A stretch of 61,503 nucleotides of DNA, counting the filler, from a candidate division TA06 bacterium SM23_40 (lineage in GTDB: Bacteria; LJUI01; SM1-40), in the NCBI GenBank assembly GCA_001303705.1. It is 5 parts of 5 records of this genome, joined end to end, with 100 filler letters (N's around TTAATTAATTAA, not from the genome) between each part and the next. Parts side by side here need not be neighbours in the genome. Positions count along the whole stretch, not along the records: positions 47,155 to 61,503 come from LJUI01000087.1; 4 more parts are not named here. One strand, given 5' to 3'. The notes under the pieces are model-generated. The model saw only the letters and a program-made list of their open reading frames with translations. It was not told the origin of the DNA and did not search any database. The position numbers and the translations under genes are program-made. Below, one piece after another: positions 1 through 61,503 of this stretch (within the stretch, counting starts at the first letter, position 1; every line of letters starts with the position of its first letter).

Positions 1-56
1 GCTGCTCCATCTCCATCGATATCCGCCCACACGTTTGGCGCCGCGGGGCCAGCGTG

Positions 57-182
57 CCGGGTCACAGCACCACCGTGCGGGGTCACAGCATCAGCGCCCG
101 GGGCCGCAGCATCAGCGCCCGGGGCCGCAGCATCAGCGCGAGGGGCCACAGCATCAGCGCCCGGGGCCGCAGCGAGGCCACC
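57..182. repeat. Six tandem 21-bp units (consensus CGGGGCCGCAGCATCAGCGCC)
   Basis: Units start at 57, 78, 99, 120, 141 and 162; they translate as (RG[HR]SISA)n on the + strand. Confidence 0.9.
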
Positions 183-833
183 GCCCGGGCGCGCCGATGC
201 TCCCATTCCTATAAGGAGAGCGGCCGAACTCACCATGACGATCGCTGAAATCAGGATCATTCTCCCATCAGATCTCCACCCGCAGTTCATCTCTCCCCTC
301 CTCGTATGGATATGTCGAGCACCTTCCAGTGCTGATCGATAACTCTTTTCCGTACTCCCGATCATTCACAGACCGGACCGGAGCGGTGCTGCCCACGGGC
401 CGGTCCACGGTCTCCCTCGGTCGGGCCGATGAAAATCGGCACAGGCTTGGGCCATCCCCCCCTACACGAGCATCCATTCCACACAGCCGCTGCCTCTGCC
501 GCCTTTGCTTCGTCATATTCCACCTGATGACCTGGTCAACTCAGAGCTCTCGTATCAGAACCCTCACAGAAGATACGGGCATCCCGCTTGACCTTTGCGT
601 CGCCCCAGTATATCGCAAGAAATCATCTGATGTCAAGCACTTCTGCTCGCCCCGCGTCCAGTCCGCTGGGGCACCCCGCGTACACGCACAAAAAAACCGC
701 TTTCTGCCCCGAGGAGGATGAGATATACTCACTCCTCGGGTGGCCGCCCCGCTCAGGATCGTGTAGCCGCGGTGTCCCGGCTCGCGTATCTGCGGATCCC
801 GGTCTACACTCATCTCGAGACAAGAGGTCAATC

Positions 834-1619
834 ATGTCCCACGTTATTCGCTTATGCCTCCTTCTCTCTATTGTCATTCCTGTCATTCACCTGCCTGCAG
901 ACGCCCTGGCCGATGAAGCGGACGACAGCCCGTCGGCCCGCCAGATCGTCGCGCGCGTCGACTCGGTCGCCAGAGCCGAATCGAGCGAGGGCATCATCCT
1001 CCAGACGATCACGACTACGGGCGGCGAGGAGAGAGAATTCAGAATCAGAGTCTTCACGAAAGATGGGAACGATAAGATGCTCTTCCGATACCTCGAGCCG
1101 GCCCGGGTGGAAGGCGTGAGTTTCCTCATGCTCGACGACGGAAAAGACATCTGGTCCTACTTCCCCTCCACCGACCGTGTGCGCCACCTCGCCAGTCATG
1201 TGAAGCGACAGAAGATGATGGGGAGCGACTTCTCCTACGAGGATATGGGATCATCGAGCTCGTTCGCCGCCGACTACGATGCCACGCTCGCAGGGACAGA
1301 GGATTGCGAGGGCAACGTCTGCTATCACCTCACCCTCACGCCGTACGATTCCGATTGCGCGTACAGCAGGGTCGAGATCTGGGCTGATACCTCACTCTAC
1401 GTCCCCCTGCGGGTCGACTACTACGATGATGACGGAGAGCTGCTCAAACGCCTCCTGGTCGCCGACATCCGGATCATCGATGCACACCCGACCCCGATGC
1501 ACTATGTGATGACGAATCTGCAAGATGACTCCCGGACCACGATGCGCATCGTCGAGATCGAATACGACATCGATCTACCCGATGCGCAGTTCACCACGAG
1601 CGAACTGAAGAAGCGATAG
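834..1619 (+). CDS. Outer membrane lipoprotein-sorting (LolA-like) protein
   Basis: Signal peptide; motifs YLEPARVEGVSFL, WSYFPS, MMGSDFSYED, YYDDDGELLK; GAGG RBS before ATG 834. Confidence 0.85.
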   Translation: MSHVIRLCLLLSIVIPVIHLPADALADEADDSPSARQIVARVDSVARAESSEGIILQTITTTGGEEREFRIRVFTKDGNDKMLFRYLEPARVEGVSFLMLDDGKDIWSYFPSTDRVRHLASHVKRQKMMGSDFSYEDMGSSSSFAADYDATLAGTEDCEGNVCYHLTLTPYDSDCAYSRVEIWADTSLYVPLRVDYYDDDGELLKRLLVADIRIIDAHPTPMHYVMTNLQDDSRTTMRIVEIEYDIDLPDAQFTTSELKKR

Positions 1620-1626
1620 CCGGCCG

Positions 1627-2802
1627 ATGGGACTGGAATCGATGTGTCGCCTCGTCGTTACAGTTACACTTGCTACTCTCCTACTTCTGCCACGCGCCTG
1701 GGGGATCGGGCCGGAACTGAGCGGATACTACCAGTACCAGCTCAGGGCAGGAGCCATCGACAGAGAGGCCTACGTTCAGGACTACAACAGACTGCGTCTC
1801 GACATCTCCGCCCAGGCCGGCGAACGTGCATCGTTCCGCGGCGACTACGTGTACCAGACCTTCAATGGGAGGACGGCCCTCCCCCTCGACGAACTTCTGC
1901 CCCCTGCCATCTTTGAACAACTCCCCCCTGATGCGCCCTCCGCGTATGAGTTCGAGAACGAGCACTACCTGGACAACGCGTTCCTCTCCTTCTATGCGGG
2001 ACGGTTCATGATCAGAGTCGGCAAGCAGCAGCTCCCCTGGGGTACGGGATACGCCTGGAATCCGACCGACCTATTCAACGTGAAGTCTCTCGTCGAGCCC
2101 ACTTATGAGAAGCGGGGCGTCGATGCCGGAGCCATCGAAATTCCCTTCCACACTGCCGGTTCGATCCGGGCTGTCTTCGCCCCTCACGGAACGATCGAGC
2201 AAACTGCCCGCCTCCTCAGGATCGGCGAGCACTTCGGCCGGTATGACATCTCGGCAACGATCGGCCAACTCCACGAGGAGCGCCGGAACTTCCTCACAGG
2301 CACCACCTCTGCCGAGCGCAGGCGCCTGCTCGGTGGGGACTTCGCGGGAGAGCTCTTCGGCCTGGGAGTCTGGGGGGAAGGTGCATATAACGACTGGGAG
2401 CGCTCAGATGACTACGCCCAGCTCGTGCTGGGCGTCGACTACACGCTGGAGAACGGAACGTATCTCCTCGGAGAGTACTACTGGAGTGAGCGCGGACGCT
2501 TACGCAGGGAGGACTATACCGTTCAGGAGTGGCTGGAGCTCCTCTTCGGCGGGCGCAAGAGCCTGGCCCGGAACTACCTGTTTCTCTACACCTCCTATCC
2601 CCTCACTGAACTCATCGACCTCTCGGCCTACGGCGTGGGAAACCTCGATGACCGGAGCCTGGTCCTCATCCCCTCGCTGAGCTACAACATCGCTGAGAAC
2701 GTTGACCTCCTGTTCAATCTCAACCTCTTTTCGGGAGATGAAGCATCCGAATTCGGCAGCGCCGATCACCTCGGCTTCCTCCGCGTCACCGCCTACTTCT
2801 AG
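1627..2802 (+). CDS. Putative outer-membrane beta-barrel protein
   Basis: Signal peptide; RVGKQQLPWG..WNPTDLFN motif; C-terminal aromatic RVTAYF; follows the LolA-like gene. Confidence 0.7.
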   Translation: MGLESMCRLVVTVTLATLLLLPRAWGIGPELSGYYQYQLRAGAIDREAYVQDYNRLRLDISAQAGERASFRGDYVYQTFNGRTALPLDELLPPAIFEQLPPDAPSAYEFENEHYLDNAFLSFYAGRFMIRVGKQQLPWGTGYAWNPTDLFNVKSLVEPTYEKRGVDAGAIEIPFHTAGSIRAVFAPHGTIEQTARLLRIGEHFGRYDISATIGQLHEERRNFLTGTTSAERRRLLGGDFAGELFGLGVWGEGAYNDWERSDDYAQLVLGVDYTLENGTYLLGEYYWSERGRLRREDYTVQEWLELLFGGRKSLARNYLFLYTSYPLTELIDLSAYGVGNLDDRSLVLIPSLSYNIAENVDLLFNLNLFSGDEASEFGSADHLGFLRVTAYF

Positions 2803-3012
2803 TGAATCGGGCCGGCCTTCCCCTCCCTGTGGAATCCAATGCCTCCGCATCCGCTGCACGCGCCGCCCCATCTCTGTCGAAGGCGCCGCCTCCTCCTTGA
2901 CCCTTAGATTATCCGGACGGCCGCTGCGATTGCTTCTCGCGCTAACTGGTGGACACCTCACTCGACCATCACCGTGATCGTATCGTCGGGGGCGAGACCG
3001 CAGGCACGGCCT

Positions 3013-3927
3013 CTACACGCCACTCAGAAACCTCTGGGCTTCGAGGGCGGCCATGACACCATACCCGCATGCGGTAGCAACCTGGCGGTAGCGGCTGTCG
3101 TGGATATCGCCCGCACCGAAGACCCCCGGTATGTTTGTACGCTGGCGTGAATCGACGATGAGGTGGCCGGTCTCGTCGACGTCGAGCTGGCCCTTGAACA
3201 GGTCGGTATTCGGCACGAAGCCGATGAAGATGAATACCGCCGGTGTCTCGATGACACGCTCCTCTTGGGTCTTGACGTTCCTCAGTCTTGCACCCGTGAC
3301 CTGCTCATCCCCCACTATCTCCGTCACGACTGAGTCCCAGATGACGCTGACCTTGCCGGTGGCCATGGCCTTATTCTGTAATATCTTGTCGGCACGGAGC
3401 TCGTCGCGGCGGTGAACGATGTTCACGTGCTTCACGATGCGTGTGAGAAAGATGGCCTCGTCGAGGGCAGAGTTGCCCCCGCCGACGACGACCACATCCT
3501 GATCCTTGAAGAAGAATCCGTCGCAGGTGGCGCAATAGGAGACACCGCGGCCCACGAGCCTTTCCTCTCCAGGCACCCCGAGCCGACGGTACGACGCCCC
3601 GGCGGCCACTATCACCGATTTCGCCTGGTGGGTTTCGCCGTTCGCGGTGGTCACCTCGAACGGCTGCTCCGTGAACCGGACCTTGGCCACTACATCCTGC
3701 ACTATCTCCGTTCCGAACCGTTCGGCCTGGCGCCGCATCTGATCGGAGAGGTCGAACCCGCCGACGCTGTCGGCAAACCCGGGATAATTGTCGATCGTAT
3801 CCGTAAGCGCGATCTGTCCCCCCATCTCCTTGCCCGTGAACAGAAGCGGCGCGAGCCCAGCCCGCGCGCAGTAGATGCCGGCGGCATACCCGGCAGGACC
3901 GCCGCCGATAATGACTACCTCTCGCAT
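3013..3927 (-). CDS. trxB: Thioredoxin-disulfide reductase
   Basis: IIGGGPAG FAD motif, GVSYCATCDG redox CxxC, VVGGGNSA NADPH motif, GVFGAGD. Confidence 0.97.
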   Translation of the reverse strand: MREVVIIGGGPAGYAAGIYCARAGLAPLLFTGKEMGGQIALTDTIDNYPGFADSVGGFDLSDQMRRQAERFGTEIVQDVVAKVRFTEQPFEVTTANGETHQAKSVIVAAGASYRRLGVPGEERLVGRGVSYCATCDGFFFKDQDVVVVGGGNSALDEAIFLTRIVKHVNIVHRRDELRADKILQNKAMATGKVSVIWDSVVTEIVGDEQVTGARLRNVKTQEERVIETPAVFIFIGFVPNTDLFKGQLDVDETGHLIVDSRQRTNIPGVFGAGDIHDSRYRQVATACGYGVMAALEAQRFLSGV

Positions 3928-4076
3928 CTCTCCTCCCCATTTCCTACGGTACAACAGTGGTCTCGAGATCGTATGTCGCCCCCGACATCAGCCGGCCTTC
4001 CCCTCCGTCCTCAGGCTCTCTCACACTCCGTTTCGTACTGCTCTCGAGAAGCGGCCGGCATTCCGGGACTTTCTTC

Positions 4077-4736
4077 TCAGGTGAGCAGCGAGAGCTTCGC
4101 AGTGAGGGCGGTGGCCTTATGGGTGATCACATCCCACCTCCCCGTCTCCACAGCCCACGGGTCGATCAGCCCGCTGGCCACACCGACTGTGGAGACGCCA
4201 GCCCTGAAGTAGTCCAAGATGTTGTTGAGATTGACACCTCCCGTCGCCATCAGTTCGATGAACGGGAGCGGCACCTTGAGCGCGGCGATGTGGCTCGGCC
4301 CGCCGAACGAGGCGGCGGGGAATACCTCCACAAGCCTGGCCCCGAGCGCCCAGGCGGTGACGACTTCTGTCGGAGTGGCGGCCCCGGTCGACGCCAGCAC
4401 CCCGAACTCGGTCGCGGCATCGATGATGCGTCGGTCAGTGTGGGGGGAGACGACGAACTGAGCACCTGCCTCGATCGCCCCCTTCGCCAGCTTGGCGTTC
4501 ACAACGGTTCCCGCGCCTACCAGAACCCCCTCACGTCCCGCCAGCCGACGGATCGCACCCATCGCCCCCGGCATATTGACCGCTATCTCGATAGCGGTGA
4601 TGCCGCCGGAGATCGCGGCCGTAGCGATGTGCTCAGCCTCCTCCTCGCCCGCGGCCCGGATGATGGCAATGATCCTCCGCGCCTTGAGCTCGCGCAGCAC
4701 ATCCTCAGACCGCGTCTTCACCTGATGCATATCCAT
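4077..4736 (-). CDS. eda: KDPG/KHG aldolase family protein (Schiff-base Lys appears replaced by Glu)
   Basis: IIAIIR, GAGTV, AGAQFVVSP, GAATPTE, FPA, TGGVNLNN; reads LVEVFPA where the family has xVKxFPA. Confidence 0.85.
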   Translation of the reverse strand: MDMHQVKTRSEDVLRELKARRIIAIIRAAGEEEAEHIATAAISGGITAIEIAVNMPGAMGAIRRLAGREGVLVGAGTVVNAKLAKGAIEAGAQFVVSPHTDRRIIDAATEFGVLASTGAATPTEVVTAWALGARLVEVFPAASFGGPSHIAALKVPLPFIELMATGGVNLNNILDYFRAGVSTVGVASGLIDPWAVETGRWDVITHKATALTAKLSLLT

Positions 4737-4878
4737 TCTCCCTTCCATCGAGGATTCTATGGTTCAATCGGGCGGCCCCGACTCACCCCACAGCAATGCC
4801 GCGAACGCGGAGACTTCGGCCAGCGACGAAGCCCGGCCTCTCGCGCCTCCGGCATCGCGGGAATGTGATGGACAGCCC

Positions 4879-4907
4879 ATCCTATTCGCAACAACACACA
4901 GTGTCAA
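4879..4907 (-). promoter_or_regulatory. Sigma-70-type promoter for the eda-trxB direction
   Basis: TTGACA-17 nt-TAGGAT on the minus strand. Confidence 0.65.
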
Positions 4908-4960
4908 GGAGAAACCCACGGCCCCTCTTCCCCGACTCTGCCGACAGCCCCAAAAACCCT

Positions 4961-4989
4961 TTGACAAACCCCGACCGGCCTGCTATCCT
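4961..4989 (+). promoter_or_regulatory. Sigma-70-type promoter for the S55 protease gene cluster
   Basis: TTGACA-17 nt-TATCCT with extended TGn; divergent from the previous promoter. Confidence 0.65.
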
Positions 4990-5082
4990 CTCGGGCCAAG
5001 GAGGGTCGGTACCTCATTGAGCGGTCAGGGCAGAAACCTGACCCCAATCATTGTTGAAAGGCACGGCCCGAAGAAGGCACCC

Positions 5083-6945
5083 ATGAGTTCGTCCTTAGCG
5101 AAATCTGTCTCTCTCGCCCTGCTTCTGTCAATAGCACTTCCTGTTGCCGTCGTCCCAGCCCTCGAGCTCGATACCGAACGGTTCATGCCTCTGGAGGAAG
5201 TGCAGCCGGGCATGACGGGGGTTGGCCGAAGCGTATTCCAGGGGACGACGATTGAGGAGTTCGATGCCGAGATCATCAGCATCCTCAAGAACGCCTTCCC
5301 CAAGCATGACTTGATCCTCGCGCGCCTCTCGGGCGGCCCGATCGAGGAAGCGGGTGTCATCGCCGGAATGAGCGGGAGCCCTGTGTACATCGACGGCCGC
5401 ATGATCGGCGCGGTCGGCTACTCGTTCGGCCTCTTTCCCAAGGAACCGATCGCCGGTATCACCCCGATCGAACAGATGCTCGAGCTCTTCGAGCGCGAGG
5501 ATCGGTCAACCCACCCGCAACTGACGCGCCATGAGGAGACCTGGGAGGAATTGCTGGCCGGCTTTGTGTATTCCCGGGCATCGGAGCCCTCCCACACTGC
5601 CCGGTCTCTGGCCGAGACCGCCGCAATTCGTCACCCACTCCCCTCGGGCGGCGGCATCTCACCGGTCCGGACGCCACTCGTCCTCTCCGGGTTCGACGCC
5701 ACCGCCATCTCCGAGATGACCTCCCTCCTCGACAGATTCGGCTTCATACCCATCCAGGGTGGGGCGTATTCGGGCGAGGAGGCCGCCGAGATCCCGCTCG
5801 AACCCGGCGCAGTGCTCGGCGTCCAGCTCGTCGGCGGAGATGCCTCGGCATTCGCCATCGGCACACTCACCTATCGCGAGGGTGACCGTATCCTCGCTTT
5901 CGGTCATTCGATGTTCAACTCGGGCCAAGCTGCTGCGCCGATCACCAACGGATACGTACATCTGGTGCTCAAGAGCCTCTACGATTCGTACAAGATGGGC
6001 GCGCCTGTCGGGATCGTCGGCACCCTCGGCCAGGACCGCATCCCCGGCATCACCGGCAGGCTCGGCACAGAACCGGATCTCATCCCCTTCGACATCACGG
6101 TGGCATCGCCCGGCCTACCCGCCCCCGAAACGTTCCATCTCGAGATCTTCGACGACCCTATCTTCGCCCCCCAGTTCGTCAGATGGTCCCTTGCGAGTAT
6201 CGTCAGGACGACGAACAGGGGCCTGGGGAACATTACGCTCCATGCCGACACCGAGGTCGAGCTGCGGAGTGGTCAGACCCTCCACCTGGACAATATCTTC
6301 AGCGATCTGACAGCGATCGACGCCGCCGGGGAGGAACTGGGCACCTCGATCGCGCTCCTGATGCTCAATCCGCTGGAGAGAGCACAGATCGCCCGCATGC
6401 AGACGAGGGTCGCCATCGAGGAGACGCTCCGCACGGCATCGATTGAACGACTCCATCTCGAACAGACACGCGTTCATCCAGAGGAGGAGGTCGCACTCCA
6501 CATCTGGCTCAGGCCACATCTGGAGAGACCGATCCCCGTGCAGACCAGAATCGCCGTGCCCGCGGACGTCCCCGATGGGACCTATCAGCTCATCGTCTCC
6601 GATGCGGCGACGGCCCAGGCGATTGAGGTCCTCCGTGCGACCTGGCGGTTCATCCCGACCGAGTTCGACCAGCTACTTCACTTACTCGAAGATCAGGATA
6701 GAAACGACGAGATCATCCTCACTCTCATTCTGCCGCGGCCCGGCGCCGTCGTGAGAGGAGAGGAGCTGCCCCTGCTCCCGCCGTCCGTGCTCCACGTCAT
6801 GCAGCCCGAACTGGAGGCCGGCGAGGGGGGGATGACCGGTGGCAAGGTCGTCTTCCGAACCGACATCAGCACCGACTTCGTCATCACCGGAGCGAAGACG
6901 ATTCCGCTCACTGTCGATCGCTCGGAATCGTCTGTCAGGAAATGA
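5083..6945 (+). CDS. SpoIVB peptidase S55 domain protein
   Basis: Signal peptide; GMTGVGRSVFQG, IAGMSGSPVYIDGRMIGAV (catalytic Ser motif), TPIEQML, LAFGH. Confidence 0.9.
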   Translation: MSSSLAKSVSLALLLSIALPVAVVPALELDTERFMPLEEVQPGMTGVGRSVFQGTTIEEFDAEIISILKNAFPKHDLILARLSGGPIEEAGVIAGMSGSPVYIDGRMIGAVGYSFGLFPKEPIAGITPIEQMLELFEREDRSTHPQLTRHEETWEELLAGFVYSRASEPSHTARSLAETAAIRHPLPSGGGISPVRTPLVLSGFDATAISEMTSLLDRFGFIPIQGGAYSGEEAAEIPLEPGAVLGVQLVGGDASAFAIGTLTYREGDRILAFGHSMFNSGQAAAPITNGYVHLVLKSLYDSYKMGAPVGIVGTLGQDRIPGITGRLGTEPDLIPFDITVASPGLPAPETFHLEIFDDPIFAPQFVRWSLASIVRTTNRGLGNITLHADTEVELRSGQTLHLDNIFSDLTAIDAAGEELGTSIALLMLNPLERAQIARMQTRVAIEETLRTASIERLHLEQTRVHPEEEVALHIWLRPHLERPIPVQTRIAVPADVPDGTYQLIVSDAATAQAIEVLRATWRFIPTEFDQLLHLLEDQDRNDEIILTLILPRPGAVVRGEELPLLPPSVLHVMQPELEAGEGGMTGGKVVFRTDISTDFVITGAKTIPLTVDRSESSVRK

Positions 6946-7045
6946 GCAGCAGAGGGTCTGAGGGAGGCGCAATTACGAACCTCGGAAAGGAATCCGGGCG
7001 CAGACCAAGGCACGAATCGAATGAGATGCGGAACGGAGTGACGCA

Positions 7046-9295
7046 ATGAGCTATCATCCGGGCGGCCATCGACTGAAGCATCTGCTCGCAGTGACCGGTT
7101 GTACAACAATCGCAGCGCTCGTGGCCATTCCCTGCTGGGCGGCAACCACGTCGCGATGGGAGGTCGGTTCCCACGATGCGCTGGCCAAGGGCACGCCGAC
7201 TAATGTTTCGATCACCGCAGACGGAAAGGCCGTTCTTGCCCCCGAGCTGAGCCTGTGGGCAGAGTCGGGCGAGCAATATATCTGGTCCCTCGCACGCGAT
7301 TCGAAGGGCGTTCTGTACGTGGGAACGGGGAATGAGGGCAAGGTATTCAAGGTGGCTCGATCCGGGTCGTGCGAGCTTCTCTTCGACTCCGACGAGATCG
7401 CTGTCACCAGCCTGGCTCTCGACCGTCAGGGCAACCTCTTCTGCGGAACGATGCCGGAAGGCCTCATCTACCGCATCACCAGAGATGGCAAAGCCTCGAT
7501 CTTCTGGGACCTTGAGGAGAAGTATGTCTGGGCTCTCGCATTCGATGACAGGGGATCTCTGTATGCCGGGACAGGGGATGAAGGGAGACTGTACCGCGTC
7601 TCACGTACCGGAGATGCCGAACCGGTCTTCGACTCCGACGACCCACACATCATGGCAGTCCTCGTCGATGAACAGGGGAGGCTCTTCGCCGGCACCGAGG
7701 GGAGCGGGCTGGTGGTCAGGATCCCCCGAGACGGGGATGCATTCGTCATGTACGATGCCTCCGAACCGGAGACACGCGCACTTGCCCTCAGTGAGGGGAC
7801 TCTGTACGTGGGGACGACCTCGGGGGCGCCGGTACCTTCCGCTCCTGCAGCGGCACCATCAGAAGTGCTGACCCCGACGCAGCCCGCTGCGTCTTCGGAC
7901 GGCGGAACGGGGACTGAGCCCCAGGCCGCCAGGCGCGAGCCAACACCGTTTGCCCCGATCACTCCCGCAGCCCCCCGGCCCGGGGTTGCAGGCGTTCTCT
8001 ATCGTATTTCGCCCGATGGAGCGGTACGGCGCCTGTGGACCTCACCCGATGTCCTCCTCTCCCTCGCCCTCGATCGCAACCGCCGCCTCGTCATCGGTAC
8101 GGGCGGAGAGGGTAGACTCTGGCGTCTCGACGATGATGACGAAGTCTCTCTGCTGGCGAAATGCGACGCACCGAACATCATCAGCCTTCTCTCTACATCT
8201 GGCGGAGACATATATATCGGCACCGGCGATGACGGCCAACTGTACCGGCTGGCCCCCGAGTACGCGGCGACCGGCACGCTGGAGTCCGAGGTGAAGGACT
8301 GTGGGTCAGTGGCAGAGTGGGGGGTGATCACCTGGGAAGCGCTCATCCCCTCGGGAACGAATGTGACCCTGGCTACGCGCACGGGCAACACAGAGAAGCC
8401 GGACGACAACTGGAGCGACTGGTCGGCCGAGCTCCGGACCCCGACGGGAAAGAGAGTCGCGAGCCCTCCCGCACGATTCCTCCAGTGGCGGGCCACGCTC
8501 ACTTCATCGGATGCGCGCAGCTCGCCGGCACTCGATCGGGTGGAGGTGGCGTACCTGCAGCAGAACCTGGCCCCACAGGTCACCTCTGTCGAGGTGACCG
8601 AGCCTGACAAAGCCGACGAGCAGACCGGCCCCGCAGCGGGGGCGGCGGCGAGGCCCGTTCCGGCCTCGATCTCCACCTCCCCTCTGCTCTCGCCCTCAGG
8701 TGCAGGCGGCCGTAATGAACGCACAGCGAGCACCCTCCCGACGGTTCAGAAGACGAGGGCCATAACCTGGCGCGCAGAAGATCCCAACGGCGACAAGCTC
8801 GCGTACGATGTCTACTTCAAGGGACTCGAAGAGAAGGAGTGGAAGCGTCTCGAGGAGGATTTCTCGGGCACGTCGCTCACGCTCGACCCGCACGCGTTTC
8901 CCGACGGCGAGTACCGCATCAAAGTCGTAGCCACGGACAGTCCGGACAATCCCCGGCCGCTCGCACTCGAAGGCCATCGGGTCTCCGACCCGTTCGCCAT
9001 CGACAATACACCGCCGACGATCGGCGGACTCGCGGTCTCCGGATCGACCGCGGGCCAGCAGAAGGCGAAGGCCGAGGCAAAGGACGCCATGAGCCGCATT
9101 CGCGGGGCGGAATACTCGTGCGATGCCGGCCCCTGGCGTGCGGTCTTCCCCGTTGACCACATATTCGATACTTCGAAAGAGCAGTTTGAGTTCGACCTCC
9201 CGGACCTCGAGCCCGGCGAACATACGCTCGTTCTCAGGGCGATCGATGGTACCGGAAATATCGGGGCATCAAAGACTGTCTTTCACACGAGGTAG
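7046..9295 (+). CDS. Secreted beta-propeller protein with C-terminal FN3/Ig-like domains
   Basis: Repeated IWSLARDSKGVLYVGTGNEGKVF-like blades; TRTGNTEKPDDNWSDWS; WRAEDPNGDKLAY; IDNTPP. Confidence 0.8.
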   Translation: MSYHPGGHRLKHLLAVTGCTTIAALVAIPCWAATTSRWEVGSHDALAKGTPTNVSITADGKAVLAPELSLWAESGEQYIWSLARDSKGVLYVGTGNEGKVFKVARSGSCELLFDSDEIAVTSLALDRQGNLFCGTMPEGLIYRITRDGKASIFWDLEEKYVWALAFDDRGSLYAGTGDEGRLYRVSRTGDAEPVFDSDDPHIMAVLVDEQGRLFAGTEGSGLVVRIPRDGDAFVMYDASEPETRALALSEGTLYVGTTSGAPVPSAPAAAPSEVLTPTQPAASSDGGTGTEPQAARREPTPFAPITPAAPRPGVAGVLYRISPDGAVRRLWTSPDVLLSLALDRNRRLVIGTGGEGRLWRLDDDDEVSLLAKCDAPNIISLLSTSGGDIYIGTGDDGQLYRLAPEYAATGTLESEVKDCGSVAEWGVITWEALIPSGTNVTLATRTGNTEKPDDNWSDWSAELRTPTGKRVASPPARFLQWRATLTSSDARSSPALDRVEVAYLQQNLAPQVTSVEVTEPDKADEQTGPAAGAAARPVPASISTSPLLSPSGAGGRNERTASTLPTVQKTRAITWRAEDPNGDKLAYDVYFKGLEEKEWKRLEEDFSGTSLTLDPHAFPDGEYRIKVVATDSPDNPRPLALEGHRVSDPFAIDNTPPTIGGLAVSGSTAGQQKAKAEAKDAMSRIRGAEYSCDAGPWRAVFPVDHIFDTSKEQFEFDLPDLEPGEHTLVLRAIDGTGNIGASKTVFHTR

Positions 9296-9301
9296 AGGTA
9301 G

Positions 9302-10644
9302 ATGAGGTGCAAGCAGAGGCTCCGACTCGCCGGAATCGTCGCACTCTCGGCCGCGGCCGGGACACTGGCGGCGGGCACAGTCGGGCTCGGCATGGACGCC
9401 GACAACTCGTTCCCGGTCGGAATGACCGAAGTCGGCACGACCGAGGTCCGTGCCGATCCCTCTCTTCGATTCGCTCCCCAGATCCGGCTCGACCTTCGAG
9501 CAGCCGCGGGAATGATCGAGTCGATAGCCGCAGCAGCGGACAGCGAGGGGAACCTGTACGTGGCGTGGTGTGCTGCCGACGAAGTCCCCGGGATCTGGTG
9601 TGCCCGTCTTTCGCGCGGGGAGCGATCTTTCTCAGCTCCTGTTGCGGTCAGCGATGAGGCCCGGGATCCTGCCCTCGTGATCGACGACGAGGGGCGTCTC
9701 ATTCTCGCATACGTATCGAACGACTCGCTCATCGAGGCAGTTGTCTCAGAGGACGGCGGTAATCACTTTTCCGAGCCTCTCCAGATAGAGGGGGCCCGTT
9801 CGTCGAAGAAAGAACATCCCGCGCTCGCCGCGAGCGAGGGCCAGGTGTATGTCGCATGGCGCGACCTCGTCGACGGCGAGGCGACCGTCATGGTGGCCCG
9901 CGGCTCACTCCCGAACGGGCTGTTCCAACGACCCGTTGGTCTCGGATGGAACGCTGATGAGTACGGGTCGCTCGTTGCCTCACCCCAAGGGCCTGTCCAT
10001 CTCGTCTGGGAGACAAACGGCAGAATCCGACACACCTCCTCCCGGGATGGCGGGAGGACATTCATTGCAACCCTCCTGCCCTCGGAAGGGACTGATGCCG
10101 GACAGCCTGACATCGCCCTTAGCCCAGACGGATCGCTACTTGTATGCTGGAACCGTGACGGAACGATATTCCTCTCGCGGCGCTCACCCAATTCCGCATC
10201 GTTCTCCGCGCCAGTAAGAGTGAGCGATGAAGCTCCCTCCCTGGCCGCTGGCCCGGGCCCCGCTCAGCTGGCCGCTGATGAGGAGGATCGCGTCTTTGTC
10301 GCCTGGACGAGCCTCTGGGGGACCGATCGGGACATCACGATCGACTGTTCCCTGGACGGCGGTCTCTCGTTCGGCACTGACCAGCGTCCGGGCGAGCGCT
10401 CACAGAACCTCGCTGACCAGGTCCTCCCCGCGCTCGCCGTCGGTCCCGATGGGATGGTCTATGTGGCCTGGATCGACTGCAGCCGGGCCGAAGGCCAGTG
10501 CACATACCCCACGGCCTCCTGTCATGAGATATGTCTCACCTATGCCGCATTAGGCGATACGACGCCGCCGGGAGCTCCCGCTGATCTCAGGGTCTATCAG
10601 AAGACCGATCACAGCATTGCACTCCGCTGGATCGCCCCGGGAGA
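9302..10644 (+). CDS. Secreted BNR/Asp-box repeat protein entering an FN3 domain (3' truncated by contig end)
   Basis: Signal peptide; Asp-boxes SEDGGNHFS, SRDGGRTF, SLDGGLSFG; DTTPPGAPADL..LRWIAPG. Confidence 0.75.
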
Positions 10645-10744
10645 NNNNNNNNNNNNNNNNNNNNNNNNNNNNNNNNNNNNNNNNNNNNTTAATTAATTAA
10701 NNNNNNNNNNNNNNNNNNNNNNNNNNNNNNNNNNNNNNNNNNNN
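10645..10744. other. Artificial contig linker
   Basis: 44 N + TTAATTAATTAA + 44 N. Confidence 0.99.
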
Positions 10745-10924
10745 GCCATCATGGGACCTGATCAGTACACCCTCCCGGCCGAGACGACAGTGCAACGGCA
10801 CCTGACTCACACCGTGCCTCCGGCCGCGCCGCTCGGGCTGTACGGGTATCGTTCCCGGATCGGAGTGCCCCCGTCCACGCTCTATGACGAGGACAGCTTC
10901 GCGCTCACAATGGTGGCGCCGTAG
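10745..10924 (+). CDS. 3' end of a gene: Ig-like C-terminal domain of a probable exported protein
   Basis: Open from the contig start: GPDQYTLPAETTVQRHLTHTVPPAAPLGLYGYRSRIGVPPSTLYDEDSFALTMVAP-stop; not in the ORF track. Confidence 0.6.
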   Translation, partial: AIMGPDQYTLPAETTVQRHLTHTVPPAAPLGLYGYRSRIGVPPSTLYDEDSFALTMVAP

Positions 10925-11206
10925 CGGAGTACAGGAAATCTCGGCTGTGGGAGGATCACGAGAGCGACCGTCCGAGGCACACGAGAGCGGTGGAAATGTA
11001 CCTGCCCGCCCCTGTCCGCAGGGGCGGGCGTCCTTTCGGGACGAGGCCCGAGTGATAGGGCGATCTGACCGCAGCCGTGACAAGGTGGACCGGCCGCGGG
11101 AAACGAAGCGCCGACCATAACAAGTGACGAGCGCCTCACGTGAGGCGCTCGTATCTCTCCGGGTGATCTCTCACTGGGTGATCGCTTCTAAGTGCGATGA
11201 TATCGT

Positions 11207-11476
11207 CTACGATTTTGCAAGTAGGTGCTGCAGCTGCTCCGTGAGTCGGTGGACTTCGCGCTGCGTCTCTTCGCTCAGCATTATCCAGAAGAGCTCCGGG
11301 GTCATCTTGCGGTCGATCGTGGAGGAGAAGACGCGAACGATGTCCCGGCGCGCCGGCTCACTGAGGTTATTCCACGCATTCAGGATGCGAAAATCGAACA
11401 GTTCCTCTTTGCGCCGTTCGAATCCGCTTCGCCTGTCATCGCCCTTCCGTCTATCCTCCATTTCCTCGCTACCCAT
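11207..11476 (-). CDS. Small hypothetical protein, paralog A of a tandem [DE]RR-motif family
   Basis: EDRRKGDDRRSGFERR plus two WxxLSxxxxx[ED][IV] helices shared with the two neighbours. Confidence 0.8.
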   Translation of the reverse strand: MGSEEMEDRRKGDDRRSGFERRKEELFDFRILNAWNNLSEPARRDIVRVFSSTIDRKMTPELFWIMLSEETQREVHRLTEQLQHLLAKS

Positions 11477-11521
11477 GGCTCTGCCCTCATCGAAGTGACG
11501 CCACGTCACCACCGTCTGTGG

Positions 11522-12001
11522 CTAGGTTGTACGCGCTTTTCCCCTCTTCTTCTGTTCCGATGCGTGGGCTGCAGATTTCTGGCGGATCTCCCGCTTCGTC
11601 TCCTCGCTCAGCCTGTTCCAGAGCTTTCTGTAGGAGAGCGGCTGATCGAGGGACGACCCGAGAGCCTGGACGATGTCTTCTCGGGCCTCCTTGCTCAGAT
11701 GCTCCCACGCCGGCGGTATCTCGAATTCGTGGACGGCTGATCTCCTCCGCTCGAAGCCCTTGCGGCGATCTGCTCCCTTCCTCCGCTCGGTTCCGTCCCA
11801 GATGCCAGTCGTCGATGTGACCTCGCCCGCACCCTCGGCCCCGAGAGAAGCCGCGAGCAGGCCTTCCGCATAGTCGCCGAGGGAGGTGCGGATCGCCCGA
11901 AGCTCGGCCACGATCGCATCCAACTGGAGATCCATCTGGGTGAGCATCTCGTAGATGGAGCGCAGCTGATTGACGGTCTCAGGAGGAGCCTCGATCGTCA
12001 T
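11522..12001 (-). CDS. Hypothetical protein, paralog B (N-terminal coiled coil plus [DE]RR-motif domain)
   Basis: WDGTERRKGADRRKGFERR..WEHLSKEAREDI..WNRLSEETKREI. Confidence 0.85.
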   Translation of the reverse strand: MTIEAPPETVNQLRSIYEMLTQMDLQLDAIVAELRAIRTSLGDYAEGLLAASLGAEGAGEVTSTTGIWDGTERRKGADRRKGFERRRSAVHEFEIPPAWEHLSKEAREDIVQALGSSLDQPLSYRKLWNRLSEETKREIRQKSAAHASEQKKRGKARTT

Positions 12002-12088
12002 GGTCGGTCATTCCCCGGAAGCGGTAGATTACAGCGGTCTCATCTGCCGAACAACACCGAGAGAGGGCCTGTACGGCGACTCGAGTAC

Positions 12089-12117
12089 AAACTAACCTCC
12101 GGCGGTTGCAGTGTCAA
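12089..12117 (-). promoter_or_regulatory. Sigma-70-type promoter upstream of paralog B
   Basis: TTGACA-17 nt-TAGTTT on the minus strand. Confidence 0.5.
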
Positions 12118-12183
12118 GAGGGGGAGGGTGAAACATCATGCGCAGGCCGCCGTGAAGGCGTCTTCCATCTGCGAGTCCGTGTT

Positions 12184-12474
12184 TCAGTCACCCGTTCTCC
12201 CGCCGGCAGGAGTGATCTCCTCGATCTCGTTCTTTGTCTCCTGGCTCAGCATGGCCCAGAGCAGGTCCCGAGGCAGTGGTCTGCTGATGAACGAGGTGAG
12301 AACCCGTGCGATCTCCTCTCGTGCCCGCTCGCTCAGGAAATCCCAGTGTCTCAGGATCTGGAACTGCTCTACCGCCCCAGCGCGCCGATCAAGACCCGAC
12401 CGTCGTTCCTCCCCCGTTCGCCGATCCATCCCGTCCCACGTTCTCGGTGCTTCCTTCAGCTCTTTCTCCGCCAT
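12184..12474 (-). CDS. Small hypothetical protein, paralog C
   Basis: AGGAGG RBS; WDGMDRRTGEERRSGLDRR..WDFLSERAREEI..WAMLSQETKNEI. Confidence 0.85.
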   Translation of the reverse strand: MAEKELKEAPRTWDGMDRRTGEERRSGLDRRAGAVEQFQILRHWDFLSERAREEIARVLTSFISRPLPRDLLWAMLSQETKNEIEEITPAGGRTGD

Positions 12475-12840
12475 CGGTTGTCCTCCTGTATGAAGCCCTC
12501 CTCCGCCGGGAGAGAGACGGCCCTCGGGGGAGAACGTCGCGCCGCGCCAGAGAGGGGAGCCAGAACCAGCGTCTACCGCAGGCACAAAGACGTGAGCCAT
12601 CCTGCTCGGGCCCGACGCCTCGCCACCCATGAGCTGCCCGGCACTCGGGCGATCTCCAGCGAACCCCCTGAAAAGGGGAAATTCGCGGAAGCAACAGCAT
12701 ATTCGGCTGGGCTCCCCGCTCTGCCGCGATCATGAACCTCGCCGAGCGTCAGTAAGTGGCAGTACCCCCCAGCCCTGGCCGAAGGGCAGGGAATCCGTAT
12801 CGCAATCGGAATCGGTGAGATAGGATTTCGATCCTGTTTA

Positions 12841-12869
12841 ACTATAGTGTGCTCTCCGCCCACTGTCAA
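12841..12869 (-). promoter_or_regulatory. Near-consensus sigma-70 promoter about 360 nt upstream of paralog C
   Basis: TTGACA-17 nt-TATAGT on the minus strand. Confidence 0.7.
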
Positions 12870-13149
12870 GGGGCAGGGATGCGCGATTGGGGCGTACGAC
12901 CGGGGGCCCACCTCGGCGCTGTGTGCGATTCGGTGGAAATCACTTGACGCCCGGCCACGAGTTCGCTTAGGATCGCAGATAACCTAACCAGAGCGTCTGT
13001 GTGATGAGAGATCGTCGGTTCTCTGTCGTACCCCGGGCCTGGTCAACGCGGACCGCGTGAATGGGAGGCTCAGCCCAGGGCCGAGCATGTCATCCTGATT
13101 GCGTGACCGCCGGATCCGGCATGGTCACGAGACATGGAGGTTTCGAGAG

Positions 13150-14868
13150 GTGAGAACGATATTTCGAGTGCTCTTGGCCGTCGGGATTTCGTTGAACTGT
13201 ATCGGTGCTGCCTGGGGCGCGCCCGCTCTGTATGGGACGAAGGGCCTGCTGCGTGTGCAGTCCGCTGATTCGGAGGGGAAAGGCATACTCTCGGTCAACC
13301 TGCACGGTCAGTTCTCGCAGGAAGACGTTGAGGCGGTGCCCGGGCAATCCGAGACGGCGCGCGATGTGTACGGGCACCTCGGGGTGACGTATGCCCCGGT
13401 ATCGAACGTGGAGCTGGCCTTATCCGGTCTCGGCCGCCACAGCGCTATCGGTGAGTCGAGCAACAGCGGAATCGGAGACACCCAGCTGGGGGTCAAGCTG
13501 AGTTTCCCGGTGGTCGACATGCTTTCTCTGGGCGCGGGCGGCTTTGCTGTACTCTCCACAGGAGATAAGCCATTTACGAATGAAGAGCCTATCTTCGGTG
13601 GTCGCGGTATTGCCACGATCGACATGCAGCCTGTCGAGGGGGCGCCTCCGTTCAAGTTGCACCTCAACGGCGGGTATATGGTGAACCAGCGTGAGTATGA
13701 TGGGGAGACGGTCGATACCGACGACTTCGTCCTGATCGGCTGCGGACTCGAACTCCCGTCGGACCTATTTACGCCGTTCGTCGAGTATACTGCAGAGTAT
13801 GCGCCCGCGAACGATTCCTTTGCCTTCGCCGAGCAGCCGATGCGGGTCACGCTCGGTGTGCGGTTTGCGACTCCGGTTCATCTCAACGCTGACCTCGGGA
13901 TCGATCTCGGGGTATCGCGGGAGCGCGAGGATGGAACGAAGGCCGTTCCGAACTGGAATCTCGTCTTCGGGCTGGGCTGGTCAGTACCGGTGACGAAGGC
14001 TGCGGCTCGGCCACCGGTGGGCGGCATCGTCGGGGCGGTGACTGATGCGGAGACTGGCAGTCCCCTCGCCGCGGTCATCGACTTTCCCGGGACTGAACTG
14101 GCTTCGACCGCAACGGAGACCCAAACGGGCAAGTACGAGGCGTCGAGAATCCCGGCAGGCGTTGTGACGATCGAAGTCACGGCGGAAGGGTACCGGCGTC
14201 TGGTGGCACCTGTTGTCGTCCGTCGCGGCGAGATAACAGTCAGAGAATTCGCGCTCGAGCCGGCGGTCGTGGAGGGGCTATTGACTGGTATGGTGACGGA
14301 GAGTGAGACCAGCCGGCCTCTCGGCGCCACCATCGCTTTCCCTGGTACCGACATCGGTAGCGTGGAAGTTGACCCTCGGACAGGGGTCTACGGGCTCTCG
14401 TTACCCCCGGGGACGTACACGGCCGAGGCCGCGCTCGAAGGATATGTTGCTCGATCTCAGACAGTGGTGATCGAGGATGACGAAACGACGGTCGCCGACT
14501 TCGTGCTGATCGAGGAGGGGACCCGCATCACTCTGCGCCAGGTCTATTTCGAGAGCGGGCGCGCAACGATCCGTCCCGACTCTCATCCCGAACTCGCCGC
14601 GGCCGCCGAATTCCTCCTTTCGAATCCCGATCTGGTGGTAGAGATACACGGCCACACAGACAGCCAGGGAGATGCGGCTACCAATCTGCGCCTCTCGCTA
14701 GCCCGTGCAAACGCCGTGCGCGACTATCTTGTCGAGACTCTCGGGGTCAATGCCTCTCAGCTTGTGGCAAAGGGCTTTGGCGAGGAGTTTCCCACAGCAG
14801 ACAATGCTACCGCGGAAGGGAGGGCGCAGAACAGAAGGATCGAGTTCGTGATCGTCGGCGACCGGTGA
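13150..14868 (+). CDS. OmpA-family outer membrane protein (beta-barrel, two carboxypeptidase-regulatory-like domains, OmpA C-terminal domain)
   Basis: Signal peptide; [12 protein letters not shown]-type repeats; [37 protein letters not shown]. Confidence 0.92.
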
Positions 14869-14900
14869 GGCATCCCTGTTCACTCGCAGGAGAACGAAAG

Positions 14901-14954
14901 GGCGGGAGGTGCGCCGGCGGGAGGTGCGCCGGCGGGAGGTGCGCCGCCGGGAGG
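14901..14954 (+). repeat. 3.5 x 15-bp tandem repeat GGCGGGAGGTGCGCC
   Basis: Units at 14901, 14916, 14931 and a partial unit at 14946; each contains GGGAGG. Confidence 0.85.
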
Positions 14955-14962
14955 CTCGACAG

Positions 14963-15355
14963 ATGAGACAGTTGCCGCGCCTGGCAGTGGATCTAATCAT
15001 CGAAATCGACGAAGGCGTAGTGCTCATCGAGCGGAAGAATCCGCCGCACGGGTGGGCTCTGCCCGGCGGTTTCGTCGAATACGGAGAGACGCTCGAGGAG
15101 GCAGCGAGGAGGGAGGGCAAGGAAGAAACCTCTCTCGACATCGAGCTGCTGCGCCAGTTTCATGCCTACTCCACCCCGGACCGGGATCCACGGTTTCACT
15201 GCGTGTCGGTTGTCTTCCTGGCGAAGGGTGAAGGTGAACCGGTGGGGAAGGATGACGCCCTGGCGGCGAGAGTCTTCCGGCGGGAGGGACTCCCGGGCAG
15301 GATAGCGTTCGACCATCGAACGATTCTCGATGACTATTTCGCGGGCAGATACTAG
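14963..15355 (+). CDS. NUDIX hydrolase (ADP-ribose pyrophosphatase-like)
   Basis: [28 protein letters not shown] Nudix box; RDPR. Confidence 0.92.
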
Positions 15356-15378
15356 GCGGCCTCGGGAGTTCCCGTCAT

Positions 15379-16194
15379 CTATTGCTCTCCCGGCGTGCTC
15401 TTTCGGCGCTGCTCCTCACCTTTGATGAGGTTCCAGAGTTGCTCCATCTCCTCGAGGGTGGCAGCTTCTGCGCTCGATCCCCGCTCTCTCAGAGACTCCT
15501 CGATCTGCTTAAAGCGCGCGATGAACTTGTCGGTGCTGCGTTTCAACGCATCTTCAGGATTGACGTTGAGGAGCCGGGCGAGGTTGACGATCGCGAACAG
15601 GAGGTCGCCGAGCTCTTCCCGGATAGCGATCCCCTCATTGCCCCGGCGCGCCGCCGACAGTTCCTGGAGTTCTTCCTCGACCTTCCTCATAACGTCTTGG
15701 GGGTCGTTCCAGTCGAAACCCACTCGCGATACCTTGTCCTGAATTCTGTGGGCTCGCAGCAGCGCTGACAGACCCTTCGGCACTCCATCGAGGAGAGATC
15801 CCGCCCGACCGTCGGGCGATTCCTGCCGTTTGATCTGCTCCCAATTGACCAGGACCTCGCGGGGCCCGGAGACGCGTTCTGCGCCGAAGACGTGCGGATG
15901 ACGCCGCCTCATCTTCTTCAAGTTGTCCCGCAGCACGTCGTCGATCGTGAATCGTCCCTCTTCCTTGGCGATCTGGGCGTGGAACAGTACCTGGAATAGA
16001 ACGTCGCCGAGCTCGTCCTTCAGGCGTTCGTCGCTCCCTTCCTCCAGTGCCTCGATGACCTCGTGAGCTTCCTCGAGGAGGTAGGGCTTGAGGGTCTCGT
16101 GAGTCTGCTCTCTGTCCCACGGACAACCGGTCTCGCCGCGCAGGCGGTCGACAAGATCCACCAGCTGCGAGAAGACGTCGTTCGTTCCACCCAT
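15379..16194 (-). CDS. mazG: Nucleoside triphosphate pyrophosphohydrolase MazG
   Basis: GCPWDREQTHETLKPYLLEEAHE, ELGDVL, RRHPHVF, VGFDW, EELGDLLF. Confidence 0.96.
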   Translation of the reverse strand: MGGTNDVFSQLVDLVDRLRGETGCPWDREQTHETLKPYLLEEAHEVIEALEEGSDERLKDELGDVLFQVLFHAQIAKEEGRFTIDDVLRDNLKKMRRRHPHVFGAERVSGPREVLVNWEQIKRQESPDGRAGSLLDGVPKGLSALLRAHRIQDKVSRVGFDWNDPQDVMRKVEEELQELSAARRGNEGIAIREELGDLLFAIVNLARLLNVNPEDALKRSTDKFIARFKQIEESLRERGSSAEAATLEEMEQLWNLIKGEEQRRKSTPGEQ

Positions 16195-16510
16195 GTCTGT
16201 AATCCGCTCCTCCCAGTTCGATCTGTTACAGTGTGTCGAGGAAACGATCGGGGGAGCACTGCGCTCGATGGTGCCGGCGTCTCCTTTCGGAAAGGGGTAT
16301 TGCGCGAATCAACGAATATCTTACTATAAAAGAGAAGGGGCTGGGAGTGCAACAAGAAAGAACGGGTAATCCGCGGAGCCGGGCTGCACGGGGTGAGAAA
16401 AAAAATCTTGCGTTTTAAGGGGGGATATGGTACAAACCCACCAACTGTGCGCTCATCTCGTGAACCCCTTCAGTTGCAAGAAGTTCGTTCAAACGGGAGT
16501 ACCGATTCCA

Positions 16511-17704
16511 ATGACGATGGATCTCGGACGGACCTGGGGCGAGATAGACCTGGATGCGCTGGCGGCGAACTTCCGCGACATTCGACAGCTCATTCCTGGA
16601 GAGACGAAGATCATGGTGCCGGTCAAAGCTGATGCGTACGGCCATGGTGTGGGCGAGGTCGCCAGAACGCTCGTCGACGAAGGCGCAGACATGTTCGGCG
16701 TCGCCAGCCTGGACGAGGCACTCGAGCTGAGGGCCGAAGGCATCTTTCTCCCGATCCTCATTCTCAGTCCAGCAGGGTTCGGCGAGGTGACCGAGATCAT
16801 AGAGAACGCGCTGGCGTGTACGGTGACGAATGTACCTTTTGCCGACCGACTCTCCCGCGCTGCGGTCGCGTCACAGAGGGTGGCGAGCGTGCATATCGAG
16901 ATAGATACGGGGATGGGGAGGAGCGGGGTACTCCCCGAGGATGCCGTCGCATTTGTGAAGCAGATAAACGATCTGGCGGGGCTCCGCATCGAGGGGATTT
17001 TCACGCACTTCTCCAATGCGGAGGATGCCGACAAAAGCTTTGCACACGACCAACTCGAGCGGTTCTACCGTGTCCTGGGAGAGCTGCGTGAAACTGGATA
17101 CAATGTGGGAATCTGTCACGCCGCCAATAGTGCAGCGCTCATCGACCTGCCTCCCTCGATATTCGATATGGTTCGTCCGGGCCTCATCCTCTATGGACTC
17201 TATCCATCGACCAGCGTCGCTCGCCGCATCGAGGCGAGGAGAGTCATGAGTCTGAAGACGAGGGTCGTCCACGTCCAGCACCTCCCTGTCGGTGCATCTG
17301 TCAGCTATGGAAGGACCTATCGAGTCGCACGCCCCTCCACGATAGCCACTATCTCCGTCGGCTATGGCGACGGTTACGACCGCGCATTCTCGAATGTGGG
17401 GCGGGTTCTCGTGCGCGGGAAGAGCGCGCCCATCGTAGGTACCATCTGCATGGATCTGACGATGGTCGATGTGACGGAGATCCCGGGTGTCTCTGTCGAC
17501 GATGAGGTCGTGCTCCTCGGCACAGACGGGAATGAGGAGATCACAGCCGATGAACTGGCCCGGCTGAGTGGGACGATCAGTTACGAGATCATTGCCCGGA
17601 TCGGCCCGCGAGTGCCGAGAGTCTATATGCGCAATGGTGAACCATTCAAGGTTCGTACTCTCCTTGGCGAACGGCTTGTCAGGGAGTGGGGGGCTGGCGC
17701 ATGA
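16511..17704 (+). CDS. alr: Alanine racemase
   Basis: VKADAYGHG PLP lysine, IDTGMGRSG, ANSAA, VRPGLILYG, SYG, GYGDG, GTICMD. Confidence 0.96.
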   Translation: MTMDLGRTWGEIDLDALAANFRDIRQLIPGETKIMVPVKADAYGHGVGEVARTLVDEGADMFGVASLDEALELRAEGIFLPILILSPAGFGEVTEIIENALACTVTNVPFADRLSRAAVASQRVASVHIEIDTGMGRSGVLPEDAVAFVKQINDLAGLRIEGIFTHFSNAEDADKSFAHDQLERFYRVLGELRETGYNVGICHAANSAALIDLPPSIFDMVRPGLILYGLYPSTSVARRIEARRVMSLKTRVVHVQHLPVGASVSYGRTYRVARPSTIATISVGYGDGYDRAFSNVGRVLVRGKSAPIVGTICMDLTMVDVTEIPGVSVDDEVVLLGTDGNEEITADELARLSGTISYEIIARIGPRVPRVYMRNGEPFKVRTLLGERLVREWGAGA

Positions 17705-18159
17705 GTGAGGGGGTCGAAGGCGGCAGGGGAGCCGATGAGAGCACGACGCCTCCCGAGGATGTTTCCTCTGAGGAGGAGCGCCGGTCTCCGACCGAGGATA
17801 GATCCGAGACCAGGGATGAGCAGAAAGAGGAGAGTGAGTCGGGAGTTACTTCCGGTGAGGAGCAGATTGAGGTCCCGCCGGCCTCGTTCATCTCATTGGT
17901 CGTGAGCTTGGCGACGTCGGCAGTAGCCCATCTCGGGTTCATGCCGGACCCGGTGTCGGGGAAGACGGTGCAGCACCTGGAAATGGCACGGCACGACATA
18001 GATCTGCTCGGCATTCTGAGGGAGAAGACAGCGGGGAATCTGGAGGCGGAGGAGGAACGGCTGTTGGAGGAGATTCTCTCCGACCTGAGACTGAAGTTTG
18101 TGCGCATTCGCGAAGAGAGGGGCTCGTCGTCGCACGGCGAGGGAGGCGGGGATGCTTGA
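17701..18159 (+). CDS. DUF1844 domain protein
   Basis: FISLVVSLATSAVAHLG..DPVSG..ARHDIDLLGILREKTAGNL..L..LRLKFV. Confidence 0.85.
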   Translation: MSEGVEGGRGADESTTPPEDVSSEEERRSPTEDRSETRDEQKEESESGVTSGEEQIEVPPASFISLVVSLATSAVAHLGFMPDPVSGKTVQHLEMARHDIDLLGILREKTAGNLEAEEERLLEEILSDLRLKFVRIREERGSSSHGEGGGDA

Positions 18160-18209
18160 ATGCCGGCGTGCTCATCCTGTCTTCCAACGCGCCGAAAGGA
18201 GAAAGGCCC

Positions 18210-19307
18210 ATGGAATGGAGAGTGCGAACCTGCGTGACGGCCATAGGACTGGGTACGGCGCTGCTCCTGGTCGGGTCGCTGTGGCCGGAGCTTGGATCGG
18301 CAGCGGAGGCTGGTGATGCAGGTCGCGTGCACGAGGTCAAGAAGGGAGACACCCTCTGGGATCTCTCGACCTCATACCTGCGCGATCCCTTTCTCTGGCC
18401 TGCTATCTGGGAGGCCAACCGAAGTCATATAGCTGATCCGCACTGGATCTACCCGGGGCAGCGGTTCCTCATTCCGCCGATGTACGTGCCGCCGGAGGCT
18501 AAGGTGCCGACCGAGGCCGAGGCGCCGCCCGAGGAACCGATCGAAGTCGAAGAGACTGCGGCGGTAGACTTCGTGACCGAGGCAGCCCCTCAGCTTGCCG
18601 TGGCGCGTGACCTCGCTCACAAGGCCGGCTTTATCACCGACGTCGAGCTCCCCGGCGGATTCATCGTCGCCTCAATACAAGACGAACGTGAGGATCTGAT
18701 CAGGCACGATGTGGTGTACATCAATCTCGGCAGCGATGACGGCACTATGGTCGGCGATTGCTTCACCGTGTACAGGCTCGACCGTAACGTACGTCATCCG
18801 AAGACCGGCAGGAATCTCGGACGGCTTGTTCGCGTTATAGGCCAGCTCTGTGTGACCGCGGTTCAGGAGCGGACATCGACCGCTATGATTATGGAGTCCT
18901 ACGACCCGCTTCGCGTGAAAGACAGGATCACGCCCTATCGAGAGATATGGATACAAGCAGACGAGAGGCCGGTCATCACGGATCTCGCAACGGAGGGCGT
19001 CCTCGTCACAACACGTGATGAGAAGGACGTGATCTGGCCGTTCGATGTCGTCTATATCGATAAGGGGTCGCATGACAGCATCGTGCCCGGAGACATATTC
19101 ACTGTCCATCAGCCGGGGGAGCAGGTACGCGATCCAGCGTCTGGAGAGACGCTGCGGCTTCCGGAGCAGATCGTCGGCAGCATACAGGTGCTCTCGGTCA
19201 ACGAAGCTACGGCTGCGGCCTATGTGGCAGCCACGAGTGAGACGCGGGAGATGAAGGTAGGGGATAGGGTGCGTCTGTACGCAAAGATGCCGCCGGCCGG
19301 TGAATAG
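18210..19307 (+). CDS. LysM peptidoglycan-binding protein (TsaP-like architecture)
   Basis: Signal peptide; HEVKKGDTLWDLS..WPAIWEAN..IADPHWIYPGQ; two VVYI[ND]xG..G..GD.F.V repeats. Confidence 0.88.
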   Translation: MEWRVRTCVTAIGLGTALLLVGSLWPELGSAAEAGDAGRVHEVKKGDTLWDLSTSYLRDPFLWPAIWEANRSHIADPHWIYPGQRFLIPPMYVPPEAKVPTEAEAPPEEPIEVEETAAVDFVTEAAPQLAVARDLAHKAGFITDVELPGGFIVASIQDEREDLIRHDVVYINLGSDDGTMVGDCFTVYRLDRNVRHPKTGRNLGRLVRVIGQLCVTAVQERTSTAMIMESYDPLRVKDRITPYREIWIQADERPVITDLATEGVLVTTRDEKDVIWPFDVVYIDKGSHDSIVPGDIFTVHQPGEQVRDPASGETLRLPEQIVGSIQVLSVNEATAAAYVAATSETREMKVGDRVRLYAKMPPAGE

Positions 19308-19408
19308 AGGGGACGACCAGTCATTGCCGGAGGAGGGGCTGTCGCGGGCCCGTCACGACGAGTTGCCGGGTCGGCGGTTCACATCATGAAATGCGGAGGG
19401 ACGGGGAG

Positions 19409-19873
19409 ATGGAAAAGCAAGAGGCACTGAGAAAGATCTACCTGTTCGAGGGGCTCACTCCAGATGAGCTCAATAAGATGATCCAGATCGGCGAAGAGAA
19501 GAAGTACAGCGGAGAAGATGTGATCATCAAAGAAGGAGACCCGGGGGACGGGTTCTACGCCGTGCTCTCGGGTGCTGTCCGGATCAGCGTCATAGTCCCG
19601 GGCGTGGGTGAGGAGGCACTTGCGATCTTGCGTGAAGGGGACTACTTCGGTGAGATGGCTCTGATCGATGACCATCCGCGATCGGCCACCGCGATCTCCC
19701 ACGGTGATTCGGTCCTGCTCAAGATCGAGAGTGAGGCGTTCAAGAAGCTTCTGTTCGAGGAACTCGGCCTCGCATACAAACTCCTCTGGGTCTTCGCGAA
19801 GACTCTCTCATCGAGGCTCAGAGAGACGGATGAGCGTCTCAAGGGGATGATGAGTCTCGCTAAGTCATTCTAG
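19409..19873 (+). CDS. Stand-alone cyclic nucleotide-binding domain protein
   Basis: IIKEGDPGDGFYAVLSGAVRI, GDYFGEMAL..PRSATA; no HTH. Confidence 0.9.
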   Translation: MEKQEALRKIYLFEGLTPDELNKMIQIGEEKKYSGEDVIIKEGDPGDGFYAVLSGAVRISVIVPGVGEEALAILREGDYFGEMALIDDHPRSATAISHGDSVLLKIESEAFKKLLFEELGLAYKLLWVFAKTLSSRLRETDERLKGMMSLAKSF

Positions 19874-19957
19874 GCTCGCAAGCTCCTTCGGATCAGTGGA
19901 GAGGCACCACCATGCGTTCTGTTGGTGGCCTTTCCTTTTGAGTGAGGTGAACAACGG

Positions 19958-21265
19958 ATGAAGATGTACAAAGCCGGGGCGTGGTGCGATTCTCCGGATA
20001 AGATGGAGGTAAGGAGTCCCTACTCCGGAGGAGTGATCGACTCCGTGCCGCGGGCGAGTCTGGCCGATCTGGAGGAGGCGATTTCGAGCGCCCGCGATGC
20101 AGCGGGGGAGATGTGCCGACTTCCAGCATACGAGCGCTCCCGAATACTGCGAACCGGCGCCGAGATGCTCGAGGCATCGGCGGAGCGGTTTGCCCAGACC
20201 CTCGCCTCCGAGGTGGGGAAGACGATTCGCGAGGCTCGCGGTGAGGTGAGCCGATCCGTCGAGACACTCCGGCTCTCCTCGGAGGAGGCGAAGAGGATAC
20301 ACGGCGAGACAGTGCCATTCGATGCCGGACCGGTCGCGGTCAACAAGGTCGGATTCTATATGAGGGTCCCGGTCGGGCTCGTCGCGGCGATCAGTCCGTT
20401 CAACTTCCCGCTGAACCTCGTTCTGCACAAGGTCGGACCGGCGATCGCGGCGGGGAACTCCGTGATTCTCAAGCCTGCCTCAGCAACACCGCTCGTCGCC
20501 CTGATGTTGACAGAACTCCTGCTCGAGGCCGGGCTGCCGCCGACGGCCATCAATGCGCTGACTGGGCCGGGCGGGGAGATCGGCGACGCGCTCGTCGCCG
20601 ACCCGCGTATCGATATGGTCACCTTCACCGGCAGTCTCGAGGTGGGGCGGCGGATCGCGGCCCGCCGCGGGCTCGGCAAGTTGACGATGGAGCTCGGGTC
20701 GAACTCTGCCTGTATCGTCATGCAAGGCGCGGATCTCGACCGGGCGGTCCCGAAGATCGTCAGGGGTGGGTACGCTCTCGCCGGGCAGGTCTGCATCTCT
20801 GTTCAGCGCGTCTATGTCCTCGACGCGATCTACGACCAGTTCCTCGAACGGTTGATACCCCAGGTGCGGAGTCTCAAAGTTGGTGATCCTCTCGACGAGA
20901 CTGTCGATATGGGGCCCATGGTCACTGAGGAGGCTGCCGTACGCGCTCTCGACTGGATTGCCGAGGCGGTCGATGCGGGCGCGACGGCGGTTGTGGGCGG
21001 CGGCCGCGCCCGTGCTCTCCTCGAGCCGACGGTTCTCACCGATGTATCGCCCGAAGCAAAGGTCTCGTGTGAGGAGGCGTTCGCGCCTATCCTCGTCGTC
21101 AACCGTGTCCATACTCTCGATGAGGCGATTGCAGGAGTCAATGACTCCAAGTACGGTCTCCAGGCGGGCATCTTCACCAACGATATCGGACAGGCGTTCG
21201 ACGCGGCCAGGCGGATCGAGACCGGCGGGGTGATGATGCGCGTCGTCTGCTTCGATCTCGGCTAG
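19958..21265 (+). CDS. Aldehyde dehydrogenase family protein with an apparent internal deletion near the C-terminus
   Basis: ISPFNFPLNL, KPAS, FTGS, ELGSN, GQVCIS, EEAFAP, YGLQAGIFT; the PYGG..SG.GREG segment is missing. Confidence 0.88.
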   Translation: MKMYKAGAWCDSPDKMEVRSPYSGGVIDSVPRASLADLEEAISSARDAAGEMCRLPAYERSRILRTGAEMLEASAERFAQTLASEVGKTIREARGEVSRSVETLRLSSEEAKRIHGETVPFDAGPVAVNKVGFYMRVPVGLVAAISPFNFPLNLVLHKVGPAIAAGNSVILKPASATPLVALMLTELLLEAGLPPTAINALTGPGGEIGDALVADPRIDMVTFTGSLEVGRRIAARRGLGKLTMELGSNSACIVMQGADLDRAVPKIVRGGYALAGQVCISVQRVYVLDAIYDQFLERLIPQVRSLKVGDPLDETVDMGPMVTEEAAVRALDWIAEAVDAGATAVVGGGRARALLEPTVLTDVSPEAKVSCEEAFAPILVVNRVHTLDEAIAGVNDSKYGLQAGIFTNDIGQAFDAARRIETGGVMMRVVCFDLG

Positions 21266-21300
21266 GCGGCAGGTCTCGTCTCTCGAGGGGAGGGTAGGGA

Positions 21301-22482
21301 ATGTCGCTGATGGATCGGGCGATCCTCATGCTGCTCGACGGGGTCGGTGTGGGAGCTCTGCCCGATGCGGACGACTACGGTGATGGCGGCAGTAATACGC
21401 TGGGTAATCTGGCGCGTGCGGTGGGCGGTATCGATCTGCCGCATCTTGAGCGCCTCGGGCTCGGATGGATCGAGCCGATTCCCGGTATCGAGAGGATACT
21501 GCAGCCGCAGGCCGCGTTCGGGAAGATGGCGGAGCGGTCCGCGGGGAAGGACAGCATCTCCGGCCACTGGGAGATTGCGGGCCTCGTTCTGAGCGAACCA
21601 TTTCCCACCTATCCGAATGGGTTCCCGCCAGAGATAGTCGAGCCCTTCGAGCGCGCAATCGGGAGGAAGGTGCTGGGGAACGAGCCGGCCTCCGGGACGG
21701 AAATCATCGAACGATTGGGGCCGAAGCACCTCTCCACTGGCCGGCCTATCCTGTACACATCCGCGGATAGCGTTTTCCAGGTCGCTGCCCACGAGAGCGT
21801 CATTCCGGTCGAGGAGCTCTATCGCTACTGTCAGCTGGCGAGGGATCAGCTCGTCGGCCGGCACATGGTTGCCCGCGTGATCGCGCGGCCATTCATCGGA
21901 TCGCCTGGTGCTTTCAGGCGAACGGAACGGCGCAAGGATCTCTCAGTGCCGCCACCCGGAGAGACTCTTCTCGATCTCCTCGTCGCTCACCGGTATTCCG
22001 TAGTCGGTATCGGGAAGGTAGACGAGCTCTTCGCCGGCCGGGGCATCACGGAGTCCGTTCACACGGTCAGCAATGACGAGGCGCTCGATGCCGCGTTGGC
22101 AGCGATGGGGAGACTCGACCGCGGACTCATCTTTGTGACGCTCGTCGAATTCGATATGCTCTGGGGGCACAGGAATGACTGCGAGGGGTTCTATGCCGCG
22201 CTCAGGGCGTTCGACAGCCGCATCCCCGAGATAGTCGGACTGCTGCGCGAGCGAGATGGCCTATTCATCACTGCTGACCACGGCAACGACCCGACAACGC
22301 CGAGCACAGATCACTCGCGGGAGTACGTGCCGCTCCTCGTCGCTGGTCCCCGGATCGCTCAGGGCAGGGATCTGGGAACGCGCGAGACGTTCGCCGATCT
22401 GGGGGCGTCGATAGCCGAGGCGCTGGGCGTAGTGGGGCTGCCGAGCGGGAAAAGCTTCCTCACAGAGGTTCTGCATGGCTGA
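21301..22482 (+). CDS. deoB: Phosphopentomutase
   Basis: LLDGVGVGALPDA, GKDSISGHWE, YTSADSVFQVAAHE, RVIARPF, WGHRND, TADHGNDPTTPSTDHSREYVP. Confidence 0.96.
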   Translation: MSLMDRAILMLLDGVGVGALPDADDYGDGGSNTLGNLARAVGGIDLPHLERLGLGWIEPIPGIERILQPQAAFGKMAERSAGKDSISGHWEIAGLVLSEPFPTYPNGFPPEIVEPFERAIGRKVLGNEPASGTEIIERLGPKHLSTGRPILYTSADSVFQVAAHESVIPVEELYRYCQLARDQLVGRHMVARVIARPFIGSPGAFRRTERRKDLSVPPPGETLLDLLVAHRYSVVGIGKVDELFAGRGITESVHTVSNDEALDAALAAMGRLDRGLIFVTLVEFDMLWGHRNDCEGFYAALRAFDSRIPEIVGLLRERDGLFITADHGNDPTTPSTDHSREYVPLLVAGPRIAQGRDLGTRETFADLGASIAEALGVVGLPSGKSFLTEVLHG

Positions 22483-22882
22483 TACACGTACGATCGACCG
22501 GGAAGCCCTCCTCGCGCACGCCAGGGAGGCGAGAGATCGCGCGTACGCGCCCTACTCGGAGTACCGCGTGGGGGCCGCGGTCTTCACCGGCTCAGGTAAG
22601 GTGTTCGTCGGTGCGAACGTGGAGAACGCGTCGTATGGCTTGACCGTATGCGCCGAGCGAGTTGCCGCCTGGGCGGCGGTGGTCGCCGGGGAGCGCACCC
22701 TGATCGCCATGGCAGTGGCTGGCGAACCGGGCAAGCGCTCGGTCCCCTGCGGCGCCTGCCTTCAGGTGCTCAGCGAGTTCGGTCCAGATATGGAGATCAT
22801 CGTAGAGAACGAATCCGGGGCGATAGAAGTCCACCGGCTCAGTGAGTTTCTCCCCGAGGCGTTCTCTCTCGACGCTGAATGA
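22475..22882 (+). CDS. cdd: Cytidine deaminase
   Basis: AYAPYS..VGAA, GANVENASYGLTVCAER, PCGACLQVLSEF. Confidence 0.96.
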   Translation: MADTRTIDREALLAHAREARDRAYAPYSEYRVGAAVFTGSGKVFVGANVENASYGLTVCAERVAAWAAVVAGERTLIAMAVAGEPGKRSVPCGACLQVLSEFGPDMEIIVENESGAIEVHRLSEFLPEAFSLDAE

Positions 22883-22893
22883 GGGTATAATCG

Positions 22894-23565
22894 ATGACCA
22901 CGGCTCCTGGGGAACGAATCGACCTCGCGAGGCTTATCGATCATACGCTACTTCGCGCCGATGCCACGCAGAGCGATGTCGAGAGGGTGTGTGACGAGGC
23001 CATACAGTGGGGTTTCGCTGCAGTCTGTGTCAATCCCTGGTATGTGAAGCTGGCAAAGCGAGAGCTGGCCGGCTCCTCCACCAAGGTCTGTACTGTCGCC
23101 GGGTTTCCTCTCGGCGCCACTCTGAGCGCGGTCAAGGCGCATGAGGCGGAGCTCGCCGTGAGCGAAGGCGCGCAGGAGATCGATATGGTGATGAACCTGG
23201 GGGCGCTCAAGTCAGGCCTATCGGACGTCGTGAGCGATGACATCCGCGCTGTCGTCGTCTCCGCAGGGCCCAGCGCGATCGTGAAGGTCATCATCGAGGC
23301 GTGCTACCTCACGGATGAGGAGAAGGTGCTGGCCTGCCGGCTGATTCAGGAGTCAGGTGCGGACTTCGTCAAGACCTCGACAGGCTTCGGCACCGGCGGC
23401 GCGACAGTCGAGGATGTGCGTCTGATGCGGCGCTCGGTGGGGCCTGAGCTGGGAGTGAAGGCGGCCGGGGGGATCGCAGACCGCAGGACCGCGCTCAGTC
23501 TCGTTGAGGCCGGGGCCACGCGTATCGGATCGAGCAGGAGCCTGGCGATCGTCGGTGAGGCCTAG
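22894..23565 (+). CDS. deoC: Deoxyribose-phosphate aldolase
   Basis: IDHTLL, GFPLGA, EIDMVMN, KVIIE, FVKTSTGF, VKAAGGI, GATRIGSS. Confidence 0.96.
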   Translation: MTTAPGERIDLARLIDHTLLRADATQSDVERVCDEAIQWGFAAVCVNPWYVKLAKRELAGSSTKVCTVAGFPLGATLSAVKAHEAELAVSEGAQEIDMVMNLGALKSGLSDVVSDDIRAVVVSAGPSAIVKVIIEACYLTDEEKVLACRLIQESGADFVKTSTGFGTGGATVEDVRLMRRSVGPELGVKAAGGIADRRTALSLVEAGATRIGSSRSLAIVGEA

Positions 23566-23626
23566 AGTTCGGGTGCGGTACCGCAAGGTCGCGATCAGAG
23601 CCGCGACCGCAATCGAGGGGGAGGGC

Positions 23627-24931
23627 GTGACCGCCTACGAGATCATCCGCAAGAAGCGGGACGGGGGCGAACTCACGGGGGAAGAGATCGAGTACTTCGT
23701 GCGATCGTACACCGGAGGTGAGATCCCCGACTACCAGGCTGCCGCACTATTGATGGCGATCGTCCTGATCGGCATGTCGGCCGGGGAGACGGCCGATCTG
23801 ACGATGGCGATGATGCGATCCGGCGACGTGATCGATCTCTCCGATATCCCCGGCGTAAAGGTGGACAAGCACAGCACAGGAGGCGTGGGGGACAAGGTCT
23901 CGCTCGTCCTCGCTCCTCTTGTCGCCGCCTGCGGTGTGCCGGTACCGATGGTCTCGGGACGAGCCCTGGGGCACACGGGCGGCACACTCGACAAGCTCGA
24001 AGCGATTCCAGGTCTGCGCACCGACCTTTCGGTGCGCGAGTTCAGAGATCTGCTCCGCGGCATCGGTGTGGCGATGATCGGTCAGACCGACGAGATGGTA
24101 CCTGCCGATCGCGAGCTGTACGCGCTCAGGGATACGACGGCAACTGTCGAGTCGATACCCCTCATCTCAGCGAGTATCATGTCGAAGAAGATTGCGGAGG
24201 GGGCCGACGCGCTCGTGCTCGATGTGAAGACGGGGAGCGGTGCGTTCATGCAGGAGGAGGCGATGGCGCGGGAACTCGCACGAGCGATGATCGATATCGG
24301 GGTCAGAATGGGGAAGCGGGTTCGGGCGCTCATCACAGACATGGATCAGCCGTTGGGGAGGGCTGTCGGCAATGCTGTAGAGGTCGCGGAGGCGATCGAG
24401 ACGCTGCGCGGCGAAGGCCCCGACGATCTGCGCGCTCTCTGTCTGGCGCTCGGCTCAGAGATGCTCCGCATGGGAGAACGCGCTGCGTCCGAGGAGGAAG
24501 CGCTCACGCTGCTCGCCGACGCGATCTCGAGCGGCAGGGCTCTCCAGCGATTTCGCGAGATGGTCGCCGCTCAGGGGGGAGATGCGCGGGTCATCGATGA
24601 TCCGTCGCTGTTGCCGAGCGCTCCCCTCCAGATGGAGGCGCGGGCCGAGGCCTCGGGCTACGTGCAGGGCATTGAGACTCGCGAGGTGGGACAGGCAGCC
24701 GCAGAGCTGGGGGCAGGGCGTGCGACGAAGGAGTCATCGATAGACCACGGCGTGGGGATCATGATTGAGAAGAAGGTCGGAGATCATGCGGAGAAGGGCG
24801 AGCCTCTGGCGCGCATCCTGGCGCGGAGCGAACAGGCGGGCATACGCTGTGTCCAGCGGATCGTGGACGCCTATGGCCTTGGCGATCGGCCGGGATCGGT
24901 TCCACCCCTGGTGCGGAGTACGGTCGAATAA
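23627..24931 (+). CDS. pdp: Pyrimidine-nucleoside/thymidine phosphorylase
   Basis: IIRKKRDG, DKHSTGGVGDK, SGRALGHTGGTLDKLE, SIMSKK, DVKTGSGAFM; GTG start after GGGGAGGG. Confidence 0.95.
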   Translation: MTAYEIIRKKRDGGELTGEEIEYFVRSYTGGEIPDYQAAALLMAIVLIGMSAGETADLTMAMMRSGDVIDLSDIPGVKVDKHSTGGVGDKVSLVLAPLVAACGVPVPMVSGRALGHTGGTLDKLEAIPGLRTDLSVREFRDLLRGIGVAMIGQTDEMVPADRELYALRDTTATVESIPLISASIMSKKIAEGADALVLDVKTGSGAFMQEEAMARELARAMIDIGVRMGKRVRALITDMDQPLGRAVGNAVEVAEAIETLRGEGPDDLRALCLALGSEMLRMGERAASEEEALTLLADAISSGRALQRFREMVAAQGGDARVIDDPSLLPSAPLQMEARAEASGYVQGIETREVGQAAAELGAGRATKESSIDHGVGIMIEKKVGDHAEKGEPLARILARSEQAGIRCVQRIVDAYGLGDRPGSVPPLVRSTVE

Positions 24932-25021
24932 CCCGATCCGCGCTCGGTACGGCGGCGCGGACTCAGAGGAGGCTCGCGAGGGCTTGCGACCGCGGCCCGT
25001 CACAGCCCGAACGGGTCGTCG

Positions 25022-25121
25022 NNNNNNNNNNNNNNNNNNNNNNNNNNNNNNNNNNNNNNNNNNNNTTAATTAATTAANNNNNNNNNNNNNNNNNNNNNNN
25101 NNNNNNNNNNNNNNNNNNNNN
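25022..25121. other. Artificial contig linker
   Basis: N-run with TTAATTAATTAA. Confidence 0.99.
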
Positions 25122-25162
25122 GATCAACTGCCCGCGTAAACGCCGCCATAAGAAGCCCAAAC

Positions 25163-25191
25163 AGGATAGACAATCCGCCCCCTCCTGTCAA
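25163..25191 (-). promoter_or_regulatory. Sigma-70-type promoter pointing off the contig end
   Basis: TTGACA-17 nt-TATCCT on the minus strand. Confidence 0.5.
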
Positions 25192-25250
25192 GCCCTTTAC
25201 CCACAACCCGGGTCCCACCCCCGGGAGGCGCCCCGGGAGGGGAATGCAGA

Positions 25251-25273
25251 CGGGGCCTCAGGTCGAGGCCCCG
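25251..25273. terminator. GC-rich hairpin downstream of the glutamate dehydrogenase gene
   Basis: CGGGGCCTC-AGGTC-GAGGCCCCG inverted repeat; no strong U-tract. Confidence 0.45.
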
Positions 25274-25312
25274 TTGCTGTGAGAAGCCTGATCGCCAACT
25301 CACCTCGCTGCA

Positions 25313-26899
25313 TTACGGGAAGATCCCTCGCTCTGTGTACACTTTCTCCAGTCGTTTCAGAGCTACAATGTACGCGGCCGTGCGCCAGCCGGTATCGAAT
25401 TCCTCCGCCGTCTGACCGACCCGCTCGTAGGCATCGACGATCTTCTTGTGCAGTTTTGCGTCGACCTCCTCGAGTTCCCAGAACTCGCTCCGCTTGTTCT
25501 GGAGCCACTCGAAGTAGCTCACGATCACGCCACCGGAGTTGCAGAGGATGTCGGGAATGACGTCGACGCCCCGGCTCTCCAGTATCCTGTCGCCGTCCGG
25601 ATCGGTCGGCCCATTGGCCCCTTCGGCAACCACCTTGACGTTGAGCAGCGGAGCGGTCTCCGCCGTGATCTGATTCTCGAGGGCTGCGGGCACGAAGATA
25701 TCGGCCTCCGTCTGCAGGAACGTCTTGTGGTCGATGGGACGCGCCCCGGGGTAGCCAGCGATGAGCCCGCTGTCTCTCCTCGCGAACTCAGCCAGATCAT
25801 CGGGATCGATCCCATCGGGGTTGGCAAACGACCCGCTCACGTCCTCGACGGCGACGAGCCTCGCACCAAGCTGTTTCATCAGGCGTGCTGTCCAGGAACC
25901 GACGTTGCCGAACCCCTGGACGAAGTAGGTCGCACCACTCAGATCGAAGTCATGGTCCTTCGCCCACTCCTGGATGAGATAGACGATGCCCTGCCCAGTT
26001 GCTTTCTCCCGACCCTGGCTTCCGGACGACTCGATCGGCTTGCCCGTCACGACGTGGATGCTTCGCTGCCGGTCCTGCGGCGGCATTGTCGAGAGATACG
26101 TGTCGAGAATCCATGCCATGATCTGTGGATTCGTGTTCACATCGGGCGCAGGGATGTCGTACTCGGGCCCGATGTTGTTGCCCAGGGCGAACGTGAAGCG
26201 GCGTGTAATCCGCTCCAGCTCCTCGCGCGTAAACTGTGACGGATCGAAGGCGATTCCTCCCTTCGCTCCGCCGAACGGGATATTCGTGATCGCGGCTTTC
26301 CAGGTCATCCACGTCGCGAGCGCCCTGACCTCATCAAGGTCGACTGAAGGATGGAACCGAAGCCCTCCCTTGAACGGCCCGAGGACATTGTTGTGTTGCA
26401 CGCGGTACCCGGTGAACATCTCAACGCTCCCGTTGACTCTCACCGGGAAGTGGACGACGATCTCATTCTGCGTTGTGGCGAGGATCTTCCGTATCGCCGG
26501 GTCAAGTCCCATCCTATCCGCGGCAGCGTTGAACTGTCTGGCAACGTTCTCGTACACGCTCGCCTGACGTATCGTAACATAGTGCTCGCAGCGCCAGACG
26601 CCCGCTTCAGGCCTCGGCAGACTGCAACTCTCGCGGATCGCGCAGTACCTGCAGAGTCCGCGGAAGACATCTGCTTCCTCGTCCAACCCTGGCTTCCCGG
26701 GCTGATGGTAGAGCAGCTTCCACTCCCTGCTCGTATCGAGAATACGCCCTCTCTTCCTCGGCATTCGTGTCTCGCGGCCATCTTGTGCCTGATCTTTCAC
26801 TCGCGCCTCGCTCGATCCAGCTTTCCCGATCGGACTCCGTTGAGCGCGGAATCCCGGCGCCTTCTCGGTGTCCACCGTGCTGATCTTCTCTCTCTCCAT
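25313..26899 (-). CDS. gdhA: Glu/Leu/Phe/Val dehydrogenase (glutamate dehydrogenase) with an N-terminal Cys-rich extension
   Basis: GYRVQHNN..GPFKGGLRFHP, MTWK, GGAKGG, DIPAPDVNT, VTGKP, QGFGNVG, EGANGP; AAGGAGG RBS. Confidence 0.93.
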   Translation of the reverse strand: MEREKISTVDTEKAPGFRAQRSPIGKAGSSEARVKDQAQDGRETRMPRKRGRILDTSREWKLLYHQPGKPGLDEEADVFRGLCRYCAIRESCSLPRPEAGVWRCEHYVTIRQASVYENVARQFNAAADRMGLDPAIRKILATTQNEIVVHFPVRVNGSVEMFTGYRVQHNNVLGPFKGGLRFHPSVDLDEVRALATWMTWKAAITNIPFGGAKGGIAFDPSQFTREELERITRRFTFALGNNIGPEYDIPAPDVNTNPQIMAWILDTYLSTMPPQDRQRSIHVVTGKPIESSGSQGREKATGQGIVYLIQEWAKDHDFDLSGATYFVQGFGNVGSWTARLMKQLGARLVAVEDVSGSFANPDGIDPDDLAEFARRDSGLIAGYPGARPIDHKTFLQTEADIFVPAALENQITAETAPLLNVKVVAEGANGPTDPDGDRILESRGVDVIPDILCNSGGVIVSYFEWLQNKRSEFWELEEVDAKLHKKIVDAYERVGQTAEEFDTGWRTAAYIVALKRLEKVYTERGIFP

Positions 26900-26974
26900 G
26901 ATCGCTTCCTCCTTGCAGTGTCTACCGCATCTTGTTCCCATCGATAACAGAACCTCTCTCTGCTACCTCTCTAC

Positions 26975-26990
26975 TGCAAGTTCTGTGCCA
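26975..26990 (-). promoter_or_regulatory. Sigma-54 (-24/-12) promoter of the dehydrogenase gene
   Basis: Minus strand reads TGGCAC-AGAAC-TTGCA, the consensus; a sigma-54 activator gene is adjacent. Confidence 0.85.
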
Positions 26991-27173
26991 AGCACATGTG
27001 CGGCGTCCAGACAGACGCTCACTCTCCTTGCCTCACATGTGCCATGCTCCGTATCTCACTAATCCACAGTTTGTTAGGGAAGATAGCGAAGAAGTTTCTA
27101 GAGGAATCAGCCGCCCGACGCGTACCGGCAGGCAGGATGATCAGAAGAGAAGAACCGGGGAAATCTGAACCGG

Positions 27174-27192
27174 TGGGGAAAAGCGCCCCGCA
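27174..27192. promoter_or_regulatory. Candidate upstream activator site for the NtrC-family regulator
   Basis: Imperfect palindrome TGGGGAAAAGCGCCCCGCA about 185 bp upstream of the sigma-54 promoter. Confidence 0.4.
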
Positions 27193-27338
27193 TGGAGTTG
27201 CGCGGAGCACCCGAAGATTAGGGCCGAAGATTCGAGCCGAAGGTTGCTGAATGAAAGGGTTCAGGCACGCCCTGTGGCGTGCCTCATGGTCGGTATGACA
27301 GGTACACAACTGACGAAGGCGCCCTGACGCCCCCACTC

Positions 27339-28694
27339 CTAGAGAGCATCCCCCTTGCCGACCTTCCTCAGTTTCTCTCGGAGCGTCTTCCGGTCGATCC
27401 CGAGTATCTCCGCCGCCCGGGTCTTGTTGCCGTCGACACTCGCCAGGACATTGAGGATGTGCTCCGCCTCCACCTCCGCGAGGCTGCGGGTGAGACCTCC
27501 CGCCGCCCCCGCGGAGAAACGCATCAGCGACGGCAGGTCAGGAACGTCGATCAGATGGGTCTCAGCCATCACCACCAGACGCTGGATCACGTTCTCCAGC
27601 TCCCGCACATTGCCCGGCCAATGGTAGATATTGAGCACCTGGAGCGCTTCGTTCGAGAACTGAGGGGTCGGTTTTCCGAACTCCTCGGCCGACCGCTGGG
27701 CAAAATGGTTTACCAGGATGAGAATGTCATCTCCTCTCTCCCGCAGAGGAGGGATCTCGATCGTGATGACGGCCAGCCGATAGTACAGATCCTCCCGGAA
27801 GATCCCCTTCTGGACCAAGCCCAGGAGATCTTTATTAGTGGCAACGACGACTCTCACGTCAACCTTCTGCGGGGTCCTCGAACCGACCATGCAGACCACT
27901 TTGTCCTGGAGCACGCGGAGGAGCTTTGCCTGCGTGGCGAGGCTCGTATTACTGATCTCATCGAGGAAGATCGAGCCCCCGTCGGCAGTCTGAAAGAAAC
28001 CCGCCCTCGTCTCCGTGGCGCCGGTGAACGCCCCCTTGACGTAACCGAAGAGCTCGCTCTCGAGGAGCTGCTCAGGTATGCCGCCGCAGTTCACCGGCAC
28101 GAACGGTGCTGATGCCCGCGGGCTGCTGTAGTGGATAGCACGGGCCACGAGCTCCTTTCCGGTGCCGCTCTCACCCGTGATCAAGACGGTAGCCGAGGTG
28201 GATGCGGCCTTGCCGATTGCACCATAGACTCCGTGCATCGCCTCGGAATCGCCGATAATGCCCCCGGGGGTCTGCGGCGTCCGATGCGATCTGGCACGGG
28301 CAGCAGTGCGCACGCGGAGCTTGTCGAGCGCCTCCTCTACGGCCGAGAAGAGCTCCTCGTCGGTGAACGGCTTCACGAGATACGCCTCAGCACCCGTCTT
28401 GACCGCCTCGACCGCCCCCTCGACAGAGGGGTACCCCGTTATCATCATCACTTCGGTCTCTTTGAGGTTCTCCCGGACATGTCTCACGAGATCGAGGCCG
28501 CTCGCGCCCGGCATCTTGAGATCGGTGATGACAAGATCAACGGACGTCGAGTCGAGAACCCCGATAGCATCTGCCACGCCCGTCGTCGTCAAGACCCGAT
28601 ACCCCTTCGAGGTGAGGTTTCTCCGGAGGAGTTCCAGAGTATCCGGAGCATCGTCGACCACCAGAATGCGCTCTTTCTTCTCAGAAGGATCCAT
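27339..28694 (-). CDS. Sigma-54-dependent response regulator (NtrC/AtoC family)
   Basis: Receiver (ILVVDD, DLKMPG), GESGTGKE, ESELFGYVKGAFTGA, WPGNVRELEN, Fis HTH. Confidence 0.96.
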   Translation of the reverse strand: MDPSEKKERILVVDDAPDTLELLRRNLTSKGYRVLTTTGVADAIGVLDSTSVDLVITDLKMPGASGLDLVRHVRENLKETEVMMITGYPSVEGAVEAVKTGAEAYLVKPFTDEELFSAVEEALDKLRVRTAARARSHRTPQTPGGIIGDSEAMHGVYGAIGKAASTSATVLITGESGTGKELVARAIHYSSPRASAPFVPVNCGGIPEQLLESELFGYVKGAFTGATETRAGFFQTADGGSIFLDEISNTSLATQAKLLRVLQDKVVCMVGSRTPQKVDVRVVVATNKDLLGLVQKGIFREDLYYRLAVITIEIPPLRERGDDILILVNHFAQRSAEEFGKPTPQFSNEALQVLNIYHWPGNVRELENVIQRLVVMAETHLIDVPDLPSLMRFSAGAAGGLTRSLAEVEAEHILNVLASVDGNKTRAAEILGIDRKTLREKLRKVGKGDAL

Positions 28695-28709
28695 AGCAGT
28701 TACTCTTCC

Positions 28710-30464
28710 TCAGCCGTTCTTCTGCTCGTCCTGCGGCCCGGCCACAGGGAGCCGAATCTCGAACCGCGTCCCGCGGCCAACCTCGCTCTCCACGTTGATC
28801 GAACCACCGTGCGAAGTGACGATTCCATGAACCACAGGGAGCCCGAGGCCTGTTCCCTCAGTCACATCTTTTGTCGTGAAGAAGGGGACGAAGATCTGCT
28901 TCACCACATCTTCGCTCATGCCAGCGCCCGTGTCCTCAACGGTGATGGCCACATGGTCCTCCCCCTCGGCTCGCGTTGTCACTCTCAGCGTGCCCCCGCC
29001 CGGCATCGCCTGAATCGCGTTCACGACCAGATTGACCAGAACCTGATGAAGCTGCGATCGATCAGCCGTGATGTCGGGCAGGTCCGGCGCCAGCAAGCGC
29101 ACTACGTCTATCCCCTCCTTGGCGCACCGCGACTCGAGAAAGTAGAGCCCTTCTTCGACGATCCTGTTGACATTGACCTTGCTCTTCTGCGGCGGCATCT
29201 GCCGCGAGAAGAGCATGAGTTTCCTCACGACCTCCCGGGCGTGGAGCGAAGCCTTCTCTATTCGTTCGATATCATCTGCCGCTTGCCGAGGGAGATCCCG
29301 AGACTTCTTGGTGAGCTGCGCGAACCCGAGAATGCTTCCCAGAGGCTCATTCAGTTCATGCGCCACGCCCGCTGCAAGCTGCCCGATCGTCGCCAGACGA
29401 TCAGCATGCCGGAGCTGTTCCTGGAGCCGCGCCTTTTCTTCCTCAGTCTGCCGCCGTTCAATGATGAGCGCAACCTCTCTCGCCACGGTCTGGATCAAGT
29501 TGCGCTCCTCCCGGAGAAAGGGCCCCTCGTCCAGCTTTGGCTTCTCCTCAGTGTACACGACTTCAACAATGCCCCGTGGCTCCCCGCCAACAAGGATCTC
29601 GGCAGTCTGCTTATGAGGACCATCGCGGAATCCTGACGTCGCGTAGGACTGCCCATCCAGCATGATCCTTCCCTGGGTGACCTCGGGATATTGCCAGGCA
29701 GGCGGCAGAAGTTCGGCGATACTCAGAAGGATCTCGTCGAGCGATCTCTCCGGACGCTCCGCTACACGGGCGATACCATAAAGACACGTGAGCTCCTTCA
29801 CGCGCTCGCGCAGCGCGGCCCTTGTGCGGTGGTTGAGAAGCGTCACACCGAGCGTCTGGGCGAACCCCTCATAAAACGCTAGCTCATACTCCGTGAAGAA
29901 GTATTGCTGACTGCTCTTCAGCTGCAGGGCACCGATTATCTCCTCGCCAACCAGGAGCGGAATGATGGCGAGCGAGCTGAACTCTGTTTTGAGGTTCAGC
30001 CGCCGGAGACTAGCGGGTACCTCCGCCACAGAACTGAAGAGCGCGGGGTTCTTGGCGTCGCCGATCCAGAAGCTTCCCTGCTTCGTGAAGAAGGGGAGAG
30101 ATGCGTCGACCGCCGCCTGGATGACCGACCGGCAGAGCCGTTCCAAGCCCGAGTCGGCGGTGGTGTCGGCAATCGCAGCGCTGTCATCGTCCTGAACCGA
30201 CGGGATGATCTCGAAACTGAACTCGTCCCCGCTCCGACGCATCACCTCGTACCGAGGAGGTTCGCCGCCAGCCTTCAGCCACAGCTCGATCTCATCGCAC
30301 CCGAAGAAATCGATGAGCATTGCCGACACTTCGCGGAGAAACTCGACGTTCGGGTCGCCTCGGCCCGCGCTGTGCAGTATCTTATTGGAGAGCGCGCGCA
30401 AGCCCCCGATCAGCGTCCGCGCGGGGATGTCGGTTATGATTTCGCCCGGCTTCTTGCTGTCCAT
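28710..30464 (-). CDS. GAF-domain sensor histidine kinase
   Basis: LAAGVAHELNEPL H-box, NLVVNAIQA, DTGAGM, PFFTTK, GTGLGL; N-terminal GAF-like region. Confidence 0.93.
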   Translation of the reverse strand: MDSKKPGEIITDIPARTLIGGLRALSNKILHSAGRGDPNVEFLREVSAMLIDFFGCDEIELWLKAGGEPPRYEVMRRSGDEFSFEIIPSVQDDDSAAIADTTADSGLERLCRSVIQAAVDASLPFFTKQGSFWIGDAKNPALFSSVAEVPASLRRLNLKTEFSSLAIIPLLVGEEIIGALQLKSSQQYFFTEYELAFYEGFAQTLGVTLLNHRTRAALRERVKELTCLYGIARVAERPERSLDEILLSIAELLPPAWQYPEVTQGRIMLDGQSYATSGFRDGPHKQTAEILVGGEPRGIVEVVYTEEKPKLDEGPFLREERNLIQTVAREVALIIERRQTEEEKARLQEQLRHADRLATIGQLAAGVAHELNEPLGSILGFAQLTKKSRDLPRQAADDIERIEKASLHAREVVRKLMLFSRQMPPQKSKVNVNRIVEEGLYFLESRCAKEGIDVVRLLAPDLPDITADRSQLHQVLVNLVVNAIQAMPGGGTLRVTTRAEGEDHVAITVEDTGAGMSEDVVKQIFVPFFTTKDVTEGTGLGLPVVHGIVTSHGGSINVESEVGRGTRFEIRLPVAGPQDEQKNG

Positions 30465-30656
30465 ATCCCTGCCTCCGGCCTCCTCCCCGGGCCCCACGCC
30501 CGCGAGAAGATCCGCCCATCCCTGGCGATTTAGTCCCTAGCGATTTAGAACGCACTCCGATCACTCGTAAAACAGAACGGCAGACACACTTAGCGTGCCA
30601 ACCACATCTTACACTGGCTGGCACGCTCGGTCAAGTGGCAAACAATCACTCTGGGA

Positions 30657-30960
30657 ACACCCCCGTCGGGGATCCACCCATCGGGGACGTTGGTAGGTTC
30701 AGAAGGCTATAAGGGACACCCCGTCGGGGACGTTGGTAGGTTCAGAAGGTTAAGGACGCGCTTCCGGGGACGTACCCTGGTAATGAAGGTTATTCGGTTC
30801 CAGGCAAGGGGCGGCCCCACATCAAAACCCGTTCCGAAACGGGGTGGGTAGGCCGCCCTGTTGAGAACGCATCGAGAACCTGGCTATCGGGAACTCTGAG
30901 AGCGGGACGGTTGTCGGTAACCTACAGAACCTACCAACGTCCCCGGAGGTTCGCGTCCCC
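30657..30960. repeat. Composite direct/inverted repeat element (REP/MITE-like)
   Basis: TCGGGGACGTTGGTAGGTTCAGAAGG at 30681 and 30724; inverted copy at 30927-30945; central long hairpin 30808-30858. Confidence 0.7.
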
Positions 30961-30965
30961 AGAGG

Positions 30966-31493
30966 TTATAGTTGTTGGAGGTGTCGTTCGAAGTTCTTGA
31001 TGCGCGGGGGGGTCTTGCCTTTGCGCGGCAGGATGGTGTGTCCTTCCTCGCGCAGGCGCGCCGCCTGCCCTCTCACGCCTCCGGGGAACTTGGGATTGAG
31101 GCTGCCGTCTGATTTGAGGACTCGCCAGTACGGCGTCACCCGCTTCTTCCCGATCCTCAGATCCTCTTCGGCGGTCTCGGCAGCGATCCGGATGCAGATA
31201 CCGGTGGTGAGCGGGCAGGTCGAATCTGCCTTGAAATCCCGCGCCAGACGATCTCTGATCTCTTGCACTGTCGTGAGCTTCCGCTTGTGGACCTTGCGGG
31301 TGAGTCCGTCGACAAGGGACGGTGTCGGCACGAGCACTCTCCTCCCGCCGAACCGCTTGTCCCACGCCGGAGGACCGTCAACCACCTTCGGCAGCCCCTC
31401 CGGTTGATGTTCTAGTTTCTCTCGCCATGTCTTCTTCGATTTCAGACTCTGCGGCATCGTCTCCCTCTCGATTACCCTCCTCGAGGTCTCCAT
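30966..31493 (-). CDS. MGMT-family DNA-binding / alkyltransferase-like protein
   Basis: TCPLTTGI..TPYWRVLKSDGSLNPKFPGG..Q..L.EEG; PYWRV stands where active enzymes have PCHRV. Confidence 0.75.
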   Translation of the reverse strand: METSRRVIERETMPQSLKSKKTWREKLEHQPEGLPKVVDGPPAWDKRFGGRRVLVPTPSLVDGLTRKVHKRKLTTVQEIRDRLARDFKADSTCPLTTGICIRIAAETAEEDLRIGKKRVTPYWRVLKSDGSLNPKFPGGVRGQAARLREEGHTILPRKGKTPPRIKNFERHLQQL

Positions 31494-31737
31494 TGCCTCC
31501 CACTTGTCTCACGCCGACCACTCTTTACTATCCCCACATCCCCTCATATTCCGAACTCCCTCATATCCCGGACTACTGGCACCACGCCGCGCTCCGAATC
31601 TCGAGCTATCACCGCCGACCCCGGACTCCACATCTCAGGCTATCACCGCCGACCCCGGGCTCCGCATCTCAGACTCTCACCAGTCAGACTCTCAGCACCG
31701 ACTGTACGCTCTAAGCTCCGAACCACCGCCTCCCGCT

Positions 31738-32676
31738 CTACACCCTGAAGTGCAGCGCATCCTCAGGGCACACCTCGATGCACCGGCCACACGCATGACA
31801 GTCGGGCCGCGACCTCCTGCCCTCCAGAATCGCCGGGACCGCGGGACAGGGGCTCTTCTTGATGCATACGTTGCATTCGGTACACGCGTCCTTCTTGACC
31901 TTCACCCTCACCAACGACAGATGCTCGAGAACCCACGTGAAGAGGCCGAGCGGACAGACAAGATAACAGAACGGCCTGAAGATGAATACCCCCGCCACCA
32001 GTGCCACCAGCAACGCAGCTACTGGCAACAGCTCGAAGCTCCAGTGGAAGAAATGAAACGGATTGAAGTAGTCGTATATGCTTGTCCCCAGGGAGAAGAC
32101 GACTACCAGGAAGACAACGAAGAGAATGACACGAATCGAATTGGTGATCCAGAAGGGGAGTTTCACCTTCAACCTCTTCGATACCGGAATCCTGTGAAAT
32201 GCCTCCTGAATCGCGCCGATCGGGCAAGCCCAGCCGCAGAAGAGTTTGTTCCCCACTATGGTGAGCAGGGCGACCGATACCGCTATCGAGATGAAGACGA
32301 CCGGCACAGCACGCCCCGCGTTCATGAACTGAAATGGTCTCGTCATGGTGCAGATCGGACTGGGATGTACGCTCATTCCTCTGGCAAACTGCCCCAACGG
32401 CAATATCGAAACGATCCCGAAGACGAAGAAAATGACGACGAGCATCGCCAGCCGCAGGTTCCGCGTTACCGATGACCGCATCAGGAGCACGAGCCCGATC
32501 AGGCAGAAGATGGCGCCGACCCACACGCGCGGCAGGAGCCAGATCTCCAAGAACCCGGGCGGCCTCCTGGCACCAGCTCCCTGTGCCCAGAGAGGCGCTG
32601 CCAGTAACAGGAACGGTACAACTGTAGTGAGTGTCTTCGCCAGTAGTCGGACCTGAAGATTTTGATTGCCTTGCAT
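31738..32676 (-). CDS. Membrane 4Fe-4S binding protein (NapH/FixG-like polyferredoxin)
   Basis: TM helices; FCGWACPIG, RPFCYLVCPLG, CTECNVC, CHACGRCIEVCP. Confidence 0.9.
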   Translation of the reverse strand: MQGNQNLQVRLLAKTLTTVVPFLLLAAPLWAQGAGARRPPGFLEIWLLPRVWVGAIFCLIGLVLLMRSSVTRNLRLAMLVVIFFVFGIVSILPLGQFARGMSVHPSPICTMTRPFQFMNAGRAVPVVFISIAVSVALLTIVGNKLFCGWACPIGAIQEAFHRIPVSKRLKVKLPFWITNSIRVILFVVFLVVVFSLGTSIYDYFNPFHFFHWSFELLPVAALLVALVAGVFIFRPFCYLVCPLGLFTWVLEHLSLVRVKVKKDACTECNVCIKKSPCPAVPAILEGRRSRPDCHACGRCIEVCPEDALHFRV

Positions 32677-32888
32677 CTCCCCTCCTCTGCCGTTTGTGAG
32701 CCAGGGATCCAGGGATCGTAGGGAGTCGGGCTGTGACGAGGCCCGCTCCGCTATCACCTACCCCACGCTCTCGTTCTTGGCCTCACCACAGCCCGACATT
32801 GTCGACATTGTGGGAAACAACCGGAGCGATCGCCAGGTTCCGCAGATGCCCAAAAAAAATGGACCACACGCACCGTGGCCCGCGCGGT

Positions 32889-33071
32889 CTATATGACGCC
32901 ACGAACAGCCTGCGTGACACAGCGAACAGTCTGTGTGACACTGCGAATAGTCTATGCGACGCAACGACCGGTCTGCATAACGCGACGACCGGCCTGTGTG
33001 ACGCAGCAAACAGTCTGCGTAACGCGACGACCAGCCTGCGTGACACGACGACCGGCCTGTGTGACGCAGCG
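32889..33071. repeat. About 8.7 degenerate 21-bp tandem units
   Basis: Translate on + as heptads LYDATNS LRDTANS LCDTANS LCDATTG LHNATTG LCDAANS LRNATTS LRDTTTG LCDAA. Confidence 0.85.
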
Positions 33072-33084
33072 CAGAGATGGTACC

Positions 33085-33771
33085 TCATACCGCCCCAGCC
33101 GTCAACTTCTCTGCCTTCACCACCAGGACCGCACCGCTGTACAGACGCCTCTCGGTGACGTTCCTGAAACCCGCCTCCCTCACCTCTACTGCGACCCCGC
33201 GCCTCAGAAAATCCCTCCGCGTCCGCAGCTGGAACCGCCACGGCAGCCAGTACCACCACCACAAGCAGAGGTACAAACGTGTCAGTGGACTGCGGGGCCA
33301 GTCCACTTCCACGATGGCGACCGACCCTCCCTCCCTCAGCACGCGCCGGGCCTCCCGGAGCACAGTCATCCACCTGTCCCGCTCCATGTTATGGAGGGCG
33401 TGGGGAATCACAACTATATCGAACGTACCGGAACGGAACCCGGTATCTGACGCATCCCTCACAAGGAACTCGATGTATGGAAGCCGGCTTTGCCGCCTGG
33501 CGATCTCGATCGCCTCAGGCCACGTGTCGATGGCATCGACTTTCGAACGACTCCCGACCACTTCTGCAATGACGCGAGTGGTCTCGCCCCTCCCGCAGCA
33601 CATCTCGAGGATGCGGTCGCCCGGTTTCATGCCAGTCGCCCAGATCGATGCCAGTCTCCACCTGACATAGTGACGTGCGGGGATATTGCTACACCTCGCC
33701 AAGAGACCGAGGTACCGCCAGTGAATGGGACGCACGATCCGTTCGAACGGGCCTGTGCCCGATGTCATCAT
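33085..33771 (-). CDS. Class I SAM-dependent methyltransferase (UbiE-like), paralog 1
   Basis: GDRILEMCCGRG, DASDTGF..GTFDIVVIPHALH, EARRVLREGG. Confidence 0.85.
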   Translation of the reverse strand: MMTSGTGPFERIVRPIHWRYLGLLARCSNIPARHYVRWRLASIWATGMKPGDRILEMCCGRGETTRVIAEVVGSRSKVDAIDTWPEAIEIARRQSRLPYIEFLVRDASDTGFRSGTFDIVVIPHALHNMERDRWMTVLREARRVLREGGSVAIVEVDWPRSPLTRLYLCLWWWYWLPWRFQLRTRRDFLRRGVAVEVREAGFRNVTERRLYSGAVLVVKAEKLTAGAV

Positions 33772-33843
33772 GTGCCTTCGCCCGATATCATCGTGTGCCT
33801 GTACCCGATGTCATGGTGTACCTGTGCCCGATGTCATACAGCG
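33752..33843. repeat. Four 23-bp tandem units spanning the methyltransferase start
   Basis: CCTGTGCCCGATGTCAT-like units at 33752, 33775, 33798 and 33821. Confidence 0.85.
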
Positions 33844-34130
33844 CCTCCCGGTTTCATCGCGTCTCCGCGGCGCGCCGCACCTCTACCGCACTCCGAGGCT
33901 CCCCCGGACATCGCAGTCCGATCTCGTGTTCTACCACCACGCGCGGTCGAAGCGCCGTGCCCGTGCACTACTCTCATGTCCCGACGCCAAGATCAGTCCC
34001 ATCAGGCCAAATCGACCCCCACGCCGACACGCTCCCACGCCCAAACCACTCCCCGGAAGCGCCGATCATTTGCCAGACTCCCAACTCGAGCTCACTCTCC
34101 GATCGCCCGAATCACCCTCCCTCGCTCAAA

Positions 34131-34811
34131 TCACTCCCTCGTACAGCTCGCGTACGAGAAGTATTCGCCGGCGTTGCCTCGCACGACCACGAAATAGATG
34201 CCCGCGGGAGACAGGTTTCCCACGCTGTCCTTGCCGTCCCACGTAACCGGATTGAGCCCTGCCGGCCACCATGTGTCGACAATCGTGCGCACCAACTGGC
34301 CGCCGACGTTGAACACCTCAACCTCGAGGCGCATTTCCTGGAATGTCAGGATTGCGATTGTGATGGCTGTCTCGAACGGATTCGGATATGGAAGGGCAAC
34401 GGTCAGGCCGAGTGTCTGGTTAACGCAGGCGGCCAACCTGAGCGTATCACACGTGACATCGCCTTCAGACGCCACCTCCAGCGAGTCGCTAGCGAGAAAG
34501 ACCTCGTCGGTTACCCTCACCATCACGACATAGGTCCCGATGTCCACGTTATGAAACTCGTACTCCGCCCCGTCCGTGTGGGTCGAATCTACCGCACTGC
34601 CGCCCTGCATCAGCAGGACGGCGACGCCATCGAGTGGTGACTCGGCACTCCCCAGATTATTGCCCAGTGAGTCGGTCAGCACCTGCTCTATCCAGACCTG
34701 TCCCTCGATCGATCTTCCCGCACCCGGTCTGGTCGGCTCTCCTTCGTCCTCGCAGCCGGAGAGGAGGGCCACCGCCACGAGCGCGAGCAAAGCGACGAGA
34801 ACTCGCTTCAT
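34131..34811 (-). CDS. Lipoprotein with a C-terminal FlgD-Ig-like domain
   Basis: Lipobox LLSGC; PYPNPF..VFNVGGQLVRTIVD..WDGKDSVG..AGIYFVV. Confidence 0.85.
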   Translation of the reverse strand: MKRVLVALLALVAVALLSGCEDEGEPTRPGAGRSIEGQVWIEQVLTDSLGNNLGSAESPLDGVAVLLMQGGSAVDSTHTDGAEYEFHNVDIGTYVVMVRVTDEVFLASDSLEVASEGDVTCDTLRLAACVNQTLGLTVALPYPNPFETAITIAILTFQEMRLEVEVFNVGGQLVRTIVDTWWPAGLNPVTWDGKDSVGNLSPAGIYFVVVRGNAGEYFSYASCTRE

Positions 34812-35509
34812 GGTACACCCCCTCGTATAGATGCCTCCTTGCATCCCTGGACCGCCTGCAGCGCACCACGGAATAGCGAGACCTTCGTGACATCGCGGAA
34901 GCCCGCCTCCCTCACCTCATCGGCGACCCCGTATCGCACCATGTCGCGCCGCGTCGGCGTCTCGAAATTGAACGGAAGCCAGTAGAACCACCAGAGCGCG
35001 ACAAAGAGACGCATGAGGCGGCCCGGAGGCCGGTCCAGCTCCAGCACGGCCACTGACCCTCCATCACGGAGAATCCGCCGCGCCTCTCTCAGCACGGCCA
35101 GCCGCCCGTCTCTCCACATCTCATGAAGGGCATGAGGGATCACGACCCTGTCGAACTCTCCGTCACGGAAGTCTGTCTTCGAAGCATCCATCACCATGAA
35201 GTCGACATTCGGGTGAGAGTTCTTCCCGTTCGCCACGCGTATCTGCCCGCCTGAGAGGTCGATGCCCGTAATCTTCGACTTCTCTCCCAGCTTCTCGGCG
35301 ATCACAAACGTCGCACCGCCCGTGCCGCAGCACATGTCGAGGATCCTGTCCCCTCGCTTCAGTTCGATCACGTCGACCAGAGCCCTCCGAGCCCTTCCCT
35401 GCCCGCCCTGCGGAATAAACCACAACTTCGCGAGAAGATCGTAGCGTCGGCTCGCAATGTCGTCATAGTACCGTACATACCAGCTCGGCCGTCCTGTCTG
35501 CGACATCAC
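34808..35509 (-). CDS. Class I SAM-dependent methyltransferase (UbiE-like), paralog 2
   Basis: GDRILDMCCGTG, GIDLS, DASKTDF..FDRVVIPHALHE, EARRILRDGG. Confidence 0.9.
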   Translation of the reverse strand: MMSQTGRPSWYVRYYDDIASRRYDLLAKLWFIPQGGQGRARRALVDVIELKRGDRILDMCCGTGGATFVIAEKLGEKSKITGIDLSGGQIRVANGKNSHPNVDFMVMDASKTDFRDGEFDRVVIPHALHEMWRDGRLAVLREARRILRDGGSVAVLELDRPPGRLMRLFVALWWFYWLPFNFETPTRRDMVRYGVADEVREAGFRDVTKVSLFRGALQAVQGCKEASIRGGVP

Positions 35510-35590
35510 GCCATCGCCTGATTACTACAGTGAAGAAGTACCGTGGAGAAGTCCCGTCCAAAGACACGCCGACTCACCCGCGCAAGACCG

Positions 35591-35690
35591 NNNNNNNNNN
35601 NNNNNNNNNNNNNNNNNNNNNNNNNNNNNNNNNNTTAATTAATTAANNNNNNNNNNNNNNNNNNNNNNNNNNNNNNNNNNNNNNNNNNNN
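35591..35690. other. Artificial contig linker
   Basis: N-run with TTAATTAATTAA. Confidence 0.99.
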
Positions 35691-35692
35691 AG

Positions 35693-36832
<1,140 letters not shown>

Positions 36833-36877
36833 TGCTGGTATCAGTGCCGATGGCCGGTAAGGAGAGGGGCAGCCGAG

Positions 36878-37759
36878 ATGAGGGGCCACACACTCAGTGA
36901 GTTGAGAGAGGGGTACAGCTTCATGCTCCCTCTCATCGTCTTTCTCGGGTGCTTTGTCCTTCTGCCCGTGGTGGGGACATTTGTCACCAGCGTTTACCAG
37001 GATGTCACATTTCTGGAAAGAAAGTTCATACTGTTCCAGAACTACCGCCGCCTGATCGGTGATGCTGATTTCTGGCGGGCTCTTCGATTCACCCTTCTGT
37101 TTGTCGCGGTCTCGGTCCCGCTCGAAATGCTGCTGGGGCTCTCGTTCGCGCTCCTTCTCAATCAGTCCGTCCCGCTAAGGGGCCTGTTGAGATGCTGTGT
37201 TCTCATCCCCTGGGCCATACCGGCGGCGATATCTGGACGGACATGGGAACTGATATACAATTACAACTACGGGTTGGCGAACTTTCTCCTGGCGCGGTTC
37301 GGCCTGTCCGACGAACCGATCAACTGGCTCGGTTCGAGCGCCGGCGCCTTCGCATCAGTAGTACTCTCCGACGCCTGGAAGACGACGCCGTTCATCGCGA
37401 TCATCTTGCTCGCCGGACTTTCGGTGATACCATCGGAGCTGTACCGCCAGGCCAAGGTTGATGGTGCGAATTTCTTGTATAGATTCTACCGTATCACAGT
37501 GCCGCTGCTGAAGCCGACGATCATCGTTGCGCTGCTCTTCCGGACCATTGATGCACTGAGGATCTTCGATCTCATCTACGTGCTGACTCACGGGGGGCCG
37601 GGAGGCGCTACTACATCCCTTTCCCTGTACGGGTACAGGTACTTCCTCGTGGGAGACTTCGGCTATGGCTCGAGCATTTCGGTTACACTCTTTGTGATCG
37701 CGCTCGTGCTGGCCCTCATCTATGTTCGGCTGAGCCGCTGGAGTACAGAACTGACATGA
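36878..37759 (+). CDS. Sugar ABC transporter permease (MalF-like)
   Basis: LIPWAIP, WKTTPF, ELYRQAKVDGA EAA-loop, FDLIYVLTHGGPG. Confidence 0.92.
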   Translation: MRGHTLSELREGYSFMLPLIVFLGCFVLLPVVGTFVTSVYQDVTFLERKFILFQNYRRLIGDADFWRALRFTLLFVAVSVPLEMLLGLSFALLLNQSVPLRGLLRCCVLIPWAIPAAISGRTWELIYNYNYGLANFLLARFGLSDEPINWLGSSAGAFASVVLSDAWKTTPFIAIILLAGLSVIPSELYRQAKVDGANFLYRFYRITVPLLKPTIIVALLFRTIDALRIFDLIYVLTHGGPGGATTSLSLYGYRYFLVGDFGYGSSISVTLFVIALVLALIYVRLSRWSTELT

Positions 37760-38586
37760 ACGAAGAGAGAATGCAGAGACTACTCACGCTGGCCACGTCG
37801 GGTTTCCTCATCGTCTTCTGTCTGGCGCCGTTCGTCTTCATGGCCGTCATCAGTCTGAGCGGGAGCCCGGAGTTCCTGTCGGGGCAGACGGCCTTCAATG
37901 CTACGTTTGGACACTACCGTGCCATCATCACCACGCCCTCTCTTCACTTCATCGATTACCTGCGCAACAGCCTCGCTGTCTCGGCAGTGAGTGCGGCAGT
38001 GAGCACGTTGATAGCGGCCCTGGCAGCCTACTCCTTGACCCGGCTCGAGCTGCCGGGCAGAGTCCTCATTCTGTTCCTCATCCTCTGTGTCACTATGTTT
38101 CCTCAGATCAGCCTCATCGGATTTCTGTTCAAGCTCATGACGTGGCTCGGCTGGATAAACACCTATGGTGCTCTCATCTTTCCGTATGTTGCCTGGGTAC
38201 TTCCCCTGTCGGTCTGGATCCTCGTGAGCTACTTCGCTCAGCTACCCCGTGAACTCGACAAGGCGGCGCTGATCGATGGGTGTACGCGCTGGCAGATACT
38301 CAGGAAGGTGATAGCGCCTGTCGCGCTGCCCGGGATCCTGTCGACGGCTCTGCTCTCGTTCATATTCGCGTTCAATGAGTTCATGTTCGCGCTTCTTTTC
38401 ACGACAGATCATCGTGCCCGTACAGTGCCTGTTGGCATTGCCCTGTTCCAGGGTCTACACGGAGAGATCCCCTGGGGCAATATTATGGCGGCCTCGATCG
38501 TTTCGATCGTTCCGCTCCTCATATTGGCGGTCGCGTTCCAGCGCCACATAATCCAGGGTCTGACGAGAGGTGCGGTAAAGGGATGA
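37756..38586 (+). CDS. Sugar ABC transporter permease (MalG-like)
   Basis: YLRNSL, ELDKAALIDG, FAFNEF, FQRHIIQGLTRGAVKG. Confidence 0.92.
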   Translation: MNEERMQRLLTLATSGFLIVFCLAPFVFMAVISLSGSPEFLSGQTAFNATFGHYRAIITTPSLHFIDYLRNSLAVSAVSAAVSTLIAALAAYSLTRLELPGRVLILFLILCVTMFPQISLIGFLFKLMTWLGWINTYGALIFPYVAWVLPLSVWILVSYFAQLPRELDKAALIDGCTRWQILRKVIAPVALPGILSTALLSFIFAFNEFMFALLFTTDHRARTVPVGIALFQGLHGEIPWGNIMAASIVSIVPLLILAVAFQRHIIQGLTRGAVKG

Positions 38587-39710
38587 TCCTGACACTCGCC
38601 GGTCTCACCAAGATGTTCTCGTCCTTGCGAGGGGACATACTCGCGGTGGATGACGTGAGTCTCGTGATACATGACAGAGAGCTTTTCGTACTGCTCGGCC
38701 CGAGCGGCTGCGGCAAGTCCACGATCCTGAATCTGATCGCAGGACTGGAGAGGCCTACCACCGGCGAGATACGGTTCGACGACGTCATAGTGGCCTCGGG
38801 TCGGCGAAAGGTCTTTCTCAGTCCCAAGGAACGTAACGTCGCCATGGTATTCCAGAGCTACGCCCTGTACCCGCACTTGAGTGTGTTCGAAAACATAGCG
38901 TTTCCTCTGCGAATCGGGAAACAGGGGGCGACCGGGGTAGAGGAGACAGTCGGAGAGGTTGCGGCCATGCTGGAGATTTCGGACCTGCTGCGCGCACGGC
39001 CGGCGGAACTGAGCGGCGGCCAGCGTCAGAGGGTGGCCATTGCGCGGGCGATCGTCCGCCACCCGAAAGTATTCCTCCTCGACGAGCCGCTCTCAAATCT
39101 CGATGCCCGGCTCCGCCTCGCGATGAGAGGAGAGCTGAAGAATCTGCAGCGCAGGCTCGGCATCACAACCGTCTATGTGACGCACGACCAGGTAGAGGCG
39201 ATGAGCCTTGCTGATAGAATTGCGGTAGTGCGGCAGGGCCGGATCGAACAGGTGGGCACGCCCGATGAATTGTACAATAAGCCGGCGAATCCGTTCGTCG
39301 CCACGTTCATCGGTTCGCCCGCCATCAATCTGCTCGAAACCGCGTTCGCCGAAGAGAACGGTGTCTTCTTCGTGGTTGTCGGCGATCAGAAGCTGAGGAT
39401 GCCGGATGAGAAGAGCGAGGAACTGCGGCGGCTGTCGAGGAACGTCTGCCTGCTCGGTATCCGTCCCGAACACATACATCTCGATCGACTCGATCGACGT
39501 CTGTCGGGACAACGTCTTAAGGGGAGGGTACGCGCTGTCGAACCCCTGGGCAGGGAGACCATTCTGCATCTGGAAATCGATGACAGTAGACTGACGGCGA
39601 TGACAAGCGGAGGAGAATTGAAACAGGGGGACACGATCGAGGTCGATCTGGACCTGAAACGTGCGCACATCTTCGAGGTGCCGGCACAGGGACCCCGCGC
39701 GCGTCAGTGA
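38583..39710 (+). CDS. Sugar ABC transporter ATP-binding protein (MalK/MsmX-like)
   Basis: GPSGCGKST, VFQSYALYPH, LSGGQRQRVA, LLDEPLSNLDA, YVTHDQ, GIRPEH. Confidence 0.95.
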   Translation: MILTLAGLTKMFSSLRGDILAVDDVSLVIHDRELFVLLGPSGCGKSTILNLIAGLERPTTGEIRFDDVIVASGRRKVFLSPKERNVAMVFQSYALYPHLSVFENIAFPLRIGKQGATGVEETVGEVAAMLEISDLLRARPAELSGGQRQRVAIARAIVRHPKVFLLDEPLSNLDARLRLAMRGELKNLQRRLGITTVYVTHDQVEAMSLADRIAVVRQGRIEQVGTPDELYNKPANPFVATFIGSPAINLLETAFAEENGVFFVVVGDQKLRMPDEKSEELRRLSRNVCLLGIRPEHIHLDRLDRRLSGQRLKGRVRAVEPLGRETILHLEIDDSRLTAMTSGGELKQGDTIEVDLDLKRAHIFEVPAQGPRARQ

Positions 39711-39972
39711 GGTGGCGACGGCGGCCGTACGCACCATTTCCTTTCCCGGGGGTATGGGCAGAGACAGGGCGGTGGGCATCGGGACGGCGGGAGGCCCGGG
39801 AGGGGGATGGCTGGCGGTTGAAAATCGAGCGGAGGCATGTTATGTTGGAGCAGAGGGATTGGTCTCGTCCCCAGGGGGGTATAGATGATAGGGACGAATC
39901 CAGCGCCGCTCCGAGTCCGCCATAGAACCGGTGACGGGCGCTCCACGGGATGGTGTCTGAGGAGGTGCTATT

Positions 39973-41181
39973 GTGCCCACACTTGAGGCCTACAGAGAGA
40001 TCGTAGGGGACGAATTCATCACTTCGCTGTACAGAAAAGCGAGGAGGCTGTACGGCAAACATATCATCCACATCAACTCTACCTCCCAGGGTGGCGGTGT
40101 TGCGGAGATGCTCTCGTCGCTGGTGCCTCTGATGAATGACATAGGGATCGCCACGGGGTGGAGGATACTGCACGGGACGCCCGATTTCTTCGACATAACA
40201 AAGAAGTTCCACAACGCGCTCCAGGGAAGCAAGGTAAACCTGACCAAGATGAAGAAGGAACTGTACCGGCAGGTCAACAGGAACTTCTCGATATATACAC
40301 ATATTGACCACGATTGTGTCATCATCCATGATCCTCAGCCGCTGCCGCTCATCGAGTGCTATCCGAAGAGACAGCCATGGGTGTGGCGGGCACACATAGA
40401 TCTGTCAGATCCGAATGAGAAACTGTGGGAATTCCTGAAGGGCTTCATATTCAGATATGACATGATCCTTTCCTCGAATGAGAGGTACATAAGCCAGTAT
40501 CTGCCGGTCGAGCGGAGGGTGATCTATCCTGCGATCGATCCCGTCTCGGTCAAGAACAAGGAACTGTCCGAGAAGGATATCACTAAGTATCTCGGCAAGT
40601 TCGGTATACCTACAGACAAACCGCTCGTTACTCAGATATCGAGATTCGATGTGTGGAAGGATCCGGACGGTGTCATCCGGGTGTTCAATCTTGTGAGGAA
40701 GAAGGTGGATGCGCGGTTGGTGCTCTGCGGGAGCATGTCCGTGGATGACCCGGAGGGATGGGAGATCTATGAGAAGGTGACGTCCAAAGCAAAAGGTCTG
40801 CTGGAGAGTGGTGACGTCATACTGATAACGAGCGAGAATAATATTCTCGTCAACGTACTACAGAGGAGTTCAGCAGTCATCGTTCAGAAATCGCTAAGAG
40901 AGGGATTCGGACTTACAGTAACGGAGGCACTGTGGAAGGAGACGCCCGTCGTCGCCTCCAATATCGGGGGCATCCCCCTGCAGATACGGGATGGCGAGAA
41001 CGGCTTTCTCGTTGATCCCCTCGACACAGATGGTTTTGCCGACAGGATCATCACACTGCTTAAGGATCCTTCTCTGGCAAAGGAGATGGGTAGGAAGGGG
41101 AAAAAGATCGTCGAGAAGCACTTTCTTATCACACGGTTGCTGGCGGACTACCTGGCCATCCTCGACAGTCTCATAACGTGA
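39973..41181 (+). CDS. treT: Trehalose synthase (glycosyl-transferring, GT4)
   Basis: HINSTSQGGGVAEML, TKKFHNALQG, HDPQP, WRAHID, SRFDVWKD, QKSLREGFGLTVTEALWK; GGAGG RBS. Confidence 0.9.
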   Translation: MPTLEAYREIVGDEFITSLYRKARRLYGKHIIHINSTSQGGGVAEMLSSLVPLMNDIGIATGWRILHGTPDFFDITKKFHNALQGSKVNLTKMKKELYRQVNRNFSIYTHIDHDCVIIHDPQPLPLIECYPKRQPWVWRAHIDLSDPNEKLWEFLKGFIFRYDMILSSNERYISQYLPVERRVIYPAIDPVSVKNKELSEKDITKYLGKFGIPTDKPLVTQISRFDVWKDPDGVIRVFNLVRKKVDARLVLCGSMSVDDPEGWEIYEKVTSKAKGLLESGDVILITSENNILVNVLQRSSAVIVQKSLREGFGLTVTEALWKETPVVASNIGGIPLQIRDGENGFLVDPLDTDGFADRIITLLKDPSLAKEMGRKGKKIVEKHFLITRLLADYLAILDSLIT

Positions 41182-41340
41182 GCACAGGTTGCATCTCTCG
41201 TCTCGGCACCCTCCTCCGGTATCCCTGCACCAGGTATTCTCAATACAAGGTACTCCCTCGCGTCAGCGAAGTCGCCCCATAAGGCAGCCGCAGCCCTGTC
41301 TGTGCCTCACCCGGGGCATCTCGACTCTGAGTAGCGAATC

Positions 41341-41613
41341 TCAGAGCCCGCCAACGATGAAGAGCACGCCCAACAGCATCAGCAGCACGCCGGCACCGAT
41401 CCGGATGTATTCCAGGGGGACGACGCGTGCAAGCGTCGTCCCGAGAAGTACTGCCAGGAGGGTGGTGCCGACCAGGGCCAGACCCGCTCCGATGAAGACC
41501 GCGAGGCGCGATCGCTGGGTTGCTGCCAAACTGAGGATGGCGAGCTGGGTCTTGTCCCCGAGCTCCGCGAGAAAGATGGCGGCAAAGGTGGTAGCGATGA
41601 CTTTCCAATCCAT
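41341..41613 (-). CDS. TMEM165/GDT1 (UPF0016) family protein, single-repeat form
   Basis: FLAELGDKTQLA signature; three TM helices; 90 aa. Confidence 0.9.
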   Translation of the reverse strand: MDWKVIATTFAAIFLAELGDKTQLAILSLAATQRSRLAVFIGAGLALVGTTLLAVLLGTTLARVVPLEYIRIGAGVLLMLLGVLFIVGGL

Positions 41614-41795
41614 GAATGTCTTCCTCCCCGTAACATATATGGCTGCGTTCCGCGAAACCACCTCGGGTTCGGGAGGACTCCAGGCCGGGCCGGAATCGGT
41701 GGTCCAGTATCGGTTTCCGGTTCGAGCGGCCGGCCGAGGACTCTTCGACTGATCCGTTGTAGATTTCCTCCTGCGGCTCCAACTGAGTGCCGCGC

Positions 41796-43703
41796 TCAAT
41801 CCTCGTCAGTGAAGTGTTTCGCCAGGAGCTTGCGGAATTCCCGGAAGTCGATGGCGACGCGATAGCCCGTCTCGATGCAATAGGCCACCATCTTCGAGTA
41901 CAGCCGTCGCTCATTCCGCATGTCGTCACTCCCAGAATGTATCACGTCAGGCAACGTGCTGAGGAAGCGAATAACGATCTGCTCATCTGCCGGTGTGAGC
42001 GTGTGCTGCTCGGCAGGCACGGCTCTTCCTGCACGGCGTGCGGCTCGCCGATGCAGGGGGGACCGATCCTTCCGGCAGTTGACGACGACATCGTAGCCCA
42101 CGGCGTTCGGCGCCGTGACTTGCTTGAACGATCGGTGCTTCTTGTCGAAGGTGGCGATCGCCTCGGCGTAGAATCCTACCTCGCCGAGAGCGTACTGGAT
42201 AGCCTGCCATACGCGCGCCGAGGAGTTATGGAAGATGAGAGTCATGACGCGCCCCGGCTTCAGCACGCGGTGGATCTCGGCGAGCGCATTCTGCATCATT
42301 CCTCTATACCACGTCACATCTTTGGAGTGGGCAGGGGCGATGATCACCTCATCATCCTGGTTCATGAATAGACCGATCCATGACTCCTCCAGGAAATTGA
42401 GTTCCGAATAGACAAGGTTGGCGCCGAACGGCGGGTCGGTGAAGACGTAGTCGATCGACTCGTCGGGGAGCTCGCCCAGGTCGGTCGCCGATTGCGTGGA
42501 GATGCAGAGATGGTGATCGAGGGCTTGGCTTATGGACGAGGGCGGGAGTTTCGCGGCGGCGGCGGTCTTTCTCGCGAAGGTCGAGAGGACGTTTGCCTCC
42601 TTGTTCAGGCTCGGTACATAGAGCGTGTGCGTGGGTCGTCCCTGGGTGGGGGCGCGAAGACGCGATACGAGGCGTACGATATCGAGGAACGACTGAGCGA
42701 GAGGACGGCGCAGGGATTCGTCCTCGTACTCGCAGATCTCCCGCCAGACCAGGCCCAGCATCAGGCGTGCACGTGGAGTGAAGAAGTCGTGTACATGACT
42801 GATGGAATAATGATACCCCTTCCGCCATAGCTCTCCCCACTGGGCTTCTGAGGCATGGGCGTGCATCATCCGGTCGGTGGGGTACCAGATCGTGCCTTCC
42901 TGATCTCGCAGGTTTATCTCGCGCAGTCGCGTCTGGTCGAATCGGCTCACGCTCGCCTCGAGTCGGCCGCATCGCGAGCAGACGAGCGACTTCGCCACCG
43001 GCACGAAGTCGACGCGGCGGGCTGCCTGCTTCCCGACCGCAGTCCCGCATCGCGGACAGGAGAGCCGCTGTCTTGCCCGTCCCTGCCGGTCGATGCCGCC
43101 CTCGGAGAAGCGAAAGATGGTCCGACACTCCCGACAGCGAAACCGCTCGCTCCAGATGTAGTACTCCACCCGCGCGCTCCGGCCGCATTGACAGCGTGTC
43201 TCATAGTACCATTCTGCTTCGTCGCGCAGGCGTTCTGTGATCCGATCCGCCGCCTGTCGAAGGCGATCGGGGGAGGTGCGGTAGCAGTAATTGAGGGACA
43301 TGAACGTGGCGGCCGGCGAAAGATCACAGAGGATGGCTCTGCGTTTCTGGCCCAGCGCGGCGAGACCGGTCATGCCGGACCCGCAGAATGGATCGAGGAC
43401 GATCTCACCCGGCCGGGAGTAGCGTGCGATGAACGGAGCTATGCCCTGTGGCGGTACCTTCGTATGATACGAGTGGAGCCGGTAGATCGGGGTGTTCTTG
43501 CCGGCCACGATCTCTGCAGCCGGGAGCGAGCCATCGAGCGCCCGCCCTCGCGCCCGGGCCCCGGGGGCCGTCCTATTCTTACCTCTCGTTCCGTGGGCGC
43601 GGACAAACCTGCCGAGGCTTGGATTCCGGTACGGCGTGTACACCGGCGGCAGCGCGATTTCGATGGTCGGCCTATTGCAGAGAACAATAGTAGGTTGGCT
43701 CAT
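41796..43703 (-). CDS. Zn-ribbon-containing amino-DNA methyltransferase (resembles BREX type 3 PglXI)
   Basis: HSYHTKVP, VLDPFCGSGMTG (motif I), several CxxC, SATDL..DESIDYVFTDPPFG (motif IV), RVLKPG. Confidence 0.85.
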   Translation of the reverse strand: MSQPTIVLCNRPTIEIALPPVYTPYRNPSLGRFVRAHGTRGKNRTAPGARARGRALDGSLPAAEIVAGKNTPIYRLHSYHTKVPPQGIAPFIARYSRPGEIVLDPFCGSGMTGLAALGQKRRAILCDLSPAATFMSLNYCYRTSPDRLRQAADRITERLRDEAEWYYETRCQCGRSARVEYYIWSERFRCRECRTIFRFSEGGIDRQGRARQRLSCPRCGTAVGKQAARRVDFVPVAKSLVCSRCGRLEASVSRFDQTRLREINLRDQEGTIWYPTDRMMHAHASEAQWGELWRKGYHYSISHVHDFFTPRARLMLGLVWREICEYEDESLRRPLAQSFLDIVRLVSRLRAPTQGRPTHTLYVPSLNKEANVLSTFARKTAAAAKLPPSSISQALDHHLCISTQSATDLGELPDESIDYVFTDPPFGANLVYSELNFLEESWIGLFMNQDDEVIIAPAHSKDVTWYRGMMQNALAEIHRVLKPGRVMTLIFHNSSARVWQAIQYALGEVGFYAEAIATFDKKHRSFKQVTAPNAVGYDVVVNCRKDRSPLHRRAARRAGRAVPAEQHTLTPADEQIVIRFLSTLPDVIHSGSDDMRNERRLYSKMVAYCIETGYRVAIDFREFRKLLAKHFTDED

Positions 43704-43766
43704 CGAGGGTCTCTCGCGGCGCCGATCCGCCCCGGCGGTATCGTGTGCAGGTCTCATCTATCGGCG

Positions 43767-44897
43767 CTATGCCTCAGGACAGAATAGATCTGCATACTGA
43801 GATCGCAGCCGATCCCACCCGAACCGCGCCGCGATCCTTCTGTGGTCGTTGCTGCGGACGTTCTCGATCGAACAGATGGCTGAGATGAGGCGATCGCGCA
43901 GTTGCGCAGTTGTCCGGTAGCGAAGCCGTTCGGGAAAGATCTCGCGGTAGACGAGCCTGTCCGGCACGATCGGGTAGCATCCGGCATAGGTCGCCTCGAG
44001 AAGGGCGATCCCGAAGTACTCGTGATGTGCGGTCGAGACGACGATGTCCGCCTCTCGCAGGGCCTCGAGATAGCGGGTGCGATCCTCCTCGAACCCGAAC
44101 CTCAGAATGCGGTCGGAGAAATCCCGCTGCGCCGCATTGAAGGCCCGGGGGACCTCGCTAAAGGATTGGCCCAACACGGAGAGCCGGAACGGATATCCCT
44201 GTGTCGCGATCTGAGCGATGACGTGGAAGAACTCATCCGGGTTCTTGTCGTATTCCCATCTGTGGTTCCAGAGAATCACGGGCGGGCCGGTCTTGGCGGG
44301 AGGAGTCACGGCATCGAGCGCGGCGAGGTCGAGGGGCGGGGGAAGGATGAGGGATTTCGCCTCGATGCGTTCCTTCACCTGCTCCGGCTGGTGATCCGGC
44401 ATGCGGCCCAGGAACGGAGGGATGGTGTCGAGAAACGATTTGCGGTTGTACTCCGAATTGAAGACGACGACATGGGCGGCGAGGGCGGTGGTGATGTTCG
44501 TGATGCCGAAATGGTAGTCGCGTTCATTTTCGTCCCGGACCGGATAGGTGAGTTGATTCTCGTGGAAATAGACGATCGTACGCGGACGGCCGATTCTGGC
44601 GCCGATCAGTCCGAGGAATTCAGCAAGGTTGAGGTACGAAGAACAGAAGACCGTATCGAAGGTGGGGCAGGTGGTCGTCCGCAGTAGCCGATCGGAGAAC
44701 GTCATCGCAGCGCCACGCATCCTCCATTTCCACTTCCTCGGCGGCAGGGTGAGCAGCTCGAACCGGAGGGGAATATGTTCGCGCAATCCCTCGATGAGCA
44801 TCCTGTGTGATCCGCCATAGTATGGTTCGAGCACGAGAACCGCATTGCTGTCGCACCCGGGCTCTGGCGGCTGTTCGGACAGATCCCTGTTGACCAT
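43767..44897 (-). CDS. GT4 glycosyltransferase, DUF3524/GTDC1 (QTMAN)-like
   Basis: LEPYYGGSH, LPPRKWKWRMRG, YFHENQLTYP, FNSEYN, LWNHRWEYDKNP, HEYFGIALLEA, PDRLVYRE. Confidence 0.88.
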   Translation of the reverse strand: MVNRDLSEQPPEPGCDSNAVLVLEPYYGGSHRMLIEGLREHIPLRFELLTLPPRKWKWRMRGAAMTFSDRLLRTTTCPTFDTVFCSSYLNLAEFLGLIGARIGRPRTIVYFHENQLTYPVRDENERDYHFGITNITTALAAHVVVFNSEYNRKSFLDTIPPFLGRMPDHQPEQVKERIEAKSLILPPPLDLAALDAVTPPAKTGPPVILWNHRWEYDKNPDEFFHVIAQIATQGYPFRLSVLGQSFSEVPRAFNAAQRDFSDRILRFGFEEDRTRYLEALREADIVVSTAHHEYFGIALLEATYAGCYPIVPDRLVYREIFPERLRYRTTAQLRDRLISAICSIENVRSNDHRRIAARFGWDRLRSQYADLFCPEA

Positions 44898-45092
44898 CCG
44901 ACTCTCCGTGATGGGGGATGCGCGTATCAGCGCTGTCTGGTCATCGGCGTGGCGTGCCTGTACGGATAGAGGGACCGGCCCGCACACTACGATTGGACAG
45001 ATCCCTCTTTCTTCCCGTTCTCTCGGTCGGCATGGAGCGCGGTCCTTGCCGTGTCTGACGCCGGTACAGTAGTCCCCTCATATGGGGGGCGG

Positions 45093-45893
45093 TTACTCAG
45101 GACGGACCGGTTCCCCGGATGGAGGGAGCATCTCTCTGATCGCTACGAAGGCGCCGTGCAACATATCGAAGGCCTGCTCGATATGAGCGTCCTCCCCTTC
45201 CTTACACGTCTCCTCGAGTGCGACGAGCGCGACGTCCAGTTGCTCGAGGCGATCCATGAACTGCTCACGCTCTTCCTCGAGGCTCGCGGGCATCTCGGTA
45301 CCGCGCATAGCGTCGAAGCGCTCGCGAAGCACTGGGAGTGATTTCTTCACTGCTCCACAGTCACCCTGAGGAAGGGCATCACGGACGAGTGGATGGAGCA
45401 CGGCCTGGAATGCCTCCACCGCCGCGGGGAATGTCATCGGCTGCAACCCTAGCGCCTCGGCAACCAGGTAATAGGAATCGTAGACCTTCTGGATAGCGGG
45501 AGGTATCTGCGTATCTTCTTCCCACATGCTGGCCACAGCGAGTTCCTCCACGGCCTTGTCGAGGAGATCTCGCTTCGCCGCATAGGCAGTAGCGCGGTCC
45601 CGTAGAGGCTCGGGTACTTCCACCGCAAGCAGCCTGTTCTTGGCCTTGACCAGATCCAGATGGGCATGTCGCACCGCTTGCCAGTCTTCCTGGCGGACCG
45701 GTCCATACCAGACACTCAGCAATTGTCGGTGGAAAGCCTCAAGCTCCGGGAATGTCACGGCCGGTTGCTCTCCGGAGGATTCTGCTCGGGCCGACATCGC
45801 CGGGGATTCCGCCGGGAGCGGCGCCCGCAGGAATACGAGCATGCTGGCAAGAAAAAGAGAGATGACTGGCAGACATCTGGTCGACTGATGCAT
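45093..45893 (-). CDS. Secreted helical protein with an internal duplication
   Basis: Signal-like N-terminus; repeats FPELEAFHRQL and FPAAVEAFQAVL. Confidence 0.6.
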   Translation of the reverse strand: MHQSTRCLPVISLFLASMLVFLRAPLPAESPAMSARAESSGEQPAVTFPELEAFHRQLLSVWYGPVRQEDWQAVRHAHLDLVKAKNRLLAVEVPEPLRDRATAYAAKRDLLDKAVEELAVASMWEEDTQIPPAIQKVYDSYYLVAEALGLQPMTFPAAVEAFQAVLHPLVRDALPQGDCGAVKKSLPVLRERFDAMRGTEMPASLEEEREQFMDRLEQLDVALVALEETCKEGEDAHIEQAFDMLHGAFVAIREMLPPSGEPVRPE

Positions 45894-46040
45894 GGTACGT
45901 ACTCTCCTCAACGCTTTCGTCCCGAGATGACGGGCGAACTTTCCGTTTGTGCACTCGATGTTCCTGATGTTCGTCAGTGACATGATGGTACTGCTGGAGG
46001 ATTCGGATGTCAAGGGCAAAACGGCCTGTGTGGCTTGACT

Positions 46041-46538
46041 TCAGGCCGGTCCCTCAGGTGCCCGTTGTGGAGTCGACCCCTGGTGCACCTCTCGAGGCAG
46101 CCGTTCTTTCGCTTTCGGGAGCTTGATCTCGAGGACACCATCGGAGAGGTTGGCAGAGATCTTCTCCTGGTCCACTTCGCTCGGCAGTCTCAGCCGGCGC
46201 TGGAACGATGCGCAGTAGCGCTCTCTGCGGTAGTACTTCTCGTCCTCCGGCTTGTCTTCCTTTTCCTCGTCGATCTGGCTGTCTATCGTAAGAACGTCTT
46301 CATCGAGACTGATGTTGATCTGGTCCTTCTTCAGGCCAGGGACGTCGATCTTGAGCAGGAGGTGATCACCCTTGTCGACGAGATCGAGCGGGTAGCTCCA
46401 CGCACCCTCCAGCTCGCCGAACGGGGAATCCCACCAGCTCTCCAGGGTGGTGGGGAAGAGCCGATCGAAGACATCGCTCACACTCCTCCGCCTGGTTGTC
46501 GGCGCCCATCTGAACCGGGTACTCAACGGGTAGAACAT
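46041..46538 (-). CDS. Hsp20/alpha-crystallin small heat shock protein
   Basis: DVPGLKKDQINI, RRERYCASFQRRLRLP..V, ANLSDGVLEIKLPK. Confidence 0.93.
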   Translation of the reverse strand: MFYPLSTRFRWAPTTRRRSVSDVFDRLFPTTLESWWDSPFGELEGAWSYPLDLVDKGDHLLLKIDVPGLKKDQINISLDEDVLTIDSQIDEEKEDKPEDEKYYRRERYCASFQRRLRLPSEVDQEKISANLSDGVLEIKLPKAKERLPREVHQGSTPQRAPEGPA

Positions 46539-46636
46539 TCTCAATTCCCCCTCTCGTTGCATTGTTGCCAAGAGTTTCACATAGGTGATTTACTCTTTCT
46601 CTCTACTCGATTAGATGCAGGAGATGGGGAAAGGAT

Positions 46637-46879
46637 TCAAAAATCGAGGGATTTTTCCCACAGGGCCCGGAGGGCTTCCCTGAGGCGCCTGGCGGTCTCG
46701 TCCGGGACGGGCTGGAGCGGCCTCTGACGGTAGATGGAGATGGTGCGGCGGGTGGTTCTGATGACGATTTGGCACCTGTCGCAGTGCGCTACATGTCTCT
46801 CGAACTCAGCGCAGACTTCGACGTCGAGTTCACCGTCGAGGTAGTCGGAGATGAGGATCCTCAGTTCTTCACATCGCAT
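46637..46879 (-). CDS. zf-HC2 anti-sigma factor
   Basis: MRCEE..ISDYLDGEL..FERHVAHCDRC. Confidence 0.9.
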   Translation of the reverse strand: MRCEELRILISDYLDGELDVEVCAEFERHVAHCDRCQIVIRTTRRTISIYRQRPLQPVPDETARRLREALRALWEKSLDF

Positions 46880-46951
46880 GGTTCGTTCCTCTGGGTCAGG
46901 CCATCACTATGCATCAGGCGGTGAAGACCGGGCCGTCGGCCCACGAGGTCT

Positions 46952-47053
46952 TCATGCTGCGAGCACACGGCTCAGCCTCTCTCTGAGGAAGAGGCGCGCC
47001 CGCAGCAGGCGCGACTTGACAGCCGGCACGGAGAGATCGAGAATCTCTGCGAC
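46952..47053 (-). CDS. 3' end of an ECF sigma-70 factor (region 4)
   Basis: VAEILDLSVPAVKSRLLRARLFLRERL-stop, directly upstream of the anti-sigma gene. Confidence 0.85.
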   Translation of the reverse strand, partial: VAEILDLSVPAVKSRLLRARLFLRERLSRVLAA

Positions 47054-47054
47054 C

Positions 47055-47154
47055 NNNNNNNNNNNNNNNNNNNNNNNNNNNNNNNNNNNNNNNNNNNNTT
47101 AATTAATTAANNNNNNNNNNNNNNNNNNNNNNNNNNNNNNNNNNNNNNNNNNNN
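47055..47154. other. Artificial contig linker
   Basis: N-run with TTAATTAATTAA. Confidence 0.99.
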
Positions 47155-47166
47155 ATATTCGGGTAG

Positions 47167-47379
47167 TCAGTCTGTTGTGTCACAGATTGCCCTCTCCTTT
47201 CTCGGCACCTTCGCCGACTCCACTTCCCGCCCAAGGGCGGCGGGAAGTAGGTTCGACGTTAGTCTTGACTTGCGTATAGCTTGCTCATGGTCAGTCTTCC
47301 TTGCTCCTTCGCGGGCCCGCATCCTGCGGTACAGGGCGCGGGCGGTTGTGGTCGCTAGTTCTTCGGTCTGAGTCGCCAT
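47167..47379 (-). CDS. Small hypothetical protein
   Basis: ATG at 47379 downstream of a near-consensus promoter; no recognisable motif. Confidence 0.4.
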   Translation of the reverse strand: MATQTEELATTTARALYRRMRAREGARKTDHEQAIRKSRLTSNLLPAALGREVESAKVPRKERAICDTTD

Positions 47380-47419
47380 GGGTCTCGCCTTCTTGCGTGG
47401 GTGCAATGTCTACAGCCAG

Positions 47420-47448
47420 ATGATAGCACCCCGCGGCAGACGTGTCAA
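47420..47448 (-). promoter_or_regulatory. Near-consensus sigma-70 promoter divergent from the late genes
   Basis: TTGACA-17 nt-TATCAT with extended TGn on the minus strand. Confidence 0.7.
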
Positions 47449-47770
47449 CAGGGGGGTGTGGACAAGGTCGAATTTTCTCCGTGCCAGCCCGAACGACCAA
47501 GCAAGACCTGTGGGGAAATCACCGTGACGAATGGGTCACACACACCCTTGTGATGCCTCAAAATTAGGCAGGCAGCTCGGTGTGAGCCGTGATGGGGGCC
47601 TACAAGCCAGCGACGAGCTCAACATTGATGGCTCGAGGTTGCGTTGGGCTGTTCGTCTCGTGACGCTGGGCGTCAGGTTGGGCGAGTTGGGGCAACGGCA
47701 CCCAGATACAGTCAAGGGTGAATGCAGATAAGTAAGTAATTCCGCGGGCTTACGTGATCGGCGGGTTTCT

Positions 47771-47798
47771 ATTTAACATAATCGATCTTATCGGACGT
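47771..47798 (-). promoter_or_regulatory. dif-like XerC/XerD recombination site
   Basis: Minus strand ACGTCCGATAA-GATCGA-TTATGTTAAAT: 11-6-11 layout, XerD arm identical to E. coli dif. Confidence 0.85.
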
Positions 47799-48619
47799 AC
47801 GTGCCGGTGTGTCACTTCCCCAGGGGGCGATTGGGCAATTGGGCGAATCGGCATACCCCCCCCCTCCCCCTGGGGTGGGGCAAGAGTCCCCTCTTCCCAC
47901 CGGAATTCCAAAAGCGTGATTCCGGCACGAAAAGGGGGTGGATTGGGGGTCTTATGGGGGGTTTTTGTGCCTGGTATTCCGGAGCTGGTCTGCGGGCAGA
48001 GGACTTCTTCCCCGCATTCCCCTGGGGGAAAATCAGCGCGCGCGGGCTAAGAAGCAGCCTCGCTACTGGGGTTTTGCCAGTCGCTCTAACGTCGCGCTGA
48101 GTGCTGCGGGTTCTTCCTCTACCCTGGCTGCGCAGGATGGGTTCCTGGGCAGCGCGCCGCGTCCGGGCGGTGTGTCCGGTCGGCGCTCCAGCGGGGGACT
48201 TTCGGCCCGTCGCTGGCCCGCGGGCAGCCGGGTGGCTTCAGCGTCCCGGCGTGTCTCTCGCATTTCTGCCGCTGAGCCGGCAGCGGAGCCGAGCATCGAG
48301 AGCTTCGGACTGCTCGAGCAGGGTTGCTCCTTCTCCCCCCTGGTTCCGGCGGGGGTTCCTGCGCCCTCGCGGTGGTTTTCCCCTGTCGTGCCAGGTGTGG
48401 AAGCGGCGTCCCGCGACAGGGGTTGGGGCTCATAGCCCCACCAGGCGATCTTCTGGATGAACTCGAGCAGATCCGGCGTTGTGTGTCGCTCTGCATAAGC
48501 TAGAAGCTCGTCCAGATAAGCCACGCACAGTCCAATACCATATTCTTGGTCTGTGGCAAGAAGCCCCTTTCTCTTGACTTTTGGGGCAAAGTTGGATACG
48601 GAGGGAGCAGAAGTCCCAC

Positions 48620-49423
48620 ATGGGGCATTTGGGGACCTTGGAGGGAAGGGCCACGGAGTCCACCAAGCCCACAGGCCGCAAGAGGCAGCCGACCACTCGA
48701 TTTGCCCGGGAGCGCGCGAGGAAGTATCTGGGCGCCAAGCGGGTCCGCGTAACGGCGGTAGAACGCGAAGCCTACGATCTTCGCGAGCAGGGTCTTACCT
48801 GGGCCGAGTGCGCAGCGCGTCTGGACAAGGATCAGCGCACGATCCAGCGCGCCTACCAGCGTGCGTGCGTCAAGATTCCGAAGGAAGGCGAGCTTCAGAT
48901 CCCGCCGCAGAGCATCATGGCGAGGGATCCGGAGAGATATGCGGAGCTGGTTGACGAGCTCACGCGACCGGACGACGCCGATCAGACGCTCGACGATATC
49001 GCCAAACGCATGAACCTTCCGCAGGAGACGGTCTACAACGTCGCCAAGCGTCTTCGGTCGATCTACTTCCCCACGAACGTCGAGGTGCGAAAGGTCAAGC
49101 TCGAGCGCCTGAAGGATCTCTGGGGCATGCGTGCCGAGGAGGCGCTTCTTGCCATCACGCCCGAGAAGCTGGAGAACGCAGGGCCACGAGATCTGGGAAT
49201 CATCGCCGGCATCGCGACCGAGAAGCTTCTGCTCCTGCGCGGACTTCCCACTCAGATCGTCCGCAACGAGGCCGACAGGGGCAAGATCGAGATTCTCGCC
49301 CAGGCCTTCATCAAGGAGGCCGAGCGGCGGGGCTATCGGTTCGATGCCGATACAGCAACCGGCCGCGTGGACCTAGGCTACGTCAGCCGGCCGAAGCAGA
49401 CGATTGACGTAGACCCGGGCTAG
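48620..49423 (+). CDS. Putative terminase small subunit / HTH DNA-binding protein
   Basis: Two HTH-like segments (GLTWAECAARL, TLDDIAKRMNL); KLENAGPRDLGIIAGIATEKLLLLRGLPT; directly upstream of TerL. Confidence 0.6.
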   Translation: MGHLGTLEGRATESTKPTGRKRQPTTRFARERARKYLGAKRVRVTAVEREAYDLREQGLTWAECAARLDKDQRTIQRAYQRACVKIPKEGELQIPPQSIMARDPERYAELVDELTRPDDADQTLDDIAKRMNLPQETVYNVAKRLRSIYFPTNVEVRKVKLERLKDLWGMRAEEALLAITPEKLENAGPRDLGIIAGIATEKLLLLRGLPTQIVRNEADRGKIEILAQAFIKEAERRGYRFDADTATGRVDLGYVSRPKQTIDVDPG

Positions 49424-49429
49424 GGAGCA

Positions 49430-51211
49430 ATGCTCGATAGGATCACGGAAGCCGGCTTCGATCTGGATTCGTTCGATCCGAGCGATCTGCAGAGCCTCGA
49501 TCGAGACCAGTTTGCGAAGACCGGAGCCGCGATTCTCGAGCTCTACCGGGCCGACCGTCAGGAGAACCAGCTTCGCTACTACAAGCCCGTGAGCCCTGCG
49601 GCGCGAAAGATTCACGAGGCGACCGAAACCATCATCGGCGTCGGGGGCGGCAACGGCAGCTCCAAAACCGAGACGTGTATGGTGGAGCTGCTCATTCTCT
49701 CCACGGGCATCATTCCGGACTCGCTGAACGACGGAACGATCGATTGGAAAGCGAAATTCCGCGGACCCAGAAAGCAGCGAATCGTCGTAGAATCGCTGAC
49801 GACAACGCTGCACACGATCATCCTTCCCAAGCTCAAGTGGTGGGTCTGGACGGGGCTAGGGGAGCCCGGAGGGCCGAAGGGGCACTGGGGCTGGCTGCCG
49901 AAATGGGCCTTGATCGATGGATCGTGGGACAAGAGCTGGAGCGAGAAGCTAAGGCTGCTGCGGTTTCTCTGCCGCAATCCGGACGATCCGGACGAAGTTC
50001 TGGGCGAGAGCACGATTCAGTTCATGGCCCACGGCCAGGAGCCGCAGGACTTCGCCTCCGGTGACTTCGACGAGGTGCTCCACGACGAGCCGCCGAGGCT
50101 CGCGATCTGGACCGAGAACGAGGCCCGGACCATGCGTGCGGACGGTCGCATGCTTCTTGCGATGACCTGGCCGGACGATCCTGCCATTCCGGTGGATTGG
50201 ATTCATGACAAGATCTATGCACACGGAAGGGAGCCTGACAAGCGGGAAGACACGATCTGGCTAGAGCTCTCGACATTCGACAATCCCCATCTGAATCAAG
50301 AATCAGTCAGATCGCAGGCCGAGCGCTGGGATTCGGTCACCCGGGCCGTGCGATTCGAGGGCAAGCCGATCCGGTTCAGCAACCGGGTGCATCCGCTGTT
50401 CACCGATCGCGACGCTTGGTGGTGCTTCTCGTGCAAGAAGGACAGCTTCGTCGAGCTGCGTGAAGGCAAGTATCGCTGTGTCGAGTGCAACGGAACCAAT
50501 GTCCAGCTCTACAATCACGTTGCCGCCTTCGACGTCGAGCCGACCTGGCCGACGGTCTATCTGCTGGACCCGCATCCGAGGAAGCCCCACATGATGCTCT
50601 GGGCACAGATTTCGCCGCAGGACGACGTATGGATTCAGAAGGAGCTCGAGCACGACGGAGGTTGCGAGGAGGTATCCGAGCGTGTTATGATCATCGAAGA
50701 GGAGTTCGGATTCCAGGTAGCCAAGCGCTGGATGGATCCCAACATGGGCGCTTCCCCGGCCAATGCCCAGAGACGCGAGCAGACCTGGCAGGACGAGTTC
50801 TCGGATTCTGGCCTTCGCTGCGATCTGGCGGATGATTTCATGGGCGGACGCAAGCGAATCAACACCTATCTCGAGCCAGATCCGCGGACCTATGACGTAA
50901 GGATCCATGTTCACAGGGATCGCTGCCCCACGGTTGTCTCGCAGATGCTTCGCTACTGCTGGGCCGATTACAAGCGAAGCACCGAACGGGATCAGCTTCA
51001 GAAGCCGAGGGACAAGTACGACGACTATCCGACGCTTTTGAAGTACCTGCTGAACTCGAATCCGGAGTTCACGGTTTTGCGAACAGGCTCGCCCATCATT
51101 TCGCGTAGACGCGCGAACATTGAGGCAAGAAAGAATCCCAACAAAAACAGAGGATCGGAATCATGGTCAAGAGAGCAATATTCACGGCGATATTCTACGG
51201 CGCATTGGTAG
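49430..51211 (+). CDS. terL: Terminase large subunit
   Basis: Walker A-like GGGNGSSKT, Walker B VLHDEPP, nuclease LLDPHPRKP, WMDP, KPRDKYDD. Confidence 0.88.
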   Translation: MLDRITEAGFDLDSFDPSDLQSLDRDQFAKTGAAILELYRADRQENQLRYYKPVSPAARKIHEATETIIGVGGGNGSSKTETCMVELLILSTGIIPDSLNDGTIDWKAKFRGPRKQRIVVESLTTTLHTIILPKLKWWVWTGLGEPGGPKGHWGWLPKWALIDGSWDKSWSEKLRLLRFLCRNPDDPDEVLGESTIQFMAHGQEPQDFASGDFDEVLHDEPPRLAIWTENEARTMRADGRMLLAMTWPDDPAIPVDWIHDKIYAHGREPDKREDTIWLELSTFDNPHLNQESVRSQAERWDSVTRAVRFEGKPIRFSNRVHPLFTDRDAWWCFSCKKDSFVELREGKYRCVECNGTNVQLYNHVAAFDVEPTWPTVYLLDPHPRKPHMMLWAQISPQDDVWIQKELEHDGGCEEVSERVMIIEEEFGFQVAKRWMDPNMGASPANAQRREQTWQDEFSDSGLRCDLADDFMGGRKRINTYLEPDPRTYDVRIHVHRDRCPTVVSQMLRYCWADYKRSTERDQLQKPRDKYDDYPTLLKYLLNSNPEFTVLRTGSPIISRRRANIEARKNPNKNRGSESWSREQYSRRYSTAHW

Positions 51212-51366
51212 GCACCCTGGTTGGTGGCATATATGGTTTTTCGATTTCCGCAAGATGCGATGGCTGGACGTGCTTCGGCCCTTGCGGAGGTCCTGGCCAG
51301 TGTCCCGGGTTTGGCTGCGTCTGCGTTGGCTACTCCACGGGCGTCGGGCGCTGCGTCAGCGAGTAG
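51163..51366 (+). CDS. Small exported cysteine-rich peptide (knottin-like spacing)
   Basis: AGGA RBS; MVKR plus hydrophobic signal; 7 Cys in the last 36 aa; fills the gap between terL and the next gene. Confidence 0.7.
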   Translation: MVKRAIFTAIFYGALVGTLVGGIYGFSISARCDGWTCFGPCGGPGQCPGFGCVCVGYSTGVGRCVSE

Positions 51367-51381
51367 CTGAGAGAAGTTGAC

Positions 51382-51573
51382 ATGCCATACACACGGTTCA
51401 AGAGACGCGGGAAGCAGGTCGACGTCTACAAGGACGGCAAAGCGTTCACGAGCCACTCGCCATCGAAAGCGAAGGCTCACAAGACGGCAGCGATGCGGGA
51501 GATGGCCGAGAAGGGAAAGCTCCGAGTCGCCAAGAAACGGAAGAGAAAGCCCCGCCGCACAAGAAGGAAATAA
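51382..51573 (+). CDS. Small highly basic phage protein
   Basis: 63 aa, Lys/Arg-rich tail KKRKRKPRRTRRK; co-oriented and packed. Confidence 0.65.
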   Translation: MPYTRFKRRGKQVDVYKDGKAFTSHSPSKAKAHKTAAMREMAEKGKLRVAKKRKRKPRRTRRK

Positions 51574-51578
51574 ACAAG

Positions 51579-51830
51579 ATGGCTATTACCGTTGTCTGTG
51601 ATGGCGGCTGCGGAGCACAGACCGATAAGCTTGATAACTTTGAGCAGTTCGGAGCCATCAAGAAGGTCTGGTATTGCAGCAACTGCGCCGAGAAGATGAA
51701 GAAGCTCTACAGGACTCGAGATTCACTTCATTCGGATCATGCGGGGCTACTGACCGATGCTCTGCTCTTTGAGATCGACAACTTCAAGAAGGAGTTGCCG
51801 AACGCGACGCTTCCTGATGCGCCCGAATAA
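51579..51830 (+). CDS. Phage zinc-finger-like hypothetical protein
   Basis: CDGGC ... YCSNC. Confidence 0.7.
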   Translation: MAITVVCDGGCGAQTDKLDNFEQFGAIKKVWYCSNCAEKMKKLYRTRDSLHSDHAGLLTDALLFEIDNFKKELPNATLPDAPE

Positions 51831-52245
51831 GAAGAAAATAGGCTGCTGCACGCTATGTGGAAAGGAGGTCTTTGAAATCCTTTCTCGATATCCCCAAGAT
51901 CATCCGCTGGCCGGGGAGCCGCGAAAGCTGGGCAAACCGCTGGAAAGCGCTAGACGAGTTGATCTGGTTCTGATTGGTGGATCGACGGCATCGGTTACGG
52001 TCTGCAGCTCCTGCGAGGTAAGTGACAAGACGCTTCCTAGACTGTGGAAGATATGCTCGGATGCTAGCGGTCAAGAGATAACCGAGCCGGACAGGAGAGC
52101 CGCGAAGGGAATCAGGCAGTTGAAAGAAGAGCAGTATCATGCGGTCGTCGCTTCCGCGATTAGAATCGCTGCGGATCTTCCAATTTCCATTCTTTCAAAC
52201 AGTAGCTGGAAGGAAATCTATGACATCGCCGCCCGTACCGGATAG
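51817..52245 (+). CDS. Phage zinc-finger-like hypothetical protein
   Basis: CCTLC ... VCSSC; overlaps its neighbours in operon fashion. Confidence 0.7.
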   Translation: MRPNKKKIGCCTLCGKEVFEILSRYPQDHPLAGEPRKLGKPLESARRVDLVLIGGSTASVTVCSSCEVSDKTLPRLWKICSDASGQEITEPDRRAAKGIRQLKEEQYHAVVASAIRIAADLPISILSNSSWKEIYDIAARTG

Positions 52246-54625
52246 CCCGCCTAGTCGTAGGCGACGACCGAGGCTTCGCGAGATCAAAGGCGGGACGAGA
52301 AGAACCCGTCCGAGAAGGCTGCAGCTCAAGCCCAAGTACGAGACGATCGCGCAGCGGGTAATCGACTTCGCCAAGCGCGACCGCGAGAACCGACAGGATG
52401 AGCGCGACCGAAGGCTTCAGCGTTGCGCGAAGCTCAGGATGTGGTCGGAAGCGAGCGATCAGTTTCCCTGGCCGGACTCTTCGGACTTCGCGGTTCCGGA
52501 CATGGCAACCGCCTCCTTCCGTACCCAGGATACGCTTCACAATGCGGTCATGAGCCACAGGCCGCCGATGCTCGCGAAGTCTCACCACAAACACAACAAG
52601 GAGAAGGAGGAGACGATCAACGCGCTGCTTGATCATCAGTTCTTCGTTGAGCAGCCGGGGGAGCACATCGTCGAGGAGGCCGCTGACTGCTTCGTCAACG
52701 AAGGTGTGCTGACGCTCTTCGTTCCGTGGGTTCGCGAGCGAAGGCCGGTTAGCGATCTGCGATTCTTCCCCAAGATCCCGCGCGAGATGGAGCCAGACGA
52801 ATATTTCATGGCTCTTCTCGAGCAGGAGTTTCCGAGAACGTCCCATCGACGGCGTGGCGAGGAGGGCTGGGACTGGGAGATCTTCTCTGGAGACGATCGT
52901 TTCGATGTCTCCTTCTACACCGAGCCGAAGACAGAGAGCGTGAGAATGGTCATCGATCGTCAGACGACGATCTTTGATGGCCCACGGGTGATGGTCAAGG
53001 AGATGGACGATGTCCTCTGTCCACCTCGCTGCGCCAATCTCCAGCCCCCCGGACCGTCGAATCCCGAGGGTGCGCCCCACGTCATTCTAGTCGAAAGACC
53101 GACCTTGGATGAGCTTCGTAGGCTCCAGAAGGACGGCTTCTACGATCGCGTCAGCGCAGAGGAGCTGGAGAAGCTCAAAGGCGTGACTCCAGAGAGATCC
53201 GATGATGATATCAGGCAGCAGCAGAAGGACGCGATGACCGGGGAGAGGGATCAACCCGACACGCGAGTCAGCAGCCAAAATCGCTTTGAGATGTATGTCT
53301 GCTTCGATCGATTCGACGTCGATGGCGACGGGCTCGACGAGGATATGATTTGGTGGGTGCTGAAGGAGAAGAAGCTACTTCTGAAGGCTGCGATCATGAC
53401 CGAGATGTACCCGATGAGCCCGCCCTGCAGGCCATTTGCGGAGAGTACGTTCTTGCCTGCGAAGGGTCGCCGGGAGGGAATGAGTTTGCTCGAGATCATG
53501 GAATCGACTCATGATCTGATCAAGGAGCTTTGGGATCAAATGGTCGATGCCGGAACGATGGCAGTCTCCCCGCCTGGATTCTATCGACCGCAGTCGAACG
53601 TCAAGCCGGAAGTCCTCACCTACCTTCCTGGCGACCTCTACCCGCTGAATGATCCAAGCCGCGATGTCTCCTTCCCGCAGGTGGGAAACGCGAATCAGAC
53701 CTTCTCGTTGAATGCAATCACGATCGCCAGACAGCTGCAGAGCGATGTGATCATGATCAGCGATCTGAATCTCGGGAAGATTCCTGCCGGCAAGAGCTCG
53801 GCATTCAGGACGACTGGTACCACAGAGAACATACTGGCGCAGAGCGAGGCACGACCGGAACGGATCCTGCGCCGCTTCTTCATGGCCTTCAAGCAGGCTT
53901 GGTGGATCATGCACGAGCTAGATAAGCACTTGCTTCCGGACGAGAAGAAGTTCAGGATCGTGGGATATAAGCCGGCAGGTCAGGATCCATATCGCGAGAT
54001 CAAGAGCCGAAAGGATATCGAGGGATCCTACGAGTTCGAGTTTCAGGCGAACGTGGCGAACTCCAGCAAGATTGCGCTGCAACAGGCACTCATGCAGGCG
54101 TCCGCTGCCGTGCTCAATCCCGTTGCGATTCAGCTTGGCATAACGAGGCCCGAGGATGTCTATAACCTGATCTATGACATCCTGCGTGCCCTGGGTCTTG
54201 ATAGCGACCAGTATACGAGCCCGCCGATTCCGGAAGCGCATCTTCTGCGCATCTTTGCGGAGGAGGCCATTAGCGCCATCTTGCTGGAGACCGCGCCTTA
54301 TGGGGTTCCGGCCGAGCAGGGAGGCTGGAATGAGCATCTGCTGCGGTTGCGCGAATTCATGAATGACGATGTGCGCTTTGCGGTCGTGGATACGCCCAAG
54401 GCGCAGCAGCTCTTCAGAGCCTATATGGAGAAGGTTAGCGAGGAGGCTGCCCGCGAGCGCGAGAAGGCCCAGCTCGCCGCTGCAGCAGCAGGGACGAGTC
54501 CGGGTCCGCCTGGAAGGTCCGGTCCGCCCGCGGAGGCTCGCCCGAATCTAGCCACTCCGCGGGTTCAACCGGGCGAGCTGATCGAGGAGGCGCTGCCTAG
54601 CGCTGGCGGGGGTGCAAATCGCTGA
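52220..54625 (+). CDS. Portal protein (P22/podovirus-like size and position)
   Basis: 801 aa after TerL; FDVDGDGLDED, RPF..F.P..GR..G.S..E..ESTHD motif, Pro-rich tail. Confidence 0.8.
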   Translation: MTSPPVPDSPPSRRRRPRLREIKGGTRRTRPRRLQLKPKYETIAQRVIDFAKRDRENRQDERDRRLQRCAKLRMWSEASDQFPWPDSSDFAVPDMATASFRTQDTLHNAVMSHRPPMLAKSHHKHNKEKEETINALLDHQFFVEQPGEHIVEEAADCFVNEGVLTLFVPWVRERRPVSDLRFFPKIPREMEPDEYFMALLEQEFPRTSHRRRGEEGWDWEIFSGDDRFDVSFYTEPKTESVRMVIDRQTTIFDGPRVMVKEMDDVLCPPRCANLQPPGPSNPEGAPHVILVERPTLDELRRLQKDGFYDRVSAEELEKLKGVTPERSDDDIRQQQKDAMTGERDQPDTRVSSQNRFEMYVCFDRFDVDGDGLDEDMIWWVLKEKKLLLKAAIMTEMYPMSPPCRPFAESTFLPAKGRREGMSLLEIMESTHDLIKELWDQMVDAGTMAVSPPGFYRPQSNVKPEVLTYLPGDLYPLNDPSRDVSFPQVGNANQTFSLNAITIARQLQSDVIMISDLNLGKIPAGKSSAFRTTGTTENILAQSEARPERILRRFFMAFKQAWWIMHELDKHLLPDEKKFRIVGYKPAGQDPYREIKSRKDIEGSYEFEFQANVANSSKIALQQALMQASAAVLNPVAIQLGITRPEDVYNLIYDILRALGLDSDQYTSPPIPEAHLLRIFAEEAISAILLETAPYGVPAEQGGWNEHLLRLREFMNDDVRFAVVDTPKAQQLFRAYMEKVSEEAAREREKAQLAAAAAGTSPGPPGRSGPPAEARPNLATPRVQPGELIEEALPSAGGGANR

Positions 54626-55029
54626 TGGTCTTTCGGCGCGAGGAGTGGGAGGCGTTCAAGCGGACAGCGGCCATCAGGCGTGAGAGGGACCGCGAGCCGT
54701 ATTATCGGGCTCTGGGCCAGGCCGAGGTGGGCGCTGCCCAGCTGACCAACCATGCGGCCTGGAATTGGTTCCTGCAGCTCTTGGCCTCTGCGAAGGCCGA
54801 GTCGGAGCAGTTTCTTGAGGGCATCAACGCAAATGCCCGAATTTCGGATGATTTTTCCTATGAGACGCTCTCCAAGGTGCAGGCAATTCGACGAGTACTC
54901 GATGCCCGGATCAAGACGCTTGAGGAAGTCATGGCGCTGCCAGCTCAGATCCTAGACGATGCGAAGATCGCCAAAAGGAAGCTGGGTGAGCTTAAATCAG
55001 CGAAATCAAAAGAGAAAGCAGCTGGCTAG
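54625..55029 (+). CDS. Phage hypothetical helical protein
   Basis: TGATG overlap with the portal stop codon. Confidence 0.75.
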   Translation: MVFRREEWEAFKRTAAIRRERDREPYYRALGQAEVGAAQLTNHAAWNWFLQLLASAKAESEQFLEGINANARISDDFSYETLSKVQAIRRVLDARIKTLEEVMALPAQILDDAKIAKRKLGELKSAKSKEKAAG

Positions 55030-55198
55030 GCAGCTTCGAAACATGCGCTGCCCGCGCTGCAGGAAGCTCCTGGCGAGGCTCGATCATGGCCGAGATGGAG
55101 CCGTGGAGATCCTCTGCCCGCGGTGCAAAGCCCTGGTATGGTCCAGTGTGAGCGGAACCAGTTTTTCGGATCCCCACTTGACAGCCACCGCACATTAG
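54986..55198 (+). CDS. Mu Com-like zinc-ribbon regulator
   Basis: MRCPRCRKLLARL..VEILCPRCKAL fits the Com pattern RCxxCxKLL..EIxCPRC; start is GTG 54986 or ATG 55043. Confidence 0.75.
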   Translation: MSLNQRNQKRKQLARQLRNMRCPRCRKLLARLDHGRDGAVEILCPRCKALVWSSVSGTSFSDPHLTATAH

Positions 55199-55250
55199 GT
55201 TATCCGCATTCAATCATAGAGAGAGCCACGGAGCGCCTCTGAGCGCAGGA

Positions 55251-55285
55251 AGGCCGGGCGGCAGCAATGCTCCCCGGCCTTTTTT
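55251..55285 (+). terminator. Intrinsic terminator between the Com-like gene and the scaffold gene
   Basis: AGGCCGGG..CCCGGCCT stem followed by a T-run. Confidence 0.8.
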
Positions 55286-55361
55286 GGCTCTAGGGCTCGC
55301 CCACCTCAAGGGCCGCGTCTGACCGTAGGGGTCTCGTCAACCCGAGAAGCAAGGAGAGATC

Positions 55362-56138
55362 ATGGCACAGCCGACCAGTTTCAAGGCTGATCCGGAAGGT
55401 AAGGCCGCTGGAGAGCAGAGAATTCCCAAGGAGCGCGTGGATGCCATGATCGCGAAGGCCAAGGCCGACGCGGAAGCGAAGGCTGCGGCTGCGGAGGAAC
55501 GCGCTCGTCTGGAGTCGGAGAGGCGCAAGGAGCTGGAGGCCCGCAGCCATGCTCCTGCCGCTCCGGCCCCGAAGTCGGAGGAGAGGGCTCCGCTCTCGCG
55601 GGCACAGCTGAGAGCCCTCGTGGATTCCGGCGAGATCACGCAGGACGAGATGGATGCCGAGCTCGAGCGCCAGATCGAAATGCGGATCGAGAAGCGGGTC
55701 TCATCCATTCAGGATGTGAAGACTAGGGCTGCCAAGATCAACACCGAAATCAGTCAATACATTGAAAGGGTGGGTGATCTAGATAACCCGACCAGTGACA
55801 ACCACAAGCGCGTGAAGGCAGAGTTCAAGGCGCTTCGGGAGCGAGATTTCCCGAATGATGCCACGACCGAGCTTTTAGCATTGCGTGCCGTTTTCGGCGA
55901 TCTCGACAAGATCAGGATCCCGGAGACCGGCCACAAAGAGCGCGAAACGGACAAGACCACGCACAGCGGGGCTGGAGGCGAGGAGCAAGAGGAGACGCCG
56001 TCTGGCCCCGGTCCGCTCAAGGGTCTGAGCAAGGAGTACATCGATCACTACCAGAAAGGGATCGATGCTGGCCGCTACAAAGGCTGGGATGACGAGAGAC
56101 TCATACGGATTCAGAAGAGGGCCTTAGCGAGAGGGTGA
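55362..56138 (+). CDS. Putative capsid scaffolding protein
   Basis: AAGGAG RBS; RIPKERVDAMI motif, charged coiled coil; lies before the capsid genes. Confidence 0.65.
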   Translation: MAQPTSFKADPEGKAAGEQRIPKERVDAMIAKAKADAEAKAAAAEERARLESERRKELEARSHAPAAPAPKSEERAPLSRAQLRALVDSGEITQDEMDAELERQIEMRIEKRVSSIQDVKTRAAKINTEISQYIERVGDLDNPTSDNHKRVKAEFKALRERDFPNDATTELLALRAVFGDLDKIRIPETGHKERETDKTTHSGAGGEEQEETPSGPGPLKGLSKEYIDHYQKGIDAGRYKGWDDERLIRIQKRALARG

Positions 56139-56548
56139 GCACACAGCTGATTCTTCCGAGCACGATCAAGCCTTCACCCAACTGGCGGAAAAGGGCCGGC
56201 CAGTTCGCGATGCGTCTGTCCAAAAACGGCAGGTCCGTCTGGAGGCAGACGAAGCCGAAGAATGCACCTCGGGAACATCCGGGACGCAGGATTGGCAAGC
56301 CAGAGGGCACATACATCATGGATCTCGTGGCTCTCAGGAAGGCGATCCTCTTGTGCTGGAGATGTCAGCCGCGCTTCAACCACAAGCGTGCCAACTACTA
56401 CAAGGATGAGAGATTCCCATACGTTGTTGGTCGCTGCGATGGCTGCAGAAGATTCATGAGCCATCAGGCGAAGCTCTACATTCACGAATCTTTTCTAGGA
56501 GATCCAGGCGGCCGGCTCCGAGCTGGTCAATGTTGGACTCCGCTCTAG
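56135..56548 (+). CDS. Phage hypothetical basic protein with two CxxC motifs
   Basis: LCWRC ... RCDGC; GTGA overlap with the scaffold stop. Confidence 0.65.
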   Translation: MSTQLILPSTIKPSPNWRKRAGQFAMRLSKNGRSVWRQTKPKNAPREHPGRRIGKPEGTYIMDLVALRKAILLCWRCQPRFNHKRANYYKDERFPYVVGRCDGCRRFMSHQAKLYIHESFLGDPGGRLRAGQCWTPL

Positions 56549-56558
56549 GAGAAACATC

Positions 56559-57350
56559 ATGGAATTCGCATATACGCTGAGCGGTGGCGCCCCGGTCAGA
56601 AAGAGGTACATGGCTGGCACCACGATGGCTACTGCTGGAATCCCGGTCCTCGGTGCGGTTGACGCTGCCACTGATCTCGGGAGCGTCGAGCCCATGGCCG
56701 CTAGCACGGCCGTCAACCAGGGAAGCCAGGTTGGTATTCTGCTCGATCCGTCGGGGACCGTTGCCGCAACGGGAATCACGGACTCGGAGGACCTGATGGT
56801 CTCGGTCATTATCAATCCCGATGCGGTGATCCGGGCGAGAATGAACAACGGTACATCATCTGGTACCGCTTTGAGCGTAACCTCGGCCACGGCCGCCGAT
56901 ACGACCGGAGTCACGATCACGGGCGCAACCACATTCGACAATGGCGCTGTCTGGGGGTATTCGGGCAACAATGTTGGCGAGTTCCGCCGCTGTGACGACA
57001 CAGCAGGAAGCCTGTCGATCAACTTCCCGAACGGCATTCTCACGTCCGATGAGTACATCGCGATCCACGGCTTTCCGTGCTCTGTCGAGCTCACGAACTG
57101 GGAATGCTACGACCTGACGACCGATCTCACCGAGATCATTGCCCAGACCGCGGTCACGGACATGGACAACTTCGCGACCGTGGATCTGGAGATGAACGAT
57201 GCTTCCGACGATGGGAGAAACAACAGTTACTACCACCTGATCGCGAACAATCATCTTTTCGGCTCCTGCTCGATTCGGAGACATTCTGGCTCCGGATTTC
57301 GAGGAGATATTCGACGAGGAGTACGCTCAGCACCCCTCGAAGAAGGATGA
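56559..57350 (+). CDS. Putative head decoration/cement protein (3' end uncertain)
   Basis: AGGAG RBS; Thr/Ala/Gly/Asp-rich; VIINPDAVIRAR; last ~28 aa are compositionally different and overlap capsid-like coding in the +1 frame. Confidence 0.6.
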   Translation: MEFAYTLSGGAPVRKRYMAGTTMATAGIPVLGAVDAATDLGSVEPMAASTAVNQGSQVGILLDPSGTVAATGITDSEDLMVSVIINPDAVIRARMNNGTSSGTALSVTSATAADTTGVTITGATTFDNGAVWGYSGNNVGEFRRCDDTAGSLSINFPNGILTSDEYIAIHGFPCSVELTNWECYDLTTDLTEIIAQTAVTDMDNFATVDLEMNDASDDGRNNSYYHLIANNHLFGSCSIRRHSGSGFRGDIRRGVRSAPLEEG

Positions 57351-58164
57351 TCTCTATGGCACTCCCGAGAAGAGCACCAGAGACATCATGAAGTGGAGTG
57401 GAGTCGGCACGTTGCCAGACTTCAACGAGTTTACCGGCTTGATCGAGTACCAGAGCCAGAGCCAAGGCTACGATACGACGGCGACTCACATCGAGTTTGC
57501 GAATGGATGCCAGGTGGAGCGGAAGCTCTTTGATGACGATCAGTACAACGTCTTCAATCAGCGACCGGCTGCGCTCGGAGCATCCGCAGCGAGGACCAGG
57601 GAGAAGCACGCGGCCAGGCTACTGAATATGGCGTTCAGCAACGATACGTACTTCTACAACAACACGGAAGGCGTGGCGCTGTGTAGCAATAGCCATACGA
57701 CCACATCGGGTGCGTCAACTGCGAGCGGATTCGACAACCTCGGGACCGCGTCCATGACAGCGGTCGCGGTTGCTACAGGCCGAATCCAGATGGTCGGATT
57801 CCGCGGCGATCAGGCCGAGCGGATCAGCGTGATTCCGAATCAGCTCTGGTATCCGCCGGATCTCTATGAGAAAGCCTACGAGATCATCAACGCTTCTGGC
57901 AAGGTAGATACTGCGCTCAATAACCCGAACGTTCACGAGGGCAAGTATACCGGACACGAATGGAACTTCCTTACCGACTCGAACAACTGGTTCATGATCG
58001 ATTCTCGTACATCAGCCAGGATGTTCCACTGGATCGATCGAATTGCACTCGAGTTCGGGATGATCGAGGATTTCGACACGCTGATTGCGAAGTTCAGGGC
58101 ATACATGCGATACAGCATCGCCTGGACGGACTGGCGCTGCATCTGCGGATTCCAGGTTTCGTAG
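57241..58164 (+). CDS. Major capsid protein, Mu gpT-like (frame open from 57241; first ATG at 57388)
   Basis: FGDILAPDFEEIFDEEY, RKLFDDDQY, LGASAARTRE..A..L..AF, EGVALCSNSH, P..LWYPPDL, LTDSNNWFMID, RYSIAWTDWR. Confidence 0.85.
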   Translation, partial: SRTIIFSAPARFGDILAPDFEEIFDEEYAQHPSKKDDLYGTPEKSTRDIMKWSGVGTLPDFNEFTGLIEYQSQSQGYDTTATHIEFANGCQVERKLFDDDQYNVFNQRPAALGASAARTREKHAARLLNMAFSNDTYFYNNTEGVALCSNSHTTTSGASTASGFDNLGTASMTAVAVATGRIQMVGFRGDQAERISVIPNQLWYPPDLYEKAYEIINASGKVDTALNNPNVHEGKYTGHEWNFLTDSNNWFMIDSRTSARMFHWIDRIALEFGMIEDFDTLIAKFRAYMRYSIAWTDWRCICGFQVS

Positions 58165-58173
58165 GAAGATCCC

Positions 58174-58362
58174 ATGGCGAATCCGAGATGGAACCCGCAA
58201 AAGAAGAGGAAGGGCCCGCCCACAGGCCAAGAAGGCGGGAAGGTTCCCAGCTGGAACGAGAGGACGGCTGCTTGGCCGGGCGTGCCTGGAAAGACGCAGC
58301 CGCGTGATCGCTCTGGCGGAACGAAGAAAATCAAGCAATCGATGAAGACGGAGGGAGTCTAG
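58174..58362 (+). CDS. Small basic Pro/Gly-rich phage protein
   Basis: AGGA RBS; 62 aa that fill the gap between flanking genes. Confidence 0.65.
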   Translation: MANPRWNPQKKRKGPPTGQEGGKVPSWNERTAAWPGVPGKTQPRDRSGGTKKIKQSMKTEGV

Positions 58363-58363
58363 G

Positions 58364-59302
58364 ATGCCGTATCTTACCTCCTACGGTGGTATTTGGGGCG
58401 CGATTCCGCAGAGCCAGGGTAGGGTTTTCTGGGTATCGGCAGGAGATTCGTGCGTGGTCAATGGGGAGACTTACCACGCGAGCGACAACAACGACGGCTT
58501 GTCTCCGGAACGACCTTGCAGGCGCGTGAATCATGTGATCGACAACCTCGTCACCGCCAACGCTGGCGATGTGGTTGTCTTGCTCGCCGGAACCCACACA
58601 CTGCAGAATGCCGCTGGAACATCGACTTCTCTCGCGATGGACACTGCTGGTGTGACGCTCATGGGGCTTCCGTGCGGGCAGGGGAACTTCCTACAGCAGC
58701 GTACCACGATCGCAGCAGTAACTGGCGATCAGAACGTGAATGTCACTGCGGCGAATATCGAGATCGCCTATCTGAACTTCATTCCAGTGACGGCCGACAC
58801 AGCTATTGACATCAGCGCTGACGGCGACAATGTCCATATCCATCACTGCTCTTTCGATCTCAGCACGCCAGCTGCGGACACTGGGACAAAAGGAATTGAG
58901 TTCATCGGAGCCGCCAGCTATCCGCTGATTCATCATATCTACGCCTATTGTGATGGGGCACAGGGCCCGGCAATCGAGCTCGGTACGATCAACTACGGAG
59001 TCGTGCGCGACTGCATCATGGTCTGTACTGCAGGTAGCTGGGCCGCGGCGATGGTGACTGGTGCCGGTGGGACGACCAACCTGGTTGAGAACTGCATCTT
59101 TCTGTGCGACGGGACGGCGATCACGGACGCAATCACGGGTGGGGCCAGCGCTGCCGGTGCGTGGACCTTCCGTTTCTGCCATTTCCCGGTGCTATGTGAC
59201 GAACTCGACGGCTTCACGGCTACGCACGCAGAGCTTAACCAGTGCTACATCGCCACGGTTGGTGGAGGATCGGGCGGAACGCAGGTGACTCCGACGACCT
59301 AG
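58364..59302 (+). CDS. Pectin-lyase-like beta-helix virion protein
   Basis: SDNNDGLSPERP..A..GDVVVLLAGTH cap; repeated IHHCSF / VRDCIM / VENCIF rungs. Confidence 0.7.
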   Translation: MPYLTSYGGIWGAIPQSQGRVFWVSAGDSCVVNGETYHASDNNDGLSPERPCRRVNHVIDNLVTANAGDVVVLLAGTHTLQNAAGTSTSLAMDTAGVTLMGLPCGQGNFLQQRTTIAAVTGDQNVNVTAANIEIAYLNFIPVTADTAIDISADGDNVHIHHCSFDLSTPAADTGTKGIEFIGAASYPLIHHIYAYCDGAQGPAIELGTINYGVVRDCIMVCTAGSWAAAMVTGAGGTTNLVENCIFLCDGTAITDAITGGASAAGAWTFRFCHFPVLCDELDGFTATHAELNQCYIATVGGGSGGTQVTPTT

Positions 59303-59309
59303 GATCGTT

Positions 59310-60155
59310 ATGAAGACCCGGCCGAACCATATCATCGTTGGGCTAGGCTCGGGGCGATGCGGAACGAAGAGCCTGGCGGCCATCCTTGGTCTCCCCCACG
59401 AGGCTGTTGCACTTCCGTGGGAGCATGACGAGCGGCTCTTCAGGGCGGCGATGAGCAAGCTGTCCCGCACTGGCGGTGATGTCGGCTGCTACTGGCTGAC
59501 CTACGCCGAAAGGGTGCTAGAGACCTTTCCTGATACTAGGTTCATCTGTCTGAAGCGTCCCAGAAAGGAGACTGTGGCAAGCTGGGTGCGTCGCTTCGCT
59601 GGTGCAGAGACATTTGATCTCTTCGTCATGCACCTGGACGATGAGGCCCGGATTCATGCCCCGAGGATGTTTCCGGACTACGGAGATAGGCCGATTGCGG
59701 AGGCCGCCGGGCTTTACTGGGACGAGTACTATGAGAAGGCCGAGAAGCTTCAGGAGAGATATCAACAATGCTTCCGGATCTTCTCCATGTCTCCTGTCCT
59801 GAATGAGCCCATGGCGCAAGCCGAGATGCTCCGGTTCGTCGGATCTAAGCAGGCAACTTGGACGAACTTTCACAAGAACAAGGGAACGGTGAAGGATCCT
59901 CTTCTAGGCAACATTCTGAGGGACGTTCTCGGATATCTCATCCGAAACGAGAAGGTCTATGCAGGAACACGGGCCACCGTGACCCCGAAGGCTGGCTCTC
60001 AGCTCGGGAGAGCTGCAGTCAAGCGCGGTATATCGCAACAGGAGACGGATCCGATTCTCTTGGATTTCGGGAAGCTCTCTGAGCATCGTGCAAGGCCGTT
60101 CGACTTTGACATGATTGCGCAGAATCCTAGGCAAGGAGTCATTCAACATGCGTAG
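59310..60155 (+). CDS. Sulfotransferase-like P-loop protein
   Basis: IVGLGSGRCGTKSLAAIL (5'-PSB-like), HE, FPDTRFICLKR..VASW (3'-PB-like). Confidence 0.7.
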   Translation: MKTRPNHIIVGLGSGRCGTKSLAAILGLPHEAVALPWEHDERLFRAAMSKLSRTGGDVGCYWLTYAERVLETFPDTRFICLKRPRKETVASWVRRFAGAETFDLFVMHLDDEARIHAPRMFPDYGDRPIAEAAGLYWDEYYEKAEKLQERYQQCFRIFSMSPVLNEPMAQAEMLRFVGSKQATWTNFHKNKGTVKDPLLGNILRDVLGYLIRNEKVYAGTRATVTPKAGSQLGRAAVKRGISQQETDPILLDFGKLSEHRARPFDFDMIAQNPRQGVIQHA

Positions 60156-60810
60156 CTACCTTGGATACCAGCAGAGACAGGATCTCGAGGGAGACAAGGA
60201 GTACTTCGAGAACCAGCTCAAGAATCCGCTTGTACAGGACAAGCCCACCGTGCGGCGAAATCTGCAAAGGATCGAGCGCGATCTCGAGACTCAATCTCCA
60301 CCGATTCTCAGCGGTCCTGATCTCGATAAAGTTGTGACTCGAGAGAAGGAGCTGCGTGAAGAGATTGTCCCGAACATGCTGTCGCAGGAAGAGATGCGAA
60401 AAGCCCCTGCAGGCTCGATTGGCCGAGAGATGGCCTTCCAGAAGAAGTACAAGCGAAAGATCATAGAATGGAAGAACTGCCGAAGGACGATCTACCGGGA
60501 ATCGGATGATCCTGACGTTGCAAACCTCGAATGCTTCAGACCGGAGATATCACGTGGAAACGTTGAGAACTGCTTGATCCCGGGCCAGAAGTTCGATTTC
60601 CCGAGCCGCAGGTTTCAGGAAAACTACCCGACGATCGATTGGTCCAATCATGACCGCCCAGAGGACCAAGAGGCGGAGACCGAAGCATCAAAGCTTCGCC
60701 GGATGAAGCTTGCCGAGTTGAGGGCGCAGATGGCAGAACTCGAAGCAGAGGAGGAAGCCGAGGCGACGGATTCCATATCTCGCTTGGGGCTTGAAGAGGA
60801 GGAGGCGTAA
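60148..60810 (+). CDS. Phage hypothetical protein
   Basis: AAGGAG RBS; charged helical sequence. Confidence 0.75.
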   Translation: MRSYLGYQQRQDLEGDKEYFENQLKNPLVQDKPTVRRNLQRIERDLETQSPPILSGPDLDKVVTREKELREEIVPNMLSQEEMRKAPAGSIGREMAFQKKYKRKIIEWKNCRRTIYRESDDPDVANLECFRPEISRGNVENCLIPGQKFDFPSRRFQENYPTIDWSNHDRPEDQEAETEASKLRRMKLAELRAQMAELEAEEEAEATDSISRLGLEEEEA

Positions 60811-60812
60811 CA

Positions 60813-61503
60813 TTGGCGTTTCCCTACATCTTTGAAAGCAACTTTGAGCCCGGATCCAATGCCGAGTGGGACTCGGAGACGGATACCGACAACGCACTGG
60901 ACTTCCCGAGTTACAAAACGCTGGCGCGTCAAGGGCTTGAACCATTCAGCGGTGCTCATTGTATGAGATTGAGAGCCGGCCTTGGGACAAATGATGCAAC
61001 GGTTACAGAGGGAGATATCGACATTGCGGATACCGTAACGCGCTATTTCAGATTCAATATCCTCTTTGCTGATGATTTTCGTTGCACTGCTACAGATGCT
61101 TCAGTCTCTTTGCTTGAGCTTCAAGGAGCCGCTAACGCGATTACCGCGTCTTTTGGTTTCAAAATTACGGTAAGCACAGATATCATAAATCTTGGTATAG
61201 GCTCAGCGAATGCGGCGGCTGTTCCTGCGACGTTTTCTACTCAGGCTGTAGAGAGGGGTGTCTGGTACACGGTTGAGTTGGCTGTTGACATCCAGACTGG
61301 CGGAACTGGAACGCTGGATATGTACGTGACTAGATGGGGAAGCACAGCTGCAACAGGAGCCGAAGCCGCGCTGGCTACCAAGACGAATATCGCTGTAACG
61401 CATGGCGTGCTGGGTCTTCAGGACCATCTAGCGACTACTATCGGTACAATCTTGATTGACAACTTCGTCATGGACGATGCAAGAATCTACCCGCAATCGG
61501 CTC
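60813..61503 (+). CDS. Phage beta-sandwich (LamG/lectin-like) structural protein, runs off the window
   Basis: TTG after GGAGG; open to the end: AFPYIFESNFE..GVWYTVELAVD..ILIDNFVMDD; absent from the ORF track because it has no stop. Confidence 0.7.
   Translation, partial: MAFPYIFESNFEPGSNAEWDSETDTDNALDFPSYKTLARQGLEPFSGAHCMRLRAGLGTNDATVTEGDIDIADTVTRYFRFNILFADDFRCTATDASVSLLELQGAANAITASFGFKITVSTDIINLGIGSANAAAVPATFSTQAVERGVWYTVELAVDIQTGGTGTLDMYVTRWGSTAATGAEAALATKTNIAVTHGVLGLQDHLATTIGTILIDNFVMDDARIYPQSA

Follow-up and report, generated by a model that had tools for sequence, protein, structure and literature searches.

The window, by which we mean the whole stretch of DNA analyzed (61,503 nt), consists of five contigs joined by four N44-TTAATTAATTAA-N44 linkers, the last contig being a phage contig (47155-61503, 14,349 nt) whose sequence is that of virus record G001 (classed as linear, 29% complete). 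The TerL, portal and capsid genes on this contig bear out the description of the carrier in the earlier note as a tailed (head-tail) phage, and they are preceded by a small-terminase-like gene whose homolog lies directly upstream of TerL in 5/5 viral relatives (Table 1). The identity of TerL is backed by tblastn, which aligned it with annotated terminases of phages at 22-23% identity (E 2e-15); these are also the best matches among isolate phages, where no close relative was found. Upstream of the terminase genes, as also noted earlier, a 28-bp dif-like site lies within ~1.4 kb that carries no conserved coding sequence. A search for tRNAs and Rfam families found none in the window. The one sigma-70-like promoter match points left, away from the late genes, so that the site lies in a divergent non-coding region, and a simple scan gave no promoter match at the site itself. 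Between the site and the terS-like gene there is a conserved C-rich/G-rich DNA element, which recurs in relatives as GGCRCACCCCC...GGG...GGGTCCC, 30-330 nt from the site on the terS side. It shows no conserved RNA structure (0 pairs predicted), and we consider it a candidate packaging (pac/cos) signal or a candidate late-operon control element.

Table 1. Coordinates of the features of the phage contig and of the linkers in the window.
Feature	Position	Strand	Remarks
Assembly linkers, identical	10645-10744, 25022-25121, 35591-35690		N44-TTAATTAATTAA-N44
Assembly linker, not biology	47055..47154		N44-TTAATTAATTAA-N44; lies between the phage contig and a bacterial contig unrelated to it
Sigma-70-like promoter match	47420..47448	-	TTGACA-17-TATCAT with TG; consensus match only; 1 found, 0.3 expected
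dif-like Xer site, 28 bp	47771..47798	-	Full 11-6-11 layout, read from the sequence
XerD-type arm	47771-47781	-	TTATGTTAAAT, read on the minus strand
6-bp central region	47782-47787	-	GATCGA, read on the minus strand
XerC-type arm	47788-47798	-	ACGTCCGATAA, read on the minus strand
C-rich/G-rich conserved DNA element	47840..47892	+	TGGGCGAATCGGCATACCCCCC...GGGG...GAGTCCCC; 41 nt from the end of the XerC arm
Small-terminase-like (terS-like) HTH protein	48581..49423	+	Pfam Sigma70_r4_2/HTH; first conserved gene of the packaging/structural module
Large terminase TerL	49430..51211	+	Viral, MAG and metagenome contigs encode relatives with 47-55% identity
Portal protein, SU10-type	52139..54625	+	Pfam PF23899, 9e-28; PHROG 1216
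Major capsid protein	57388..58164	+	Pfam Phage_capsid_4 / Mu gpT-like; PHROG 371

The plus strand of the site reads ATTTAACATAATCGATCTTATCGGACGT and its minus strand ACGTCCGATAA-GATCGA-TTATGTTAAAT, which is the dif-like 28-mer that the earlier note had given, at the same place and on the same strand. The sequence of the 28-mer has the inner dyad ATAA/TTAT and the 11-6-11 spacing of a Xer core site. The 28-mer occurs as a single copy in the whole window. When the core ATAA-N6-TTATGTTAAAT was searched with up to 3 mismatches, the window gave 1 match, the site itself with 0 mismatches, against 0.13 expected, and at least one match was obtained in 13/100 shuffles. Compared with E. coli dif, GGTGCGCATAA-TGTATA-TTATGTTAAAT in a table of PMC2410131, the XerD arm agrees in 11/11 letters, as previously stated, and the XerC arm in 5/11 (C plus ATAA). 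The inner ATAA of the XerC arm had been recognized before; this match stands, and it understated the case, as the whole arm turned out to be a native dif-type arm. The site is also, as described, AT-rich within GC-rich DNA, with a local GC content of 44-46% around it vs 58% for the phage contig. A folded single-strand attP of the CTXphi kind was considered and rejected, since single-stranded DNA from around the site folds no better than shuffled sequences do (z = 0.82). By its architecture the 28-mer is a real Xer-type site, at which binding and cleavage by XerC and XerD are predicted.

To place both arms among chromosomal sites, we scanned one genome per species for TCCGATAA-N6-TTATGTTAAAT, which returned at least 120 sites; those listed are mostly from Sphingomonadales, Acidobacteriota, Planctomycetota and Nitrospirota, with some from Firmicutes and Bacteroidota. 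The exact ACGTCCGATAA arm is present in 16 among the 120 listed genome sites, next to centers such as TATATA, TGTATA, TATTTA and TGTCTG, and because of these 16 we count both arms of the window's site as native dif-type arms, matched in 22/22 letters in several phyla. The closest full site among the matches listed belongs to a Nitrospirota MAG (L184, ACGTCCGATAA-GATATA-TTATGTTAAAT, 26/28). It is the GATCGA center that differs from the chromosomal dif centers among the matches listed; the arms do not. An attempt to place the bin by comparing one protein with ten genomes whose dif arms match gave 37-41% identity at best, too little to be informative. A 23-mer is shared exactly with a prophage-like island of Parasphingorhabdus marina, and common descent was dropped as an explanation, given that the flanks differ. 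This match may be due to chance, because thousands of CGATAA-N6-TTATGTTAAAT sites are probably present in that collection.

Related phages were collected through TerL (5 viral loci, 15 MAG loci and, from metagenomes, the best 80 of 204), and a site was accepted under a strict rule when the mismatches in the XerD arm plus those in the inner ATAA came to 2 or fewer. The 99 TerL-relative loci (871 kb) contain 16 strict sites, 15 of them upstream of TerL, vs 2 in reversed-sequence controls. Among the 50 unique relatives with at least 1.8 kb of upstream sequence, the site recurs upstream of terS/terL, within 2.5 kb of TerL, in 11, two of which (L235 and L236) are near-duplicates, leaving ~10 independent cases; an equal-sized downstream region gave 0 and the reversed sequence 1. 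In the other 39/50 the strict rule, which follows an E. coli-type pattern, recognized no site within these 2.5 kb, so either the site is not essential to the clade or the E. coli-type pattern misses the versions of other hosts. Perfect cores were found 7-11 kb upstream in the complete relatives G003 (96% complete, GCTGCGTATAA-TAGTTA-TTATGTTAAAT) and G010:C18 (47,051 nt, ACTGCGCATAA-CCGTTA-TTATGTTAAAT), the second of which is a closed phage circle judging from its 141-nt end overlap. Throughout the family the arms are conserved and the centers are all different: GATCGA, TTAGCA, TATGTA, GAATTG, TAATCA, TGGGTA and CATGGA, with CCGTTA, TAGTTA, TAGGTA, CATGCA, TCAACA, CGTTCA and TGCATA as further examples. 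Fixed arms with free centers are what one would predict for a recombinase site with two arms whose partner is another copy of the same site. Four loci (L009, L202, L244 and L261) pair a good XerC arm with a poor XerD arm, and in L244 the XerC arm is exactly the ACGTCCGATAA of the window. Its repeated occurrence at one position among relatives, together with arms that go with the host dif (see below), leads us to conclude that the site is not a product of chance.

The orientation of the site relative to TerL is minus in 9 and plus in 5 independent cases, and the C-rich element may flank either the XerC or the XerD arm, depending on the phage. This lack of a fixed orientation argues against a fixed accessory region of the cer/psi kind. 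Tyrosine and serine recombinases were searched for on the window's contig, G003, G004-G006, G010:C18 and the L028 and L031 contigs, and none was found; nor did the complete relatives G003 and G010:C18 show partition genes, or a set of 72,556 plasmids any TerL relative (0 matches).

These relatives also bear on whether the site might be a host dif, or a prophage-host junction, on a chimeric or integrated contig. The site does lie only 617 nt inside the left end of the phage contig, and these 617 nt have no detectable homolog in relatives. Bacterial genes (HSP20, glycosyltransferases, an ABC transporter and others) occupy the window to the left of 47055, but they are unlinked to the site because an N linker separates the contigs. 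In relatives, phage replication genes stand on the far side of the equivalent site: GcrA, a primase-helicase and DUF1376 in L010; a DnaB-like helicase, DUF1376 and ArdC in L280; and, around the site in the closed 47-kb circle of G010:C18, an early gene region that encodes RecT, a replication initiator and an exonuclease. The proposed att junction is thus not supported, its apparent host/phage border being an assembly linker and the relatives having phage genes on both sides. The site sits on a 14.3-kb phage contig and its equivalents inside closed or near-complete phage genomes, whereas a chromosomal dif is a lone site at the terminus of replication of a bacterial chromosome, and GATCGA is unlike the chromosomal dif centers among the matches listed; we regard the junction explanation as extremely unlikely. 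Assembled contigs of two runs bridge the site with the window's flanks (run X1, 47226-47884; run X2, 47319-47942), and the Logan contigs of four runs, at ~5x word depth and with rare forms dropped, have no joint or loose end at 47771-47798. Loose ends in Logan contigs do occur at 47298, 47473, 47980 and 48030.

Sites of the same kind were also found in unrelated tailed phages. An IMG/VR scan for GATAA-N6-TTATGTTAAAT matched at least 116 contigs, a raw count that is not a measure of enrichment, and 80 of them were examined: 47 matches are intergenic and 33 lie inside long ORFs, where they are probably due to chance. From the 47 intergenic loci we picked 31 by eye for a dif-like XerC arm, some of them on contigs near-identical to one another, and compared 52 flanking proteins with Pfam. 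The nearest ORF is a small or large terminase in 12/31 of these hand-picked loci, with the Pfam families GP3_package (L292, L330, L355), Terminase_2 (L306, L319), Sf6_terminase (L305, L333, L334, L338, L345) and Terminase_6N (L290, L343). It is a holin or endolysin in 3 loci (L336, L357, L296), a P22-type portal in 1 and a Microviridae capsid in 5, the last mostly with canonical TGTATA centers, as expected for known gokushovirus IMEXs. By tblastn with one TerL, terminases were located less than 2 kb from the site in six further loci. L292, L330 and L355 combine the exact XerC arm of the window with a terS of a different family, and the site geometry is the same: ~0.3 kb upstream, on the strand opposite to terS. 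Five records have one site per genome each; G028 has two matches, one of them with a mismatch.

One of these carriers is a phage-plasmid, G032 (47,026 nt, with a 127-nt end overlap and rated 100% complete), a myovirus that encodes ParA, an IncFII-family RepA and a CI-like repressor but no integrase, and whose psi-like site GGTGCCGATAA-GATCCA-TTATGTTAAAT adjoins repA. The earlier proposal that the site serves to resolve dimers of a plasmid-like prophage finds a parallel here. It may not carry over to the window's own family: plasmid upkeep by rep and par genes was seen in G032 alone, which is unrelated to the window's phage, and with no par genes in the complete relatives and no TerL relative in the plasmid records, a need for plasmid-prophage dimer resolution is not evident in the TerL family.

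The region of locus L331 matches four E. coli phage records, and these provide a version of the site with a known host. In ON470582.1 the site GGTTCCTATAA-CGTACA-TTATGTTAAAT occupies the non-coding gap between the antiterminator Q and holin S genes, and after it come holin S, then R, Rz, terS and terL. Against E. coli dif it scores 11/11 in the XerD arm, 8/11 in the XerC arm and 4/6 in the center. The 301-nt stretch around it is present in 138/5426 complete E. coli genomes, always chromosomal, one per genome and unannotated, and in one complete chromosome the integrase of the prophage abuts yfhL, ~16 kb from the site. A second pair comes from a TerL relative on G008:C49, a 290-kb MAG contig on which the phage genes end at 27.3 kb beside a partial tRNA-Pro. 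This 28-nt fragment equals, but for one letter, the 3' end of a complete tRNA-Pro that the MAG has at another locus. Rfam did not detect this partial tRNA at the junction; it was identified by its near-identity to the complete gene. The dif-like site of this prophage, TATGCGTGGAA-CATGGA-TTATGTTAAAT, lies 23 kb from the tRNA-Pro border and 0.9 kb upstream of TerL, and the best candidate for the dif of that MAG reads TATGCGTATAA-TGTATA-TTATGTTAAAT; the two sites share the outer XerC arm and the whole XerD arm, and the center agrees in 2/6 letters. In the two pairs where the host dif is known, sequence comparison shows arms that track the host dif and a center that differs from it.

These prophages bear on whether the site is an attP of the IMEX type, by which an integrase-less phage and its relatives would integrate at the host dif through XerCD, in the way of VGJphi and with homology on the XerC side. 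Both arms are indeed native dif arms, and inoviruses, DJR phages and gokushoviruses are known IMEXs (PMC12715192). Some dif centers start with GAT (GATATA in L184); in such a host GATCGA would match on the XerC side only, and exactly this type of center homology is described for VGJphi in PMC5357621. The lack of a tyrosine or serine recombinase on the window's contig, G003 and G010:C18 would fit as well, although at 29% completeness an integrase of the window's phage may lie off-contig. Nevertheless, in three of 12 records the site is central and an integrase terminal (the proviruses G028 and G029, and G031, classed linear by IMG/VR), and 5/5 integrated prophages with the site (these three, G008:C49 and the E. 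coli prophage) have it in their interior, away from the att or integrase. Copies integrated at a host dif and bracketed by dif-like sites numbered 0/5 in this set. The internal position in all five speaks against integration at dif as a general role of the site, and the match to the host center that such integration would call for is poor in both pairs with a known host. An attP function is, in our judgment, unlikely.

The explanation that we favor, to which we would give an even chance, is that of a host-XerCD site for recombination of phage with phage (multimer resolution or circularization), and not of an attP. Once the phage chromosome is in the cell, XerC would bind ACGTCCGATAA and XerD would bind TTATGTTAAAT, and two copies of the phage site would pair, either on a dimer, on sister circles or at the redundant ends of an injected genome. 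Strand exchange would then proceed across the 6-bp center, presumably catalyzed by XerC and XerD, with FtsK or a phage factor as the putative activator. The GATCGA center would be the same between phage copies, unlike the A/T-only center of the host dif. Strand exchange requires matching centers, as stated in a review (PMC5357621), so a private center would restrict the reaction to phage with phage. The product would be monomeric circles, formed without fusing the phage to the host terminus.

Two outcomes are conceivable. The first is multimer resolution as at cer and psi, a direct and plausible role in G032; for phages that use concatemers as packaging substrate it brings no obvious gain, and this counts against the resolution reading. 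The second is the closure of terminally redundant DNA after injection, in the manner of the lox/Cre system of P1, for which the site would need to lie inside the terminal redundancy. Circularization is attractive because the site often adjoins small terminases of headful packagers (the P22 gp3, Sf6 and Terminase_2 kinds). In more general terms, dif-like copies in many unrelated tailed phages probably let these phages borrow the host XerC and XerD for their own circular DNA and not for insertion into the host. That a host-dif mimic kept next to packaging or late genes by many unrelated tailed-phage lineages amounts to a borrowed Cre/lox with which host XerCD closes or monomerizes the phage chromosome, a general, host-dependent and unrecognized replication step, is a bolder proposal, which we put forward tentatively and are inclined to doubt.

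That many phages have the site at the start of their late operon might instead indicate a regulatory or a packaging role. XerCD might bind the site as a non-recombining operator that ties the expression of late or packaging genes to the condition of the host cell. The leader position is consistent: upstream of terS in the window's family, between Q and holin in the E. coli prophage, and beside a holin or endolysin in the three loci named above. By analogy only, loss of XerC in P. aeruginosa turns on the genes of phage-tail-like pyocins independently of RecA, and this induction is stronger with XerC loss than with a catalytically dead XerC, as reported in PMC8609362. The orientation of the site with respect to the late genes varies, however, and an operator would need less than two complete arms kept exactly 6 bp apart, which leaves the operator quite improbable. 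Something similar holds for an A/T-rich element unrelated to Xer that merely resembles dif, either a promoter or a packaging element (a cos/pac accessory or the target of a bending protein). The non-coding stretch is a usual place for pac/cos and late promoters, the conserved C-rich element adjoins the site and terS is often next to it; yet such an element would leave unexplained why the arms are those of the host dif and change with the host lineage, and why a variable 6-bp center is held at fixed spacing, and the simple scan gave no promoter match at the site. We hold this to be very improbable.

A close parallel to recombination of phage with phage in a tailed phage is loxP of P1, a recombination site near the packaging start that acts within the DNA of the phage itself and has no part in integration; with Cre, it resolves dimers of the plasmid prophage and circularizes terminally redundant DNA. 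P1 encodes its own recombinase next to loxP, whereas here no recombinase was found and the arms of the host dif are copied, for presumed use by the host XerCD. Like the window's site, cer and psi have a XerC and a XerD arm and a center different from that of dif and are carried by a mobile replicon; they recombine with themselves by means of the host XerCD, as is proposed here. The psi center GATCC(A), printed as GATCC in PMC2410131, is near the GATCGA of the window and equal to the GATCCA of G032, and according to the same paper the XerD arm of cer, TTATGGTAAAT, is that of L010 and L031, its XerC arm ending in ...ACAA. To impose resolution selectivity, cer and psi need ~180-190 bp of accessory DNA next to the XerC arm, to which PepA/ArgR/ArcA bind (PMC5357621); no accessory region of this type was recognized here, where the conserved element lies on either side. 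The carriers are also different: plasmids for cer and psi, a tailed phage here, and the TerL has 0 matches in plasmid records.

The attP sites of IMEXs (CTXphi, VGJphi, TLCphi, gokushoviruses and DJR vibriophages) are dif-like phage sites that exploit the host XerCD, as is proposed here, and full-length as well as one-armed versions occur both among them (PMC12715192) and in our set (the four loci with a poor XerD arm). IMEXs lack an integrase, and once integrated they occupy the host dif between two dif-like sites, whereas the carriers here are tailed dsDNA phages, several with their own integrase, and in the integrated ones the site is internal. The pdif sites of Acinetobacter, as they are reported, resemble ours in being numerous dif-like sites with variable centers on mobile DNA away from the chromosome terminus, but they are paired and bracket gene modules, whereas the phage genomes usually have a single site.

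The descriptions of Xer exploitation so far concern plasmids (with cer, psi and pdif), islands (PMC5357621) and phages without tails, namely inoviruses, gokushoviruses and DJR phages (PMC12715192). Some plasmid prophages encode Xer-like recombinases of their own (PMC8026635). A full-text search of the literature, which covered articles outside subscription journals and supplements, returned no dif-like sites beside tailed-phage terminase or late genes. If tailed phages routinely carry dif mimics, XerCD would join the host factors of a large group of phages, and the mimics would constitute an easily scanned prophage cis-element whose arms report the host lineage. Bacterial chromosomes would then hold extra, center-incompatible dif-like sites inside prophages, as in the 138 E. 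coli genomes. The idea is directly testable with K-12 genetics, because the E. coli version is carried by phages recorded as complete and with an E. coli host.

Finally, a dif-like site of a tailed phage was found next to a microvirus in G023. This record has a tailed-phage TerL and a T7-type portal, then the site ACGTCCGATAA-TAAGGA-TTATGTTAAAT, next a complete 5.1-kb gokushovirus of lower GC (capsid F, Rep and scaffold), and then a second, direct site, CCGTCTTATAG-TTGATA-TTATGTTAAAA. Either the microvirus was integrated by Xer into the site of the tailed phage, or both stand in an array at a host dif. The arrangement is a hint that the dif-like sites of tailed phages may act as Xer substrates in vivo, and, if this is true, tailed-phage genomes would be landing pads for Xer-exploiting microviruses, virus into virus, as G023 suggests.

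The clade of the window's phage has a conserved DNA element in front of terS, TGGGCGAWT.GGCRCACCCCCC...GGGG...GGGTCCC, which in every case is found on the side of the dif-like site that faces terS. Its role may be that of a pac/cos site or of a late-control element; RNA structure prediction for the C-rich/G-rich sequence upstream of terS found none. At window position 47856, the poly-C run is one C shorter in all four sequencing runs than in the window, a difference that reflects either a varying homopolymer length or an error in assembly. As the window was made by stringing together five contigs of one bin, any feature that apparently crosses one of the linker points is an artefact.

Several relatives carry 'one-armed' versions of the site, in which the XerC arm (for example, ...CGCATAA) and the centre are good and the XerD arm is degenerate. 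The XerC arm of the version at locus L244, ACGTCCGATAA, is exactly that of the window's site. Some relatives also have another dif-like or half site, weaker than the main one, at a distance of 0.25-1.2 kb from it and in the same orientation.

Positions of the features discussed (L, sequence loci, mostly of compared relatives or analogues; G, genome, MAG or virus records)
Feature	Position	Remark
Conserved element	window 47840-47892; L009 7692; L010 6985; L031 3822; L280 9210; others	
One-armed sites	L009 about 7541-7570; L202 about 7450; L261/L267; L244 56-83	position equivalent to window's site
Second, weaker sites	L235/L236 -2153 and -953 from TerL; L026 about 700 and 957-984	
Partial tRNA-Pro 3' end	L074 7440-7491 (G008:C49 27440-27491)	
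Parasphingorhabdus marina site	L004 1996-2023 / L015; G002:C2 about 1573400	resembles window's site
Gokushovirus prophage and neighbours	L397 (G023) 8435-15233	prophage complete, about 5.1 kb
E. coli dif-like site	L398 4022-4049 (ON470582.1 15497-15524); L400 about 20143-20170	without annotation
Psi-like Xer site and neighbours	L401 28-55, with L403 5407-6237 and L401 6496-7260	phage-plasmid G032
Linkers N44-TTAATTAATTAA-N44	window 10645-10744, 25022-25121, 35591-35690, 47055-47154	

An integrated relative of the window's phage, on MAG contig G008:C49, has its right end marked by a partial tRNA-Pro 3' end, which directly follows the tail-fibre genes. The Parasphingorhabdus marina site, which has 23 letters in common with the window's, GATCGA centre included, is situated where a prophage-like island has its left edge; this island has genes for a ParB-methylase, DUF5681, TerL, and a large serine recombinase. 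The other contig carries AAGGTTGATAA-TATATA-TTATGTTAAAT, a separate site that is likely the chromosomal dif.

Two direct dif-like sites flank the gokushovirus prophage of G023, and the prophage lies directly upstream of a TerL that belongs to a podovirus-like phage. This arrangement could reflect virus-in-virus integration or an array of IMEXs at a host dif. A temperate myovirus of E. coli carries the site GGTTCCTATAA-CGTACA-TTATGTTAAAT between antiterminator Q and the holin, and the 301 nt around it are present in 138 of 5426 complete E. coli genomes. Finally, the complete circular phage-plasmid G032, a myovirus with an IncFII RepA, ParA, a CI-like repressor, and HicB, encodes no recombinase of its own, and its repA adjoins a psi-like Xer site.
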